64,000 nt of DNA, from IMG/VR virus record IMGVR_UViG_3300046535_001151, positions 1-64,000 of that record, one strand, 5' to 3'. Within the stretch, counting starts at the first letter, position 1. Each line of letters starts with the position of its first letter. Both the position numbers and the translations under genes were made by a program. Source of the DNA: a virus. This document shows positions 1 to 64,000 of this stretch, piece by piece. The notes beneath the pieces are model-generated. The model saw nothing but the letters and a program-made list of their open reading frames with translations, did not search any database and had not been told where the DNA came from.

Positions 1-1700
1 GAGACAAAGACCGGATCGCTCGAGGTCAATTCCACCACCGGATTCCGAGCCCGCCCGAGACGGTTCAAATACGCCCGCGCCGTATACGCCCCGATCTTCC
101 CCGTCGCCATCTGGAGCTCGTCATCCCACGTCGCCCCACCATCCCGCGACAGCCGGAACATGACAATCGGGTTGTAGCCCTGCGTGGCGACGGTTCCTGA
201 GAGGCCATTCCCCGCCTGCATGATCAGTTCAACGCGACTGATCCGAATCCACTGATTCTGCGCAAAGGGCAGCGCGAACCGACGCAGCCGGCGAATGGGA
301 TATGAGGTCGAGACAATCGGCGGGACGGTCGCCTCCGTCACCAGCCACGTCCAACTCGTTCGCGTGGTCGAGGGTGTATCCGAGGCAATGCCCTTCAGGG
401 CGAGTCGATCCGCGACGCTCGTATAGGTCGCCACCGCATCGGATCCGACCGCCACTAAATCCGCATCCGACAACGTCACCGTGGCCGGCGTGTCCGCAAA
501 GTTTTTCCGGGTCGTAAAGGTGTAACTCTTCGCCGTGCCCGGGGCACTGTTGAACTGCATACACAGGCCGCTCAGTGAATAACTGTCAATCGGCCCCGGA
601 ATGCTCATCGAATATTCCGAGAACGGCCAGCGGTTCGGATCGTTGGTGTTGGGGGCGGGCGACCGTGCCGTGCTCCAGGCCCAGCCGCCATCATTCCCCA
701 CCGCGAAATCCGTAGACCCGTCCACAATCGGATTCGCGCTGCCCGTGTTGTAGCCGAGCGCCGACTGCCCATCAATATCCGCCGTCACCGCAATCGAATA
801 GGTCAGATAGGAGGCCGTGGGCTGCGTCCCCGCCGTCACCAACTGGGCAATTGAGAGCCGGTCCAAGACCGCAATCGGGAGCGTGAACGTCCCGAAGGCC
901 GACGTGGCGCTGCCACTGATCGTGACGCGGGTATCCACCGTGCCGCCGCTGCCATCCTGCAGGATCTCATTGAGATAGGCCGCAAATGTGCGCGTAATCC
1001 CCATCCCCGGCGGGATGTCAATGTTCACATCCAGACGCGTCACCGCGCCATTGAGGGGCACCACACTGAACGTGCCTGCATCGCCAGGGCTTGCCGTGGC
1101 CCAATCCGTCGGCCCGGTAAACGGCGCCGACAGCAGCAGATTCGTGGCCTGCACCGTGCCCGTGCTCGCGGGCGGCACCAGGGACGCATTCGCTGAGTGA
1201 CAGCCGCCGTAGGAACTTTCCCCGTCGTTGTCGCTCTCAAACGTCAGCGTCCACGCAAAGAGCGCCGTAAAGCTGTTGATCCCGACGTTCACATGACCGA
1301 CCCCGCGGTCAATCGTGACAATGTCCCCCGGCGCAATCGTGGCCGTGTCGGTCGTATTCGACGCGAACTGCAGATACCCAGGAGGAGGCGTGGCCGGCGC
1401 CGCGGCGGGCACCGTCACCGAGAGACCAGACGGGGACCCGTTCACCAGCAGCGTGAACGTCATCTCATCCCAGCCGCCGCCGGAGGGGTTCTCTTCCGGC
1501 CACATCACCTCGAAATACCAGTTTTTGAACGTCCCCGCCACCGACCAGGGATGCCCCCACGGGAACAAGTAGACATTCGGGACCGCCGTCGCCGTGCTGA
1601 AGGTTGTCCCACGTAAGGGACCATTGCAGGGCAGCACGACGTTATCGTTGGCGATCTGGCCGTTGACGCCCCAGCACTTCGAGGTAATCCACTGCTTCAC
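1..1700 (-). CDS. Virion protein (3' end beyond window): ~460-aa beta/Thr-rich N-region fused to the C-terminal part of a P22 gp10-like nozzle/DNA-stabilisation protein
   Basis: Not in the ORF track because it runs off the edge. Hand-translated from GTG at 1700 (overlaps upstream TGA), open to base 1. Ends ...YPIRRLRRFALPF...RVELIMQAG...NPIVMFRLSRDGGATW...GKIGAY..RAYLNRLGRARNPVVELTSSDPVFVS, the typical gp10 C-terminus. Confidence 0.75.
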   Translation of the reverse strand, partial: MKQWITSKCWGVNGQIANDNVVLPCNGPLRGTTFSTATAVPNVYLFPWGHPWSVAGTFKNWYFEVMWPEENPSGGGWDEMTFTLLVNGSPSGLSVTVPAAAPATPPPGYLQFASNTTDTATIAPGDIVTIDRGVGHVNVGINSFTALFAWTLTFESDNDGESSYGGCHSANASLVPPASTGTVQATNLLLSAPFTGPTDWATASPGDAGTFSVVPLNGAVTRLDVNIDIPPGMGITRTFAAYLNEILQDGSGGTVDTRVTISGSATSAFGTFTLPIAVLDRLSIAQLVTAGTQPTASYLTYSIAVTADIDGQSALGYNTGSANPIVDGSTDFAVGNDGGWAWSTARSPAPNTNDPNRWPFSEYSMSIPGPIDSYSLSGLCMQFNSAPGTAKSYTFTTRKNFADTPATVTLSDADLVAVGSDAVATYTSVADRLALKGIASDTPSTTRTSWTWLVTEATVPPIVSTSYPIRRLRRFALPFAQNQWIRISRVELIMQAGNGLSGTVATQGYNPIVMFRLSRDGGATWDDELQMATGKIGAYTARAYLNRLGRARNPVVELTSSDPVFV

Positions 1701-1867
1701 GAGGCCGCCTCGATCTGCGCCCGCATCTCAGCCGATACCAAGGTCAACACCTCGCCCAGATCCACGCCGAACCGCTCGCAGCAGGCCCGCAGCTTCTTGA
1801 CCCGTGTAGGCGTAATCGGCAGATCCGTCCGACGCGTCAGCGCGGCGGCAATCTCCGGCGCCTTCAT
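1697..1867 (-). CDS. Small hypothetical protein (56 aa)
   Basis: ATGA overlap with upstream stop and GTGA overlap with downstream start; MKAPEIAAALTRR... Confidence 0.55.
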   Translation of the reverse strand: MKAPEIAAALTRRTDLPITPTRVKKLRACCERFGVDLGEVLTLVSAEMRAQIEAAS

Positions 1868-2997
1868 ACCGGCGCCACGATCTCGTCGGTGACAAACGCC
1901 ATGCTCATCTCATAGATCGCGCCCGAGAGCCGGTCCCCCACGTAGTGCTTCCCAAATTCAAAGACATGCGACCCAGCGACATGCGGCAACCAGACCGCGT
2001 TCGTGGTATCCCAGATGTTCCACTCCGCCCACGTATTCATCGTGATATCGAAGAGCCACGTCCGATCATTGCGCGGCAGGAGCAGCGCCACAAAGATGTG
2101 GCCGTTCATCTGAAAGGAGAACGTCACCGCGTCCGTCGGCACGTCCTGCATCTGCACTTGCTGCTCGAGGCCAAACGTGGAGACGCGCTGCGGGGTGTAG
2201 CCGTCGGCCCGGTTCATCATGCCCCAGCCATCCACGCTGCTCCCGAGCCAGAAGATTGTGTTGTCCGCCCGGTGCACGGAGAAGGGCCCAAGGACCCCAA
2301 ACTCAAGCACCACGCCAGAAACCGGCGCGAAGATCTCCGACGCCACCCCCGTGTTTACGTACACTTGACTAGTCTGCCCGCCCATGAACCAAATCTCTTC
2401 ATGGCTGCGAATCATGGCGCCGAGATTATCCGCCGTGCTCGAGCGTTCCGCCACGTCCAGCGGATCCCACGTCAGAAAGTCTTCAAGGTTCGACCACGAG
2501 AACGACCGCGACCCGCCACCCTGCAGGGCCATCCCATAGCCGTTCAGAAATTCCACCATGCGCGTCGGCACAGGGAAATCGGGATCGGTAATCTGCACGA
2601 AGACGTTGGTCAGCGTGTTGTAGACATACCCATCCCCGCCAGAGGAGAACATGATCTGATTGCCGGCCGTCCCATTGGAGCAGAACGACACCGGCTCGCT
2701 GTCGTTGGTCACCGTGTAGGTCGTGCCAATGGTCCCATCTGAGAACCACTCGCCAAACAAGGCCCCGCCCACCGCAAACGCTCGCCCATTGATCGAGAAG
2801 AGACCACGAATCGGCTGATCGGGCCAGACCAGCAAGGGATGGATCCCCGGCGTGCCCTGCAGATACTTCGGGGCTTTCGCATTCCCGCCGGGCTGCGTGG
2901 ATTCGGTGAACTCGTTGATCGTGCGCCCGATCTGCGCTTGCGGGCTACGCTCCGTGTTAGAGCCGTCCACGAAGCCGGGCACGCTGATGCGAGGCAC
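1864..2997 (-). CDS. P22 gp10-like packaged-DNA stabilisation/tail nozzle protein, N-terminal beta-propeller part
   Basis: GTG at 2997 with GGGAG RBS; motifs LQGTPG, VSFCSNG, VEFLNGY, FSWSNLED..TWDPLDVAE, RVSTFGLE, FSFQMNGHIF, TWLFDITMNTWAE, YVGDRLSGAIYEM. Confidence 0.75.
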   Translation of the reverse strand: MPRISVPGFVDGSNTERSPQAQIGRTINEFTESTQPGGNAKAPKYLQGTPGIHPLLVWPDQPIRGLFSINGRAFAVGGALFGEWFSDGTIGTTYTVTNDSEPVSFCSNGTAGNQIMFSSGGDGYVYNTLTNVFVQITDPDFPVPTRMVEFLNGYGMALQGGGSRSFSWSNLEDFLTWDPLDVAERSSTADNLGAMIRSHEEIWFMGGQTSQVYVNTGVASEIFAPVSGVVLEFGVLGPFSVHRADNTIFWLGSSVDGWGMMNRADGYTPQRVSTFGLEQQVQMQDVPTDAVTFSFQMNGHIFVALLLPRNDRTWLFDITMNTWAEWNIWDTTNAVWLPHVAGSHVFEFGKHYVGDRLSGAIYEMSMAFVTDEIVAPV

Positions 2998-3110
2998 TAG
3001 CCGACTCCCATCAGCGGCAGCAAATGTAAGGTGCCCGGCGTCGGCGGCGTCGAGCCGACCGCTTGCGCGTAGAGCGCGAAATAGCCGCCCCCAAAGGGAA
3101 AGCCCCCCAT
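2997..3110 (-). CDS. 37-aa small virion-associated peptide
   Basis: MGGFPFGGGYFALYAQAVGSTPPTPGTLHLLPLMGVG*; exactly fills the gap, with stop/start overlaps on both sides. Confidence 0.5.
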   Translation of the reverse strand: MGGFPFGGGYFALYAQAVGSTPPTPGTLHLLPLMGVG

Positions 3111-3676
3111 TAGGCGACCACCTCCTGCCGAAGCAGGCCGCACCGCTGCTCAACCAGCGGAATGTAATCGTAATGCCCCGGTTGCATGGACAACCGATCC
3201 GGCGCCCATGCCGACGGCAGATCCTCAATCGGCAGGTCGAGGCGCGTCTGCGGATACGACAGCCACGTCATAATCCGCTCCGTCTCACGTTTGTAGACGT
3301 GATCCTCGCCGTAGACCTGCCGATACTGATCGAGCACCTGGATCGTGCGCTTCGGGAAGATTGACCCCCAGCCGAGCAGCGCGATCCGGCTCGTGGCATA
3401 GGACGCCAAGTGCGATGGCTTCATGGCGCACGTAATGCGGTTCGGTTCCGCCGCGGCCAGCAACTCCGCTATCGGTGCAAGACAGTCGTCATCCTGGTAA
3501 TACAGATAATCGTGCTGCGCCTTGGCGAAGAGGTCCTGCTTCCGGTGCGGGCTGTCGCAGTTGGTGAGAAACAGGCACTCCCCGAAGCCCACCGCCATCA
3601 CGCGGTCCACGATCACCTGCGGATAGACGGGATCCTTCGTGATCAGAGCGCAGGAGACGTTACGCGGGTTTAGCAT
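3110..3676 (-). CDS. Short GT-A (family 2-like) glycosyltransferase
   Basis: AQHDYLYYQDDDC DxD motif following a beta strand; lies in glycosylation cluster. Confidence 0.55.
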   Translation of the reverse strand: MLNPRNVSCALITKDPVYPQVIVDRVMAVGFGECLFLTNCDSPHRKQDLFAKAQHDYLYYQDDDCLAPIAELLAAAEPNRITCAMKPSHLASYATSRIALLGWGSIFPKRTIQVLDQYRQVYGEDHVYKRETERIMTWLSYPQTRLDLPIEDLPSAWAPDRLSMQPGHYDYIPLVEQRCGLLRQEVVA

Positions 3677-4265
3677 ATGTCTCAGTCATGCGGTGACACG
3701 GCACACAAAGCGTTCTTCCGTTTCGAACATCCCATAGCCGATCACATTGGAGAGCCGCCTCGATTGAGGTGACCCTGCATTCATCTAATATTTTAGCGAA
3801 TGGATAAATGTGATCGGCATGTAGATCCGCGCCTGTGATTCCGCACTTCAAACAGGTATGGTTGTCCCTCGCGTAGACAGCCTTGCGCCATTCACGGTAT
3901 TCGAATATCTGCCTGATTTGTCTGCTGAGGCGAGTCTTTCCGTCCTTCCAGTTCCAATGCTTTGGTCCTTTTACGTTGAGGCCGCGAAGACGGCGCGCCT
4001 CGCTGCTTAGATTCATTGATCTACCCATCCGAGCAGCGCTCATCTTTGCCTTCGTGGCGTCAGACATTGGCGCTCTCATCCGGCCGGATAGACTCATCTT
4101 CTTTCTTGTTTCTTCACTTGGAATGCGCCCGGATTTACCCACCAAAGCGGCAGCTATCTTGGCCTTCCACTCTGGAGACATCGGCGGCCTTTTCTTGCCG
4201 CTCCAAGGACCTAGACCCTTCTTCCAGTAACCGTCGTTTCCGGGCTGACCGGGCTGCAGGCTCAT
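3660..4265 (-). mobile_element. Free-standing HNH homing endonuclease with NUMOD3 DNA-binding repeats
   Basis: SEETRKKMS / SDATKAKMSAARMG (NUMOD3); CLKCG...LHADHIYPF...NGRTLCVPCH; ATG at 4265 overlaps upstream TGA. Confidence 0.85.
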
Positions 4266-5536
4266 GCGCCCACCACGTCGATGGTCGGCAGCGGGAAGAT
4301 CAGCTTGCCGCCACGCGCCAAGAAGGCCGCTTCGCGCTCGATGATGAAGTCGCGGAAGTGCCATGGCAGGACCAGAAAGTAATCCGGCTGCTGCGCATGC
4401 GCCTCCGCTTCCGAGACAATCGGGATGTGCGTCCCAGGCGTCACGCAGCCATGCTTGTCGGGATTGACATCCGCGATGCACGGTAGGTCATCAGCCGTCA
4501 AGCCGCAGGCTTGCAGCAGGACGTTGCCCTTTGTGGAGGCGCCGTAGCCGAATACCGTCTTGCCAGCCGCTCGCAGCGAGCGAATCAGCGCCGGCAGTTC
4601 GACGCGATGCCGTGCCACGGCCGATTGGAAGGCTGCGAAGCCGTCAGGCTCGTCCAGTCCACGACGACGCTCCGCGCCCAGGAGCAGCGCAAGATTGGCG
4701 CTATCTGAGCGATGCCGAGACTGCCGATGCGCGAACGTGACGGCTAATGATCCGCCGTTGGTGTCATTCTGCGTGGCCTCGATGATCCGCAGGTCTGCGC
4801 GGTCAGCCATCCACTGCAACTGCGTCAGGCCGTAATACTCCAGATGCTCGTGGCAGATCGTGTCATAGGCGCACTGGTCAAGCAGGGCCGGCAGGTAGCT
4901 CTGTTCCGTATACCAGATGCCATCATCGGCCAGAATGCGCGACACCGACTGCATGAACTCGAGTGGGCAATCAAGGTCATAGAGCATGGCGACCGAGGTC
5001 ACGATGCGCGCTGATTGGTCGCCCATGATCTGACGATACCGAGCCGCCGAAAAGAACTCAGTCACCGGCTGGATATGCGGCGCGTAGAACCGGCCAAACT
5101 TCGCCGCCGTCGGGTCCATGCCGAGAAACTTCTGGCCCATGTTCTCATAGGACCCGAGCAGCGTGCCGTCATTGCTGCCAATGTCCAGCACCACATCGCC
5201 GGCCCGCGTCGGACACCGCTTCTCCAGCGAGGCCGCAATGCCGGCCAAGTGCCGCACCATCGAGCCGTTCAACCCAGACCGATAGCCGTAGTGCTCGCCA
5301 TACATCAGCGAAGGCGCGTAACTCTGCCGCAACTGCACCAAGCCGCCATCAGGACACAACACCAGTTCGACCGGCCCGCTGGGCACCTCGACGCCCGGCT
5401 TCGGGAAGATGCCGGTCAGGGCCATCTCTCCGAGGTCCAGCAGGGACACAAGGTCCCGGCTGCCCGTCATCCGACAGGCGTCAATCTCCCGGTAGACCGA
5501 CGTTACCGGACGGGATAGGGTCGCAGTGCGGGCCAT
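4262..5536 (-). CDS. NDP-hexose C-methyltransferase (TylCIII/TcaB9-like, Methyltransf_13/23/14 architecture), copy 1
   Basis: YGYRSG, VLDIGSNDGTLL, YDTICHEHLEYY, NGGS, YGASTKGNVLL, KHGCVTPGTHIPI, LVLPWHF, GGKLIFPLP. Confidence 0.9.
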   Translation of the reverse strand: MARTATLSRPVTSVYREIDACRMTGSRDLVSLLDLGEMALTGIFPKPGVEVPSGPVELVLCPDGGLVQLRQSYAPSLMYGEHYGYRSGLNGSMVRHLAGIAASLEKRCPTRAGDVVLDIGSNDGTLLGSYENMGQKFLGMDPTAAKFGRFYAPHIQPVTEFFSAARYRQIMGDQSARIVTSVAMLYDLDCPLEFMQSVSRILADDGIWYTEQSYLPALLDQCAYDTICHEHLEYYGLTQLQWMADRADLRIIEATQNDTNGGSLAVTFAHRQSRHRSDSANLALLLGAERRRGLDEPDGFAAFQSAVARHRVELPALIRSLRAAGKTVFGYGASTKGNVLLQACGLTADDLPCIADVNPDKHGCVTPGTHIPIVSEAEAHAQQPDYFLVLPWHFRDFIIEREAAFLARGGKLIFPLPTIDVVGA

Positions 5537-6327
5537 GTTTTCGTGCTCAGGAAATGAAAGTAGGCAATCTCCCGCCCAAAGAAGCCCCGCCACGCGGGGT
5601 AATGTGTCAGCGGCGCAAAGTCATCGTTAAAGCACTCAATCAACGCGCCATCCGGCGCCAAGGAGAGATTCGGCGTCGGCTGATGCTGAATCAGCCGGTC
5701 GTAGCTATGCACCGCGAAATACGGCGGATGGCCGAAGCGAATCTGCCCCGCGTCCGCGAGCTGCCGCACAATCAGGTCGAAATAAATCTCATCAAACCCG
5801 AAGATCGGCCGCCCATTGACCTGGAACATCTCCTCCCAGTGCGGGACGAGCCGGTAGAGCGCATTGATCCGCGGCTCGTTCTTGTAGAGGCACCACAGGC
5901 TGTTGACGTGATGGTGATCGTCGGACCAGAGGTCATACTGTGCCAGTGTCTCGTCGGGCAGGAAGTGATCCAGTCGGCCGTAGAGCACATCCCAGTTGGT
6001 GATGCTCCAGTAGTCACAGTCGGTGAGGAGGTCCGCGAACAACTCCCCGAAGGCTGGGTAATAATCACTCAGGAGCTTCACCGGCAGGAAGTCGGCATCA
6101 AGGAAGTTGCCCGAGTCCACGCCAGTGATCGCTTTCACCCGCGCATCGAACTGCGCGAACGTCATCGGCACAATCTCGACGTTCGGGCTCTTCGACGTAT
6201 AGCTATGCGGCGTGAGAATCTTCCACGACCAGCCATAGGGCGCAAGGCTACCGATGTGCTCGAGATATTGCTCCGTCCACGGGAAGGGCGGCCCGAACTG
6301 CGGCAGGAGAAAGGTCTTTCTCAGCAC
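5503..6327 (-). CDS. DUF6625-like putative glycosyltransferase (family seen in polysaccharide loci)
   Basis: PQFGPPFPW; KLLSDYYPAFGELF.D.L..CDYWSITNWDVLYGRL; FDE; YFHF. Confidence 0.65.
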   Translation of the reverse strand: MLRKTFLLPQFGPPFPWTEQYLEHIGSLAPYGWSWKILTPHSYTSKSPNVEIVPMTFAQFDARVKAITGVDSGNFLDADFLPVKLLSDYYPAFGELFADLLTDCDYWSITNWDVLYGRLDHFLPDETLAQYDLWSDDHHHVNSLWCLYKNEPRINALYRLVPHWEEMFQVNGRPIFGFDEIYFDLIVRQLADAGQIRFGHPPYFAVHSYDRLIQHQPTPNLSLAPDGALIECFNDDFAPLTHYPAWRGFFGREIAYFHFLSTKTWPALRPYPVR

Positions 6328-7370
6328 GTGACCTTCCGATAGCGCACCCGCAGCGACTGCGCCCGCTTCACGCCGTCCTCTTCGACTTGCCAGTTCAGCA
6401 GATCCGCACTGACCTTCTTGAAACCGCCCTGAATGCCTTCAAAGGCCCGATCCTTCGCCCAGCGATGGGAGTCCACGTCGAAATGCTCGAAGACCTGCGC
6501 GTTCCAGTGGGACAGATGACTCGGGGAGCCGTAGGCATTCCGGCTGCCGGCGTTCGGCACGTAGTGCTCCATGACGCCCCCCGGCACGAGCACCCGGTTG
6601 ACTTCGTTGATCACCGCCACCCGACGCTCAGGCGGCAGATGCTCGAGGAAGTCCTCCGAGAACACATAATCGACGCTGGCGTCATCCAGCGGCAACGGTT
6701 CGGCCACGATGTCGCAGCGCGTAAAGAAGCTGCTGGGCACCGCCGGCGCTTTCCGGTCCACGTTGACCCAGCCGGGGAAGATGCGCGTACCACACCCGAG
6801 ATGCAGCCGGGAGAAGCCAGACAGCCACTCGCTGCGCCCTTCGACGGCCCGGAAGTGCATCGGGTTGACCCGCAGTTGGCTCTCATAACAGATCAACGCC
6901 TGCAGCTTCTGCTGATACTCGGGGCGCGTCCACTCCACTTCCGTCGTGCCCACCGGCTGCAGATCGACATCCCGATACTGACTGAGCTTCTGATAGGTCG
7001 CATAGCACTGTAGGGTCTCCGTCCCGAAGACCGCCGCCGCCGCAAGACTGACCAGATCATGGTGGGGATGCCCGCCCTCGAGCGCCGGGGCATACACCGT
7101 TTCCACGTCCGGCAGCGTGCCGAAGGCCGCGATCAGCGCCGCCATCGTCAACCCGTCGTCCGGCAGGCCGAGGCGCCGCGTCTGACAACCCAGCACCGCA
7201 TGGGCCTTCTCGGTCTCTTCCGCCCGTTCCTCCGCGGAACAGCCGGTCTCGCCACGCGCCGGCTGCACGACGGAATCCGTCACCACGACCACCGTCGGCT
7301 GCTCCCGTAGGCACGTCACGGCCGCAAAGAGCGCCGAATCGTCGTCATGAGGCGACAGGAGATAGTTCAT
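6321..7370 (-). CDS. PIG-L/LmbE-family N-deacetylase fused to class I SAM methyltransferase
   Basis: N-term LSPHDDDS and GHPHH metal motifs, K..AL.CY.SQ; C-term LHLGCG...WVNVD...DASVDYVFSEDFLEHL...RVLVPGG. Confidence 0.8.
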   Translation of the reverse strand: MNYLLSPHDDDSALFAAVTCLREQPTVVVVTDSVVQPARGETGCSAEERAEETEKAHAVLGCQTRRLGLPDDGLTMAALIAAFGTLPDVETVYAPALEGGHPHHDLVSLAAAAVFGTETLQCYATYQKLSQYRDVDLQPVGTTEVEWTRPEYQQKLQALICYESQLRVNPMHFRAVEGRSEWLSGFSRLHLGCGTRIFPGWVNVDRKAPAVPSSFFTRCDIVAEPLPLDDASVDYVFSEDFLEHLPPERRVAVINEVNRVLVPGGVMEHYVPNAGSRNAYGSPSHLSHWNAQVFEHFDVDSHRWAKDRAFEGIQGGFKKVSADLLNWQVEEDGVKRAQSLRVRYRKVTC

Positions 7371-8256
7371 GTGCGCAGAAAGAGCACGCCGTCGTTATCC
7401 GCCGTCTCCGCCATCCGCTTCCACTGATCCGCGTTCTTCTGCCAGCGGGGATTATTGGACCCGTCCCCTGCCAGTTCCGCCATGAACAGCACCGCTTCCT
7501 TGAAGCGAGGATTGATGATCAGGCATTGCACCAGCGCATCCCGCGCATCATCCGGCATGTGCAGCGCCCAATAGACCCGGGACATCGTCAGGAAGGCTTC
7601 GGCCTTCTCCGCGAGGAACCGGGACTGCTGGACGTAGCGCCCGAGCATCACCAGGGCTTGGTCATACTGGCCCCGGTAGAAGTATTCCCGGCCTAAATAG
7701 AACCGCTCGCGGATGCAATCGGGCCGATCCGCCACTTCCTTCTCCAGAATCCGCATCGAGCGCAGGGGATCCAGGGTGTGGGCCGGCGAATAGCCGTAGG
7801 TCAGTGTCACCGCGCCCACGTCCTCGCCCATCACGGAGATATGGTTATGAATCGCGCCTTCCCACCAGACATTCGGGGAGCGCAGAAAGAGCCGGGGGAA
7901 CCAGAAGTGGGACGGCGGGCCAGATTCGGCCGTCATCTTGACGTTGACCGCCATAAACCCCTTCGCCACCGCTTCGCGCACCGCGCTGAAGGGACAGGTC
8001 AGGTATTCATCGGCGTCAATCGAGAGCACCCAGTCGCCCGTGGCCTTGCTGAGCGCATGGTTCCGCGCCTTGGCGAAGTTGTCCTCCCAGACGTAATCCG
8101 TGAAGACCTTGTCCGTGAACTGCTGCGCAATCTCGATGGTGCGATCCGTGGAGCCTGTATCGCAAATGATAATCTCGTCGGCTTCTTTCACCGACTCCAG
8201 ACAGCGGGCCAGCACCGCCTCTTCGTTCTTGCAAATCATCACCACCGAGACGCGCA

Positions 8257-8257
<1 letters not shown>
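7367..8257 (-). CDS. GT2 glycosyltransferase with C-terminal TPR (SunS/SgtA-type protein O-glycosyltransferase)
   Basis: SVVMICKNEE..LARCLES, DTGSTDRT, W.DNFAKARN, DWVLSIDADE, WEGAIHN, FYLGREYF TPR; start overlaps the collagen gene stop (TAATG). Confidence 0.9.
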
Positions 8258-10116
<1,859 letters not shown>

Positions 10117-10117
10117 G

Positions 10118-10936
10118 TTAGTTCGGGATCAGAAAGAACGTTTTGCCCGTCGTGACTGCGGGCACATGGAAGAACGTGCGATTACTGGGCGTCCAATACA
10201 GATCCCAGCGCGTCGGAGGGTTATACAGCCGGAAGACTTCCTCGTCGGTCAGCTTGCGCGTCCACTGCTGAATACATTCATAGAAGCAATCCGGCACGGA
10301 GCCGCCACCGGATGGATTCGATCCGAAGGCGGTCGTAATCACCCCGGAGAAGTCCCACGTGGATCCGCCACCCGGCGCACCCGTGCCCATCAGCACGCCA
10401 TTGAGCCAGCCGTCATAGGACGTGCTCACGGCGCCGCCATTACTCTGCCCACGCAGCACAATATCCCAGCGCGTCCCCGCCGTCAGCGGATTGAGGGCCG
10501 TGGCGATATTCACCGTGGTCAACTGAAACCCCGAAAACGTCACGATCCCGCTGCTATTCAGGAACGCGCTATTGGTGCGGCCGGGATCATCCAAGAGCGC
10601 CGTAAACGCACCGGGATAGTTCATCACCGTAAACACGAGGCGCTGTGTCCAGGTGCTCACCTTCGTCACATCACCCGTGCCGCCACCGACGAGCACCAGC
10701 GCCGATCCGCCCGTGGCATAGAAGCTCGATCCGCCCACGAAGGGATTGGGCAGAATCGTCGCCGTGCCCCCTGACCCAAAGCCCGTCTCGCCCGTGGGTT
10801 CCCCGTAGTCGTTGATCAGGCCATTCGCGTTCGGCTCCACCCAGGAGAGGAGTCCCTGCGCCAGCGACGAATCTTTGTTGACGCCATAAATCACGGGCGG
10901 CCGCGTGCCCGCTCGGCTCGGCAGTCTCAGGAACAT
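10118..10936 (-). CDS. LamG/concanavalin-like virion protein
   Basis: Beta-rich; YDGWLNGVL and C-terminal [16 protein letters not shown] LamG-type signature. Confidence 0.55.
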
Positions 10937-10937
10937 C

Positions 10938-11447
10938 TTAGACGCCCTGCCACTGCACGCCCTGGATGTCAATGGCGTGGTTGCCGCCCGTCGCGTTCAG
11001 GTTCGCATCCGTGTTATGGGCGACGAAGAACACCACTTTCTGCGGCAGGATGCCCCCAAAGAGCGCCGCCACGGATTCGTTGCTGAAGTAATAGGTGCGA
11101 TTGCTGGTCGAGTCAATCAGCATCGCCTTGAGAATCTTCACCGCGCCGGTCTGCACGTTCACTGAGGTGAAGGTTTTCGCCGCATCCCCCGCGCCGGTAA
11201 TCACGTCGGGATAGGCATTCGCTTGCGCGTCCCACGCGGCCACATAGATATTGATCTGCGTGCTGACCGTCGGCGTGGTGCCCGTCGTAATCTTCCCCGA
11301 GACGAGTAGATCGTCGTAGAGGTTCGACGTGTTATCGATCTCGCTTGACTGGCGCCCGGCCGTCCAGTCGTTGGACTCTGCCAGCGAGGCCAGCGTAATC
11401 GTGACCGCGGCACCGGATGCGTAGCTTGGCTTGAACGTGGTCGCCAC
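10938..11447 (-). CDS. Putative virion protein
   Basis: Thr/Ala beta-rich ORF in tail region, tightly packed. Confidence 0.55.
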   Translation of the reverse strand: MATTFKPSYASGAAVTITLASLAESNDWTAGRQSSEIDNTSNLYDDLLVSGKITTGTTPTVSTQINIYVAAWDAQANAYPDVITGAGDAAKTFTSVNVQTGAVKILKAMLIDSTSNRTYYFSNESVAALFGGILPQKVVFFVAHNTDANLNATGGNHAIDIQGVQWQGV

Positions 11448-11807
11448 TTAGACTCCCTGCGGCGTCCACGCCGTCCCGTTATAGAACGTGCCGTAGCGAT
11501 TCCACGTGGTGAGTGCCGTGATCTGCGCTTGATAGTCCGTCTGACGGGTCACGAGTTCCGCCTGAATCTGCGGCAGCGTCTGCCCCCCGCCGCCCGTCAG
11601 CACGGACGTGATTTCAACGACCGCACCACTGACGAGCGCGGACGCATCAGGATCCGTATCCGGGGCCAACGGCTGAAACGGGCTTTTATACCCGGGCTTC
11701 GCATACAACGGCTGCCGCGCCACCGCCACATCCGCCCGCAGGAGATACGTATAGACCGGAGGACTCGTCGATTGCTGCAGGAGGATGATAATCGGCCGTG
11801 CGGGCAT
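11448..11807 (-). CDS. Hypothetical virion protein
   Basis: ATG overlapping upstream TAA; operon packing. Confidence 0.5.
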   Translation of the reverse strand: MPARPIIILLQQSTSPPVYTYLLRADVAVARQPLYAKPGYKSPFQPLAPDTDPDASALVSGAVVEITSVLTGGGGQTLPQIQAELVTRQTDYQAQITALTTWNRYGTFYNGTAWTPQGV

Positions 11808-12079
11808 TATCGACGCTCCCACTGTTCAAGCTGGCGTTCGAGTGGGGTACAGATCCCCAGATCACAACAGGGGAGGCAGATCGCCTGCCCACAGAGATGA
11901 CAGCCCGCCCCGTCTTCCTCCGTCCACCGCCCGTCTCGATGAGGAATCAGGTAGATCGTCGAGAGGGTGTTCGGTTTGACGAAGACGACCTTCCCGCAGT
12001 GGCCACAGGAAATCGTGTCCCGTTCCCACAGCGGGCGATCGGGATCGACGATGGTCGCCAGCCCGTGGGGGGATCGCAC
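11807..12079 (-). CDS. Cys-rich zinc-finger protein
   Basis: CGHC...CHLC...CLPC...C. Confidence 0.6.
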   Translation of the reverse strand: MRSPHGLATIVDPDRPLWERDTISCGHCGKVVFVKPNTLSTIYLIPHRDGRWTEEDGAGCHLCGQAICLPCCDLGICTPLERQLEQWERR

Positions 12080-12082
12080 AAC

Positions 12083-12532
12083 CTATTGCTCGTCCACGTA
12101 GACTTCAGCGGTGATGGCCACGAGACCCGTGGTAGGCGTGGCGACTCCGATGCCGTTGCTCGCGGTGGCCGGGTAGACGATCTCCTTGCCCTCGCGAGCC
12201 GCCCAGCGGAAGGTGGCGCGTTGGTTCAAGGGGATGGTCAGCTGGATCTGGTTCGCCACGTAGGTCGGTTCGATCGTGTGGTTCTGCCCGGCATCGAACT
12301 CGGTGGCGGCGTCAGCCGGATCCAGCGGCTGGGGGGTGACGCTAGTCGAGGTCCCGGCAGCCGTGAATCGCTGGAACACCCACAACATGGGATTGTCCGC
12401 GACGGTGCCTTCCGAGCCGACCACCACGTCGTAGATCTTCCCTCGACGGGGACGAGTCGCATCGGCAGCAACAGACCCTACTGAGAGAGTCGTTGAGCCC
12501 GTGCGTTGCATTCTCACAGCGTATGCGGCCAT
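12083..12532 (-). CDS. Putative structural protein
   Basis: RBS AGGAG; beta-rich; position in module. Confidence 0.55.
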   Translation of the reverse strand: MAAYAVRMQRTGSTTLSVGSVAADATRPRRGKIYDVVVGSEGTVADNPMLWVFQRFTAAGTSTSVTPQPLDPADAATEFDAGQNHTIEPTYVANQIQLTIPLNQRATFRWAAREGKEIVYPATASNGIGVATPTTGLVAITAEVYVDEQ

Positions 12533-12541
12533 CAACGTCTC

Positions 12542-12853
12542 CTAATATGGTATACCCAGGATGTGGAGGACTCCGGAGGTGCCGATCACCCAGAGGTCCG
12601 AGAGTTTCACGGGGCCATCGGGGAACGGGCCGATGTACAGCGGTTCCATCGAGGCCGTCTGCGCGAACAGCTTGAACCCGTAGACCGAGGTCGTCAGGCT
12701 GCTCGAGGAGCCGATGAAGCAGTCGGTCTCGGTGGTCAGGATGATCTGCCGGTAGGCTTCATCGACTGGACCGCCCCGCTGGCTCGGACTCAGCACCGAG
12801 GACAGTTGCTGGGCCGCGGCCGTGATCGTCAGGTTGAAGGATCGCGCAGCCAT
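12542..12853 (-). CDS. Putative structural protein
   Basis: Operon packing downstream of adaptor. Confidence 0.5.
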   Translation of the reverse strand: MAARSFNLTITAAAQQLSSVLSPSQRGGPVDEAYRQIILTTETDCFIGSSSSLTTSVYGFKLFAQTASMEPLYIGPFPDGPVKLSDLWVIGTSGVLHILGIPY

Positions 12854-13144
12854 TTACTTCTGATCGATCGTGCCGGGGTTGCGATCCGTGAGATCCGGCG
12901 GCGGCGGAGGATTGTCACTCGGTTCCCACCGGGCCGGCGTTGTGGGCAGGCCACTGACGGGATTCGGGGTTTCCTTGTCGGGAGGCACCTCCACGATCTG
13001 TTCCTTCGTCCAGAAGTCGATCAGGCCCGAGGTGCCGCCTGTGTCGATCAGCGGATCGCCGCCACGGTCGGTGACCAAGTCGCCACCGAGGTCCTGTGTC
13101 GGGACCGGAGGATTCTGCCAGAGAGGGTTGAAGCTACCAGCCAT
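12854..13144 (-). CDS. Pro-rich hypothetical protein
   Basis: RBS GAGG, operon packing. Confidence 0.5.
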   Translation of the reverse strand: MAGSFNPLWQNPPVPTQDLGGDLVTDRGGDPLIDTGGTSGLIDFWTKEQIVEVPPDKETPNPVSGLPTTPARWEPSDNPPPPPDLTDRNPGTIDQK

Positions 13145-13152
13145 GAAGCACC

Positions 13153-14094
13153 TCAGATGTAATCGGCCACGGTGGCGTCGGTTTGGCGCAGCAGGGACGC
13201 GGTCGGGGCAATCGCACCGATACGGCGGGCCCAGTTGACCACGCTGAGCTGCTGCGGATATTCATTGTCGTCGATCAACGTCAGTCGCTGCTTGGCCGCT
13301 TCCCACTGCTGCGAGAGGAGCTGGGCGGCGGCGAGACTGAAGGCCGGATTCTTCAGGTCGGTGGTGCCCGGCCACTGGGCCGCTTGGTAGCGAATGTAGG
13401 TCTTGAACACATCCGCCCGACGAGCAAACACTCCCGGGAGGACATCGGTATCGTTCAGGACCTGTGCCCCCTTCACGTAGAGGTAGGGGTAGGTTCTGAC
13501 GGAGGTCGGAGCGGGCCAGTACTCATACTGCACCTGACCCACCGTCGCGGTGGCCGTGGAGTATGCACGCGCTACGAGGTAGCGTGGCCCTGTGTCACTG
13601 ATCAGGTGACCAGGATCGGAGGTCGCGATGTCATCCTGGGTCAGCCAGAACGGAATGACTCTCTGGTAGTAGCGATCGAAGACCACGAGGAACATCCGGA
13701 AGTCGGCCGGCATGGTCGCATAACAGTCTTGGATGGTGGCTGAAGCAGCCCCTGAGTCCTCCGTGTAGACCTCAGACAGGACCGCGTTGCTCGCGTCCGT
13801 CACCGTGTCGATGGTGTAGACCGGCAGGCGCGTCACCCGGATCTGTCGCCCCGCATCCGTGGAGAGGAAGCCTGCCGTGGAGGTGATCGCTTTCGACCCT
13901 TGGGTGAAGGTCGTGGTCACGGTTCGTGCGGCCTGAATACTGATCGTGCCTTCGCCACGCAGGAAGGCCCAGTCCCAGTGATCACACACCTGGGTGAAGG
14001 CTTCCTGCGCCCATGATCGAACAAGGAGCGGAGGCACCGCTGGGAGTTCCAGATGTGCCCGCCGCCAGATGTCCGCGAAGGTCTCAGCCGCCAT
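13153..14094 (-). CDS. Head-tail adaptor (tail tubular protein A/gp4-like)
   Basis: Position after capsid genes; helical N-term, WDWAFL, MPADF, YWPAP..., C-terminal helix. Confidence 0.6.
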   Translation of the reverse strand: MAAETFADIWRRAHLELPAVPPLLVRSWAQEAFTQVCDHWDWAFLRGEGTISIQAARTVTTTFTQGSKAITSTAGFLSTDAGRQIRVTRLPVYTIDTVTDASNAVLSEVYTEDSGAASATIQDCYATMPADFRMFLVVFDRYYQRVIPFWLTQDDIATSDPGHLISDTGPRYLVARAYSTATATVGQVQYEYWPAPTSVRTYPYLYVKGAQVLNDTDVLPGVFARRADVFKTYIRYQAAQWPGTTDLKNPAFSLAAAQLLSQQWEAAKQRLTLIDDNEYPQQLSVVNWARRIGAIAPTASLLRQTDATVADYI

Positions 14095-14406
14095 TTACTT
14101 GCCGATGACTTCGATCCGGCCCGTGAACGCCGAGAGATCCGTCGCGTTGGTGACTTCGGTCGCGGTGGCCGACAGCCAGATGATCTTCTTGGTCGTCGAG
14201 TTCCAGAAGCCGGTGTAGAGATTCGTGCCGTTCCAGATGACCAGCCCAAGGACCGCGGCAATCATGCCGAGTTGGCACTGTTCTGGAGTCAGCGAATCGC
14301 CCCCCGTCGCATAGGACGAGGGGCCGGTGTAGCCGAGGATCCGACGCTCGTAGGCGCCGGACTTGTCGAATCCACCTTTGGTGACGTTACGGTCGAGCGT
14401 TGCCAT
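14095..14406 (-). CDS. Small capsid-associated/decoration protein
   Basis: YTGPSSYATGGDSL...EVTNATDLS motif typical of head decoration/fibre proteins. Confidence 0.5.
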   Translation of the reverse strand: MATLDRNVTKGGFDKSGAYERRILGYTGPSSYATGGDSLTPEQCQLGMIAAVLGLVIWNGTNLYTGFWNSTTKKIIWLSATATEVTNATDLSAFTGRIEVIGK

Positions 14407-14417
14407 TCACGCCCTCC

Positions 14418-14972
14418 TTAGGTGGTTTGCGGGACGTCGAGGTCGACCACGCCCACGGTGTTCGTGGCATCGTAGACACCCGCCGAGACGCCCAGCGGTG
14501 GATAGGTCGGTGCCGAGGCAGCCGCGAGGCAGTCGGCCTTGGCGTTGGTCGCCGACGGAATGACGAACAGGCCCGCCACGGTGGGGGCTGCGGTCACCGC
14601 GTCGATGAACTTCACCGTGGCCGGTCCACCGGTCTGGATGCACCCGTAGTTGCCCGAGGTGATCGCGTTCTGGAACACGCCTGCGATACGGCCTCGGCCG
14701 AGGGTGGTGACGGTTGTGGTCACCACGTAGCCGGTTTTGTCCGACCACCACGCCACGGCTCCCACGAAGGGGGCGACCGTCATGGTGGAGTCGGTCTTGA
14801 CGATCTGGTAGGTCTTCGATCGACCAGATTCCGCGCCCGGTGCGGAGCGGGTGGGCTGGATGACGGTGAACCGCATGCCCAGCTGACCCGGGTAGGCGAG
14901 GGTCGGGGTGTTTTCTTGTTCGGGATCACCAGACTGTAGAAAGACTGGCTGCATCCCCCAATTGTTCGGCAT
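14418..14972 (-). CDS. Capsid cement/decoration protein
   Basis: Immediately after MCP; AGVFQNAITSGNYGCIQTGG. Confidence 0.55.
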   Translation of the reverse strand: MPNNWGMQPVFLQSGDPEQENTPTLAYPGQLGMRFTVIQPTRSAPGAESGRSKTYQIVKTDSTMTVAPFVGAVAWWSDKTGYVVTTTVTTLGRGRIAGVFQNAITSGNYGCIQTGGPATVKFIDAVTAAPTVAGLFVIPSATNAKADCLAAASAPTYPPLGVSAGVYDATNTVGVVDLDVPQTT

Positions 14973-14998
14973 CAGAGACTCCTCTAAGTTTGAACCAG

Positions 14999-15014
14999 TG
15001 GAGCGTAGGCTCCA
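14999..15014 (-). terminator. Hairpin after major capsid gene (weak terminator or mRNA stabiliser)
   Basis: TGGAGC-GTAG-GCTCCA; no strong U tract. Confidence 0.35.
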
Positions 15015-15020
15015 GTCTGA

Positions 15021-16094
15021 TTACGCAGTAATCCCGTGCATGACACGGCTCAGGCGTAGTGCTTTCACCAGTGGCCCGTTGCCGCCGAAGAGAATCTGAC
15101 CCGACACCTGGTTGTCGTCGCGAGCGCCTTTGAAGCCGGTGAAGCCGAACGCGAACTTCGCCGACTGCGCGATGTAGAGGCGGATGTAGGCGTCGTCACC
15201 CTGAGGACCGAAGTTCAGCCACCAGAAGGTCTCGCCAGCGGTCGCGAGGTAGTTGCCGAGATCCGCGTCGTTGGTGCCGTCCTGCCCCGGGCAGTAGTCG
15301 GACATCATGATCGTGGCGCGATCGAACTTCATCCCGGGCCACGCGATTTCCGGCTGCATCGTGTCGATGACCTGATGGGGGAGGAAGTTCTCGCTGATGA
15401 ACCCCATGGCTCGACGAGTGGTCAGACCAACCCCGGGGGCCTCGTTGCCGATGCAGGCCGAGAGGTAGGAGTGACGCAGGATGCGGTAGGAGATCGACCC
15501 CAGGTAGGGGCTGGCGGCGATGTTCGGGGTGGCGATCTGACCCAGCGGAGGCGTCAGGGCTGGCGACACGTCGGTGCGGGTCTGTCCACCGTAGGAGGGG
15601 AACAGGTTGCCGGCCCATGAGGCATTCACCCCGTCGTTCAGGGCTTCCTCGAGGCCGTTCAACTCGAGCGAGCGGTTGTCACCCACGAGGGCTTGACCGT
15701 GGTGGAAGGCCGCGATTTCGAGGATCGCACTCATGGTCAAGCTGGCCTGCGCCATGTCCGTGCGGATCACGCTGAAGGCTGCCCTCGGGCCCGCCATCTC
15801 GACTTCGAGATCTTCCAGGAACTCCGTGACGTTCACCTCGTAGTACCTCGGGGTGAACAGCATGCCCGTGCGGGTCTGCCGACGGGTGACGTCGAACGAG
15901 GCGCCCTTGCCGTAGGCCCCGCCCTTCATCGGCTTGTACATGAAGTTTTCCTGAATCGTCGGGCCGACCCACTTCCGGGTGAAGCGAGCCTTGCACATCG
16001 CGATCAGGGGACCGGCCTTGAAATAGCCGTCGACCACGCCGGGCGCAATTTCCTTGGTAACGACGGTGTTGACATCATCGAGCTGAATCGCCAT
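15021..16094 (-). CDS. Major capsid protein (HK97 fold)
   Basis: 357 aa after scaffold; VVDGYFKAGPL, LNGLEEAL, YGGQTR, GMKFDRATIMMSDYCP, terminal RVMHGIT. Confidence 0.8.
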   Translation of the reverse strand: MAIQLDDVNTVVTKEIAPGVVDGYFKAGPLIAMCKARFTRKWVGPTIQENFMYKPMKGGAYGKGASFDVTRRQTRTGMLFTPRYYEVNVTEFLEDLEVEMAGPRAAFSVIRTDMAQASLTMSAILEIAAFHHGQALVGDNRSLELNGLEEALNDGVNASWAGNLFPSYGGQTRTDVSPALTPPLGQIATPNIAASPYLGSISYRILRHSYLSACIGNEAPGVGLTTRRAMGFISENFLPHQVIDTMQPEIAWPGMKFDRATIMMSDYCPGQDGTNDADLGNYLATAGETFWWLNFGPQGDDAYIRLYIAQSAKFAFGFTGFKGARDDNQVSGQILFGGNGPLVKALRLSRVMHGITA

Positions 16095-16124
16095 TGAGAC
16101 TCCTGTATGCCAACACCACGGTCA

Positions 16125-16886
16125 CTAGCCGCGAGCCGACTGCAGCCGATCGTACTCGGCTACAGCAGTGTCGACGGTGTGATCGGTCGGCTTGCGATCG
16201 GGTTGTTCAAGAATGTCGAGGACCGAGGGCGAGGAGTTTTTCAGGGGGAAGGGCTGATCCCCACCCGACCGCTTCCGCTCCTCCACGAGCTTGGCCTCGA
16301 CGAGTTTGTTGATACGCAGATCTTCCTGTTCCTGGGCCTTCTTCTGCAGCGGTTCGGCAAACTTCTGCTGATAGGCGTCGAGAATCGGGAGGCGTGACTT
16401 CTGGGCGAAGACCACGAGGTCGTTCAGATCGAGGACATCACCAAAGGTCTGGAAATGCTTCAGGCTGAGCGCATTCGTGGTGTTGAAGTAGGTCGCCGCC
16501 GCCCGCTCGCGTTCCTCGATCTTCTTGTCGAAGTCGGCATCGGTCATCCCAGCGGGTTTGTCATCCCGAACGACAGTCGGAGGCTGTCCCTTGAGCCGCG
16601 CCACTTCAGCGGCCAGCGCGTCGTAGCCTTCTGCCTTCGGTTTGATCGTTTCGAACCAGGTGTTGAGACGGTCGAAGTCGGAGGTCAGGGTTTCCTCCTT
16701 CACCCGGAGGTCGTCCATCATCTTGCTGTAGTCGGCCCGGGCGAGCACACCGTCTCCCACAGCGGTGAGAGCGTCGGCAGCCTCCGGGGCGGTAAACGCA
16801 GATCGAGCAGACTCCCTCAAGTTTTCTGGCAACTTGGCGAGGACTCCCTCAATAAATGCTTTGCCGCTGTCGAGTGCTTTAGCCAT
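16125..16886 (-). CDS. Capsid scaffolding protein
   Basis: Charged coiled-coil, LARADYSK, directly upstream of MCP. Confidence 0.7.
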   Translation of the reverse strand: MAKALDSGKAFIEGVLAKLPENLRESARSAFTAPEAADALTAVGDGVLARADYSKMMDDLRVKEETLTSDFDRLNTWFETIKPKAEGYDALAAEVARLKGQPPTVVRDDKPAGMTDADFDKKIEERERAAATYFNTTNALSLKHFQTFGDVLDLNDLVVFAQKSRLPILDAYQQKFAEPLQKKAQEQEDLRINKLVEAKLVEERKRSGGDQPFPLKNSSPSVLDILEQPDRKPTDHTVDTAVAEYDRLQSARG

Positions 16887-16898
16887 GAGAACCTTCTC

Positions 16899-17294
16899 TT
16901 ATACGGCGCCAGCTCCGGCGATACCTCGGTCCATGCCACCTCCGGGGAAACCCGGGCCAGTGGCGGTTGGACTCACAGGGCCAGATCCTGCCTGCATAAG
17001 TTTTGCGAGGACAGCCGCGAGGCCATCCTTCAACTGGGCCCAGTCCGCTGCCAGATCGGGAGTGGCTTGGGCATAACTGTCGAACATCTGCGCGATCGTC
17101 TGGGCCGACTGCATGATCCCGGTCAGCATCTCCGGAGGCATTTGATTGCTCGGGACGGCTGGAGGGGTCAGGGCGGCGAGACTGAACGGAGTGGCAGATC
17201 CTGTGGGACCGGCGCCGTTGGCCTGAGGGGATGGCGGAGGTCCGTCCAAGGCGGAGGAACTCTGCGGCATCGGCGGGGCCATCGAGGGACCCAT
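16899..17294 (-). CDS. Pro/Met/Gln-rich head assembly-region protein
   Basis: Operon packing between portal and scaffold. Confidence 0.5.
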   Translation of the reverse strand: MGPSMAPPMPQSSSALDGPPPSPQANGAGPTGSATPFSLAALTPPAVPSNQMPPEMLTGIMQSAQTIAQMFDSYAQATPDLAADWAQLKDGLAAVLAKLMQAGSGPVSPTATGPGFPGGGMDRGIAGAGAV

Positions 17295-17503
17295 CAGCGT
17301 TTGCCTCCGTGAATCGTGCGGGACATGATCCCCACGGCTCGCTTCACCTTCTTGTGATGCTTCCGCACGCCAGCCATGCGCTTGGGATCGGCTTGGATCT
17401 CGGCAGCGCGGCCCATCGTGCGGTGATCATCCTCGGCTTGGTAGTCGTGCTCGTGCATCGGACCGGCGCCGATGGAGGAACAGGAGGCTATTTTCGATCC
17501 CAT
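17294..17503 (-). CDS. Small basic hypothetical protein
   Basis: AEDD.RT..RA.EI..DPKR motif; stop/start overlaps. Confidence 0.55.
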   Translation of the reverse strand: MGSKIASCSSIGAGPMHEHDYQAEDDHRTMGRAAEIQADPKRMAGVRKHHKKVKRAVGIMSRTIHGGKR

Positions 17504-17676
17504 CAGCGTTTCCCTGTCGACGCCCGGGCGGGGAGATTCTTCCGCTTGGTCGCCGCGAAATCGTGGAGTTGGGTGTGGGACATCTTGAGCAGCCCCTTGT
17601 TCTTCGACTGGAGCTTCTCGGGATCGTGTTCGGCAATCGCCATCGCGGCCTGTTGAGCCTTGGAGACAGCAGGCAT
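17503..17676 (-). CDS. DUF3008-like small basic protein (57 aa)
   Basis: Hand-translated MPAVSKAQQAAMAIAEH...MSHTQLHDFAATKRKNLP. Confidence 0.6.
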   Translation of the reverse strand: MPAVSKAQQAAMAIAEHDPEKLQSKNKGLLKMSHTQLHDFAATKRKNLPARASTGKR

Positions 17677-17909
17677 CAGCGGGTCACCTTCCGCTTCGGG
17701 AGACGAGGATCCACCCGGCCACGGTTCGGCAGGTTGATGTCCTTGGCGGCGGGAGATTTTCTCGTGGGGATCTTCGAGGCGATCAGCTGTTTGCCGCTGT
17801 CGATCGCGTTCTGGGTGACCTCGCCGACCTTCGCGATGCCTTGGCCGATCCGCATGAAGGGATCGCTCAGGGCGAGGTTTAGACCGAGGTCAGTCATGTC
17901 GTTGGGCAT
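17676..17909 (-). CDS. Small hypothetical protein
   Basis: ATG at 17909 overlapping upstream TGA. Confidence 0.45.
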   Translation of the reverse strand: MPNDMTDLGLNLALSDPFMRIGQGIAKVGEVTQNAIDSGKQLIASKIPTRKSPAAKDINLPNRGRVDPRLPKRKVTR

Positions 17910-18067
17910 CAGCGGCCGTGAACCTTCCGCAACCGAGGATTCCGCTTCTTCGCCACAGACGAGGCATGCCGGGAGGAATTGGCGAGGATGGCTCCGGCGC
18001 GATCCTTCGACACCCCTTCCTTGGCGGCGATCTTCGCTTGGACGGCTTTGAAACCGGGATGATCCAT
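17909..18067 (-). CDS. Small basic phage protein (52 aa)
   Basis: Hand-translated MDHPGFKAVQAKIAAKEG...AGAILANSSR...NPRLRKVHGR. Confidence 0.55.
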   Translation of the reverse strand: MDHPGFKAVQAKIAAKEGVSKDRAGAILANSSRHASSVAKKRNPRLRKVHGR

Positions 18068-18178
18068 AATTCCAGCCCCTGTACGCACAAACAGCCCAGA
18101 GACCGGTAGGGGTCGTCTGGGCCGGAGGCGGTGGCACCGCGATGGTCTGCGGGCGCGTCTGTGGGCTACTGAGCGGCT

Positions 18179-18207
18179 AGTGTGCGGGAGGAGGCTGAGG
18201 TTGTCAA
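18179..18207 (-). promoter_or_regulatory. Putative sigma70-type promoter for head genes
   Basis: TTGACA (18207-18202), 17 nt, CACACT (18184-18179) in an intergenic gap. Confidence 0.45.
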
Positions 18208-18211
18208 GCGG

Positions 18212-18409
18212 TTAGGGAGTCAACTTGATCTGCGGAGCATCGAACTGGGCGATCTTGGCCTCTCCGTTGTGGAAGTGGAGGGTGATCGGGCCGGTGTAGC
18301 GGCGATCATGGAGGGCTTGGAGGAGGGTCGAGAAGTCAGACTCCACCGAGCGCGGTGGCGCGAGGAGTTGGTCGAGCCGATCGATCAGGACGAGGAGGGG
18401 CGGAGTCAT
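18212..18409 (-). CDS. Small DUF2292/YezD-like protein
   Basis: RYTGPITLHFHNGE. Confidence 0.4.
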   Translation of the reverse strand: MTPPLLVLIDRLDQLLAPPRSVESDFSTLLQALHDRRYTGPITLHFHNGEAKIAQFDAPQIKLTP

Positions 18410-20532
18410 TTCTTGGAGGTGGAGATGGTCTGCCGGCCACCGGGTTTGTCACCCTTGGTTTCACTGTGGGCGGGAGCCTCGTTGGTCGCCTTCCGGCCCT
18501 GTGCATTCGCCACCATACCGATACCCAACATCTGCTGAGCCTGTAACCGTTCGGTGATGGTGGTGGGGATGCGGATCTCCAGGATCTGCCCTGACGGATC
18601 CAGCAGGTACTGTTTCCCGCTGGTCGGGTCTACATAGGGCGAGGGCATCTGGCCTTGGAGCAACTGTTGCTGGGCCTGCATCTGCATCGCCATGACGATC
18701 TGGGGATCCACCGGTCTGAGCGGTGGTAACGGGATCGCGGGAGGCGCTCCCACATTCGGGGTTTCCATCACCTCGTGGAAGGTCCAGAAATCCACGTAGC
18801 CCATGGTGGCCTGCTGCATGGTCTGCATCTTCCGCTCGGTGGCGTGCATGGCGAGGATCGAGTTCGGAGCCGCCACGAAGATGAACTGCTTCGTCATGAA
18901 CTGGGCACGCTGATCGGCGGTGGTCAGATCGACGTCCAGTTCAGGGACGTAGCCGGGCTGACCGGGTTTCATGGCCGGGACGAGCTTGCCCGGGTCGAAG
19001 TCGAAGTCCTCCAGCACCACACCGGCATCGCCGAGGATCATCCTCCGTTTGGTCTGATCGAGGTACTGGAAGTAGTTGACCTTGGTCATCTCCGCCAGAT
19101 CGCGCATGAAGGCTTCGACCTGACGGGCCTCCTGGCGGATCTCGGGGGTCAGGGCTTCGTAGTACTTTTCGATGGTGTCAGCAGAAGGCAGCTGACGCAG
19201 TTGCAGCAACGCTGCCAGATTCGCCGTGCCGCTCAGGTCATTGTGTTTGGTGGTGAGTTTGTCCCACAGTTCACTACAGAGTTGGAGGGCTTGAGCCGAG
19301 GGGCCTTCCTGACGCTTGTAGGCATCGCCGAAGGAGGGATTCACCTTGATCCGCTTACCGGGACGGCGGGGATCCAGCCCTCGCATGGTCGATTCGCTGA
19401 CCGCGTTCCGGTTGTAGATGACATCCGGGTCGATCCACTGCTGGATCCCTAATCTCAGGTCGTTCACGGTGTCGTTGATCGCATCCTGCACCGGGAGGAG
19501 GTCGTTGAACAGAGGAATCCCGAGGAGTTGCCACGGGACGGACCACAACCGTAGTCTGCAGACCGGGAACATCCCATGACCATACGTATTGGGGCCGTCA
19601 TACAGGATGATCTCGTCGGTACTGACCACCAGTCGGCCACGGGGGTACATCGGGGCGTTCGGCTGGACGGTGTAGGCCCAGGCAGCGCCCGGAGTGCCCA
19701 TGACGATCGAACGGTTGGTCAGGTTGCGGGTGCGGTCGTGGAAGTAGGTCCGGTAGAGACACACAGACCCTGCTCGAGCCTGACGCGAGTGTGTTCCAGC
19801 CTGTCCGAGGGCATCTAAAGGGTCCGCTGGAGTAAGTAAGCGTGACGCAGCCGTACGGAACTTCCCCATCACTCGTCCCAAAGCCGTATCAGTGGCTGGG
19901 CGGAAGTAGGGGGCCTTGGTCGGATACATACCCCTGAGGGCGTTGACCGTGTGTTCCTCTCTGAGGGTCACGCCTTCCCAGAGTTGGAGGCTTCGGGACT
20001 GGGAGGGGCGGATCGGCAGGGTGTCTCGGGGGTCACGGGCTGAGAGGGCATTCGCTCCACCGAAGGGAGCATGCGGATCCCAGTCCACCACCAGATCACC
20101 GGTTCCAGCAGCCAGACCGTATTTGATGCAGTCGCCCAACTCCAAGTCAGCGAGGGTCGTGACCCATTCCGCCACGGCATATTTGTTCAGGAGATCCGCC
20201 TGCACCTCGTAGGCCGGGTTCATGGTCTTCCAGCCGAAAACAGGCCGAATATCGGTCAGGGCTGAGACATGGGCTTGGACGGCCTTGCGGGATTCGTTGA
20301 TCACGACCTGTGGGAGATACTTCAGCCGTTGACGCTCTGGCGACAACTGCTCCCCGACGATGTAGGACAGACTGCGGGAGATCTGGTCGTAGGAGGGGTC
20401 TGCCCGGTTGATCCGGTCTCCGTCCTGCACCGCTTCCTTGATCCACCCGAGGACTCGGGGATCACCTCGTAGGAGGGATTCGGCGGTGGTCGGGGGTAGA
20501 TCGAGGATGCCGGAGCTACTGAATTCGGCCAT
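18406..20532 (-). CDS. Portal protein
   Basis: 708 aa between TerL and scaffold; YPRGRLVV, YDGPN.Y.HG.FP, LLPVQDAIN; Gln-rich C-tail. Confidence 0.85.
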   Translation of the reverse strand: MAEFSSSGILDLPPTTAESLLRGDPRVLGWIKEAVQDGDRINRADPSYDQISRSLSYIVGEQLSPERQRLKYLPQVVINESRKAVQAHVSALTDIRPVFGWKTMNPAYEVQADLLNKYAVAEWVTTLADLELGDCIKYGLAAGTGDLVVDWDPHAPFGGANALSARDPRDTLPIRPSQSRSLQLWEGVTLREEHTVNALRGMYPTKAPYFRPATDTALGRVMGKFRTAASRLLTPADPLDALGQAGTHSRQARAGSVCLYRTYFHDRTRNLTNRSIVMGTPGAAWAYTVQPNAPMYPRGRLVVSTDEIILYDGPNTYGHGMFPVCRLRLWSVPWQLLGIPLFNDLLPVQDAINDTVNDLRLGIQQWIDPDVIYNRNAVSESTMRGLDPRRPGKRIKVNPSFGDAYKRQEGPSAQALQLCSELWDKLTTKHNDLSGTANLAALLQLRQLPSADTIEKYYEALTPEIRQEARQVEAFMRDLAEMTKVNYFQYLDQTKRRMILGDAGVVLEDFDFDPGKLVPAMKPGQPGYVPELDVDLTTADQRAQFMTKQFIFVAAPNSILAMHATERKMQTMQQATMGYVDFWTFHEVMETPNVGAPPAIPLPPLRPVDPQIVMAMQMQAQQQLLQGQMPSPYVDPTSGKQYLLDPSGQILEIRIPTTITERLQAQQMLGIGMVANAQGRKATNEAPAHSETKGDKPGGRQTISTSKK

Positions 20533-21039
20533 TTACGGTTTCAAGTGATCGAGTGCCGAGGTGTTGGAGTCGTTCACGCCCGGACCATACGAGTGCTTCG
20601 GCTCTGCCTCACCACCGAGCACCTTCGTTGCTCCACGGAGACCCCATTTCCGCTTGGCCTCGGCAGAAGGCTTCTCCTGGGCGACGTCCCCGAAGGTGTT
20701 GTCGAGCCGATTGCCTCGGGTTTGGGAGTAGTTTCTGAAGACGACCTGCTGGCCTTCACCGTTTCGGGCGAGATCCTCAGATTCCTTCTCGACCTGACGG
20801 AGCTTTCTCAGGGAATCGATCTCGACCAGCTCGTTTCGACCATCCCGGCAGGTAAATTTGGGGATCTGGCTCTGTTCCGAATCCGACCGGCAGTCGAACT
20901 GAGCCTGCGGAACCCAGTCCATCGGCCGGCCACAGTCGGGACAGACTGGCGGAGTTGCCTGACCGCCCTCCTGTACTGATCGGTACTGATCAATGACGGC
21001 CACTCGGCAATTCCCGCAAAAATAGTCGTGGTTGGGCAT
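20533..21039 (-). CDS. FmdB-like zinc-ribbon protein
   Basis: MPNHDYFCGNC...CPDCG. Confidence 0.65.
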   Translation of the reverse strand: MPNHDYFCGNCRVAVIDQYRSVQEGGQATPPVCPDCGRPMDWVPQAQFDCRSDSEQSQIPKFTCRDGRNELVEIDSLRKLRQVEKESEDLARNGEGQQVVFRNYSQTRGNRLDNTFGDVAQEKPSAEAKRKWGLRGATKVLGGEAEPKHSYGPGVNDSNTSALDHLKP

Positions 21040-21576
21040 CTAGGACGACCAGATGTCCTGACAAATTTTGTCAACGATCTGTTTCACGAGGGATTCCACC
21101 GAAATTCCCCGTTTGGTGGCGCGGTGGGCCAGTTCTTCCCATTGGCCGGGGGTGAAATCTACGTCAATCGTGCCGATGGTCAGGTGGGCAAGGCGTGTGG
21201 CCGCGGTGACGAGGTGCTGAGGGGTGTCGGTGGATCCAAACCCGAGGGCGCGGGCCACCTCGGCGCGATCCGCTCCGGTCAGGGTCAGGGCGTGCTCGTC
21301 GACCGGGATGTATTCCTGCTGGTAGACGTCGGTCGGGAGGACCGCGAGGACGGTGGATCCCCGGCTGATGACCCAGTTGCCGGGATGGCCGAGGGAATTC
21401 ATCCCGTTGGCAAGGACGAACCGGCCTTCCGACTCGAGCTGGGTGGCGGTCAGGGGTTCCACCTGAATCCGGGGGCGGACCTGCTTCTTCAGCGGGACCG
21501 TCTTAGGCGGAGGAGCGGTCGCTGCCGAAGTAGAGGGCGTCTGGGGCGTCATCGTCGATCCCTTCTCGGGCATCAT
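21040..21576 (-). CDS. Hypothetical protein, possible C-terminal ribbon-helix-helix
   Basis: IDVDFTPGQWEELAHRATKRGISVESLVKQIV. Confidence 0.5.
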   Translation of the reverse strand: MMPEKGSTMTPQTPSTSAATAPPPKTVPLKKQVRPRIQVEPLTATQLESEGRFVLANGMNSLGHPGNWVISRGSTVLAVLPTDVYQQEYIPVDEHALTLTGADRAEVARALGFGSTDTPQHLVTAATRLAHLTIGTIDVDFTPGQWEELAHRATKRGISVESLVKQIVDKICQDIWSS

Positions 21577-23767
21577 CCACTCCTAAGTTCTGATCCTCGG
21601 CTGTCGATGCAGAGTTTCGGAAGTCTCGCTTCGGTCCACCAGTGGCTTGGAGGTGGGCCACCATGGCGTCTCGCCTCCGCCTGCGTTCGGCCACCGGTTC
21701 GGCTTCACCACCCGCGGCTTGATGAGCCACATAGTAACCGATCGCACTGGAAAAGATGGCGTCATCGTGCTGACCCCGGGCGTGCTCGGCATCCTCCAAG
21801 GCTCCTTCGGTCACAAAGTGGTGTAACTCCCCCCGAGTGACGGTGGAGTTGAGTCTGAAGTCGGCGACTCCAGACAGGGGGTCTCGGGTGGTCACGGCAT
21901 CGTGGAACTTCTCGATCAGGAGCGGTCGAGTGCGAGCAGACGTGAGCCACCCTATTCGGCGAGTAAACCTCGACGAGGCGTCGGCGGCATCGACGACCTC
22001 CCAGATGTAGAAATTGGAGTAGCCCAGATGTAACTGGAGCAGGTTTTGTACGACGGCTCCATGCTTTTCGAGTTCGATCGCGGCGAGGGCTTCGAGGCCA
22101 TCTTCGTCGGTGTAGAACCTCCCGATCGCATCGGCGATGAACGCGATCTGGGCGGGCCGAATCGTATTCGACACATATTGGGCCACATCCTCGGCGGGTT
22201 CTTCGATCGTGGGTTCTCGCACCACGGTGATCACGGTGTAGTCCTGACCGATCCCGTCGCCAGCATCCACCGCCATGTAGTACCGACGTCGGCCTCGGGC
22301 GCGAGGGTATTCGAAGATCGTCAACACCGAGGCTCTCAGGGATGGAAGTTCCTGGAGTTCTGGACCGCTGATCCGTCTGAAGCCATAGCCCGGGGGAACC
22401 GGATACTGCTCTGCTTCTCGGACTGGCATTCGCGTGCTGAGCGGGGCAGCGGGACGTGTGTCGGCGTGGAGAGCTGCGGCTTTCGGGTCGTCCAGATCGG
22501 CATGGCGGAGTTCGGCGATCTCTCTGCTCGGTTCCACCGCCCAGACATCGCGGATCGGTCGGGCGGACTGATCGATCGCTTGGAGTTCGTCGAGGGTGAA
22601 CACACTTCTCCCGGCGTACTGGAAGGATTCCTCGGGGTTGGAGGGGAATTCCTTCAGGAAGGTGTGGAGATTGCCCTTCTTGAGGTAGTAGGCCCGAGTC
22701 GTCTCATACCAGTAGAGCTGATCGCGGGTGAGATCGAGCTTCCGTCCAATCCATCTGGGGCAGTCCCGATCGAGTTGGGCAGCAACTTTGAGGGTCTCTG
22801 CCGAAGGACTCCAGTCAGTCGGCGCTGGCGAGGAGTATTTGCTCGCCTCCACACACCACGGGATGAACTGGTTGACGAACCGACCTTCTCCATCCTCCGC
22901 CGCGAGCCACTGTTGATGCCACCAGTCACCCGCGAGTTCAGCGGTGGATTCAAAGAGGACCAGCACATCGGGGTTGATCGGAATGCCGGGGAGGAGGGAG
23001 GAGTCGAGCTGCTCGGGGTTGTCCCAGGTGGCTAACTCAGAGATGTGCACCACCGAGTTGGTACGGCCTCTCTCGATATTGCCCTTCTTCCCACCGACTT
23101 CCTGTAGGGCTCCACGGGTCGTCTTGCCCCAGGCGGTTTTGATCGACGAGTAGTTGGTGAGATGGAGTTCTCGACCGGCACTGTAGGGCACGGCCCGTTC
23201 GGGTTTGAGGAACCACGGGAGGTGGTCGTAGATCCGCTCGACCATCCGAAACAAATAGCGGGCCTGTTCCTCGGTGTCGGACCCGGCAATGGCGCGGATG
23301 TACGGCTGCTGGAAGATCCGCTGGCTCACCAAGGCCATTCCCCACGTGGAGATCCCGAGCTGACGGGCCTTGAGAATGTTCAGTAAGAGTCCATCGCGGG
23401 ACTTCGTACGATACCGCTGCATCTCCAAGGTGGCCAGCCGGTCGAGGACAAATTGCTGCGATTCCCAGAAGGGATACAGGGGCCGAATCCCGTGGCCCTC
23501 CTCGTCGATCACCACAAAGGTCTGGAGGTAGAAGGGGGTGTCGTAGGTCGCCCGGAGCTTGGCGGTCGCGGCGAATTGCTCCTCCTCCTCGGTGAGGGAT
23601 CGCATCGGTTCTCCGGCGCCATCGCGACTCGCGACGATCTGAGCCGTCAAGGCTCGTGCGTCATCGACGCTGTAGGTGGGGAATCGTCCCGAGGGAAAGA
23701 GCGACCCGAAACGAGGATCCCGAAGGATTTGTTCGTCTCGGGCCGCGATGAGGCGGGGATGGTACAG
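21503..23767 (-). CDS. terL: Terminase large subunit (probable CTG start at 23767)
   Basis: ILKARQLGIST, Walker B VVHISELA, FESTA, RNase H-like YYMAVDAGDG.GQD, HDDAIFS. Confidence 0.9.
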   Translation of the reverse strand: MYHPRLIAARDEQILRDPRFGSLFPSGRFPTYSVDDARALTAQIVASRDGAGEPMRSLTEEEEQFAATAKLRATYDTPFYLQTFVVIDEEGHGIRPLYPFWESQQFVLDRLATLEMQRYRTKSRDGLLLNILKARQLGISTWGMALVSQRIFQQPYIRAIAGSDTEEQARYLFRMVERIYDHLPWFLKPERAVPYSAGRELHLTNYSSIKTAWGKTTRGALQEVGGKKGNIERGRTNSVVHISELATWDNPEQLDSSLLPGIPINPDVLVLFESTAELAGDWWHQQWLAAEDGEGRFVNQFIPWCVEASKYSSPAPTDWSPSAETLKVAAQLDRDCPRWIGRKLDLTRDQLYWYETTRAYYLKKGNLHTFLKEFPSNPEESFQYAGRSVFTLDELQAIDQSARPIRDVWAVEPSREIAELRHADLDDPKAAALHADTRPAAPLSTRMPVREAEQYPVPPGYGFRRISGPELQELPSLRASVLTIFEYPRARGRRRYYMAVDAGDGIGQDYTVITVVREPTIEEPAEDVAQYVSNTIRPAQIAFIADAIGRFYTDEDGLEALAAIELEKHGAVVQNLLQLHLGYSNFYIWEVVDAADASSRFTRRIGWLTSARTRPLLIEKFHDAVTTRDPLSGVADFRLNSTVTRGELHHFVTEGALEDAEHARGQHDDAIFSSAIGYYVAHQAAGGEAEPVAERRRRRDAMVAHLQATGGPKRDFRNSASTAEDQNLGVDDAREGIDDDAPDALYFGSDRSSA

Positions 23768-23775
23768 AGAGGCTC

Positions 23776-23952
23776 CTACTGAGGGGGAATGCTATCGACC
23801 GCGGCCTTGATCGTGTCGAGACCCGAGGCAATCGTGTCGAGATCCGCCTGCGTAGCGACCGCAGGTCCACGGGCAGCAATCGCCGTGGCGAGCGTGGTGA
23901 TCGCGGTGGATAGGTCAGCGAGTTTGGTCGTGATGTCAGCGACAGTAGCCAT
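23776..23952 (-). CDS. Small amphipathic coiled-coil protein
   Basis: Strong RBS AGGAGGAG; MATVADITTKLADLS... Confidence 0.55.
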   Translation of the reverse strand: MATVADITTKLADLSTAITTLATAIAARGPAVATQADLDTIASGLDTIKAAVDSIPPQ

Positions 23953-23990
23953 GAAATCTCTCCTCCTGAAAATGATGAATCCGAAAAAAG

Positions 23991-24329
23991 TCATGCACCA
24001 ACCACATCGAGGGCGAGTTCAAGGGCCATCACCGTGGCGAGGATCGCGGGGTTGTCTTGATCCGCGGCGGGGAGATCCTGATAGACCGTGGTCAGGGCTA
24101 TTCGGGCAATCGCAGGCCACTTGGATCCACTCGCGTCAGCAGCGATGGCTTTCTGGGCCGTGTCCAAGGCGATCGACACCGCGGGTGGCACGTTCGGCAG
24201 CGCGTTGACCTCGGCTTGGAGCGTGGTGAGAAGCGCGGCGATCTGCGAGGGGGTCAGGTGGACCCGGCAGGCCGTCCCGAAGAGGAGCGAGACACTGAGC
24301 ACCGCCGCACACAGTCGGGATCGGATCAT
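23991..24329 (-). CDS. Lipoprotein (possible spanin-type lysis protein)
   Basis: Signal peptide with lipobox-like LLFGTA|C. Confidence 0.5.
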   Translation of the reverse strand: MIRSRLCAAVLSVSLLFGTACRVHLTPSQIAALLTTLQAEVNALPNVPPAVSIALDTAQKAIAADASGSKWPAIARIALTTVYQDLPAADQDNPAILATVMALELALDVVGA

Positions 24330-24330
24330 C

Positions 24331-24681
24331 TTAGGCCCCTCTGAACATGGGAAATTTCTGATCGAGTTTGGCGAGGAGTTCGCCGGTGTTTTGGAGCGCA
24401 CAGATCACCGCGGTGGCCGAGGCGATCACGAGGATCTCGCGGATCTTGATGTGATCGAGAACCTGGAGGTTGATCACCGTGCCGGCGATCCCGAGGCCCG
24501 AGGTGGCCAGTAGCGATTGGATGAAGGCCCGCCCCGAGCGGATCAGGATCGAGGCGATCGGGGTGATCGTCTGGTAGATGATGTTCGGTTCGTGCTCGCG
24601 GGTTTCGATGATCCCGGTGATGGGCTGATCGTCTCGGCGCACACCGGTCACGACAATGGACGGTTCAGTCGTCGAGGCCAT
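24331..24681 (-). CDS. Holin-like membrane protein
   Basis: Two hydrophobic segments; lies in lysis region. Confidence 0.5.
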   Translation of the reverse strand: MASTTEPSIVVTGVRRDDQPITGIIETREHEPNIIYQTITPIASILIRSGRAFIQSLLATSGLGIAGTVINLQVLDHIKIREILVIASATAVICALQNTGELLAKLDQKFPMFRGA

Positions 24682-24884
24682 CAGGTGTCCTTCACCGGAA
24701 ACGAGTCACCACACTGGTGGCAGTGGGCCGTGCCGTCCCGATGGAGGGTGATTCTATGCGACTCGGTAGTGTTTGCACAGGTGCAGGTCGGGCAGATCAA
24801 GGTCAGGGCCACGGCGTGACGATGCGCGTCGTCGAGGAAGGGGAAGACCGTGCGAATCGCCTCGTGAAATTGATCGGGCATCAC
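24681..24884 (-). CDS. Small zinc-finger protein
   Basis: CPTC...CHQC. Confidence 0.5.
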   Translation of the reverse strand: MMPDQFHEAIRTVFPFLDDAHRHAVALTLICPTCTCANTTESHRITLHRDGTAHCHQCGDSFPVKDT

Positions 24885-25984
24885 GGTTTCACGAAGACTT
24901 GACAGTTCATCCCCATCGCATCGCAGAAGCGGAACGTCGGCGGCACGCTGTTATCCTGTTGGAAGATTCCCGGCAGCGTCGTCCACACCGGCGGCGGCGG
25001 GGTATCTCCCACCTGCACCGTGACCACCAGCAGGGACGTAGCCTGCTCATTCGCCTGAATCCCCGGCCTCCCGCCGTTGCTGTCCTGTTGCCAGATCGCC
25101 GCCACCTTATGCGTCCCCGGCCCGAGAATCGCCGGATCGAACGGCGAGGGCAGGATCAGCGTCCGGTTGGCGGGCGCCGTGCCTTCGTTAATCAGGATGC
25201 CTTCGCTGTCATGGTGCAGGTCCATGTCGTAGCGCGTCATGCCGATGCCATCCGGCAGGTCGGGATCCACGATGTAGCCAAAGAGCTTCGGCGTGGTGCC
25301 CGTAATCGCGGTCGTAATCGGCGCCAGAATCGGGATGATGTAATCGTATTGCGTGGCCGTCCCGCCAATCTTGCCTTCGGGCATATCGTGCAGCGACGAC
25401 GGGTTGTTGTTCGTGCCGATGTAGGGTCCACCCTGAGCTAAGAACTCCTCCGGCGCCGACGGGTCCACCATCGAGAAGAACGGCAGGATCAGGATGTTAT
25501 CCGTGAAGTCGCCGTTTTTGAAGTAGGTCCGCGCAATGGCCTGGACGGCAAACCAGCCCTTCTTCGGCACGGTATGCCCCGACACCCCGTCATTCCACGA
25601 GAGGCTGAAATCCACGGTGAAGTGTCCGGTGATGCTGACCACCCCAGTCGGATCGCCGACCAGCGGCAGGGGCCGGTCAAAGACCACGTTGTTAATCAGC
25701 GGTCCCCGCACCGGCACATAATCCGTGATCGCGCCTTCGACCTGAAACAGCGTGATACTGAAGGGCACCGTAAAACTGGCGCCCATCTCCCCATACACCG
25801 GGCTCGTGATGTCCAGATGTGTATGCGCCAGCGAGGGCGAGTGCATCTGGGGCACCGTCGTGGGGTCTGGATTGCTGTTCCCCGGCCGCCAGTGGGCTTG
25901 CGCCGAGATAGTGGGCCACTTCGACGGGTCTGCGTATTCCGTCACCGTCGGATCATAGGGATAGGCGTGAATCTTGATGGACAC
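24881..25984 (-). CDS. Hypothetical Pro-rich beta protein
   Basis: GTG at 25984 overlapping upstream TAG. Confidence 0.55.
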   Translation of the reverse strand: MSIKIHAYPYDPTVTEYADPSKWPTISAQAHWRPGNSNPDPTTVPQMHSPSLAHTHLDITSPVYGEMGASFTVPFSITLFQVEGAITDYVPVRGPLINNVVFDRPLPLVGDPTGVVSITGHFTVDFSLSWNDGVSGHTVPKKGWFAVQAIARTYFKNGDFTDNILILPFFSMVDPSAPEEFLAQGGPYIGTNNNPSSLHDMPEGKIGGTATQYDYIIPILAPITTAITGTTPKLFGYIVDPDLPDGIGMTRYDMDLHHDSEGILINEGTAPANRTLILPSPFDPAILGPGTHKVAAIWQQDSNGGRPGIQANEQATSLLVVTVQVGDTPPPPVWTTLPGIFQQDNSVPPTFRFCDAMGMNCQVFVKP

Positions 25985-27141
25985 TAGGTTCTCCTGAATC
26001 GGGTTAGCCCCTGCGAGGGGCCGGATTGATCGGCTTGCCAGCCGGCGCATGCCGTGGGCTGACTCCGCTGCGTCTGCACTTGTGTCACCCAGCACTGCGG
26101 TTCGATGATCTTGCCGTAGCTACGGGTTTCGAGATCGTCGCTGTGGTGACAGATTGCGGGGGCGTCTAACGGGGCGTAGGTCCAGTGACAGCCGCCATCG
26201 CCCTGTTCTTCGCCGCGCATGAACAACTCGATCTGGGTTTGTGCGGGTACCCACGCGGCAGCTTGGAAGAAGGCCACGGCACAGGATCGCTGAATCGGCT
26301 GGAGAGGACGAGACAAGATCCCGCTGTCGGAGTGGAAGGTGGATCCGGCTCCTTCGAGTTGTCCTACCGCGGCGGCATCGGCGAAGTTCCCCGGGTCCGT
26401 GTCGCGCTTCCCGTCGATGGCGACTTCAGCCGCCCCCATGATCTCGTCAGAGACGACTGGGACATGGGCGATCTGTCGGACGTCGAGTTCATCTTTCAGG
26501 TGCCTCGGCCAGTCGGCTGATCGGGGAGGGTGGATCGTGACCCAGTCGCCTGCGTAGGATCCATCACCGGCTCCTGTGGCGATCATGCGGCCGGGACCTT
26601 TGATCCGCTGGTAGATCGCATACGCCCGTGCATCGCCACCATTCAGGTTGCTGTGCTGACTCGGTTCGTTGGCGACTTCTCCGAAGGCGTTTGGCTCATC
26701 GAGAATCTCAGCGGCCCGATCGATATGGGCATCCAGCTCCGCGTCGGACATGATGTCGGCACTGTCGGCGCAGAACACAAACGAGAAGCGGCAGCTCCAG
26801 CGGGAGAAGAGGTAGCGAGCGAAGGGTTTGAGTTCGGTGTAGTACGTCTCACCCCAGTCTTGTGGATGGAGACGAGCGAAGGAGTTCACCATCCCGAGGA
26901 CCCGCATCGTGTTGGGGCCGGGATTCAGCGAGAGATAGTCGGCCATGGTGGGATCGATCGCGGCGGGACCGCCCATCAGCCAGAGCTGGTAGAGGAGGAA
27001 GTTGGTCATGCCGCGGTAGGGCCAGATCGCGTTCTGCTCGTCCTTGAAGACGAGGCCGTCAATGTGGATCCGGCCGGTCTGTCCAGCCCCGGATCCGCCA
27101 CCGCTGCCGCCGAGGATCACATGGGCGAGCGCGGGTCTCAT
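25984..27141 (-). CDS. Clan GH-A (GH5-like) TIM-barrel glycoside hydrolase
   Basis: IHIDGLVFKDE, NTMRV, acid/base EVANEP, nucleophile-like PVVSDE, TFH. Confidence 0.6.
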   Translation of the reverse strand: MRPALAHVILGGSGGGSGAGQTGRIHIDGLVFKDEQNAIWPYRGMTNFLLYQLWLMGGPAAIDPTMADYLSLNPGPNTMRVLGMVNSFARLHPQDWGETYYTELKPFARYLFSRWSCRFSFVFCADSADIMSDAELDAHIDRAAEILDEPNAFGEVANEPSQHSNLNGGDARAYAIYQRIKGPGRMIATGAGDGSYAGDWVTIHPPRSADWPRHLKDELDVRQIAHVPVVSDEIMGAAEVAIDGKRDTDPGNFADAAAVGQLEGAGSTFHSDSGILSRPLQPIQRSCAVAFFQAAAWVPAQTQIELFMRGEEQGDGGCHWTYAPLDAPAICHHSDDLETRSYGKIIEPQCWVTQVQTQRSQPTACAGWQADQSGPSQGLTRFRRT

Positions 27142-27422
27142 AGCATCGTCAGTCCGGCGCCGGGAATGATCGTGCCCGGGCAGTTGGGCCGGTCGGGCAC
27201 CATCAGCAGGTTGCCGTTCACGATCGAGTAGATCGTAAAGCCGCTCACCTGATCGGGCGGGACGGCTTCGAGTCTCACCGGGGTCTCGGTGAAGAAGGTG
27301 GCGAGAATGGTCGCGGATCCGCGTGGGTAGTGCACACAGACCTTCCCGGGGATCCGGTTCCCGTCGCTGTTGATCGCGGGAAACAGTTGATCCTGGAGAA
27401 TGATGTCGACGTGATCGATCAT
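27138..27422 (-). CDS. Hypothetical protein
   Basis: ATGA overlaps on both sides. Confidence 0.5.
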   Translation of the reverse strand: MIDHVDIILQDQLFPAINSDGNRIPGKVCVHYPRGSATILATFFTETPVRLEAVPPDQVSGFTIYSIVNGNLLMVPDRPNCPGTIIPGAGLTML

Positions 27423-27814
27423 GCAACAGCTCCTTCTGGCACAGTTTGGATCGTGAGTCGGACGTCTTCGTGACTCGCCAGCGCCTGTGCGATCATGCCT
27501 TGGACCTTGGTGAGGGCGATCCGGGATTCACTCAGGCTGTCCACGAGGACTCCACGCCCGACGAGGATACACCCATCGGTATCCAAGTCGGTATTGCCGG
27601 CGTGGATGCGGATCCCTGATCGGCCTTCGACATTCTCCACGAGCGGGAGGAGACGACCGAATCGTGTGGAGGGGGTGATCACCACCGGATACGTGCCGAG
27701 GGGGATCATGCGGGAGGATTTTTCAAGGGTGAAACAGATCCAGACGCCGTCGATTAGGAGATCGCCCAGGACGACCCCGTCCGCCGGCACTTGACGGGTG
27801 AGCGTCATTCTCAC
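27419..27814 (-). CDS. DUF5675-family putative endolysin (His/Cys, YkuD-like motif)
   Basis: CFTLE, IPLGTY.V...S.RF, V.GRSGIRIHAGN...DTDGCILVG. Confidence 0.75.
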   Translation of the reverse strand: MRMTLTRQVPADGVVLGDLLIDGVWICFTLEKSSRMIPLGTYPVVITPSTRFGRLLPLVENVEGRSGIRIHAGNTDLDTDGCILVGRGVLVDSLSESRIALTKVQGMIAQALASHEDVRLTIQTVPEGAVA

Positions 27815-28095
27815 CTGTTACCCTCACCACTTCTGTTTCCAGTTTGGAAGTCGATTCGATTCTGTGTCGCTTCGACCCGACCGATCATTCTGGCCAACCG
27901 TTCCCCCACCACCACCTGGGTTTCTTCGTAGCGATCGAGCCGGTCGGCGTGCTGGCTGAGGATCGAGGTATGCCCTTGCACCAACTGTTGGAGGGTGCCG
28001 AGGCGAAGGCCAATCCCGATGGCGGCGGTCAGGATACTCACGGCAATGGCCAGACTTCCCAACAGATCACTCGTGACTTGGAGTCCGAACAGCAT
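27811..28095 (-). CDS. Single-TM coiled-coil protein (holin/lysis accessory)
   Basis: N-terminal TM helix then coiled coil, upstream of endolysin. Confidence 0.5.
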   Translation of the reverse strand: MLFGLQVTSDLLGSLAIAVSILTAAIGIGLRLGTLQQLVQGHTSILSQHADRLDRYEETQVVVGERLARMIGRVEATQNRIDFQTGNRSGEGNR

Positions 28096-28831
28096 CAGGG
28101 GGATCCTCCGGGGGCAATTCGATCGGGGTACGGAGGATCCCGCTCAGGGCATCGTGCAGCCGATCGAGGGTACCGCCGGGTCTCCCACCACTCGCGGTGG
28201 CGATGACATTCGTTTGGACGTTGGTGTTGACGTTGACACTGCCACCCTTCTGCAGGAAGCCCAGAAGGCCGAGGACGACCTTCTGATGATCGAGGCTGGA
28301 GGCGATCACGACGGACCCGGATCCTTTGCAGGTGCCACAGTCCTTCGCGTCGATCTCACCCGAGCCTTCACAACTTGCACAGGGCTGGGTCGTGGTCTGG
28401 CATTTGTCGAGGATGTCTTTGACGATGGCGGGGACTTGATCGGCGATCTCGCTGATGGCCTGCACATGGGCTCGAGCGAGATGTCCCCGCTTGTAGGCAT
28501 CGAACAGCTGGCCGATCGTGCAGTCCGCTTCCACACAGAGTTCCACGAGCGGAAGGGATTTCAGTGTGGAGGTCGCGAGTTTGTTGACGAGGCGCTGTTC
28601 GAACGGCTGGAGCTTCGGGTTCGATTCGATCACCGCGATCAACTGGGCTCGTCCACCGACGGTGTCTTCAAAGGTGGCGAGCGCGTCTTGTACAGGTGAG
28701 GGAGGGAAATCTTCGGGATCGATCACCGCGAGGGACTGTGGTTCGGACTGTTGTGGGCGTCGATGGCCTCGTCCCCCGGTCAGCCCGGGACCGTGCATAT
28801 TGCCGCGGGGGGTCTGCATCAGGACTTTCAT
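28067..28831 (-). CDS. Terminase small subunit-like protein with DnaJ-type CxxCxGxG zinc finger
   Basis: Helical; CASCEGSG...CGTCKGSG; VNVNTNVQTNV C-terminal strand; heads the late arm. Confidence 0.45.
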   Translation of the reverse strand: MKVLMQTPRGNMHGPGLTGGRGHRRPQQSEPQSLAVIDPEDFPPSPVQDALATFEDTVGGRAQLIAVIESNPKLQPFEQRLVNKLATSTLKSLPLVELCVEADCTIGQLFDAYKRGHLARAHVQAISEIADQVPAIVKDILDKCQTTTQPCASCEGSGEIDAKDCGTCKGSGSVVIASSLDHQKVVLGLLGFLQKGGSVNVNTNVQTNVIATASGGRPGGTLDRLHDALSGILRTPIELPPEDPPDAVRTPSHE

Positions 28832-29148
28832 TGAACCCGCAGACCGCCAGTGCCTAACTTTTCATCGAGGAAATCCACGATCTCCTGCTCCGTCGGAATA
28901 TGGCCGGTTTGTTCGTAGACCTTCTGGGTGAAGGCAGCAATGGCCACCTGTTCAGCATCTCTGGAGTAGGTGATATTGGTGACTTCTTTCACGGCCACAT
29001 CATCCAGTGGTTCCTCAGGCATCGGGATGAGATACGGCGCGAGCTTCTCCAGCAGCAGGGTTTGTTTGCGCTGTGACTCCGCAAGGGATTCCACCGCACG
29101 AATGAATCTGCGTTGACTGAACAGGCTGGCGAACCGCGGCAGTTTCAC
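28828..29148 (-). CDS. Hypothetical protein
   Basis: GTG at 29148 with AGGAGG RBS. Confidence 0.55.
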   Translation of the reverse strand: MKLPRFASLFSQRRFIRAVESLAESQRKQTLLLEKLAPYLIPMPEEPLDDVAVKEVTNITYSRDAEQVAIAAFTQKVYEQTGHIPTEQEIVDFLDEKLGTGGLRVQ

Positions 29149-29524
29149 TCCAACCCTCCTTTGGCTACATGAAACTGCACCACACACGCCGCACAGTGAC
29201 ACCGTCCTCGCCCAATCCAGGTGATCTTCTTCTCCTGAATCAACAACAGCACCTCTTCCTCACAGAAGATACACCGTTTATGGATCAGTTCATCGCCGCC
29301 GAGGAGGGTTTCGACCAGTGTGGTCATGGAGAATCTCTGCCGGAGAGTATAGAGGGAAGTGGGGAAATGTGGATCACAGGGGGGTGCACACAAAAATATA
29401 TCGTGCAACAACTTGAAAAAATTATCGGTGAAGTCAGTGCACGGACAGCCACCCCCCACCCTACCCTCCCGGACAATGACCCGCCTATCGTCGACGGCCG
29501 CGGGACAGTCGAGCGGGACTAGAC

Positions 29525-29579
29525 AGCTGTCGACACTCGACCTCGAGCTAGTGAGCTGTCGACACTGCCGGCTCGAGCT
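29525..29579. repeat. ~29-bp imperfect tandem repeat rich in palindromes
   Basis: AGCTGTCGACACT at 29525 and 29554; CTCGAGCT at 29542 and 29572. Confidence 0.7.
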
Positions 29580-29611
29580 GTAGATCTGTTGGTGGTCGAC
29601 CGATAGTCTAA

Positions 29612-29648
29612 TTGACAGGTTGACAGGTTGACAGGATGTATGTATAGT
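29612..29648 (+). promoter_or_regulatory. Consensus sigma70 early promoter within (TTGACAGG)x3
   Basis: TTGACA 29620-25, 17 nt, TATAGT 29643-48; RBS GGAGG downstream. Confidence 0.8.
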
Positions 29649-29666
29649 TGGATTGGAGGTAGGGAG

Positions 29667-29888
29667 ATGAGACGAGCTAAGTTTGACGGCGGCCGTTATC
29701 ACGTGGTCATTGTTGACGAACAAGATCTAAACGCGGTCGAGCCCGAGTCTGCACTGATCGAAAAGGACGATTTGGAGTTGTGTAAGAACATCCTGGCGGA
29801 ATATCTCAGTGATACTGCCGGCATTGTTCGGGCGTTTATCGAGGATTCGACCACAGGTAAACACGTCTATACCTGGATTAGGAACTAA
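29667..29888 (+). CDS. Small early protein
   Basis: ATG at 29667 after RBS, downstream of promoter. Confidence 0.55.
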   Translation: MRRAKFDGGRYHVVIVDEQDLNAVEPESALIEKDDLELCKNILAEYLSDTAGIVRAFIEDSTTGKHVYTWIRN

Positions 29889-29939
29889 CTACTCCCAGTG
29901 ATGACAATTTTTGTCACGACTGACACTTTTTGTCACTTA

Positions 29940-29977
29940 CCTGTCAGGTTGACAGGCGCCCGCGACTCTGCTACATT
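29940..29977 (+). promoter_or_regulatory. Sigma70 promoter with overlapping inverted repeat (operator)
   Basis: CCTGTCA-GGT-TGACAGG; TTGACA 29949, 17 nt, TGnTACATT. Confidence 0.75.
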
Positions 29978-30024
29978 CAGTTTGCCCACAGTCGCTAGCA
30001 TTCAGCTAGCACGGTTGGGCGGAG

Positions 30025-31116
30025 GTGATGCACATGGAACTTTTTCACGCCAATCAACAGTGGTCGACCCGTCCCGCAGATCAGGAATTCCCCACCGTTC
30101 AGGCGTTGTTCGATGCCACCAAGGCGTACGCGGATACCGCAAGGGAACGTCCAAACGTATCGGTTAACTCCCTCAGAGTTGAGGCGATCGACGGTGATGT
30201 TCAGCTTGTCGGCCGCGGCGGAGTGCCCGCACGGTTGACCCACTGGTCATTCGGTCAGCTCGCCGCACGGGTTGAGGCGCCCGCCAGCTACTTGCGCGAT
30301 CTCCCTGCCACCCTCGCGGCACAGAACCTCAATCACGGGCTAGCCCGGAGGGTTGCCTCCGATCAGGATGCGACCGCGAACCTACTGTTTCACACCAACG
30401 GGTCGCTGCTACTGCGGGCGATTACCTCGGACAAGTACTCACGCGTCTGGAACTATGAGGTAGCCGAGCGCTTGCTCGAGCTGCAGGCGAGTGGATGGAC
30501 TCCGGCAACTCCGGACGTGCGGTCGATGGGTGAGGGCGATCGGGTTCCGCTGTACGCCAGTGACCACGATATGTTCGCATTTCTGATGCATCCTGATCGT
30601 GAGGTCAGGGAGATCGGGAACCCGTCAGGACTCAAACGCGGATTGATCGCGGGTAACTCCGAGGTCGGAGGCGGGTCACTGTGGCTGTTGAGGTTTCTGT
30701 ACCGTGAAATGTGCGGGAATCACATTATCTGGGGGGCGGAAGATGTCAGCGAGATCCGGGCCCGGCATGTGGGCAACGTCCGGGACACCTTCGCGAAGTG
30801 GCAGATCGACATCCGGCGATATCTGGACGAGTCGCCGCTTGCCCAGGAAGCGAAGATCGCTGAGGCACAGACCCGCAAGATCGCCGGCACGAAGGAGCAG
30901 CTGTTAGACGCCTTGTTCGGTAAACGGTCACTGGGACTCAGTCGCAAGGCGTTAGAGGCGTCATTCGACGCGGTCGTACCGGATCAGGATGGTGACCCGT
31001 TGACGGTCTGGGGGTACGCCCAAGGCGTCACGCGATACAGTCAGACCCTCGATTACACCGATGAACGAGTCAAGATCGATCGGGCCGCGGGCAAACTGTT
31101 AGAGATGGCATTCTAG
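30025..31116 (+). CDS. DUF932-like early phage protein
   Basis: LTHWSFGQL, RAITSDKYSR, NSEVG, LYREMCGN, TVWGYAQGVT; RBS GGAGGT. Confidence 0.65.
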   Translation: MMHMELFHANQQWSTRPADQEFPTVQALFDATKAYADTARERPNVSVNSLRVEAIDGDVQLVGRGGVPARLTHWSFGQLAARVEAPASYLRDLPATLAAQNLNHGLARRVASDQDATANLLFHTNGSLLLRAITSDKYSRVWNYEVAERLLELQASGWTPATPDVRSMGEGDRVPLYASDHDMFAFLMHPDREVREIGNPSGLKRGLIAGNSEVGGGSLWLLRFLYREMCGNHIIWGAEDVSEIRARHVGNVRDTFAKWQIDIRRYLDESPLAQEAKIAEAQTRKIAGTKEQLLDALFGKRSLGLSRKALEASFDAVVPDQDGDPLTVWGYAQGVTRYSQTLDYTDERVKIDRAAGKLLEMAF

Positions 31117-31177
31117 GTTCGTACCTTGCGTGAGATCCGGAACTAGTACGCCCGGATCTCAGCGGAGGGTACGAGCT

Positions 31178-31945
31178 ATGCGTCGTGGTGGTGGTGGTTT
31201 ACCCAAGTCTGTAATTGTCTATCGCGGGCCTAGTCGATTCGACGGGGCGCCGATCGTGGCGATCGTCACGGGGCTACGTCGACCGTCGAATAATCCCAAA
31301 ACCGGCAGAATGGCGCAGCTGTGGATCCTACGATCGGATATGTCCCCACTCGAAGCGATCGACAAGCGGGCGGATTATTCGGTGTGCGCGGATTGTCGGC
31401 TACGGGGGACCGGATCCAAGGATCGATCGTGCTATGTCAGTATGAAAAACGCCCCACTCGCAGTGTATCGGGCGTTTAAACGGGGGATGTATCCTACGGT
31501 CGACCCTTCCATAGTGGCCGAGTACCTCCGATCGGCCGATCTGTCGATACGGTTCGGGGCGTACGGGGAACCGACAGCGCTACCGCGGTGGATCCTGGAC
31601 GATCTGGCGGAGGGTACCACCTACACCGGATATACCCATCAGTGGAATTCGTCAGGGATAGCGGCCTACCGTCATTTACTGATGGCTAGCGTGGATTCGA
31701 CGTCGGAAGCTGTACAGGCCGCTAGTCTCGGGTGGCGTACGTTCAGAACACGTACGGCTGAGAGTCCCCTGCTACCCCGAGAGATTGCGTGCCCGGCGTC
31801 TGATGAAATGGGACACCGGACTACGTGTGCGGAGTGTGCACTGTGCGACGGGGCGAGAGCGGGCGATCGGCGGAAACAGATCGCGATCGTGGTGCATGGA
31901 TCGGGGAAAACTCACTATATGCAATTGATACGGAAGGGGTTGTAA
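31178..31945 (+). CDS. Cys-rich conserved phage protein, GP88/radical-SAM-like fold suspected
   Basis: NPKTG, CADC...CYV, IRFGAYGEP, GYTHQW, MASVDS, CPAS...CAECALC. Confidence 0.5.
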   Translation: MRRGGGGLPKSVIVYRGPSRFDGAPIVAIVTGLRRPSNNPKTGRMAQLWILRSDMSPLEAIDKRADYSVCADCRLRGTGSKDRSCYVSMKNAPLAVYRAFKRGMYPTVDPSIVAEYLRSADLSIRFGAYGEPTALPRWILDDLAEGTTYTGYTHQWNSSGIAAYRHLLMASVDSTSEAVQAASLGWRTFRTRTAESPLLPREIACPASDEMGHRTTCAECALCDGARAGDRRKQIAIVVHGSGKTHYMQLIRKGL

Positions 31946-32184
31946 TGCCGATCATCTGGACGGGTGACGAACGCACGCAGGCCGATCAGGATCGATCAGT
32001 ACTGATCAGTACTAAGAGACGGATCTCTCCCTCTGTGCAGTCCGGTGGAGGGACGGATCCGGCCTGGCGAGCGGATCAGGACAGGCGGAAGGAGGATCGA
32101 CGGGTGCAGAGGTGGATCGAACTGGGGATCGGGGTGGGGATCTTGTTGGGTCTGGTGGTGTGGGAGACGTGGATCCATAGCTGA
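31945..32184 (+). CDS. Small protein with C-terminal TM helix
   Basis: TAATG overlap; WIELGIGVGILLGLVVW. Confidence 0.45.
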   Translation: MPIIWTGDERTQADQDRSVLISTKRRISPSVQSGGGTDPAWRADQDRRKEDRRVQRWIELGIGVGILLGLVVWETWIHS

Positions 32185-32198
32185 GGGAGGGTAGGGGT

Positions 32199-32672
32199 AT
32201 GTGCTGTTGTCAACAACCGACGATCAACGGGGAAATGGGCTATCAGTGGGGCGTACGCGATGCACCAACGGTACGCGCCGTCAATCCACCAGACACAATC
32301 GAGAACATCCTGTACGACGAACCGGGCCGCTGTGGCGGGCAGGACAGCCATTGTCACCACTATCGGGTCGTGGGTGTGTCGACGGGCGCACGGTTCCCGC
32401 GGTTACTGGTACGGCATGGCGGAGGGGATGAATCGATCCGGCTGTCGAATGGCGGGGCGGTGCTTCGGGCGCTGAGTATGCTGGATTCAAACGGTCGGTA
32501 CTGGCTCCTCAATGCGCTCTATCACGCGCAGGCAGACGCACGGCACGCGGGGCGTGAGGCGGTGGATGCGCTCTGGCGCCGGGCCGCGGCAGAGAAGCGG
32601 ATCACGGTCAGGAAACAGCGCGGGCGAGAGGCTTTTACGGTTCACATTGAGGAGGCGGGGGCGAAAGTTTAG
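32199..32672 (+). CDS. Hypothetical protein
   Basis: RBS GGAGG, 157 aa. Confidence 0.55.
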   Translation: MCCCQQPTINGEMGYQWGVRDAPTVRAVNPPDTIENILYDEPGRCGGQDSHCHHYRVVGVSTGARFPRLLVRHGGGDESIRLSNGGAVLRALSMLDSNGRYWLLNALYHAQADARHAGREAVDALWRRAAAEKRITVRKQRGREAFTVHIEEAGAKV

Positions 32673-32699
32673 TAACGAAGGGGTATAAGGGTGGGGGGT

Positions 32700-32900
32700 A
32701 AAATGACTGGCCTAACGGTAACTTACTGATTCTATTGGCTTAGAATCGGCCAATCGTTAGGCCAGTTAGGCCAGTTTACTGACCCAATGTGACAAAAGTA
32801 AGAACGTAAGGCCAGTAAGGCCAGTCGTGAATTGGCCTATTATTAAACCTATAAGTACTACTATATATAGGGGGTTACGTCTAAGGCCAGTAAGGCCAGT
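32700..32900. promoter_or_regulatory. Putative replication origin (iterons plus AT-rich core)
   Basis: Three tandem pairs of TWAGGCCAG (32757, 32807, 32882), inverted copies (32706, 32831), AT-rich 32839-32869; abuts helicase gene. Confidence 0.65.
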
Positions 32901-32907
32901 CTCCCCC

Positions 32908-33912
32908 TTAGGAAGGGGTCGGTCGGGAGTACTGACCTCGGCCGGTACGGACCACTCGCCCATCTAACAGCAGGTCGTGGAGTTTGGTCTTAGCGCGGGA
33001 TACTTCGACCTGACACACACGCTGGATCAGCTCGAGCAGAACCGCGTAAGCCATGCTCTCGGGCTGCTTCGGTACGACCTGGATCACGCCGTAGAGGGGA
33101 TCGTCGGCAAGGATACTGAGGGATTCGGGATGGTACATGTCAAACAGGCCGGTCTCAGGGTTCTGGACGAGGTCGAAGGTACCCGCTTTCGCATGCGTAG
33201 GCAGCCATCCGAACGTGTGGTGAGGGTTGCCGGTATCCTCGGGGCCGAGCAGGTACATGGTGGTATCCGAATACCCGACGAGGGCGCCAGAGCCACTCAC
33301 ACGCTCATGAGGGCGGAGATAGCGGTCCTTGGGGTCGGTACGCTGCTTCGACATGTGCCCGACCGCGAGACAGGTCAGCTCGTGGGCATCGAGCACCTGA
33401 GTCATGGAGCCAATCCCTGCGACGACTTCGTTGTAGTCGTTCAGTTTGTTGGTGATGAACACAGTAGCGACGTCGATCACGAGGAAGGCACCAGGGGGGA
33501 GTTTCAGCTTGTCGAGCGCGTATTTGAGGAGGGTGATCCGGGTAGCCGGCGAGGTCCGCATGTCGGCCCAGTTGAGGCGGGAATCGTCTCGGAGGCTGTA
33601 GAACTTGGGGATGAGCCCGACCTTCTCAAACCACGCGCCCTGATTGAGGGCCCATTTGTGGTCAGTGGTGATGACCCCTACGGCATTCGGCGCGTTGGTC
33701 GACTGGCCACAGATGCTACGACCTTCGAGCAGCCGCGGCACCCACGACGCGTAGAGGCTGGTCTTGCCGGTCTTGGGCGGGCCTACAAAGAGACAGAAGG
33801 ACCCGAACGGGATAATCCCGGGGATCGGGTCCGGATACGGTTGTGGGGCAGCCTCGTCAGCTTGTGGGGCTATTTGACGGGAGTCAGGACTTGGTGGTAG
33901 ATTCTCTGGCAT
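32908..33912 (-). CDS. AAA_25/RepA-like SF4-type helicase with C-terminal winged helix
   Basis: Walker A GPPKTGKT, Walker B FLVID, GHMSK, VSGSGALVG. Confidence 0.75.
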   Translation of the reverse strand: MPENLPPSPDSRQIAPQADEAAPQPYPDPIPGIIPFGSFCLFVGPPKTGKTSLYASWVPRLLEGRSICGQSTNAPNAVGVITTDHKWALNQGAWFEKVGLIPKFYSLRDDSRLNWADMRTSPATRITLLKYALDKLKLPPGAFLVIDVATVFITNKLNDYNEVVAGIGSMTQVLDAHELTCLAVGHMSKQRTDPKDRYLRPHERVSGSGALVGYSDTTMYLLGPEDTGNPHHTFGWLPTHAKAGTFDLVQNPETGLFDMYHPESLSILADDPLYGVIQVVPKQPESMAYAVLLELIQRVCQVEVSRAKTKLHDLLLDGRVVRTGRGQYSRPTPS

Positions 33913-34040
33913 GTGATCTCCCTACGAGGTCGACGGCTTCATCTCCCGCCGCCCTCTGTCGTTCCCTTCAGCTCAAGCCGCCAGTCAGCGCCCGATCAGG
34001 ACACCCCCCCGGTCGGGCGTTCGACTGTACGGAAGCCGAG

Positions 34041-34106
34041 ACTCTACCACAAAATATACCCACAACCAAACTGCCACTTGACAACCTGTCAGATACGCAG
34101 TAGAGT
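34041..34106. promoter_or_regulatory. Divergent promoters
   Basis: Plus: TTGACA 34078, 17 nt, TAGAGT 34101, with CCTGTCA in the spacer. Minus: TGnTAGAGT at 34046-34041 toward the helicase. Confidence 0.6.
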
Positions 34107-34121
34107 CATAGAGTCCTAACC

Positions 34122-34469
34122 ATGAAAGTCACCGCCCAGCACAATCTCGAGAGCAAAACCGCCCTGCAGAAGGCTGCGGAACTCTCGCCCCACGAGATCC
34201 GGATCCGCATCCAACCCGGGGTGTATCAGAAGGATAACGGCAATTACCTCAGCTGGCGGGATGTGAGTTGGACGGTGATCGTGGAGTCCGAGCGGGAGGC
34301 CCAGAGATTCAGGTCTGCCCTCGCGGCCTTCTTCGTCAGACTCGACCGGGTCGGGCTCGATGTGGTCCGTATGGAACTCGAGGCCACGAACCGGGGCCTC
34401 ACGTCGAGTCAAGTCGAGGAGCTGCTGAAGGATAAGGATGAGTCTGAGATCGTCAGCTTGACAGATTAG
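34122..34469 (+). CDS. Hypothetical protein
   Basis: ORF downstream of promoter. Confidence 0.5.
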   Translation: MKVTAQHNLESKTALQKAAELSPHEIRIRIQPGVYQKDNGNYLSWRDVSWTVIVESEREAQRFRSALAAFFVRLDRVGLDVVRMELEATNRGLTSSQVEELLKDKDESEIVSLTD

Positions 34470-34486
34470 CAGTTGTCCTGTAGAGT
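34451..34486 (+). promoter_or_regulatory. Sigma70 promoter with GTCAG(C)TTGACAG motif
   Basis: TTGACA 34458, 17 nt, TAGAGT 34481; RBS GGAGGT at ~34505. Confidence 0.7.
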
Positions 34487-34513
34487 CTGAGTAGTTGTGG
34501 TGGTGGAGGTGGT

Positions 34514-35911
34514 ATGCAGACGTTGTGGTTGACCGACAGAACACGATACTCAACCGGCACCGGCCGCTGTGCCCAGGAACGCTACCTCACCAACCATTTC
34601 GGTCCCACCGGTTACGGGATCGTCCCCCGATCAGACTCGCTGCCACTGGCCACCGGCATCTACGTGCACAAGGCCCTCGAGACCCTGTTCCAGCACCTCG
34701 CGGAGACCGATACCTTCCCACCGCTGAGCCTGATTCGATCAGCCATCCAGAAGGCGAGTGACGACTACGAAGCCAAGATCGAAGGATCCGGCTATCGCGG
34801 TCTGCTGGCGTCCGAGTCCTCGAGTCGAATCGTGCAGGAACAGAAACTCCTCCTGGCTGGACTGATCTATGCCCTCTGTCGCCAGCTCCTGCCGTGGCTG
34901 TGGAGGAACTACCGGGTGTTGGAGGCGGAGACCGAGTCGATCGTGGTGCTCGACTGCACATGCGGACTGGGGTCGACCACGGTCGAATCCCTGAATGCGG
35001 CCGAGCATGCCAGCCGCGACTGTCTCGGCATCGGTCAGATGCTGCGGCAGGATGTGATCGCCGAGCACCGTGAGACCAAACGCCTCGCCTACTTCGAAGC
35101 CAAGACCACGGGACAGGCGGGAGAATCGTGGGCGCCAGCCTGGGAGACCAAGCCTCAGTTAGGCATCGGGACCTTTGGTATCGAAGCCCGATACGGTAAG
35201 TCCGTATCAGAGTTCTACATCATCGGGCTCTACAAAGGTCGACGGCAGAAGGTGGAGGATCCCTTCGAAGGCACCTGGTATCGACAGGATTCACCCTTCT
35301 GCTACGGGTTCTGTCGACCGGGGAATCCACCGTTAGCTCCTGACGATTGGCTACCCGCGTATGAGTGGGTGAATGCTGATGGTGAGACCAAGCGAGCCGG
35401 CAGGACCTATCAGAAGCGGAGCATTGCTGACCTGATCAACTCCGACTGGCCCACATGGTTGGAACGAGCGGATCAGGCGATGACTCCGGGCGAGTTCTGG
35501 ATCAACTTCCTGCCGCCGTCGGTGGTGGAGAAGCAGGTCTTTCTGGTCGGACCCCTGATCCCTCAGCAGGCGCAGATCGAAACCCTCAAGCATGCGATCG
35601 TGGGCGAGGAGCGGAAGTGGCAGGACATCCTGTGGAAGCTGTACGAATATCAGATCGATCATCCTTGGGAGAGTCCCGAGTTCCAGGCCAAGCTGAATAG
35701 CCTTGTGCCGCCGAGTTTTGAGTGTCGACGGTTCGGGCTGAGACATGAGTGTGCCTTCGTCCCGATCTGTTTTAAGCAGGCGGGCTGGGAAGATCCTCTC
35801 GGTGGTGGGAAGTTTGTCCCCAGACGTCCACACCATGAGCCCGAGCTGCAGGCCGCGATCGAACGGGGGCTGCTGCCCGAGCAGGCTGAGGAAAGTGAGG
35901 AAGAGGAATGA
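34514..35911 (+). CDS. PD-(D/E)XK exonuclease (Cas4/AddB-like, probable Fe-S)
   Basis: RCAQERY, G..VH.ALE, RQDVI...FEAKTT, Q motif, C-terminal C..F...CAF..IC. Confidence 0.7.
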   Translation: MQTLWLTDRTRYSTGTGRCAQERYLTNHFGPTGYGIVPRSDSLPLATGIYVHKALETLFQHLAETDTFPPLSLIRSAIQKASDDYEAKIEGSGYRGLLASESSSRIVQEQKLLLAGLIYALCRQLLPWLWRNYRVLEAETESIVVLDCTCGLGSTTVESLNAAEHASRDCLGIGQMLRQDVIAEHRETKRLAYFEAKTTGQAGESWAPAWETKPQLGIGTFGIEARYGKSVSEFYIIGLYKGRRQKVEDPFEGTWYRQDSPFCYGFCRPGNPPLAPDDWLPAYEWVNADGETKRAGRTYQKRSIADLINSDWPTWLERADQAMTPGEFWINFLPPSVVEKQVFLVGPLIPQQAQIETLKHAIVGEERKWQDILWKLYEYQIDHPWESPEFQAKLNSLVPPSFECRRFGLRHECAFVPICFKQAGWEDPLGGGKFVPRRPHHEPELQAAIERGLLPEQAEESEEEE

Positions 35912-36408
35912 GCCCAGTAGAAGGTTCTCGCTTCGGTACCAACCGTCCAGCCCCTGCCGCCATCCTCTGGCACTGTCCCGCCTGTGGACAGGAGCAGAGT
36001 GGCCCGGTGGAACTCGGCTGTGCCAGCTGTGGAAATGGACAACCTGGGAGGCATAGCGGGGAGACGACGCCAGCGGGGAAGCGGCCCATTGAGGACGCGA
36101 GTGGACACAGTAGTTCTATCCTCGATCAAGCCTTCACTGCGTGGCACAAGGAACAACCGGCTGTCGAGAAGAAGATCTTTGTTGAGCGGTGGACGGCCTT
36201 CAAAGCGGGATGGGAGATCGCGATGGGTCAGTTACAGACGGCTCAATCGTCTTCTCCACTGACCGGCACGATCCAATCCCGCACCATTCGTGCCGCCTTG
36301 GAGTTCTTCCGCGAACAGATTCTCACCGCCCAGCCTGAAGAGGTCACGACCGGGGAGTGGCTGAGTGCAGAAGCTGTGACAGAGATGTTAAGGGAGTACC
36401 CAGTATGA
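35908..36408 (+). CDS. Zinc-finger hypothetical protein
   Basis: CPAC...CASC. Confidence 0.5.
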   Translation: MSPVEGSRFGTNRPAPAAILWHCPACGQEQSGPVELGCASCGNGQPGRHSGETTPAGKRPIEDASGHSSSILDQAFTAWHKEQPAVEKKIFVERWTAFKAGWEIAMGQLQTAQSSSPLTGTIQSRTIRAALEFFREQILTAQPEEVTTGEWLSAEAVTEMLREYPV

Positions 36409-36852
36409 TCGACGACTATCTCGACCCCGAAGGAGCCGTATCCTTCCCCCGTCGGTACAATCCGTGGCACGAACTGGACATGCTGAACCACGCACACGTT
36501 CCTACTGAACATCCAGGGATCGTGATGCTGGGCGAACTACGACAGGGCGAGCGCTCTGCCAACCATCGGGACTGCCTCGGCCCGAGTCTGACGCAACTCT
36601 TCGAGGAGGAAGGAGATCGTCATGGACGGGACTGAGTTGGCGAAGCATATCTTTGACACGGGCGTGAGCATGAACCGCGTCCTCGCACAGGCCGTGGCGG
36701 ATGGTGGAGGTGGGCTACTCCCACACATCTATCTGCTGGAGGGCTGCCTCAGCTACGCCGCCCTCGGCGTGTTCTCGACGCGAGCGAAGGCCGAGGCCGT
36801 GCAGCGGAATCTCGACTTCCCCACGACCATTCGGGAAGAGGTGGTGTACTAA
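36405..36852 (+). CDS. Two small hypothetical ORFs (36405-36635, 36622-36852)
   Basis: Overlapping stop/start packing with RBS. Confidence 0.45.
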
Positions 36853-37658
36853 TGGAGAATGGACTGAGCCCCGTCGGAAAGATCCCCACGCCCTCGCCAG
36901 TCGAGCCCAAACCGGATGGTCCGGTGCTTAGCCCGATTGCAGGCGTTCCGGGAGCTGGGACCGGCGGGGCTCCTCGCCCTCCAACCGGGGAGGAGATCAA
37001 GCAGCAGGCAGCCAAGGAGCGGGAGGAGCAGATCAAGGCGGCTCAGGAGGATGCTCGACTGGGCGTCAGACGGTCTGCCACGATCGGCAAGCTGGTCCTC
37101 GCGCTATCGAAGGCGCAGGGCCAGATCAAGCCGGCGCTGCGGAAGTCGGACAATCCCTTCTTCAAGTCGAAGTTTGCCGACCTCGCCGCGACGTGGGATG
37201 CCTGTCGGGCTGCACTGGCGGAGAACGAGATCGCGGTGATCCAGCCGGTGAAGACCTCGGGGACCGTCGTGGTGGTGACCACCCTGCTGGCTCACAGCTC
37301 AGACGAGTGGGTGGAGGAATCTCTCACCATGCTGGCGGCACAGAACACCCCGCAGGCCATCGGGAGCACGATCACCTACGCTCGCCGATACGGCCTCGCA
37401 GCGATGGTGGGGGTGGCACCGGAGGACGATGACGGACAGGCAGCCTCCACCGATCTCCCACCGAGTGTGAAGCAGGACACCGGAGTCAGGAGCAACCTGC
37501 AGCGGTCAGCGGGATCTGGTGTCAGCGATGAGATCCAGACGCCACAGGCCGCGGTCGTCAGTCGGCCGATCGCCTCACCTCGTCCCATGGTCAGTGCAGT
37601 CGGGAATCCACCCCCACCACCCGGACCCAAACCGCCTGAACGGGCACCAGGATCGTAG
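36852..37658 (+). CDS. erf: ERF-family single-strand annealing protein
   Basis: NPFFKSKFADL, TLLAHSS.EW, QAIGSTITYARRYGL.AMVG...EDDDG. Confidence 0.9.
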   Translation: MENGLSPVGKIPTPSPVEPKPDGPVLSPIAGVPGAGTGGAPRPPTGEEIKQQAAKEREEQIKAAQEDARLGVRRSATIGKLVLALSKAQGQIKPALRKSDNPFFKSKFADLAATWDACRAALAENEIAVIQPVKTSGTVVVVTTLLAHSSDEWVEESLTMLAAQNTPQAIGSTITYARRYGLAAMVGVAPEDDDGQAASTDLPPSVKQDTGVRSNLQRSAGSGVSDEIQTPQAAVVSRPIASPRPMVSAVGNPPPPPGPKPPERAPGS

Positions 37659-37686
37659 ATCAGTACTGATCAGTACTGATCAGTAC
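37658..37686. repeat. Self-complementary (GATCAGTACT)x2.9
   Basis: Also x2 at 31994-32013 and 38370-38391. Confidence 0.9.
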
Positions 37687-37728
37687 AGTAGAGAGTCGTC
37701 AACCTCGTGAAGTGTAGGAGTTCAAGTT

Positions 37729-38364
37729 ATGAGTGGCAAGAGTCTGAGTGAATTGGAACTGAAAGAAGAAACCCTCCCGGCACAGGCGTTCGACGATCTC
37801 CCGGACTTCGGGGCCTTCACCCCACCGCCCCAGCCCGGCCCGTATCGGTTCACCCTGCCGGCCGATCTGTCGAAGACGTGGGATGTCTACGAGACCGCCA
37901 AGGGGCAGCGGGTGAGACTCGTGTTGGATCGTGACGCTCCGCTGACGATCGTCGCCAGCCCGGGCAACAAGGCGAACGGCGACAGCTTCCAGACCCGCCT
38001 GTCGAATCAGGAGCGGAAGCGCGGCAACGTGGAGGCGTCCGATCTCGACTACCTCCTCCGAGCCTTCGGGGTGAAGACCCGTCCAGCGGGGAACAAGGCC
38101 ACGGTCGAAGTGGTCTCGGGATTCGCGGGGAAGACCTTCGGGGCAGACATCACCTATTCCTTCGGCTGCAACGACACCAAGAATATTCGGGTGGTTGGGG
38201 CGGATGGGAAGCTCGAGGAGGTTCAGGGTCGTCTGGGCTGCGGGAAGAAGTACTACCAGAAGGATCTCTCCAAGGATGCCCAGGGGAACTATCCCGATCA
38301 GGTGCAGTGTGCCTGTGGGGCGGTGCTGCGGGTGTTCGCCAATCTGGACAACATTCGGGCCTAG
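37729..38364 (+). CDS. Putative single-stranded DNA-binding protein (DUF669-like) with Cys knuckle
   Basis: Follows ERF; DDLPDF...PPPQPGPYRF OB-fold-like start. Confidence 0.5.
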   Translation: MSGKSLSELELKEETLPAQAFDDLPDFGAFTPPPQPGPYRFTLPADLSKTWDVYETAKGQRVRLVLDRDAPLTIVASPGNKANGDSFQTRLSNQERKRGNVEASDLDYLLRAFGVKTRPAGNKATVEVVSGFAGKTFGADITYSFGCNDTKNIRVVGADGKLEEVQGRLGCGKKYYQKDLSKDAQGNYPDQVQCACGAVLRVFANLDNIRA

Positions 38365-38369
38365 TACTA

Positions 38370-38391
38370 GATCAGTACTGATCAGTACTGA
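38370..38391. repeat. Self-complementary (GATCAGTACT)x2
   Basis: Directly after SSB stop, preceded by TAGTACTA. Confidence 0.9.
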
Positions 38392-38443
38392 ACAGCCGTG
38401 TGGTCCCGAGCGGTGGGTCGGGGCACCCTTGAAGGAGTTGTGT

Positions 38444-38674
38444 ATGCCGCGAGCACAGGTTCATCCGATGGTTGAAGCGTTGAAGTACTTCGAGGAGGCC
38501 CCCCTCCACGACGTCGATACCGCCATCGCGTTAGTCAAGGAGATCGGTCGACGTCGTCACGCAGGAGAATCCATCCTCACCGTCAATGGGCCGAAGGTGG
38601 ATCCCCCACAGCGGAAGCGGAGACTCGCCACCCCGCCCGAGAACACCGCGACCCAGCCAGGTGGTGAAGGGTAG
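38444..38674 (+). CDS. Small hypothetical protein
   Basis: RBS AAGGAG. Confidence 0.5.
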   Translation: MPRAQVHPMVEALKYFEEAPLHDVDTAIALVKEIGRRRHAGESILTVNGPKVDPPQRKRRLATPPENTATQPGGEG

Positions 38675-39831
38675 TGGATCGAGTCCCCTTCATGCTCGTC
38701 GGCGACGGTCCAGCCGATCCTACGGGTCTCGGCCGCATCGCTCGGGACCTTGCGGGTCTGATCGTGGCGAGCGATCTCCCGGTGGAGTTTGTCCAGATTG
38801 GAGGGTCTGTCCCTCCACCATGGACCGCGTGGCGACACTTCCCCCTTGATCGATCAGATGACTGGGGAGCCGCCTGCACCGCGAGATACTGGCAGGATCT
38901 CTTCGGGACCCAACCGGGGATCCTCTTCACCGTCTGGGATCCAGGGAGGTTGGTGGACTACGCCAACCTCGATCTACCCGTGCAGAAGTGGGCCTATACG
39001 GCCATCGACGCGACGAATAGGAATGGCGTGATCAATGGTCCCGCAGCAGCAGCCCTGAGCCGGTTCGATCGGGTGCTGGCGTACGGGCGGTGGGGGGCGG
39101 AGGTCCTGAAGGCGACCTACGGGAAGGAGATCTCCTACCTCCCACATGGGATCACACCAGAGGTGTTTGCCATTCCTCCGAGCGTGGAAGAGTACAAGTG
39201 GGTTGCGGCCACTCTCGGGCCCCATGTGGGTACCGCCGACGTCCTCGGAATGGTCGCAGCCAATCAGCCCCGGAAGGACTTCTCGATCTTCTTCGAGACC
39301 CTCGCCCTGTTGCGCCACCGCGGTCGGCATGTCTACGGCTGGCTCCATACCGATACCCCCGTGAAGGCATGGGCGGTGGCGCAGCTCGTGGAGGACTGCG
39401 GGCTGCAGCAGCGGATCACCCTGACCCTGGATCAGTTTACCGACCGGCAGCTGGCCCTCCTGTATCAGCGGTGTGGCTGCACGATGCTGACGAGCCTTGG
39501 AGAGGGATTCGGCTATCCGATCGTGGAGAGCCTCGCCAGCGGAACCCCAGTGGTGAGTGGTGAATGTGCGGGAGGCCGTGAGCTACTCCCCAAGGCTGCG
39601 TGGAAGGTGCCCGTGCGTTTACAACGCACCGAGAGCGTATACGCTCTCAAACGGCCAGTGTTCCTCGTGGAGGACTGGGCCAACGCGGTGGAACGGGCGA
39701 TGGGGTGGAAGGCAACGGTGGGTGCAGAGGTGGCGGGTGCATACTGCAGGGGTACGGTAGCCCATCTTGACTGGGCTGCACTGTGGCCACGATGGCGCGG
39801 ATGGATCCGTCAAGGGTTGGAGGGCCGATGA
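38674..39831 (+). CDS. GT4 (GT-B) glycosyltransferase
   Basis: GDGP..PTGLGR, LPHGI, NQPRKD, EGFGYPIVESLASGTPVV. Confidence 0.9.
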   Translation: MDRVPFMLVGDGPADPTGLGRIARDLAGLIVASDLPVEFVQIGGSVPPPWTAWRHFPLDRSDDWGAACTARYWQDLFGTQPGILFTVWDPGRLVDYANLDLPVQKWAYTAIDATNRNGVINGPAAAALSRFDRVLAYGRWGAEVLKATYGKEISYLPHGITPEVFAIPPSVEEYKWVAATLGPHVGTADVLGMVAANQPRKDFSIFFETLALLRHRGRHVYGWLHTDTPVKAWAVAQLVEDCGLQQRITLTLDQFTDRQLALLYQRCGCTMLTSLGEGFGYPIVESLASGTPVVSGECAGGRELLPKAAWKVPVRLQRTESVYALKRPVFLVEDWANAVERAMGWKATVGAEVAGAYCRGTVAHLDWAALWPRWRGWIRQGLEGR

Positions 39832-40450
39832 CCACGCCGTCTCGTATCAGCGGGAAAGCCATCCTGATCAACTTCGACGAACTGAGCGGGGAACAGGCCC
39901 TGCTGGCAGAGATCACGATCGACTGTCCGCACTGCGGCACGCACAGCCTGCGGATCGCGGGTCACCACCTCCGCACCCTGCAGCGGCTACTGGCGGAGTG
40001 GATTGAAGACTTTCCTGATCTCACCGGGAATGAATCCGGGATCGAGGTCATCAACCGCATGAAGTACGGGGGAATCCCTCCGACCGATCCGAGGATGAAC
40101 TAATGGGCCAAGAGAGTCGTTTGAATCCGTTCGCCAAGGAACACCGGGATCTCACGATCACCCCCGGACAGGTCCACGATGCCTTCAACCGGGTACTCCA
40201 CGAAGGGGATCTGATCTTCCTCCAGGTGGCCGTGCCGCCGATCTTCCGGGTGCACCGGATCACGAAGCCGCTCGATCCCAACGCGCCGGCAGGACTGTTG
40301 GAGATTACGGTCTCCAGCACGCTGAAGTTTGCTGCGCCACAGGGGCAGGTCAATCAGGAGTTCGTGCGGGTGATCGAAGCCAGCGAGGCCCAGCCACCCA
40401 CCGCCAAGCCGAGCCTGGAGATTGTCCGGCCAGAGGAGCCGATCCTATGA
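39828..40450 (+). CDS. Two small hypothetical ORFs (39828-40103 with CPHC; 40103-40450)
   Basis: Overlap packing. Confidence 0.5.
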
Positions 40451-41277
40451 GCCTGACCTTGGCGATTGTCACGGCCTCGACCAATCTCGAGCGGGCCGCA
40501 CCCTGTCTCAAATCATGGCGGAAGGATGACGAGGTGCCGCTGATCATCGTGCTCCAGACCGATCAGGACGACTGGCGCACCGTGGTTACCGCCACCCATG
40601 TCGTGAGTCGAGACTACCTCGGCACGGTTCCAGCGTTCAGGCTGGGGGTGGACTATGCCCTCCGCGAGACCGATGCCGACATCATCGCCTGTCTCCATGA
40701 TGACGTGGAGCTGCTCCAGCCGGACTGGATCCAGCGGACCATTCGCCACTTTGAACTGACCGAGAACTGTGGGCTGCTCGGGTTCGGTGGGGCGATTGGC
40801 CTCGGGGCGGATGACATCTACAAGAAGCCCTACGATCCCATGCAGCTGGCGAGGATTGGGTTCCGATCGAATCTGGTCGATGCCGAGGTGCACGGACTGC
40901 GAAGTCTGTTGGCTGAACCTGTAGCTTGTTTAGACGGATTCAGTCAGGTCGGGCGGAGGGCCTTCTTCGAAGGAGACGCCAGTCCGCACACGCCCTCGTC
41001 ACAGGACTACGAACGGCCGTGGAGCTATCTGGAGGATCACGGGATTGTCCACCACCTCTACGACGGTCTGCTCGGGGCCCTCGCCGCTCGCCAAGGCTGG
41101 GAAGCGTGGTATCTGCCTATCAGGTGTCGACATCTCGGTGGACAGACGGCCGTGGGCGAGCGTGGCTACAGTGAGTGGGCCAAGCAGCAGATTCCCGAGG
41201 GCGATCACGGCTTCTGGCAGCAGAGTCACAAGATCGGGTACGAACTCTTCCGCGATCAGCTTCCGCTGAGGGTGTGA
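40447..41277 (+). CDS. GT2-like (GT-A) glycosyltransferase
   Basis: DIIACLHDDV, VACLDG, HLYD, CRHLGG. Confidence 0.8.
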   Translation: MSLTLAIVTASTNLERAAPCLKSWRKDDEVPLIIVLQTDQDDWRTVVTATHVVSRDYLGTVPAFRLGVDYALRETDADIIACLHDDVELLQPDWIQRTIRHFELTENCGLLGFGGAIGLGADDIYKKPYDPMQLARIGFRSNLVDAEVHGLRSLLAEPVACLDGFSQVGRRAFFEGDASPHTPSSQDYERPWSYLEDHGIVHHLYDGLLGALAARQGWEAWYLPIRCRHLGGQTAVGERGYSEWAKQQIPEGDHGFWQQSHKIGYELFRDQLPLRV

Positions 41278-41540
41278 TGGCGCATATCAAACAGCGACGA
41301 GAAGCTCTGGAGGCCCAGCCTGATCCTGATCGCGTCCTCGGCAAGATCGCCCGGGTGTTCCCGTTGAAGGGCTTCGGGTTTCTCAAGGATGAAAACGGCG
41401 AGGAGTACTTCTTCCACCGGTCGGAGGTGCTCAGCGGTGGGCCGTTCGATGATCTCCAGGAGGGCTGGCGGGTCCAGTTCGTGAAGGGTCAGGGGCCGAA
41501 GGGGCTGAGAGCGAGTGAAGTTACAGTGCAGCGTCCCTAG
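41277..41540 (+). CDS. Cold-shock domain protein
   Basis: RNP1 KGFGFL, RNP2 YFFHRS, LQEG.RV.F, GPKGLRA. Confidence 0.9.
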   Translation: MAHIKQRREALEAQPDPDRVLGKIARVFPLKGFGFLKDENGEEYFFHRSEVLSGGPFDDLQEGWRVQFVKGQGPKGLRASEVTVQRP

Positions 41541-41602
41541 TACGTACGTCTAAGGCCGTCTAGGCCGAAGACGGACGGGGTGGAGGTTGTGGTGGTGAAC
41601 AT

Positions 41603-42421
41603 ATGTTGAGTGTCACATTTCCGGGGCGTGCGGGAGACCTGTTATGGTCGTTGCCCACCGTCCGAGCCCTCGCCGAGATCCACGGGCCCGTCTCGCTGAG
41701 AATCGCCGGCGAGTTCGCCAGCATGCTGCCCCTGCTGCAGCAACAGCCCTACCTCAAAGTCGTGGTGGCGGATCATGCCTGGAGTCTCACACCTCCCAAT
41801 GAGTGGCAACCTCCTACTGTAGAAGAGGGGGAGATTCATCTGGGCTACCGCGGCTGGCCGGATCAACCCCTCGCGCAGTACATCTACGGGATTCTCAAGT
41901 ACCACTATCCGCATCTGGCGGTGGCAGGACTGGACCTAGACACCCCGTGGATCACCCTGCCCCCACTGCCGACTCGCTGGGGAACCTCTGCGACTCCTGT
42001 GGGGTTTACTGAGGCGTGGTTCGAACTGAAGGTCGGCCTGCTCCACATTCTCGATCGCGAATTCGAGTGGACGAAGGAGCGGGAGGAATCGGGACAGCCC
42101 TATACCGCCCTGATGCAAATGGCAGCACCCGGAGGTCGCTGGGAGAAACTCGGGTGGCCAGCCTACTCATGGTTGGAATCGGCGGAATTCATCACCGCGA
42201 GTAGCTTGTTCGTGGGGGACTGTTCAGCCCTCCATGTGCTCGCGGTGGCCTGTGGGACTCCGGTGATCGTAGTGGAACCGATGGAGGCACGCTGGAATGA
42301 CATCTTCTATCCAGTCGGGAAGGTGGGGCGCGTACACCTGGTTACCGGCAACGACGGACTCCCCACATTCGACGCTCGGCATGTCGCAGACACGATTCGA
42401 GGGGCGCTTAATGGGCGATGA
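41603..42421 (+). CDS. GT9 (heptosyltransferase-like) glycosyltransferase
   Basis: GRAGDLLWSLPTVRAL; LFVGDCSALHVLAVACGTPVI. Confidence 0.75.
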   Translation: MLSVTFPGRAGDLLWSLPTVRALAEIHGPVSLRIAGEFASMLPLLQQQPYLKVVVADHAWSLTPPNEWQPPTVEEGEIHLGYRGWPDQPLAQYIYGILKYHYPHLAVAGLDLDTPWITLPPLPTRWGTSATPVGFTEAWFELKVGLLHILDREFEWTKEREESGQPYTALMQMAAPGGRWEKLGWPAYSWLESAEFITASSLFVGDCSALHVLAVACGTPVIVVEPMEARWNDIFYPVGKVGRVHLVTGNDGLPTFDARHVADTIRGALNGR

Positions 42422-43106
42422 AGTCGTCACCACTCCGTATGGGAAATTCTTCGTCGACCCCGAGGACTGCATCGGTGGCACCCTGAAAGCTGGCACCATC
42501 TGGGACGGGCCAGGATTCCTCCAAGTCGTCCTCAAGGACTACACGACAGTCGGCACGACTGTCATTGACATCGGCGCCAACTTCGGCAGCTTCACCGTCT
42601 ACTGTGCCTCCAAAGGCTACAAGGTGATCGCGGTCGAACCCATGCCGGAGACCCTGAGATACCTCCGTGCCACCTTGGACCTGAACCAGGATTCGTGTGC
42701 GGACAAGGTGATCCTCCTGCCGTTCGCGGCCTATGACAAGCGGTGCTTCCTGACCAATCACGACTTCGTGGATCACAACTTCGGCAGTCCGAGCCTCGTG
42801 CCCATGCAGGAGGGAGACAAGCTGTTCGCCGAGGCCGTCCCGCTCGACGACTACCGCATGCTGTTCGGCTCGGTCGGGTTGATCAAGGTGGATGCTCAGG
42901 GCTGTGATGCCGTGGCCATCTTCGGCCTCGAGAAGACGATCCGCAAGCAGCACCCCACCATCGTGTTTGAGTGGGAAGAGGAGATGGCCAAACCACATGG
43001 CTACAACCTGAACAATCTCATCGCCACGCTGGAGGTCTGGGGCTACCAAGTCATCCAGTGGCCGAGCCACCGGTCGAACTATCTCGCGGTCTGGGGGACA
43101 CGGTGA
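42411..43106 (+). CDS. FkbM-family methyltransferase
   Basis: VIDIGANFG, VIAVEP, PLDD, LIKVDAQGCD, PTIVFE. Confidence 0.9.
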   Translation: MGDEVVTTPYGKFFVDPEDCIGGTLKAGTIWDGPGFLQVVLKDYTTVGTTVIDIGANFGSFTVYCASKGYKVIAVEPMPETLRYLRATLDLNQDSCADKVILLPFAAYDKRCFLTNHDFVDHNFGSPSLVPMQEGDKLFAEAVPLDDYRMLFGSVGLIKVDAQGCDAVAIFGLEKTIRKQHPTIVFEWEEEMAKPHGYNLNNLIATLEVWGYQVIQWPSHRSNYLAVWGTR

Positions 43107-43495
43107 GACTGAAGAACTACGGAGCCGGCGAGGTGAGTGATCGACTGTCCATTCTCGCCCTGAAGCGGCTGTTCGGGACTGAGGCTGGCAAGGATGTCAA
43201 ACACTTCGAGGCCGAGCACGCGGTCCTGTTGAGTGAGATTCGTACCCGCACCCTGAATGGCAAGTGGTTCGATGCCTACACCCAGCTCGCGGCGGTGAAT
43301 GCGGCTCTGTGGCATGCGGAGGATGATCTCCGATCACTCCGTACCGAGGATCCGCCGGTGAATCTCATCGGGTGGCAGGCCGCGGGAGAATTGGCCTTCC
43401 GTATTCAGGGACTGAACGACCGCCGAGCGGAGTTGGTTCGCCTGATCAACCATGATGCCGGAGACGCGATTGGAGAAGAGAAGATCAATGGCTAA
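43103..43495 (+). CDS. DUF6165-like protein (glycosylation-locus associated)
   Basis: GEVSDRLSILALK, L..VN..LW.AED.LR, LNDRRAELVR.IN. Confidence 0.65.
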   Translation: MRLKNYGAGEVSDRLSILALKRLFGTEAGKDVKHFEAEHAVLLSEIRTRTLNGKWFDAYTQLAAVNAALWHAEDDLRSLRTEDPPVNLIGWQAAGELAFRIQGLNDRRAELVRLINHDAGDAIGEEKING

Positions 43496-44435
43496 CCCCC
43501 TCCATGTGCTGCTGGTCACCTCGTGGGGTCAGCTCCAATGCGGCATTCAGGCGCATAGCAAGCAGCTGATCCACTACGTGAAACAGGCCGATCCCGACAT
43601 CGTGATCACCCCATCCGCCGACTCCCTCGATCCGGTCGAATGTGGAAAGCAGCCTCCACCGGTCGATGTAATCCATCTGAACTGGCACCGGGCCCTCCAC
43701 TCCCGCTGGAGTCCGGCGTGGATCCGTCAGTACCAACAGCTTGGGGTGAAGTTCGTGGTGACCTGGCACGATACGATGGGCCACGAACCCCCCGACCAGC
43801 TGTCGAAGGAGGTCCACGACGTCGCGGATGCCTTCATCGTCCACGAACCGGTCATCGGGCTGGAGCAGGCGATCTACTGGCGACAGGCGGTCCCGGAGAT
43901 GAATGGCTACCAAGCAGACCGTACTGGGATCTATGGGCGTCCCTTCGTGGGCTCGGTGGGGTTCGACTTCGGCTGGAAGAATTACGATCGCCTCTGTGAG
44001 ATTGCCTATGCTGTGGGCTGGGGAGTCGCCCTGTGTGTGCCGGAGATGTCGAAGGATCGAGAGGCCGATCTCCGTCAGCGCAATCCATGGCTCGTCGTGC
44101 GGAGGAACGAAGGACTGCAAGAGGTCCTCGCCCTCCTCCATGTCTGCCAAGCGACCGCCTTCCTCTACGTGAATGGCAACTCAGGCACCTCGGCCGCGAT
44201 CCGCATCGGGATTGGGGCGAGGAAGCCGGTGATCGCCATGGCTGGCCAGCGGCAGTTCAGGGATCTCCACGATGAGATGGCCATTCGCTGGTCCACGAGC
44301 ATGGAGCACGCACAAGATCTCCTCGTGGGTCTGCGCTGTGGTGACTGGGATGGACGCACGGTCGAACTCGCGAATCGTGACAGCTGGAGACACGCGGGAC
44401 GGAAGCACGCGGAGTTGTATCGGAGCCTGGTATGA
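43488..44435 (+). CDS. GT-B (GT4-like) glycosyltransferase
   Basis: VTSWG...CGI..HS, DVIHLNWH, VVTWHD, GF...WKNY, SAAIRIGIGARKPVI, SW. Confidence 0.7.
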   Translation: MANPLHVLLVTSWGQLQCGIQAHSKQLIHYVKQADPDIVITPSADSLDPVECGKQPPPVDVIHLNWHRALHSRWSPAWIRQYQQLGVKFVVTWHDTMGHEPPDQLSKEVHDVADAFIVHEPVIGLEQAIYWRQAVPEMNGYQADRTGIYGRPFVGSVGFDFGWKNYDRLCEIAYAVGWGVALCVPEMSKDREADLRQRNPWLVVRRNEGLQEVLALLHVCQATAFLYVNGNSGTSAAIRIGIGARKPVIAMAGQRQFRDLHDEMAIRWSTSMEHAQDLLVGLRCGDWDGRTVELANRDSWRHAGRKHAELYRSLV

Positions 44436-46200
44436 CCCCCGACTGGGTGATCGCCCTCCAAGCCCGCTATCCCCGGAACCCCGCTACCGTGCGGGCCAGT
44501 GCTCGGCGCCGGCAGCGACGACTCTACAACCGCCGACGGGCTAAACAGGTCTGTCCCAAATGCGGGGTGAAGACGCAGAAGTTTGTCTACTGTCTCCACC
44601 ACCGTACATTACATGCCGAGATGGATCGACGTCGACGAGCACTGGAGAATTGAGTATGCCGAGGACCCCCGCCCCGCTCACCGTGGAACAGCTCAGGCTG
44701 AGAGGCCGCTATTCGTGGTGGAACCTCACCGATCCTGACGGCAACGTCGTCGCTGAGTTTCGTGAGGAAGCGGACGCCCGCGCCTTCGTGGCGCTGCCCG
44801 CGCTGATTGAGGCGAGTAGAACGCTGCTTAAATACTGTTCGCGTCGTGACGGTAGCATCGCCTCTCACGAGGACTGCGTGATGACGTTTGTCGAGGATGG
44901 TTCCACGCTCAGCGAGTGCATCGAAAAGGCTCAAGCCGCCCTCGCGCAGGCGGACGGCCCCTCGCAGGAGCAGGGATGACTGAGCAACATTTACAGGAAT
45001 GTCTTGAGCGGCTGGACGACGCGAAACGTCTGATCGAGGCAATCCGCGTGGACTTGCGTGGCGCTCAGGAATTTCGTGATGCCGTCTTCGATCTGCTAGA
45101 AGACACGCCATTTCATTCTAGGGCAGAAGGTTACGACGGACTCTATGACCGTGTGCGTGCAGCAATCAATGCGGCCCCTGACGGCCCCGAGGAGGCGCGA
45201 TGAGCCTCGTAGCAGATCGCTACTCCTGGGAAGTGGACGAGTGGCGCGAGAAGGCCCACGATGCTTACGCCAAGCTCGACAGGTGTGAGAAAGAGCGGGA
45301 GTTTCACACCAGAAAACTGGAGCAGACCGTGGCATGGCTCACCGTTCAACTTCGTGAGAAGGATGAAATGATCGCGGCGTTGAAGGCGGCGGGCGCTGAG
45401 AGGACCGACCCATGATCGCAGGCGCTTTTCTCGCAGGGTTTATTGTTGGGGCGTTGTTCTGTTCGTGCCTCGTGTTCTGGCGGTATTGAGGAGGTCGCTG
45501 ATGTCTGAGTCCCGCCCCCCACAACGGATTCTGCGTCACCCAGCCACGGTGCGTCTGTTCCAATCGGCCGCGCAACGATTTCTGGCCTTGCAGGCGCGGC
45601 ACCGGGAATCGTGCGATCTGCTGTGGGCGGGGACGTTGGCGAGCCAGTTCACAGCGGCGGAACTCTCACTGCTTAGTGACTACCTATGCCCACGAGACCA
45701 TCACTTACTCCATGCTATAAAGAAGGCAGGCCGATGACCGCGTCCCGCCCCCCTGACGACAAACGGAAGTCGAAGAAGCCACGCTATCGCCTCCATTGGA
45801 ACTCTAGCGGCGAGCCACGGCGAGAATTGAAGTGGGCCATCTATGACTGGCGCTTGATCTGTCCAGTGGCCTACTCGGAGACTCGCGTAGGCGGTCGTAG
45901 GTTGTGTGCGTTTCTCAATGCGGAGGCGTGATGGAAATCGTTGACCCACGGATAGATCCGGCGCTCGTTCCATCCGGTTCGCGTGCCGTGGTGATTGCAG
46001 AGCACCAGAGCGAATACCGCGACTTGCCATCGGTGCGGACGCCTGACGGCCAAGTGATTACGCGCTGGACACTGAGCGACGAGGAGCGAGCGGCTATCGT
46101 GCGTGGCGAGGACATCTTCGTGACGCTGCTCTCGCGCGGCATGATCAACCCGTTGTTTGTCACCGTCGGGCCTGTGAATTGGGCCGAGGTAAACCGATGA
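44432..46200 (+). other. Array of ~8 small hypothetical ORFs (accessory island)
   Basis: Chain of ATGA-coupled 60-110-aa ORFs starting at 44432, 44656, 44976, 45200, 45501, 45734, 45931. Confidence 0.55.
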
Positions 46201-46859
46201 CCGCCGCGTCCCGCCCCCCTGACGACACCCCGCCGCAAGTATTTGTGCAGCCTTCGTGGTATCTGGAGTGTCGGCTGCACGGCCACGATGCTGATTACGT
46301 CAACGTGCGCGAAGGTGGTGGCGCGGCCACTCAATGCCGGATCTTTCGATGTCGAGAGTGCGACTGTTCAGAAACGGTAGAACCGACAACGGCGCTGCAT
46401 CCCGTCGCCCCTGACGACACCCCGCCGCACGAGGGGGATCCAGTTGAGTTGGATTATCAGCTTCTCTTGCGGCTAAAACTCGCCGAGGCCGAAGTCACCC
46501 GGCTCCGCGAGAGCGACAAAGTTGTGCCGCCGACCTGCACTTGTTGGCTAGGCAAGCGCGATGCGACTTTCGGCAGTTCCGAAGAACGGTATTATTGCCG
46601 GGTTCACGGTGATGACACCCCGCATTGGCAACCGATTGAGACGGCTCCGAGGGAACGTTATGTCCTACTCACGGAAGTCACCGAGCCAAGCGCGTCAGAC
46701 CTGCATCAGCATCCAGACTCCCAGCCAATAGCGCGGACCACGGTTGGCCGACTGGCGCATTGGGACGGTGAGTGGCGATGGGAACGCTATGGCATCGGCA
46801 ACATCTCGACTCGGCGGTTGACCCATTGGATGCCTTTACCGGAGCCGCCACATGAATAA
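46197..46859 (+). CDS. Mosaic protein with C-terminal DUF551 domain
   Basis: WQPIETAP...THWMPLPEPP; internal PDDTP repeats. Confidence 0.7.
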   Translation: MTAASRPPDDTPPQVFVQPSWYLECRLHGHDADYVNVREGGGAATQCRIFRCRECDCSETVEPTTALHPVAPDDTPPHEGDPVELDYQLLLRLKLAEAEVTRLRESDKVVPPTCTCWLGKRDATFGSSEERYYCRVHGDDTPHWQPIETAPRERYVLLTEVTEPSASDLHQHPDSQPIARTTVGRLAHWDGEWRWERYGIGNISTRRLTHWMPLPEPPHE

Positions 46860-47211
46860 GCCTGACCAGCCCGTCGCCCCTGACGACACCCCCACACGCC
46901 TCCTGACGATGAATTTAGATGAGGCGCTTGCAATGGCAGAAACCATCGAGGAGTTACGCGCCGAAGTCTCCCGTCTCCGCGAGGAAATGGCCCCTCTCTA
47001 CAACACGGAGCAGTGGTTGAGGTGGTGTGACATCAGAGTCCTCGAACGCGCTGAAGCGGCCGAGGCCGACGTCTCCCGTCTCCAGCAGGAGAACGCCCTC
47101 CTGAAACGGAGTCTGTCGATGCTGACGAAACAACTAGAACAGAAGGAAGCTGAATGGGAAGCCCAGCGGGACGATGAACGCTACCGAGATCGTACATCTG
47201 ATCATGAGTAA
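46852..47211 (+). CDS. Coiled-coil hypothetical protein
   Basis: AEVSRLRE repeats. Confidence 0.55.
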   Translation: MNKPDQPVAPDDTPTRLLTMNLDEALAMAETIEELRAEVSRLREEMAPLYNTEQWLRWCDIRVLERAEAAEADVSRLQQENALLKRSLSMLTKQLEQKEAEWEAQRDDERYRDRTSDHE

Positions 47212-48112
47212 CCCCCTCCGTGTCTGTCTCATCGGCAACCTCTCCGACCGTCGCTGTGGCTTCCAGAACGTGACCCAGCAGATGATCACCGCGCTGGAGC
47301 GGACGCCAGCAGTGGACCTGACGGTCTGGGACGGCACCTACTCGGCGATCTACGCCCGTCAGCAGGAAGGGGAGACCGGCTTCTTCCCCCTCGACATCCT
47401 CGACGGTCGCTACGACGTGGTACATCTCATCTGGAACGCCATGACCATGAACCACTACACCGGAGCCCGCTGGCAGTTGCTGCTCGATCAGGGCATCGTG
47501 ACCTCGTGGTGGGACGGTGGACCCTCCGATGCCTCCTGCCCATTCATCGACTTCCAGCAGGTGCGGTGGAGTGACTACCCCCGTGAGGGCTATACCCATC
47601 TCGACTACCCCGTGCCCGATTGGATCGATCACCTCCCTCCTCCGGATCCCACCTTCACCGTGGGGGCGAGTAGTGTGCGTGGAGACGGCATCGCCGAGAT
47701 CCAGTACATCTGTGAATCCAAAGGCTGGGCACTGAATCTCCCGACCCCCGGGGCGTGGCTGAGTGTCGAGGACGAAGTCCGTCGCCTCGCTCGGTCCACC
47801 GTGAATGTCTGTTGGTACAAGACCCCGCCGCTCTGGCTGAACCGAGCCTCGGCCCCCTCCATGCTGCTGGCCTCGCACCGGCCGCTGCTCATTAACAAGG
47901 ATCTGCTCGTGGCCCACCTCTGGGACGATCCGGAGATTTACCACGAAGCCATCACGACCCGTGGAGAGGAAGGGTTGGAGTCCGCCCTCATGAAGATCTA
48001 TCGTGCCGATCCGTTGTCGATTCCCCGGGCAGCCATCGATCGGATGTCCTGGAGTCGCGCCACCCAAACCTTTGTGTCTGTCTGGAGTGCTGCCCATGCT
48101 GCTCGCGCCTGA
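47204..48112 (+). CDS. Divergent GT-B glycosyltransferase (paralogue of 43488-44435)
   Basis: MSNPLRVCL...RCGF, DVVHLIW, ASAPSMLLASHRPLLI, MSW. Confidence 0.6.
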   Translation: MSNPLRVCLIGNLSDRRCGFQNVTQQMITALERTPAVDLTVWDGTYSAIYARQQEGETGFFPLDILDGRYDVVHLIWNAMTMNHYTGARWQLLLDQGIVTSWWDGGPSDASCPFIDFQQVRWSDYPREGYTHLDYPVPDWIDHLPPPDPTFTVGASSVRGDGIAEIQYICESKGWALNLPTPGAWLSVEDEVRRLARSTVNVCWYKTPPLWLNRASAPSMLLASHRPLLINKDLLVAHLWDDPEIYHEAITTRGEEGLESALMKIYRADPLSIPRAAIDRMSWSRATQTFVSVWSAAHAARA

Positions 48113-49343
48113 GAATCTGACCTGCCGCACCACCTGTCGCGCCTGTGGCGGCCCCCTCGATCCGCTCCTCGACCTCGGCACCCCAGCCCTGAGCGGCTTC
48201 GTCAAACCCGAGGACCCGGATCCGCCCTCCGCTCCCCTCGCCGCGGTGATCTGTCAAACCTGCGATCTGGTGCAGCTCTCGGTGAGTGTCAACCCACAAC
48301 TCCTCTATGGTGAGCAGTATTGGTATCACTCGGGCATCAACGAGATCATGGTGGAGGAGTTGAACTCGATCGCCAAGGAGGTCTGCTGGCGGGTACCACT
48401 CACCAGAACGACCAGAGTCCTCGACATCGGCGCGAACGATGGCACCCTGCTCCAGCAGTATGCGGTCCTCCGCGGGGATCAGTGTCCGACTCGTATGGCG
48501 GTCGAACCCGCGGCGAGTCTGATCCATGGACTGGCCGACAAGGCTCATACGGTGATTCACGGCTACTTCCCGCAGGGCACCTACGCCTTTCCCTCCGCGT
48601 CGATCCAGGCCATCACCTCGATCGCCTGCTTCTACGACATCGAGGATCCACGAGCAGCGGTCAGAGAGATCGACCGGCTCCTCACTGGAGTAGGCGTGTG
48701 GATTCTCCAGCTGCAGGATCTCCTCCAGATGGTCAAGGCCACCGCGTGGGACAACTTCTGCTTCGAGCACCTGACCTACTACTCCCTCCATACCTTCGAA
48801 CTCCTGCTGCGGGGGACTGACCTCCATGTCATCGCGGTCGAGCCGAGGAAGATCAACGGTGGGAGTATTCGGATCGTGGTGGCCCGGAGGAGTCAGGCAC
48901 CGGAGGAATCGGTTGATCGGTGGCGGCAGGCGGAACTCGGGCTGACTAGACGGAGGCTGAGTGTGTTTGCGTGGGAAGCCAAGGAACACTGCCAGCGCCT
49001 CGCCGACACCGTCCAACACTACGTCTTCGACCAAGGCATCCCGATCGACCTCTATGCCTGCTCGACCAAGGCCAACACCCTCCTGCAGTGGGCCAAGATT
49101 GGCCGGCGCCAGATCCGTTTTGGTGTGGAGCGGAGTCCGTTCAAGGTGGGACTGGTCACGGGCTGCACACGGATCCCGATCATCAGCGAGGAGACGTGGA
49201 GAGCGGATCCAGCCCCGATTGTACTTTTGGGAGCATGGCAATTCAGAGATGCCGTGATCAAGCGCGAAGCCGCGTATCTGGAATCTGGTGGGACCTTCCT
49301 CGTCCCGCTGCCCTCGGTGGAGGTGATCCGTGGCCGCTCCTGA
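48096..49343 (+). CDS. NDP-hexose C-methyltransferase, copy 2
   Basis: CRAC...CQTC Zn site, YWYHSG, VLDIGANDGTLL, FCFEHLTYY, NGGS, STKANTLL, LGAWQF, GGTFLVPLP. Confidence 0.9.
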   Translation: MLLAPENLTCRTTCRACGGPLDPLLDLGTPALSGFVKPEDPDPPSAPLAAVICQTCDLVQLSVSVNPQLLYGEQYWYHSGINEIMVEELNSIAKEVCWRVPLTRTTRVLDIGANDGTLLQQYAVLRGDQCPTRMAVEPAASLIHGLADKAHTVIHGYFPQGTYAFPSASIQAITSIACFYDIEDPRAAVREIDRLLTGVGVWILQLQDLLQMVKATAWDNFCFEHLTYYSLHTFELLLRGTDLHVIAVEPRKINGGSIRIVVARRSQAPEESVDRWRQAELGLTRRRLSVFAWEAKEHCQRLADTVQHYVFDQGIPIDLYACSTKANTLLQWAKIGRRQIRFGVERSPFKVGLVTGCTRIPIISEETWRADPAPIVLLGAWQFRDAVIKREAAYLESGGTFLVPLPSVEVIRGRS

Positions 49344-49655
49344 GATCCCCCAACCGATCTGCCCCTTCTGCGGCTGTGATGACGAGCGGGTCGAAGCCCT
49401 CGTCACTACCAAGCGATCCATCGCCATGGCCTGTGGGAACTGTAGCAAGACCTGGTCGATTCCCAAGGAGGGAGCATGACCCAGGCCCAGATCCGTATCG
49501 GTGTCCTGCTGTTCCTCACCGGCGCTGCGGGCTTCTGCCTGATCGTGGGCCTGACCAATATTCCCCACTGGAACCGCTGGGGGACAGCGGGGATCGTGTT
49601 CTACGTGCTGGCGTATGTGTATAGTCAGGTGACCAAGTCGAGGGGGTTGATGTGA
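49330..49655 (+). CDS. Small Zn-ribbon ORF (49330-49479) and 2-TM membrane ORF (49476-49655)
   Basis: Hand-translated: CPFC...CGNC; MTQAQIRIGVLLFLTGAAGFCLIVG...GIVFYVLAYVY. Confidence 0.5.
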
Positions 49656-50497
49656 TTCCGATTGTGATGCCGGTACTGGGAGCCCCTGAACTCACTGAAG
49701 CAGCCATCGCAGACTGTCTCGCACAGAGCATCCCCACGAGGCTGCTCATAGTGAATCAAGGGGTCCCCACTCCGTTCCGGTCGAGGCTGGAGCAGATCGC
49801 GGAGGAATACGCCGACCGGATCCTCCTCTGGCATCACGATCCCCCACTGCCCAGTCTGTCGGCGACGTGGAACCGAGCACTGAGGTTCTGTTGGGAGTCT
49901 GGAGCCGACAGGGCGTTAGTCATCAACAACGATGTGCGGCTGTCGGATCTCACCGTCGGGATGCTCAGCATGAACATGGATCGCGCAGACGCCCTGTTCA
50001 TCACCGCTGTCGGTGTGACTGGAGAACAGTTCGCCGCGTGGCCGGAGAGTGATGCCATGTCCTTCTGGACACGAGAGACGACCAGTGGGATTCCCCCGAA
50101 TAGCAAGGGAGGACCCGACTTCTCCTGCTACCTGATCTCCAAAGAGGCGCACGAGAAGTACCCCTTCGACGAAGCCTTCATCCCGGCCTTCTGTGAAGAC
50201 CTCGACACCCACCGGCGCTATATGCTCGGCGGTGACGGCCATCGGATCTTCTCGATCAACCTCCCCTTCCACCACATCGGTGGCGGATCGCAGACCCTGA
50301 AGTCGATGAGTCCCGAGGCTCGGGCCAAGCATGAAGCCCGAATTGGGATCTCCCGTGCTCACTACAAGGCCAAATGGGGTGGGGATGTGAACCAGGAACG
50401 CTACACGATCCCGTTTGATCCACAGAGTGATCAGGACGGGGTGACCACTCCTGAACTCCAGAAGGCTATTCAGGCTGCCGAGGCTGTCGGTGTATAA
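49652..50497 (+). CDS. GT2 glycosyltransferase
   Basis: IVMPV, SATWN, LVINNDV, FSCYLI, FDEAFIPAFCEDLD..RR, HHIGGGS. Confidence 0.85.
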   Translation: MIPIVMPVLGAPELTEAAIADCLAQSIPTRLLIVNQGVPTPFRSRLEQIAEEYADRILLWHHDPPLPSLSATWNRALRFCWESGADRALVINNDVRLSDLTVGMLSMNMDRADALFITAVGVTGEQFAAWPESDAMSFWTRETTSGIPPNSKGGPDFSCYLISKEAHEKYPFDEAFIPAFCEDLDTHRRYMLGGDGHRIFSINLPFHHIGGGSQTLKSMSPEARAKHEARIGISRAHYKAKWGGDVNQERYTIPFDPQSDQDGVTTPELQKAIQAAEAVGV

Positions 50498-50945
50498 CTT
50501 CACCGGCAAAATCTTCGATGCCGAGCAGGTCGCCTACCTCCTCAGCCGCCTGAGCGTGTTCGATCTCTCCGCCCCGGGAGGGTCGTTCATGCCGGAGAGT
50601 GATCGCGTCAAGGCACGGTTCTATCCCTTCCTCAAGGATTCCTTCAAGGGGGTCTGGGCCTATGCCACCCTCGTGGTACTGGAGCCCTCCGCGCAGATCG
50701 TGGCGCACAAGGACGAGTGGACGGGAGCGTTGACCCGCTACCATATTCCTCTACAACTCAATGAATGGTGTTGGGTCTATACCGAAGCTGACTGGCGGCG
50801 TGACGTAGGATTCAACGGCTGGCAGCAACTTGAACTCGGCTATGTCTATAAGATGAACCCCGGTCTGCCCCACGGGGCGGTGAACTGGGGAACCACGCGG
50901 CGAATCCACCTCCTGATCGACACCCCGAATGTTACTGAAGCCTAG
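50490..50945 (+). CDS. Aspartyl/asparaginyl beta-hydroxylase-like 2OG-Fe(II) dioxygenase
   Basis: LEP..QI.AHKD (HxD), RYHIPL, HGAVNWG...RIHLLID. Confidence 0.75.
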   Translation: MYNFTGKIFDAEQVAYLLSRLSVFDLSAPGGSFMPESDRVKARFYPFLKDSFKGVWAYATLVVLEPSAQIVAHKDEWTGALTRYHIPLQLNEWCWVYTEADWRRDVGFNGWQQLELGYVYKMNPGLPHGAVNWGTTRRIHLLIDTPNVTEA

Positions 50946-53937
50946 CGCCTGCGCCGGCTGTGTCCTCGCCGACAGCGGGAAGGGCTATGCCCCGGCAGAC
51001 GGACCCGACACCTCTCCACTCCTGCTGGTGGGAGAAGCCCTCGGCGCGACTGAAGCGGCAGTGGGGAAGCCGTTCGTCGGTGATGCCGGATCCATGCTCG
51101 CTCGCCTGTTCAAGATGCTCGGCTGGGAGCGAGAGCACCTCCGGATAGACAACAGTATTCGTTGCCGCCCACCTAATGATTGGTTGGAAGGGGCTCCGTG
51201 GCAGTATGCCGCCCTCGATGCCTGTGCCCCCTACCTGAACGACAGCCTCGCGAGTCCGTATCTGAAGGTGGTCGTCCCAATGGGCACCACAGCCATCAAA
51301 CGGGTCATGCGGATCAGCGGGAAGAAGATCGGCCCGAACAACTTCCATGGCACGGTGACGAGAGATCCGCTCGACCGCTTCTGGATCGTCCCGACCTTCC
51401 ACCCCTCCTACCTCCAGCGTGGGGCTCACAATCTGATAGGTACAGTCCTCTGGGATCTGCAGCAGGCATTCAAGGCGATCACAGACAACCCTCCACCCGA
51501 TCCCGCGTCCATCGTCTGCGATCCTCCGCTCGAGTGGTTCACCGCTTGGGTCGATCTGGTCATCGCCGCTCGCCAGCAGGATCCTGCCGCCTATCCGATC
51601 TCCTCCGACATCGAGACCCCGGACAAGGCTGGTGGGCAGGATGAAGGGGAGATCTCCTCCGACGATCGCAGCTTCACGATCCTCCGGTGGAATGTGAGCT
51701 GTCACCAGGATGAAGGGATCACGGTTCCGTTCCAAGGTCCGTACATCGACGAGTTGATCCGTCTCCATCAGTCTCCCGGCCCGATCTGGGGCTGGAACTT
51801 CACCGGCTACGACTTCGAGAGAGCCGTCGCAGCAGGCGTGATGAAGGCGGAGGACTTCCACAAGGTCCTCGATCTGATGTGGGTAGCCCACCAGCTCCAG
51901 TCAGACGTCCCGAGAGGGTTAGGTTTCTGGGCGCCGTTCTATTCCAGCTTCGGCCCATGGAAACACCTCGCGGATTCAGAGCCTGCTCGCTACGCTGCCA
52001 TCGACGGCTTCCAGACCCACCGAGTCGGATTCGGCCTGCTGCGCGATCATCAAAAGTTGGGTACCTGGCCCACCGTGGCTCGGCATGTCCACCAGCTCCA
52101 CCACCTCGTCCTGAAGCCAGCCCAGATCATCGGCGTGAAAGTCGACCGTGAGCGGCTGACCCTCTTTAAGTCCACTTTATCGGACAAAGCGACCACCCTG
52201 TTGAACAAGCTCCAAGAGTCCTATCCCGACGGCCTCCGTAACCTGACCCCCAAGCAGGGTCTCGTGTCTCGTCCCAAGGAGAATGTCCTCCATGTCAAAG
52301 CCTCAGCCTTCACACGCAAAGGGAAGAAGCGGAAGGGGAAGGACGTCACCGACCTCAAACTCGATCTCTATCGGCAAGCCGTCGTGGTCGAGCGTGAACT
52401 TGTCCGAGAAGTTCGCTGCTGCGAAAGCTGCGGTGGTGTGGGCGTGCATACGAAGCATCGATGCAAAGATCGATCGCTTGTCCCGGCAACGGTCCTCCGC
52501 CTTGAGACGGTTACTCGCTATTTCTGGTCGGAGCCGTTCAACCCGGACAGCTGGCAACAGGTCCTGAACTACATCAAGTTCAAGAAGCATCAGCCCGGGA
52601 AGGCCAAGAAGACCAAGAAGGATTCGACCGACCGAGAAACCCTGGACAGGCTGTCACGAACCGGCGATCCCCTCTACCTCACCCTGCTGGACTACCGCGC
52701 CGTGATCAAAGTGAAGGGCACCTATGTCGAAGGCACCGAACGGAGAATGGATGATGAGGGACGAATCCATCCCGAACCTACGTTCAAGCCGTCCACCTCA
52801 AGGCTGTCCTATGTCAACCCTAACATTACGAATGTCATTACCCGGGTCCGTGAGGGACGTGAGAATCTGGCCGCAGGCTTCCGTCGGTGTCTTGTGGCTA
52901 GTCCGGGATGTCGACTGTTGGAAGTGGACTTTGGGGGAAGCGAACAGGTGGATGTTGGGTGGTACTCCCGTGACCCGAATCACATCCGTCTGGCTCGGTT
53001 GGGGATCCATGCCGGTCTCGCCAGCCACGTCCTGAAGCGGCCCTACGACCCAAGCTGGAGTCCGGAGGTCCTCGGGGCCTACTTCAAGGAGATCAAGCAG
53101 GCCGAGGATGAGAAGACCCAGGCGGTCTATGAACGATCCAAACGGTTCGTCCACGGCTTCAGCTACGGCCTGACGATCCCCGGCATGGTCCTTCAATTCC
53201 CGGAGACCTTCCCGAACCACAAGGTGGCGGAGGAATACGCTGATATCTTCCGGTCGATGGCCCCGAAGATTCCCGCGTGGCAGCGACAGGTCAGGGAGCG
53301 GGCCTTCAAGCAGCATTATCTCGGTGGACCGGGCGATCATCCCTTCGGGTACAAACATTGGTTCTGGTCGGTCTTCACCTACAAGAAGATCACCGCGGGG
53401 CAGTACTGGGCGATCGTCCAGAAGATGAAGCGGAAGGGGATCGAAGAAGGCGATTCTCCGGTGGCGGTGATCAACGGGCAGTACTTCCGGATCAACCTTG
53501 GTGAGGATGCCAAACGGTGTGTGGCGTTCTACCCCCAGTCCACTACCGCGGGGAAGCTCAAGGAAGCGATGCTGCGGTTATTCGATCCTGAACAGCCTGC
53601 GTACATCGGAGATGTCTACTTCGGCAAGACCCCCCTCCGCGCTCCAATCCACGATTCCCTGCTGCTCGAGATTCCCACCAAGGTGTTCGATCTCACCGCG
53701 AGTATCGTCGTGCAGGAGATGCAGCGACCGCTGACCATGATGCCGTGTCCAGAGGAATGGCAGCTCGGACCCTACCTCTCGACTGGGGTCTCGGTGAAGG
53801 TCGGGACCGATGGGGGTGACTGGGCGAGTCTCTCTACGATTGCGGTGACCGAACTTGGAGTGGGCAGTGATGTGCTGACCACTGCCGCGGTGGGGGATGA
53901 AGAGGAAGTCGCTGACCTTGGTCGGGAGGTGGCTTAG
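50929..53937 (+). CDS. polA: Family A DNA polymerase with N-terminal family-4 uracil-DNA-glycosylase-like domain and 3'-5' exonuclease
   Basis: UDG: CAGC, VGEALG..E...PFVG, CRPP, FHPSY. Exo: SDIET, WNFTGYD, YAAID. Pol: RLSYVNPN, motif A EVDFGGSE, motif B SKRFVHGFSYG, motif C IHDSLL. Confidence 0.92.
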   Translation: MLLKPSACAGCVLADSGKGYAPADGPDTSPLLLVGEALGATEAAVGKPFVGDAGSMLARLFKMLGWEREHLRIDNSIRCRPPNDWLEGAPWQYAALDACAPYLNDSLASPYLKVVVPMGTTAIKRVMRISGKKIGPNNFHGTVTRDPLDRFWIVPTFHPSYLQRGAHNLIGTVLWDLQQAFKAITDNPPPDPASIVCDPPLEWFTAWVDLVIAARQQDPAAYPISSDIETPDKAGGQDEGEISSDDRSFTILRWNVSCHQDEGITVPFQGPYIDELIRLHQSPGPIWGWNFTGYDFERAVAAGVMKAEDFHKVLDLMWVAHQLQSDVPRGLGFWAPFYSSFGPWKHLADSEPARYAAIDGFQTHRVGFGLLRDHQKLGTWPTVARHVHQLHHLVLKPAQIIGVKVDRERLTLFKSTLSDKATTLLNKLQESYPDGLRNLTPKQGLVSRPKENVLHVKASAFTRKGKKRKGKDVTDLKLDLYRQAVVVERELVREVRCCESCGGVGVHTKHRCKDRSLVPATVLRLETVTRYFWSEPFNPDSWQQVLNYIKFKKHQPGKAKKTKKDSTDRETLDRLSRTGDPLYLTLLDYRAVIKVKGTYVEGTERRMDDEGRIHPEPTFKPSTSRLSYVNPNITNVITRVREGRENLAAGFRRCLVASPGCRLLEVDFGGSEQVDVGWYSRDPNHIRLARLGIHAGLASHVLKRPYDPSWSPEVLGAYFKEIKQAEDEKTQAVYERSKRFVHGFSYGLTIPGMVLQFPETFPNHKVAEEYADIFRSMAPKIPAWQRQVRERAFKQHYLGGPGDHPFGYKHWFWSVFTYKKITAGQYWAIVQKMKRKGIEEGDSPVAVINGQYFRINLGEDAKRCVAFYPQSTTAGKLKEAMLRLFDPEQPAYIGDVYFGKTPLRAPIHDSLLLEIPTKVFDLTASIVVQEMQRPLTMMPCPEEWQLGPYLSTGVSVKVGTDGGDWASLSTIAVTELGVGSDVLTTAAVGDEEEVADLGREVA

Positions 53938-56270
53938 GGAACCGAGGCTTGAACAGTCGTCGGCTTCGGTGGAGGACCGACAGGCTGCGCCGGTTCCTCA
54001 CTTCGACCAGGAAATACGAGTCGTCCTAGATCCGCCAGCGCCATCCCCGGCTCCGGTCCCGTCAGCGCCTTGATCAACCACTGGGTTCGCTGTGGGGTAT
54101 AGGCTGCCCACTGTGTGAGATCGGCGATTCTCGGTCCCTTCAAGATGGATCGGGTGACCGCGCCAACCTTGGTAATCGGGTGTCCTGGCACAAGCAGCCC
54201 GTAGGCAATATCGCGTGTCGCTGTAGCCGCACTCGGAGCAGTCGCAATCGTCGATCCCTCAAAGGCTTGCTTCTGTGCCGCAGCACCTACCTCAAACGCC
54301 TTCTTCTCGGTTGCCGCTGCGAGTTCTTTCTGTTGGAGCGACTGGAATGCCTCGCCGATTTGTTTCAGATTCCCCCAGACCGTCTGCCCTGCAGGATCCC
54401 CATACATGGTCTTGATAAACTCCTGCCCATTACCCGATCCTTCCATCTTCTGCATCTCTGCAATCATCTTCTCCGGGCCGAGCCGCACGAGTTTCTCATG
54501 GGTCCAGGATGCCCGCAGTGCATTCCACGCGGCCTCCCCCTGTTGGGCACCCGCCTCGGCTCCCTGCTTCGGGACATCGACTGTGAGATTCTTCAGGAGC
54601 CTTGCCTGCGTTGGGTGCTGCCAGTCAATCTTCCGTATCACGACCTCGGGATCATCAAGGATGGCCTTGTGGAGCTTCGGCGTGACACCCTTCTCGTAGA
54701 GCTTCGCGACCTGTGCATAGTCCGAGGTGGCTTGGTTGTAGGGTTCGTGAGCTGCCATGAGATCCCGTAGGGTGACTCTGAACCCCTTGGTAATCTGCTG
54801 CACCTGTTTCTTGGCCGGTGAGTCCCAGTTCACTGCCTCGTCGAGGAGCCGCTTCATCTTGTGGGCATCGTCGAACTCAATATGAGGATTCTCGGTAATC
54901 TTCTGATAAATGTCAGAGAGGACACCGGGGAGCGGATGATCGGGTCCGGTGGACTGCGCAAGGAGATCCTTGAGTTCAGCCGGTGTGAGCGCACCCGATG
55001 TGCTCTTCCGCGTGGCCAAGTCTGACTTGATCCCACTTTCGGCTACAGGTTCCGACGCCTGTGCCACGGTCTCGAGTGCGGCCGGTTCGTGGCTCGCCAT
55101 CGGCGTGATCTGATTGGAGAGTTCTTCTGCCCGCTTGACGAGAGGAGCGGTAGGCAGCCGCGGGCCAGACTGTGCGGTCGCTAGTACGTTCTTCCCCAGT
55201 TGATCCTTGACATCCTTCGCCGGACCCTGTGCTACGCCCTCGACCATCTGTCCCGCACGACTTGGGGTAACAGGAGACTGTGTCGCCGCCAACCGAGATC
55301 TCGCAGCCGTAGTATCCGACGCGGCGACGTCGATAGCCTTGTTGAGTTCCCCTCGCATGTTACTGTGTGCAGCAAAGAGACCCTCTCGGACCTTGTTGCC
55401 AATACCAGAGGCCGCAATGCGTCGACCGAAGGCTTGTCCAACCCCAGTTATCAGTTGTCCCGTCGCGTCGTAGTACATCTGCCGACGTCCAGCGGATTGA
55501 ATAGTTGGCCAGTCTCGGGCTCCAGAGGCTGCGGTCTGTGTCGCTCCTCCCACATAGGCCCCGACGAGCGGCACCGCAGCGGTATAGGCGCGACTGATGA
55601 GGGCGGGGAGTTCCAGTTCAGGGGCCACCATCGTGGCGGCGGCTGCTCCTACCATCCCGCCCAGCATCTCGTGATCGGGTGACGGCGTGAGGGCGGTGGA
55701 GGCGTCCTGCTGAGCAGCAGCGGTTCGGGGATCAGTCGCCGATGCTGGATGGGCAAACTTGGAGACGAGATCCGTGATCTTGCTGGTTAGGGAACTTGAG
55801 GGCGGTCGGGTCGTCGAGGAGGGCGTCGAGGGTGGCGCGATCGACGAAGGCGTATGGGACGGTGCTGGCGGTGGTGGAGCAGTCGTCGTTCCACCTTGGT
55901 AGGTTTTCAGTTTCCCCAGTACACCCGGAATGTAATTGTTCGCGGTCGACGCAGGAGGCGTAGTTGCCCGTCCCTCGCCAGCGTTGTAGGCCGCGAGCGT
56001 CTTGGACACATCTCCCTTGTACTGATCCATGAGGAAGCGGAGATGCTGCACGCCCCCACGAATGTTCTGTCCGGCGTTAGACGGATCCACCCCGTAATGC
56101 TTCGCGGTGTTCGGCATCAACTGCATGACGCCGAGTTCGCCCGAGGTGCCTACTTTCGTCGGATCGAAACTGGATTCCTGATCAGCGACCGCGAGGGCGA
56201 GGGCGGGATCGACACCCTGCCGTGTCGCTTCCTGACGAATGGCGTCTTGGACGGAGGGATCCTGCGGCAT
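53934..56270 (-). CDS. Internal virion/ejection protein with N-terminal lytic transglycosylase (SLT)
   Basis: AVADQESSF, GVMQLMP.TA, NIRGG..L, LAAYNAG. Confidence 0.85.
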   Translation of the reverse strand: MPQDPSVQDAIRQEATRQGVDPALALAVADQESSFDPTKVGTSGELGVMQLMPNTAKHYGVDPSNAGQNIRGGVQHLRFLMDQYKGDVSKTLAAYNAGEGRATTPPASTANNYIPGVLGKLKTYQGGTTTAPPPPAPSHTPSSIAPPSTPSSTTRPPSSSLTSKITDLVSKFAHPASATDPRTAAAQQDASTALTPSPDHEMLGGMVGAAAATMVAPELELPALISRAYTAAVPLVGAYVGGATQTAASGARDWPTIQSAGRRQMYYDATGQLITGVGQAFGRRIAASGIGNKVREGLFAAHSNMRGELNKAIDVAASDTTAARSRLAATQSPVTPSRAGQMVEGVAQGPAKDVKDQLGKNVLATAQSGPRLPTAPLVKRAEELSNQITPMASHEPAALETVAQASEPVAESGIKSDLATRKSTSGALTPAELKDLLAQSTGPDHPLPGVLSDIYQKITENPHIEFDDAHKMKRLLDEAVNWDSPAKKQVQQITKGFRVTLRDLMAAHEPYNQATSDYAQVAKLYEKGVTPKLHKAILDDPEVVIRKIDWQHPTQARLLKNLTVDVPKQGAEAGAQQGEAAWNALRASWTHEKLVRLGPEKMIAEMQKMEGSGNGQEFIKTMYGDPAGQTVWGNLKQIGEAFQSLQQKELAAATEKKAFEVGAAAQKQAFEGSTIATAPSAATATRDIAYGLLVPGHPITKVGAVTRSILKGPRIADLTQWAAYTPQRTQWLIKALTGPEPGMALADLGRLVFPGRSEEPAQPVGPPPKPTTVQASVP

Positions 56271-56273
56271 ACG

Positions 56274-58313
56274 CTACTGCAGGGGCTTGATCTTGTAGCC
56301 GCCCTGTGGACCGAGCGTGGGATCCCAGTACGCCTCACCGGGGCCTGCGGTCTCCACCGTCTTGGCTCCAGCAGGCGTTGAGGTAGCGGGGGATGTCCGA
56401 GCGGGAGGTGGAGTGGCCCCGTGTGAGGAGGCAGGACTCACCCCGGTCGCGGTCTGTTGAATATCCCGGAGGAAGGCGGCATTCGCATCCCGCAGCCCGA
56501 CCAGCTTCTGGTACATCTGGGCCGGCGAGTCGAACCCACCCTCATCGCCTTCCTTGAGTTGGGACAGCGCCGAGACCCGATCCGCATTCAGCCCGGGCAC
56601 GTTGTGGGCGAACATGATCTGCCGACCCGAGGGCAATCGAGGGGTGTGCTGACGGCGATCCGCATAGATCCGCTGCGACCGGCTGGCCCCACCCAAGTTG
56701 GACGAGGCCGACTGCTGGAGACCCGCGAGGTCTGGGAGTTGAGCCGCGGCCAGCGCAATCGGATTCCCTTCGGTTCCGGATCGATACTTCTCGACCAGCT
56801 TCATCGTGCCTTCGAGCGAGGTGTCGTTCTTGAACGGCTCGAGAGCGGCGAGGGCAGCGGTGATGTTGTCGTTCATCGACTCGGTACGGGAGATCGCGGT
56901 CTGCACCGAGGCTGGCACAGGCTTCCCGGTTTCTCGCGACTGCCCTGCCATCTCAGGAGGCGCCCCAGCCAGGGTACGTGCACGGAGTCCAGCCGGCTTG
57001 GTCGGTGTAGCCGTGGGAGCCGTGGGAGCCGCTGTCGGTGCTGCGGTCGTGATCGGCGCTGCTCCACCGCTGCTCGGCGCTGCTCCTGCGGGTGCGGGTG
57101 GTGGAGTCGCAGGGGCTCCAGCCTGAGCCGGTGGAGGGGTGGCGCCGGGAGCCGTGGGGGCTGCTCCTTCATCTGGGAGTGGAGCCGCGGTACCCTGCAG
57201 CAACTGTTCACCCAGCGTCAGGACCTGATCCACCGTGCCATTCGGCAACATCCCCCGAGCCGCACTGAGAGCTTGGTTATTCGTAAGCTGGCCCTTCTGC
57301 TGGGCAACCAACGCGAGCGTGTGCTGCTGCTGCCCCTGACTCAGCCGACCAAACGGCTTGTGGTAGGTGGCCTGTGCCACCGACTCGTTACTGACCCCGT
57401 AGGTCTGATTCGCGGTCGCCGACTTCGGACGGAATCCCGGGATCGGCTGACCGTTCGCATCCTCATACTGGTTGGTGAACTTGTTGAAGCTCCCGAAGCG
57501 CAGCTCCACATTCCCGTCAGGAGTGGTCACCTCGCCCTGAATTGACTGGTAGGGGGCGGCAGCAGATCCACGATACTGGCGTTGGAGGAGGGCCAAGGCT
57601 TCCGGCCGGCTCATCCCCGCGGCGACCATGCCCGCGACCTTCCCCTCGACATCCCCCGACTGCACCGCGATCGCATGCTTCTTGGCAGCCTCTTCAGCGG
57701 TGTCAAAAATCTGACGTGGATGGCTCCCTGTGACAAAGCTCGGACTGGGCGGTCCCTGCAACCCGGGAGGCGCCACCGCCGGCTGTGAACGCGGAAAGAC
57801 CCCCGACTGTCCACTCACCACCGGCGGTGATCCCGGCACAGTCTGGGTCCCTGTGGTCACCGGAGGCGGTCCACCCTGCACAGGAGACGTCGCAGACTGA
57901 GCCGAGGGCGCTGGAGGAGGCAGCGCCGTCACCGTGGCCTGCGGGGTGCCGATCGGTCCTTCGACCTTCCCGGGCAGGCTCCGCTCGATCGGGAGTTCAG
58001 GACTACGAGGTCCGGGTGTGGAGGAGGTCTCCTGCACCGGCGTCGAGATATATTGCTGCAGCTGCTGGTAGAGCGGACTCTTCTGCCGCTCGCCCATCCA
58101 GCCCCTCAGCCCACCGGCCTTCTTCCCCGGCAGCGCGGATTCGAACAGGCCACTGAGGGCCATCGACTGGACATGGGGGTCGGAGGAGTTCAGGAGGGCT
58201 TCGTAGATCTTCCCTTCCTTGTCCCGAGACTGGATGTCATCCTGCCGGTTCCGTTCCTCGACATACCGCTGCCGACCCACGAAGCCCGGGACGAGTTCGT
58301 CGAGGAAGCTCAT
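56274..58313 (-). CDS. Internal virion/ejection protein, Pro/Thr/Ala-rich
   Basis: ATG at 58313; low complexity; position between gp7-like and SLT genes. Confidence 0.65.
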   Translation of the reverse strand: MSFLDELVPGFVGRQRYVEERNRQDDIQSRDKEGKIYEALLNSSDPHVQSMALSGLFESALPGKKAGGLRGWMGERQKSPLYQQLQQYISTPVQETSSTPGPRSPELPIERSLPGKVEGPIGTPQATVTALPPPAPSAQSATSPVQGGPPPVTTGTQTVPGSPPVVSGQSGVFPRSQPAVAPPGLQGPPSPSFVTGSHPRQIFDTAEEAAKKHAIAVQSGDVEGKVAGMVAAGMSRPEALALLQRQYRGSAAAPYQSIQGEVTTPDGNVELRFGSFNKFTNQYEDANGQPIPGFRPKSATANQTYGVSNESVAQATYHKPFGRLSQGQQQHTLALVAQQKGQLTNNQALSAARGMLPNGTVDQVLTLGEQLLQGTAAPLPDEGAAPTAPGATPPPAQAGAPATPPPAPAGAAPSSGGAAPITTAAPTAAPTAPTATPTKPAGLRARTLAGAPPEMAGQSRETGKPVPASVQTAISRTESMNDNITAALAALEPFKNDTSLEGTMKLVEKYRSGTEGNPIALAAAQLPDLAGLQQSASSNLGGASRSQRIYADRRQHTPRLPSGRQIMFAHNVPGLNADRVSALSQLKEGDEGGFDSPAQMYQKLVGLRDANAAFLRDIQQTATGVSPASSHGATPPPARTSPATSTPAGAKTVETAGPGEAYWDPTLGPQGGYKIKPLQ

Positions 58314-59014
58314 CAGCCTTCCATGGGGTTGGGGTTGGCGTATTGGGGGTAGCCTGAACCGACCGGGACATACCCGCCGCTGTTCCATGTCCCATTGGGA
58401 GAGGCAGAAGGTTTGTTCCGGTTCCCGATCCCATTGAGAATATCGAACAGCATCGACCCGACCGCCTGCCCGTTGCCCGATCCCTGCTGCGAGATGAACC
58501 GCTGCTGCTGGAGCCGTTCGCCCATGATCCCGCCGTAGGTCCCCGCCGCGCCACTCAACCCAGCGAATCCATGCCCCCGCTCAGCCTCACCCAGATCCCC
58601 GAGTGCTGCCGCCGCCATCGGTTGGACACCCATGGTCAGGTGGGCCACATCGCCAGCCCGAGACCGTGAGAGATTCGCCTTGGCGAGATCCCTGACCGCC
58701 CCTTGCACCCCCGACCGTTCCAGACTCCGGCCGGCGCCAGCATACTGATCGTTGATGGCCTTCCTCGGTCCCGCCGTGGCCTCGGCCATCTGGGAGCGAT
58801 TCCCCCGGAGCAGGGTGTCGTAGTAGCTCCCGGCATGCTGGACCAGCGGAGTGCCAATGTCGAAGGCTTGATTGGCCCGCTTCTCCTGTGAGGCCGCGAT
58901 CCCCTCGGAGTTGGCGGTGGCGGCATTCAGGGCGCCTTGGGCCTTGTGCTGCTGGTAGGCATTGACGCCCATCCCCACCGCCGAGACAATCGCCGGAATC
59001 GCAATCGCCGGCAT
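58313..59014 (-). CDS. Ejection protein (P22 gp7-like)
   Basis: N-terminal hydrophobic Gly/Ala segment, Ala/Gln-rich helices. Confidence 0.6.
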   Translation of the reverse strand: MPAIAIPAIVSAVGMGVNAYQQHKAQGALNAATANSEGIAASQEKRANQAFDIGTPLVQHAGSYYDTLLRGNRSQMAEATAGPRKAINDQYAGAGRSLERSGVQGAVRDLAKANLSRSRAGDVAHLTMGVQPMAAAALGDLGEAERGHGFAGLSGAAGTYGGIMGERLQQQRFISQQGSGNGQAVGSMLFDILNGIGNRNKPSASPNGTWNSGGYVPVGSGYPQYANPNPMEG

Positions 59015-59415
59015 CAGCGAGACTCCGGCACCGGAAACACCCACGTCTGCCCCGGCACAGGCGTGCCCCCGATGTGCTCGAGCAGCTGATCAATCTGTGG
59101 ATCCACCGACTGGGTCAGGACATTCCGCACCCCGGCCTGCTGAAGGTGCTGCACCATCGCCGTGAACAGCAACCGGCTCACGCCGCCCTTGCCCCGGTGA
59201 TCGGGATGTTCCCACAAGCCTTCGACATGGTCGGTGAGCATCCGGGCCCAGCAGCCGATGATCTCCCCGTCCTGTTCCACCACGAGGACCCAGGTGAGGA
59301 TCGGGGCGGTGATGTCGGCGAGATAGGCCAGTTCGGTGCCACGGAGCTTGGCCCATTCCGCTTGGGGGAGTTCGCGGGCGGTCAGCGCGGTGGCGACCTC
59401 GGGCATGGGGGCCAT
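59014..59415 (-). CDS. GNAT acetyltransferase-fold protein (P22 gp14-like position)
   Basis: VLVVEQDGEIIG, EGLW.HPDHRGKGG. Confidence 0.7.
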   Translation of the reverse strand: MAPMPEVATALTARELPQAEWAKLRGTELAYLADITAPILTWVLVVEQDGEIIGCWARMLTDHVEGLWEHPDHRGKGGVSRLLFTAMVQHLQQAGVRNVLTQSVDPQIDQLLEHIGGTPVPGQTWVFPVPESR

Positions 59416-59416
59416 T

Positions 59417-60058
59417 CTAGCAGGGAAGAGCCGGGTCGGTGGCAATATGATACCGGTCTGGGGTCACGAAGCCGTCATCGACCCACTGCGGGGTGTTGTT
59501 CCCGCCCGGACCCGCATCCCCTAGCACTTTGAAAATGTGTCCATCGGGATAGCAGACCCGTGAGATCGAGTAGGTTTCCCCACCGCAGGTATAGATGTTG
59601 TCGCCACTGCCCTTCAGCAGGAGCCCGAGGGGGAAGGGGGTGCCGTTGATCACCTCCGCATTGAGCGCCCACGCCACCCGCTGGACGAACTTGAAGATGG
59701 TTCCGGCACTGGTCGTATCCACCGGAGTCGCCGCCTGTACCACGAGGACCGTGTCGGCGTAGTGATCGGGAATCGTCATCGATCCAGGCGGCGGTGGGAG
59801 CTGGCCTCCACCAGGGGTGACCGTGGTGGACTTCTTCGCTGCGGCCAGTTCGACCCGTCGGATATTCACGTTGTTCGTGGCGACTCCAGCCTGTACCTGC
59901 TGGAGGGCGGACTGGAGCTGGGTGATGGTCGTGGCCTGATCCGCGATCGTGGCGTTGTTGGTGTCGAAGAGATCGGTGTGGCGGTGGAGCTGATCCCAGA
60001 TCGCCCGGAGATTCTCGGGGCTGGGTTCGGTGTTGTAGTAGCGGCCCTTCTTCGCCAC
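59417..60058 (-). CDS. Tail needle/tip-like protein (coiled coil plus C-terminal globular domain)
   Basis: Heptad N-half, Pro linker; position after nozzle. Confidence 0.5.
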   Translation of the reverse strand: MAKKGRYYNTEPSPENLRAIWDQLHRHTDLFDTNNATIADQATTITQLQSALQQVQAGVATNNVNIRRVELAAAKKSTTVTPGGGQLPPPPGSMTIPDHYADTVLVVQAATPVDTTSAGTIFKFVQRVAWALNAEVINGTPFPLGLLLKGSGDNIYTCGGETYSISRVCYPDGHIFKVLGDAGPGGNNTPQWVDDGFVTPDRYHIATDPALPC

Positions 60059-63000
60059 TAGGCACTCCCACCATCACGAGCGGCGGCGACATCGGCGTTG
60101 GTCATCCCACGGGTGGGATCGAGATCATCATTCCCCCACGGATGCGTGATGACATCCTGTTCCGATCCCCAGGGCTGCATGCGGACGACGGATTCCTCCC
60201 GGTAGAGCCGGAAGGGCGCGGAGGCTGCGAAGTAGTACTTCCGCTTCACACCCTTGACCGGCAGGAAGGAGATGTAGCGATCCAGCTTGGCCCCATCGGT
60301 CGAGGGGATCACATAGTTGTGCGATTCCACCGCGCCGTCTCCATCCTGACTCCGCTGAATGGAAAGCGTCAGGGTCACCTCGGTCGTCGAGACGAGCGTG
60401 ATGTTCGCGTCGATCCACTGCTTGTAGCCGGGAACCCCGTCATCACCTTCTTGGGTCTGCCACACGGTGAGCGAGTAAGGCTCAGCGTCGAAGATACTGA
60501 GAATCGTATAGGGACGAGAGGGGTTCCCGTCGGTGGGATAGATCCGCAGTACACGACCGAGACGCTGGGTGGCCAGCGCATGATGGATGACTTGGCGCCC
60601 GGTGGTGTTGACGGAGAAGGTCTCCACAACTGTGCCGTCGAGATCGACCGTGACCGTTTTGTTCTGCCCAAAGGTATCCACCTCAAACAGGAACGCCTTG
60701 AACCATTTGTCTGCGAGTGTGCCGTGGACCGAGTAGCCCTGATTCCAGTTCGACTGCTCTGACGGCTCAGGGACGAGGAACCACTTGTGCCGGTAGAGCA
60801 GACCGATGTTCAGATCGGTGGCTTCGAAGTGGAACACATGCCCACGGCCCGCGAGGAAGGTCAGATGGATCCACTGACGGCCCACGGTGGTGACGGACCA
60901 GTACTGGAGACCGGTATATGGGTTGGTCAGGACGGATCCATCCACCGTGACCTTGACCCGCTTCTCCGCCCCGCCCGTGTCACAGTAGAGATCGAGCCCT
61001 GTGTAGTACTGATCCCCATCCGCCTCGTAGTGAATATCCCACGCCGCGATCCTCGGGGGTTCGTTGACCTTGATCCAGTCGGCCTGATAGAGGATCCACG
61101 CGATACAGTCATCGGTCGGGCGGATGCGGACCTTCCGTGCCTGCTGCCCGAGCCACGAGAAACTCAGCTTGTGCCGACCGTTGGCATTGACCAGCAGGGT
61201 GGCTACGGTGGTGACGAGTCCGTTGTAATCCTTCTCGATGATGATGGTCCGATCGATCCCACCGGTGTCACAGTCGAACGTCACCCCGGTCAGGTAGAAC
61301 TCATCGGGATGCCCGAGGTCGTCCCACTGGGTCATCCGGTTGAGGGTCTGATCGGGTTCGGGGATGTAGCTGATCCCCATGAAATAGAGCACCGGCCGAC
61401 CTGTGCTCGATGACCACGAGATCGTAGTCGCCACGTTTCGTGCTCGCTGTGGAACAGTCCCGAAGCTGTCGAAGGTATAGCGCAGCCGTCCAGTCCCGGC
61501 ATCGAAGGTCTGGGTCCCGTTGACCACGGTCTCATTGTTCAAGAGGGTGGTCAGGCTGAGAGTCGCGCCTTGGGGATCCGCATCCACGATCAGATCGCCG
61601 AGGAGCTTATCCTCTCGGGGACGATCCATGTCCCAGTCTTTAGTACGGATCGTACAGGTGATCGCCACTCCGTCGTCACTGAAGGCGGCAGGATCGTAGA
61701 GATAGGACTTGCCGGTCGTCAGCCCACCCACGAACAGTAGGGCTACTGGCGTGTCCTCATCCGGGAGGAGGTAGGTGGTCTGCTTCCCAAAGCTCCACGG
61801 CGTCCAGAACTTGAACAGGATCGCGTAGACGACCGTGTAGCGGTTGCCGTCCGTGCCTTGGTAGTGGAGGAACAACTGATCCAAGTAGCAGGACAGGCGA
61901 ATCGCGGTGGGCACCGTGAAGTCGATCGGTTGATACCCGTTCCACACCGTGCCACGGAACAGCGGCTGAATATCCAGTGAGATGATCTCTTCCACCCCGC
62001 CGCCGGTGTTGAAGATGCCGTCCTTCGCCACCCCGTAGATCCCCCCGAGACCGATCGCCCATGCCCAGCGAGAGACGATCCCTCTCCGGCAGGCGGTGGT
62101 GGTGGCGGTGACCTCGATGTCTCCAGTCAGGTTCGGGTAGATCGCGTAGAGGCGTTCACGGCTGAAGGTCAGTGGCTGCGGCCCATACATCAGGCCGGCC
62201 ATCAACTCCTCGGAGGGGGAACACACCTCGAGATTGGATTCGGCTGGCCAGTGATCAGGCTCACCGGGAATACACCAGTAGAGATGACCGGGTCGGTTGG
62301 GATCACCCAGACCGAACAGCAGACCCTGAGCAGGTCCGAAGAGCACCGGGACTGGTTGGGCAAGGATGGTGTTGCCGTTCACATCCTGAGTCGGCACCGC
62401 TTCAAAATGATCGAGGTTGACGGTGCCTGCTGTGGAGACCTCATCATCCGAGAAGAGATCGAGATACGCCCCTCCGTCACTCGCGTTCACATCGACGAAG
62501 AACCAATCATCCACATTGGTCCCACCACGTCGGTAGATCCGCTGGCGAATCGCGGCATCTCCGTAGGCCGCAGGCTGGACGATGATCCCTCGGCGGATCG
62601 CATCGATGAACAGCGTCAGGTCGGTCTGCTCGTCGGTCGGATTCCCCTCCGCTCCTGTGCGCGGATCGTAGTTGGTGTAGCGGTAGTCGTAGGAGTTGAC
62701 GCCCGGATCCATCGTGTCAGGACCCGCCCCACCAGTGAGCTTCCAGTCCTGCAGGGTGATCGAGGTCACCCCGGTGACATGATCCAGCACCGCGTAGAAG
62801 AGGATCAGCCCGGTGATGGTCGACCAGTCACAGCCGGGCGTGGTGCCGAACCGGCGGAAGTCACTCCTCCGCAGTGAATAGCCCACCGAGCCAAACTCGC
62901 GGACCTCATTGGAGATCGCCGCAGCCCGGAGGCTGATCGAGCGGAGATATTCGGCGGTGACGAAGGCATCGGTAGCCCGGCGAATCTGTCCCGCCTTCCC

Positions 63001-64000
63001 CTGTCCCACCGCGGCGAACCCACCAGGAATGTTCTGGGCGTTGGTGAGATTGGTCAGGGCGACCTGTCCAGCGAGGGTCAACTCGGCGTCAAGGGTAGCT
63101 TCGTCAGTGGACTGATAGGGATTCACGACTCGAGCGAAGGCATCCGGCACGAACGCCTTCATGTAGAAATCGGAGTTCAACCCACCGGAGTTCACCCCCG
63201 GCAGGACTTGTGGCGAGAAGTTGTTGCTGCAGACCAGATACAGCCGGACTTCCTTCACGAATTCGGGATTCACCAGCTGGAGCTTGAGGTGCATCGCGTC
63301 TTCGTCATCGGCATCCTTGACCGTGCCAGTGCCGTTGGCCTTCAGTTTGGTGAGATCGAGGCTCTTGGCCAGCCCCCAGAAGGAGTACCAGCCGTCATTC
63401 GGAGTGGTCGCGGCCAGTCCGGGCGTGAGGAGGAACACCGAGTCGTCCACCATCGTTGGGACCCCGGTATGGACGGGCGCATTCCCCACGAGAGGATCTG
63501 GGAAGGTGTAGCCGGCGTTGGGTGTCCATGCTGTGGCATTGGTCGAGTCCACATGATCCACCCGGGCGATCTGGGTGAAGTATTCCGTGTCGAGAGACAT
63601 CGTGGGGATCGTGGCCGGCGCCGGCAACCCAATCGGCACATCGAGGCCATCGACCCGCACCTTCCGCATCCGAGATCGATCCGCTACGAACATCCACGGA
63701 GCCCCAGAGAGCGGTGGACGATGCGGGAGGAGGACCAGTGGATCGCCCGAATAGCCCGTGTCGATGATCGCCACCGCACCCGACTGGCCGATGCGGAGAT
63801 CCTGATCCGTCCCCCACAGGCGGGTGTAGGTGCTGTTCAGCGGATCACTGAGTCGTCGAACCGAGTGATGCTTGGTGCCACCAGTCGCGTAGGAGGAAAG
63901 TCCATATCTCGTAGTCGCCCCCCGATCCATCGTGTGGGTCAGGTTGGTGTGCAGTGCGAACTGACCAACCGGGATCTGGTCGGCTTGGTCTTTCATGTTC
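60058..64000 (-). CDS. Large tail nozzle (tubular protein B-like) protein, 5' end probably beyond window
   Basis: >1312 aa; LYWC.PGEPDHWP, GIVSRWA, YGVAKDGIF, IS.DIQPLF propeller motifs; repeated C-terminal domains. Confidence 0.7.
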   Translation of the reverse strand, partial: NMKDQADQIPVGQFALHTNLTHTMDRGATTRYGLSSYATGGTKHHSVRRLSDPLNSTYTRLWGTDQDLRIGQSGAVAIIDTGYSGDPLVLLPHRPPLSGAPWMFVADRSRMRKVRVDGLDVPIGLPAPATIPTMSLDTEYFTQIARVDHVDSTNATAWTPNAGYTFPDPLVGNAPVHTGVPTMVDDSVFLLTPGLAATTPNDGWYSFWGLAKSLDLTKLKANGTGTVKDADDEDAMHLKLQLVNPEFVKEVRLYLVCSNNFSPQVLPGVNSGGLNSDFYMKAFVPDAFARVVNPYQSTDEATLDAELTLAGQVALTNLTNAQNIPGGFAAVGQGKAGQIRRATDAFVTAEYLRSISLRAAAISNEVREFGSVGYSLRRSDFRRFGTTPGCDWSTITGLILFYAVLDHVTGVTSITLQDWKLTGGAGPDTMDPGVNSYDYRYTNYDPRTGAEGNPTDEQTDLTLFIDAIRRGIIVQPAAYGDAAIRQRIYRRGGTNVDDWFFVDVNASDGGAYLDLFSDDEVSTAGTVNLDHFEAVPTQDVNGNTILAQPVPVLFGPAQGLLFGLGDPNRPGHLYWCIPGEPDHWPAESNLEVCSPSEELMAGLMYGPQPLTFSRERLYAIYPNLTGDIEVTATTTACRRGIVSRWAWAIGLGGIYGVAKDGIFNTGGGVEEIISLDIQPLFRGTVWNGYQPIDFTVPTAIRLSCYLDQLFLHYQGTDGNRYTVVYAILFKFWTPWSFGKQTTYLLPDEDTPVALLFVGGLTTGKSYLYDPAAFSDDGVAITCTIRTKDWDMDRPREDKLLGDLIVDADPQGATLSLTTLLNNETVVNGTQTFDAGTGRLRYTFDSFGTVPQRARNVATTISWSSSTGRPVLYFMGISYIPEPDQTLNRMTQWDDLGHPDEFYLTGVTFDCDTGGIDRTIIIEKDYNGLVTTVATLLVNANGRHKLSFSWLGQQARKVRIRPTDDCIAWILYQADWIKVNEPPRIAAWDIHYEADGDQYYTGLDLYCDTGGAEKRVKVTVDGSVLTNPYTGLQYWSVTTVGRQWIHLTFLAGRGHVFHFEATDLNIGLLYRHKWFLVPEPSEQSNWNQGYSVHGTLADKWFKAFLFEVDTFGQNKTVTVDLDGTVVETFSVNTTGRQVIHHALATQRLGRVLRIYPTDGNPSRPYTILSIFDAEPYSLTVWQTQEGDDGVPGYKQWIDANITLVSTTEVTLTLSIQRSQDGDGAVESHNYVIPSTDGAKLDRYISFLPVKGVKRKYYFAASAPFRLYREESVVRMQPWGSEQDVITHPWGNDDLDPTRGMTNADVAAARDGGSA

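Follow-up and report, generated by a model that had tools for sequence, protein, structure and literature searches.

A conserved glycosyltransferase and sugar C-methyltransferase module among the replication genes of uncultured soil phages, with a small capsid-region protein as candidate acceptor

Virion glycosylation by phage-encoded enzymes has been proposed for actinobacteriophages, where glycosyltransferase and methyltransferase genes of the phage act with host donors and virion proteins are the supposed targets (PMC13313380, PMC11256854); in phages carrying both types of gene the virions are believed to be glycosylated (PMC13313380, citing Freeman et al. 2023). The locus reported here resembles these systems, but they comprise one to three transferases and belong to phages of Gram-positive hosts, whereas here a seven-gene core with a GT9-type enzyme and sugar C-methylation lies among the replication genes of an uncultured podovirus-like soil clade, and we infer the acceptor. 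In the study of Freeman et al. (Cell Host Microbe, 2023), the genes are reported to be separate from the structural operon, the targets to be proteins of capsid and tail, and the glycan to be dispensable for assembly. The chlorovirus PBCV-1, a eukaryotic giant virus, uses its own transferases and sugar methyltransferase, in the cytoplasm and independently of host machinery, to place a methylated, N-linked oligosaccharide on the major capsid protein itself, and its protein A064R combines two transferase domains with a methyltransferase domain. A064R has also been named as a structural match. The PBCV-1 machinery bears no sequence relationship to the module. The other comparison system is sugar hypermodification of DNA, by the T4 alpha/beta-glucosyltransferases or by clusters linked to C5-MT/5mYOX or ThyS, in which, as in the module, transferases of LPS/teichoic-acid ancestry lie beside polymerase, helicase and methylase genes, and whose products reach up to three sugars, heptose included (Pyle et al., bioRxiv 10.1101/2023.12.21.572611). 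The recruitment of transferases of LPS-like ancestry to DNA is known from the same work and counts against a protein acceptor. The module is set apart from these clusters by the absence of their defining hydroxymethylpyrimidine source, the presence of NDP-sugar C-methylation, persisting restriction-site avoidance and its transferase families (GT9 and GT4, as against JGT/TarP-like GT-A or beta-GT-like GT-B).

The locus was found in an uncultured soil phage of the podovirus-like clade (IMG/VR record IMGVR_UViG_3300046535_001151, 76 kb), positions 1 to 64,000 of which constitute the window, that is, the whole 64,000-nucleotide stretch that was analysed. The genes follow in the order GT4, GT-A-like, GT9-type, FkbM, DUF4254/DUF6165-like, GT-B, GT-B, C-methyltransferase, GT2 and AspH, all on the plus strand, and run into a plus-strand fusion of a UDG domain with a family A DNA polymerase (50929..53937; PF03167, PF00476, phrog_17), which forms the right-hand boundary. 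Their place is the early/replication arm, where they seem to share a transcript with the polymerase and not with the virion genes. The gene content listed in a preliminary description was borne out by Pfam, PHROG, PDB and structure matches, except that the 211-aa protein at the left edge (37729–38364), named there as SSB, gave no match to an SSB family when compared with Pfam, PHROGs and the PDB. That description's observation was confirmed and its interpretation, which offered glycosylated DNA or an altered host envelope, was supported in part; glycosylation of a virion protein, the reading favoured by the data, was not among its options.

Five transferases belong to the conserved core. The first is a retaining GT4-type enzyme (38674..39831; Glyco_trans_1_4, 3e-11; phrog_2170, 3e-24), with its EX7E-type motif reading GEGFGYPIVES, found at 34–61% identity in the records whose fetched DNA extends that far and missing from all seven module-less genomes. 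It is followed by a 115-aa protein on the same strand (40103..40450), with no family match and no recognised fold, which occurs only in module-bearing genomes (5/7, against 0/7 module-less), and by a GT-A-like enzyme (40447..41277; Pfam Glyco_tranf_2_5, 7e-7) present in 14/14 loci at 39–62% identity, with the conserved motifs HDD, DAExHG and DGFSQ. After an interrupting cold-shock-domain gene (41277–41540) comes a compact protein of 272 aa (41603..42421) with no match in Pfam or PHROGs and none to PF01075 or NCBIfam above threshold. For its AlphaFold (AF2) model (pLDDT 93.8), the best Foldseek matches were TibC, WaaF, WaaC and a GT9 of Veillonella (7.6e-8 to 5e-5), by which fold the earlier GT9 call is confirmed. 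It has the GT-B fold of WaaC/WaaF, which act on the LPS inner core, and of TibC/Aah, which O-heptosylate proteins, and is probably a heptosyltransferase, though shorter than WaaC, WaaF and TibC (320–400 residues). The family counts more than 417 metagenomic homologues, with an invariant N-terminal G-D motif and C-terminal S..H nucleotide-sugar motif, and is phage-only, with zero members among 185,579 species genomes of bacteria or archaea. The remaining core transferases are a GT-B-like enzyme (43488..44435, longer start 43452; weak Glyco_trans_4_4 match, 0.005), found in 11 loci at 35–44% identity and all-or-none with the module, and a GT2-like enzyme (49652..50497; phrog_29879, 2e-9), also in 11 loci (38–56%), for which Pfam Glycos_transf_2 spans the full domain but at E 0.041. 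A second GT-B/GT4-like enzyme (47204..48112, longer start 47174), whose neighbours in the ESM Atlas, both by structure and by feature, are viral GT4-like clusters, is accessory, with a homologue only in locus L024 (58%); the two GT-B enzymes had been called paralogues, and both are indeed GT-B-like, but they are only distantly alike (pairwise E 2e-4).

The tailoring genes include an accessory FkbM-family SAM methyltransferase (6 loci; TIGR01444, 4e-21; PF05050, 4e-13), which probably starts at 42411 (42411..43106; longer start 42297), judging from an SD-like GAGGGG and the lengths of homologues. Its stop is overlapped by the GTGA start, at 43103, of a core 130-aa four-helix protein (43103..43495; AF2 pLDDT 85). 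The earlier assignment of this protein to DUF6165 agrees with its place in viral DUF4254/DUF6165-type clusters, but Pfam gives DUF4254 only (PF14063, 1.4e-4, below cut-off). The core NDP-hexose 3-C-methyltransferase (48096..49343, longer start 48003; 11 loci) has Zn-ribbon, SAM and C-terminal domains (PF08421, PF13489, PF08484) and matches MtmC (7e-33), KijD1 and TcaB9 in the PDB across all three domains at full length (E 7e-33 to 1e-27). In L024 an SDR epimerase/dehydratase gene directly precedes its homologue and, with the full-length match, indicates a glycan made from NDP-sugars. MtmC, KijD1 and TcaB9 work in the sugar pathways of actinomycete antibiotics, which have dehydratases and reductases of their own, whereas the phage genome encodes neither a dehydratase nor a ketoreductase, so the keto-sugar must be host-derived; the proposal of a multi-enzyme glycan-building locus dependent on host sugar nucleotides is supported. 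The last gene (50490..50945; PF05118, 4e-8) encodes a minimal AspH-family 2OG/Fe(II) oxygenase that keeps HxD...H, aligning together with a basic residue with proline cis-4-hydroxylase (4p7w). It is a strain-level accessory, with no homologue in any relative with the module and just 6 others among 5.8 billion proteins.

The core of seven genes (GT4, GT-A-like, GT9-type, DUF4254-like, GT-B, NDP-sugar 3-C-methyltransferase and GT2) is all-or-none and keeps its order in 13 related IMG/VR records, AspH, FkbM and the second GT-B being the accessory genes. All seven were present in seven compared genomes and none in seven others, which are complete and otherwise similar; genomes with and without the module share the portal, the presumed capsid protein (~80% identical) and UDG-PolA, the last at 51–57% identity to that of the window in all 13 compared genomes. 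The physical tie to polA and other replication genes that the preliminary description had noted is kept in the 13 related records, and identity within the module (40–60% across phages of 57–70% GC) is as high as in the polymerase; the module is inherited vertically with the replication genes. It was not found in the cultured phages searched.

This embedding, with a RecD/PIF1-like helicase gene inside the module in 10 loci and PolA downstream, would suit an oligosaccharide put on phage DNA after replication without a hydroxymethylpyrimidine synthase or TET/JBP enzyme, and phage transferases derived from LPS/teichoic-acid enzymes do add hexose, HexNAc and heptose to 5hmC (bioRxiv 10.1101/2023.12.21.572611). 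In the module-less genome G001, an N6/N4 DNA methylase occupies the same interval, but some loci with the module contain Dam/D12 methylases as well, which means that a methylase does not simply stand in for the module. A six-frame search of the whole 76-kb record gave no match to PF00303, PF12851 or PF00145 (thymidylate-synthase-like, TET/JBP and C5-methylase), in agreement with the earlier statement that no dNMP hydroxymethylase, TET/JBP or C5 DNA methylase is recognisable. A route to glycosylated DNA primed by AspH, as first proposed, is not supported: this sole oxygenase is absent from every relative and cannot prime the pathway, and the conserved part of the module includes no further enzyme that would install a hydroxyl. 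Particular 6-bp palindromes are purged equally strongly in module-bearing and module-less genomes (median 4 versus 5 sites; observed/expected CTCGAG 0/49, GAGCTC 0/34 and AGGCCT 0/21 in the module-bearing ones), which would not be expected under global shielding of a base and argues against global base hypermodification. The transferases are all acidic, the enzyme behind the known heptosylation of DNA is T4 beta-GT-like and not GT9, and sugar C- or O-methylation is not known on DNA. DNA as the acceptor is accordingly held to be the least probable of the readings weighed here, and decoration of a small capsid-region protein is more likely.

All enzymes of the locus are soluble, have no transmembrane segment and have a pI of 5–6.5. 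A scan of the ORFs of the locus recognised neither an initiating phosphoglycosyl transferase nor a flippase, polymerase or ligase, which is consistent with a soluble cytoplasmic acceptor. The sole membrane-like product is a non-conserved 59-aa hydrophobic protein (49476..49655, plus strand; Kyte-Doolittle 19-residue maximum 2.41) with a homologue in L020 only. The transferases might instead remodel the host envelope, as the preliminary description suggested, working at the inner membrane face on lipid A-core or an undecaprenyl-linked intermediate; an altered LPS or surface glycan would keep phages from binding to infected cells or debris and give superinfection exclusion or protection of progeny. 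GT9, GT4, GT2 and O-methylation are the typical make-up of an LPS core/O-antigen pathway, WaaC and WaaF rank among the closest structural matches to the GT9-type enzyme, three relatives carry tyrosine recombinase genes within the module, and one related record bears a provirus flag. The suggestion is weakened by the absence from the locus of membrane-anchored enzymes, lipid-carrier parts, flippase and ligase, by a genome without integrase, and by the lack of any prophage copy of the capsid-position or GT9-type gene in the 185,579 species genomes. The module's absence from cultured phages also speaks against it, and 40–60% identity over such a GC range favours a phage-intrinsic acceptor over host-specific surface glycans. 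Envelope remodelling is therefore considered unlikely.

The candidate acceptor is a 184-aa protein encoded on the minus strand (14418..14972), where its gene immediately follows that of the presumed major capsid protein; neither protein matches a known family, and the label of capsid-associated thus rests on gene position. Its tree split module-bearing and module-less genomes perfectly (SH-aLRT 100), against the backbone phylogeny, in which monophyly of the module-less set was rejected (p-AU 2e-53). Among 13 core families tested, genome G009 sided with the other module-bearing genomes only in this one, where it had 10 discriminating columns, against at most one in any module-less control genome. 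Its capsid-position gene is nearer the module-less group (86% vs 78%), as are the genes either side (64% vs 50% and 65% vs 48%), whereas the 184-aa protein shows the reverse (44% to the module-less and 55% to the module-bearing group). The motif DS(T/S)M(T/S) was found in 13/13 module-bearing genomes, and 33 distinct sequences of the module type, as well as three distant module-bearing genomes, retain the Ser/Thr cluster TDSTM(T/S)V; the module-less type reads (V/I)D(A/P)AAAAA at this position, with Ala/Pro/Thr variants, mostly alanines. Motif type agreed in every record with a known module state or with no GT9 match (10 and 13 records). The co-variation comprises only two independent contrasts, too few for significance in a sign test.

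A cytoplasmic phage pathway that glycosylates a structural protein of the capsid region, with the 184-aa protein as candidate, is tentatively proposed, at somewhat under even chances. Host sugar nucleotides would be the donors, probably ADP-heptose for the GT9-type enzyme and, for example, an NDP-4-keto-6-deoxyhexose converted to a branched sugar by the C-methyltransferase; four or five transferases would assemble a short oligosaccharide, to be placed on the 14418–14972 product at DS(T/S)M(T/S), with extra tailoring in the present strain by FkbM, the second GT-B and the AspH-type oxygenase. Such a glycan would be dispensable for assembly, because module-less relatives keep an 80% identical capsid-position protein; this, like the position of the module in the early/replication arm, counts against the proposal. 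The enzymes may also serve another soluble acceptor: they could make a free glycoside, or modify a metabolite or a non-structural protein of host or phage, for instance to disarm a signal or a defence of the host, and the association with the 184-aa protein would then be coincidental. Soluble enzymes without carrier machinery, two module-specific proteins with no assigned role (the 115-aa and DUF4254-like proteins) and the small number of contrasts would fit this idea, but it has no positive evidence, phages do not usually employ multi-step oligosaccharide assembly by four or five transferases in a small-molecule or signalling role, and the co-variation with a virion-region gene is left unexplained; it is regarded as more doubtful than envelope remodelling.

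Apart from the replication-arm module, a glycosylation cassette linked to the virion fibre encodes a paralogous sugar C-methyltransferase (4262..5593, minus strand; 33% identity to 48003–49343 over 408 aa) and, like the actinobacteriophage systems, serves as precedent for a glycosylated virion protein. The glycan genes of the locus do not form one continuous operon: in addition to the cold-shock-domain gene, they are interleaved with a variable insert of ~2.6 kb outside the pathway (44560..47211, plus strand), which encodes a DUF551 protein, a coiled-coil protein and small ORFs. Homologues of the insert in relatives are almost nil, with a single ORF matched at 52% in L012, and its 98-aa ORF (45904–46200) recurs at other places in four module-bearing genomes.

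The locus at 38674-50945, distinct from the fibre glycosylation cassette near the record start, is best explained, if tentatively and with somewhat less than even confidence, by a phage-encoded cytoplasmic pathway that glycosylates a phage structural protein. All the enzymes named in the preliminary description were found to be present by Pfam, PHROG, NCBIfam and PDB matches or by a structure model. These are a GT4 (38674-39831), a GT-A-like protein of the Glyco_tranf_2_5 type (40447-41277), a GT9-type protein (41603-42421) that has no Pfam or PHROG match and was recognised by an AlphaFold fold match, two GT-B-like proteins with only distant mutual similarity, and a GT2-like protein. The FkbM methyltransferase was confirmed (TIGR01444, 76 bits, cut-off 37.7; PF05050, 50.4 bits, cut-off 22.7), and the four-helix DUF4254/DUF6165-like protein of 130 aa was found to have its true start at 43103, overlapping the FkbM stop. 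The C-methyltransferase matched the NDP-sugar 3-C-methyltransferases MtmC, KijD1 and TcaB9 along its entire length, with Zn-binding, class I SAM and C-terminal sugar-binding domains (PF08421 7e-12, PF13489 4e-11 and PF08484 1.5e-26, respectively) and with PDB 4rv9 aligned over residues 42-441. The AspH-family oxygenase (151 aa; PF05118, 33.6 bits, cut-off 22.6) keeps the iron triad HxD...H and the 2OG-binding basic residue, and its VAHKD, LPHGA and RRIHL segments line up with their counterparts in 4p7w. The locus is broken up by a cold-shock-domain gene and holds an insert of ~2.6 kb with small, mostly non-conserved ORFs, a DUF551 protein and a coiled-coil protein, and the plus-strand arm terminates in a UDG-PolA fusion. 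A role of the DUF4254-like protein as a MazG-type nucleotide pyrophosphatase was rejected, with no Foldseek match at E ≤ 0.001 and none in a PDB profile search; VIA-align returned only generic helical hairpins (Z < 8), and complex prediction gave no support for its pairing with the GT9-type enzyme.

The GT9-type protein gave no Pfam match (PF01075 included) even at E 10, a sole NCBIfam match to TibC/Aah (0.057, 12 bits against a cut-off of 200) and nothing in a profile search of PDB sequences. Its AF2 model (pLDDT 93.8) has a GT-B fold nearest to solved GT9 enzymes, Foldseek ranks 1-30 being occupied by TibC, Veillonella GT9, WaaC and WaaF (7.6e-8 to 4.8e-5), and this fold, together with the conserved motifs, points to ADP-heptose as the probable donor. 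More than 417 homologues, all unnamed and with 45-88% identity, were found on contigs from metagenomes, the longest of 74 kb.

Thirteen IMG/VR loci were retrieved by a profile of these homologues, and the linkage to polA was found to hold across relatives, the module genes running in the same order up to PolA (211-aa protein, GT4, small proteins, GT-A-like, GT9-type, DUF4254-like, GT-B, C-methyltransferase, GT2, PolA). The first gene of this series (37729-38364), earlier called an SSB, showed neither an SSB signature nor an OB-fold match and lacks an acidic tail; its conserved 211-aa product is common to genomes with and without the module. A RecD/PIF1-like helicase is interspersed in 10 loci and missing from the window, and the variable genes between module genes include a class I methyltransferase, FkbM (six loci), Dam/D12 DNA methylases and tyrosine recombinases, the last at 3186-4313, 14982-16187 and 16217-17320 of the related loci L016, L021 and L023, respectively. 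An SDR epimerase/dehydratase gene lies immediately 5' of the C-methyltransferase gene in locus L024, which is also the only one with a homologue of the second GT-B. No relative has a homologue of the AspH gene, and 5.8 billion proteins yielded only six besides itself. This patchy occurrence marks the AspH, FkbM and second GT-B genes as accessories and rules out AspH as the primer of a conserved pathway. The position of the AspH gene, directly upstream of PolA, is taken in the related genome G002 by a gene for a DUF7768/DUF4406/DUF1937 (nucleoside 2-deoxyribosyltransferase-like) protein (L009/L016 12834-13343). Homologues of the 98-aa ORF at 45904-46200, part of the variable insert, were confined to genomes with the module, and the one in G002 adjoins the portal gene, outside the replication arm.

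The distribution of the seven core genes (GT4, GT-A-like, GT9-type, DUF4254-like, GT-B, C-methyltransferase and GT2) was evaluated in complete records drawn from 58 loci retrieved with the capsid-position protein, the presumed major capsid protein (357 aa, ~80% identical across the clade). Shorter contigs ended before the module region and so contributed nothing. The GT9-type gene was present in 5 of the 12 complete records tested and not in the other 7, and by whole-genome comparison the core genes were jointly present in seven genomes and jointly absent from seven, while PolA, helicase, portal and the remaining genes were common to both kinds. In the trees built from concatenated structural proteins and from PolA, genomes with the module were basal and paraphyletic, and those without it made up a derived group that also enclosed one genome with the module, G009; monophyly of the genomes lacking it was rejected (p-AU 2e-53). 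Since the module-bearing lineages are basal and paraphyletic and the module-less ones not monophyletic, the module is, on these trees, ancestral and dispensable, has been passed on together with the replication genes, and was lost or exchanged en bloc.

Phage DNA was weighed as an acceptor in the form of a methylated oligosaccharide, with heptose and a branched sugar, put on by the module without a hydroxymethylpyrimidine precursor and in a sequence-restricted or partial manner, which is considered unlikely. The lack of a dNMP hydroxymethylase, TET/JBP or C5 methylase noted earlier was borne out by the absence of PF00303, PF12851 and PF00145 matches in six frames of the 76-kb record, control genomes being matched; no such genes were found among the module genes scanned in relatives, nor were further nucleotide-metabolism families in the early region. 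Known DNA glycosylation clusters need a C5-methylase with 5mYOX, or thymidylate-synthase homologues, and DNA heptose is added in them by a T4 beta-GT-like enzyme (bioRxiv 10.1101/2023.12.21.572611); T4 beta-GT was not among the listed structural matches of the GT9-type model, the one transferase modelled. Unlike in phage clusters for sugar hypermodification of DNA, a source of 5-hydroxymethylpyrimidine is missing here and restriction-type palindromes are purged. The 6-bp palindromes were purged as strongly in module-bearing as in module-less genomes (1-4 versus 4-8 strongly purged 6-mers per genome, an indirect test of shielding), with AGGCCT observed 0 times against 21 expected in this genome, and CTCGAG and GAGCTC 0 times against 49 and 34 expected in the module-bearing relative G003. 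Such purging counts against DNA, since global shielding of one base by a bulky glycan would make it unexpected; a sequence-restricted or partial modification would reconcile a glycan with the avoidance of restriction sites. No conserved route to a hydroxyl handle on a base is seen, the C-methyltransferase and the SDR gene of L024 point to NDP-sugar tailoring, and all the transferases are mildly acidic by isoelectric point, a weak argument against DNA binding. The AspH-primed hypermodification proposed in the preliminary description is thus not upheld, given an AspH gene without homologues in any relative and the persistence of palindrome purging. If DNA were nevertheless the target, the chemistry would be unprecedented and a new kind of DNA hypermodification. 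The possibility that a DNA methylase of the module-less genome G001 substitutes for the module was weakened by the Dam/D12 methylases inside module-bearing loci, so methylase and module are not alternatives. Across the record and 13 relatives, the purging is genome-specific (AGGCCT, GCGCGC/CGCGCG and GAGCTC here; CTCGAG and GAGCTC in many relatives) and may reflect the restriction systems of the hosts; GATC is slightly over-represented.

Remodelling of the host envelope (LPS), the other target suggested earlier, is possible but weak, as the enzymes are soluble, carrier parts are missing and prophage copies were not found. Membrane segments are absent from all the enzymes, the only hydrophobic product being a non-conserved 59-aa peptide, and the scanned ORFs of the locus included no recognisable initiating transferase, flippase, polymerase or ligase. 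In contrast to the serotype-conversion cassettes of temperate phages (gtrABC-like, with membrane flippase and transferase beside an integrase in a prophage), there is no transmembrane enzyme here, this record has no integrase, and profiles of the GT9-type and capsid-position proteins detected no prophage copies among 185,579 species genomes. These phages appear to be lytic or, at the least, were not seen in integrated form. The related record G032 carries an IMG/VR provirus flag. The transferases are 40-60% identical across phages of 57-70% G+C, as is PolA, which is easier to reconcile with an acceptor of the phage's own than with variable host glycans.

Glycosylation of a structural protein is indicated indirectly, at the level of sequence comparison, by the co-variation of the module with the Ser/Thr-motif type of a 184-aa protein (14418-14972, minus strand), encoded directly after the capsid-position gene and the one deviating family of 13 core families. 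G009 shares 10 discriminating positions of this protein with the module-bearing genomes against all module-less ones (at most 1 for module-less controls), whereas its genes flanking the 184-aa gene and those for portal, PolA and the 211-aa protein are all nearer the module-less group. The tree of the protein splits module-bearing from module-less genomes with full support and a long branch. The only module-type-specific cluster of Ser/Thr positions lies at a motif that is Y-Q-x-V-K-T-D-S-T-M-T/S-V-x-P where the module is present and F-Q-x-V-x-V/I-D-A/P-A-A-A-A-A-P, with Ala/Pro/Thr variants, where it is absent. For 55 capsid loci the motif type could be read from the 500-bp flanks; it agreed with module state in 10/10 records with a known module and in 13/13 records without a GT9 match (seven of these complete), and DS(T/S)M(T/S) is also kept in three distant module-bearing genomes. 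This pattern would be expected, as a weak indication, of an O-glycosylation site decaying after loss of the enzymes; with only two independent contrasts, the acceptor inference is statistically weak. The product of the pathway would be a methylated oligosaccharide, probably with heptose and a 3-C-methyl sugar among its units, carried by a phage structural protein, for which the 184-aa capsid-region protein is the specific candidate. Neither this protein nor the presumed capsid protein had a match in Pfam, PHROG or PDB. Other candidate acceptors, a Ser/Thr-rich protein of 150 aa (12083-12535, minus strand), a Cys-rich one of 90 aa (11807-12079, minus strand) and the 131- and 206-aa structural-region proteins at record positions 67939-68334 and 68334-68954, were rejected because G009 has the module without them. 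They occur only in basal module-bearing lineages, in neither G009 nor any module-less genome, and their absence from G009 indicates that such structural genes simply follow phylogeny.

Phage-encoded glycosylation is known from few cultured systems, namely T-even DNA glucosylation, TET-linked DNA glycans and mycobacteriophage virions. The pathway considered here, with 4-6 transferases, a phage-only GT9-type family and a branched-sugar methyltransferase, is far larger than in those and forms a stable all-or-none block in a widespread clade of uncultured soil and rhizosphere phages; the enzyme set, its size, the GT9-type family and the place among replication genes are new. The comparative data narrow the acceptor question to a single protein, of 184 aa, and to a single short Ser/Thr motif. 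In logic the proposed pathway is like chlorovirus capsid glycosylation, and it is like the virion glycosylation of actinobacteriophages (Freeman et al. 2023, as cited in PMC13313380), with an acceptor that is here a candidate. If the reading is true, complex virus-made glycoproteins would extend to tailed phages of putative, probably Gram-negative, soil hosts, and glyco-engineering would gain new soluble transferases, a compact heptosyltransferase-like enzyme among them.

The source record has 76,271 bp at 61% G+C, the window being its first 64 kb, and portal, large terminase, a head-closure/nozzle-type protein and an SLT-domain protein are identifiable. No close cultured relative was found (PolA at most ~27% identical); among 50,697 phage records, searched by megablast with the locus and by tblastn with GT4, PolA and the GT9-type protein, identities did not exceed 25-27%. 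Near-identical DNA was detected in at least 14 metagenome runs from soil and rhizosphere, all those listed being DNA metagenomes, with no RNA run among them. The plus-strand arm (34.1-53.9 kb) is headed by two identical promoter-like sites (TTGACA, 17 nt, TAGAGT; 34078-34106 and 34458-34486), and most of its genes overlap by 1-17 nt. As no convincing internal promoter or terminator was found within these 20 kb, the pair at the head suggests one long early transcription unit. The record end (69609-76271; L127 5609-12271) is a diverged copy of the fibre and glycosylation-cassette region at 3067-11290, with 69-96% nucleotide identity by stretch, different sequences preceding each copy, and an extra C-methyltransferase gene (4262-5593) in the first copy that is missing from the second; the arrangement suggests that the assembly passed from one strain variant of a ~66-kb genome into another. 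The collagen-fibre glycosylation cassette (3110-11447) has essentially no homologue among the 13 compared genomes, the exceptions being its C-methyltransferase, which matches the paralogue in the module, and the gene at 10938-11447, which has a match in the related genome G020.
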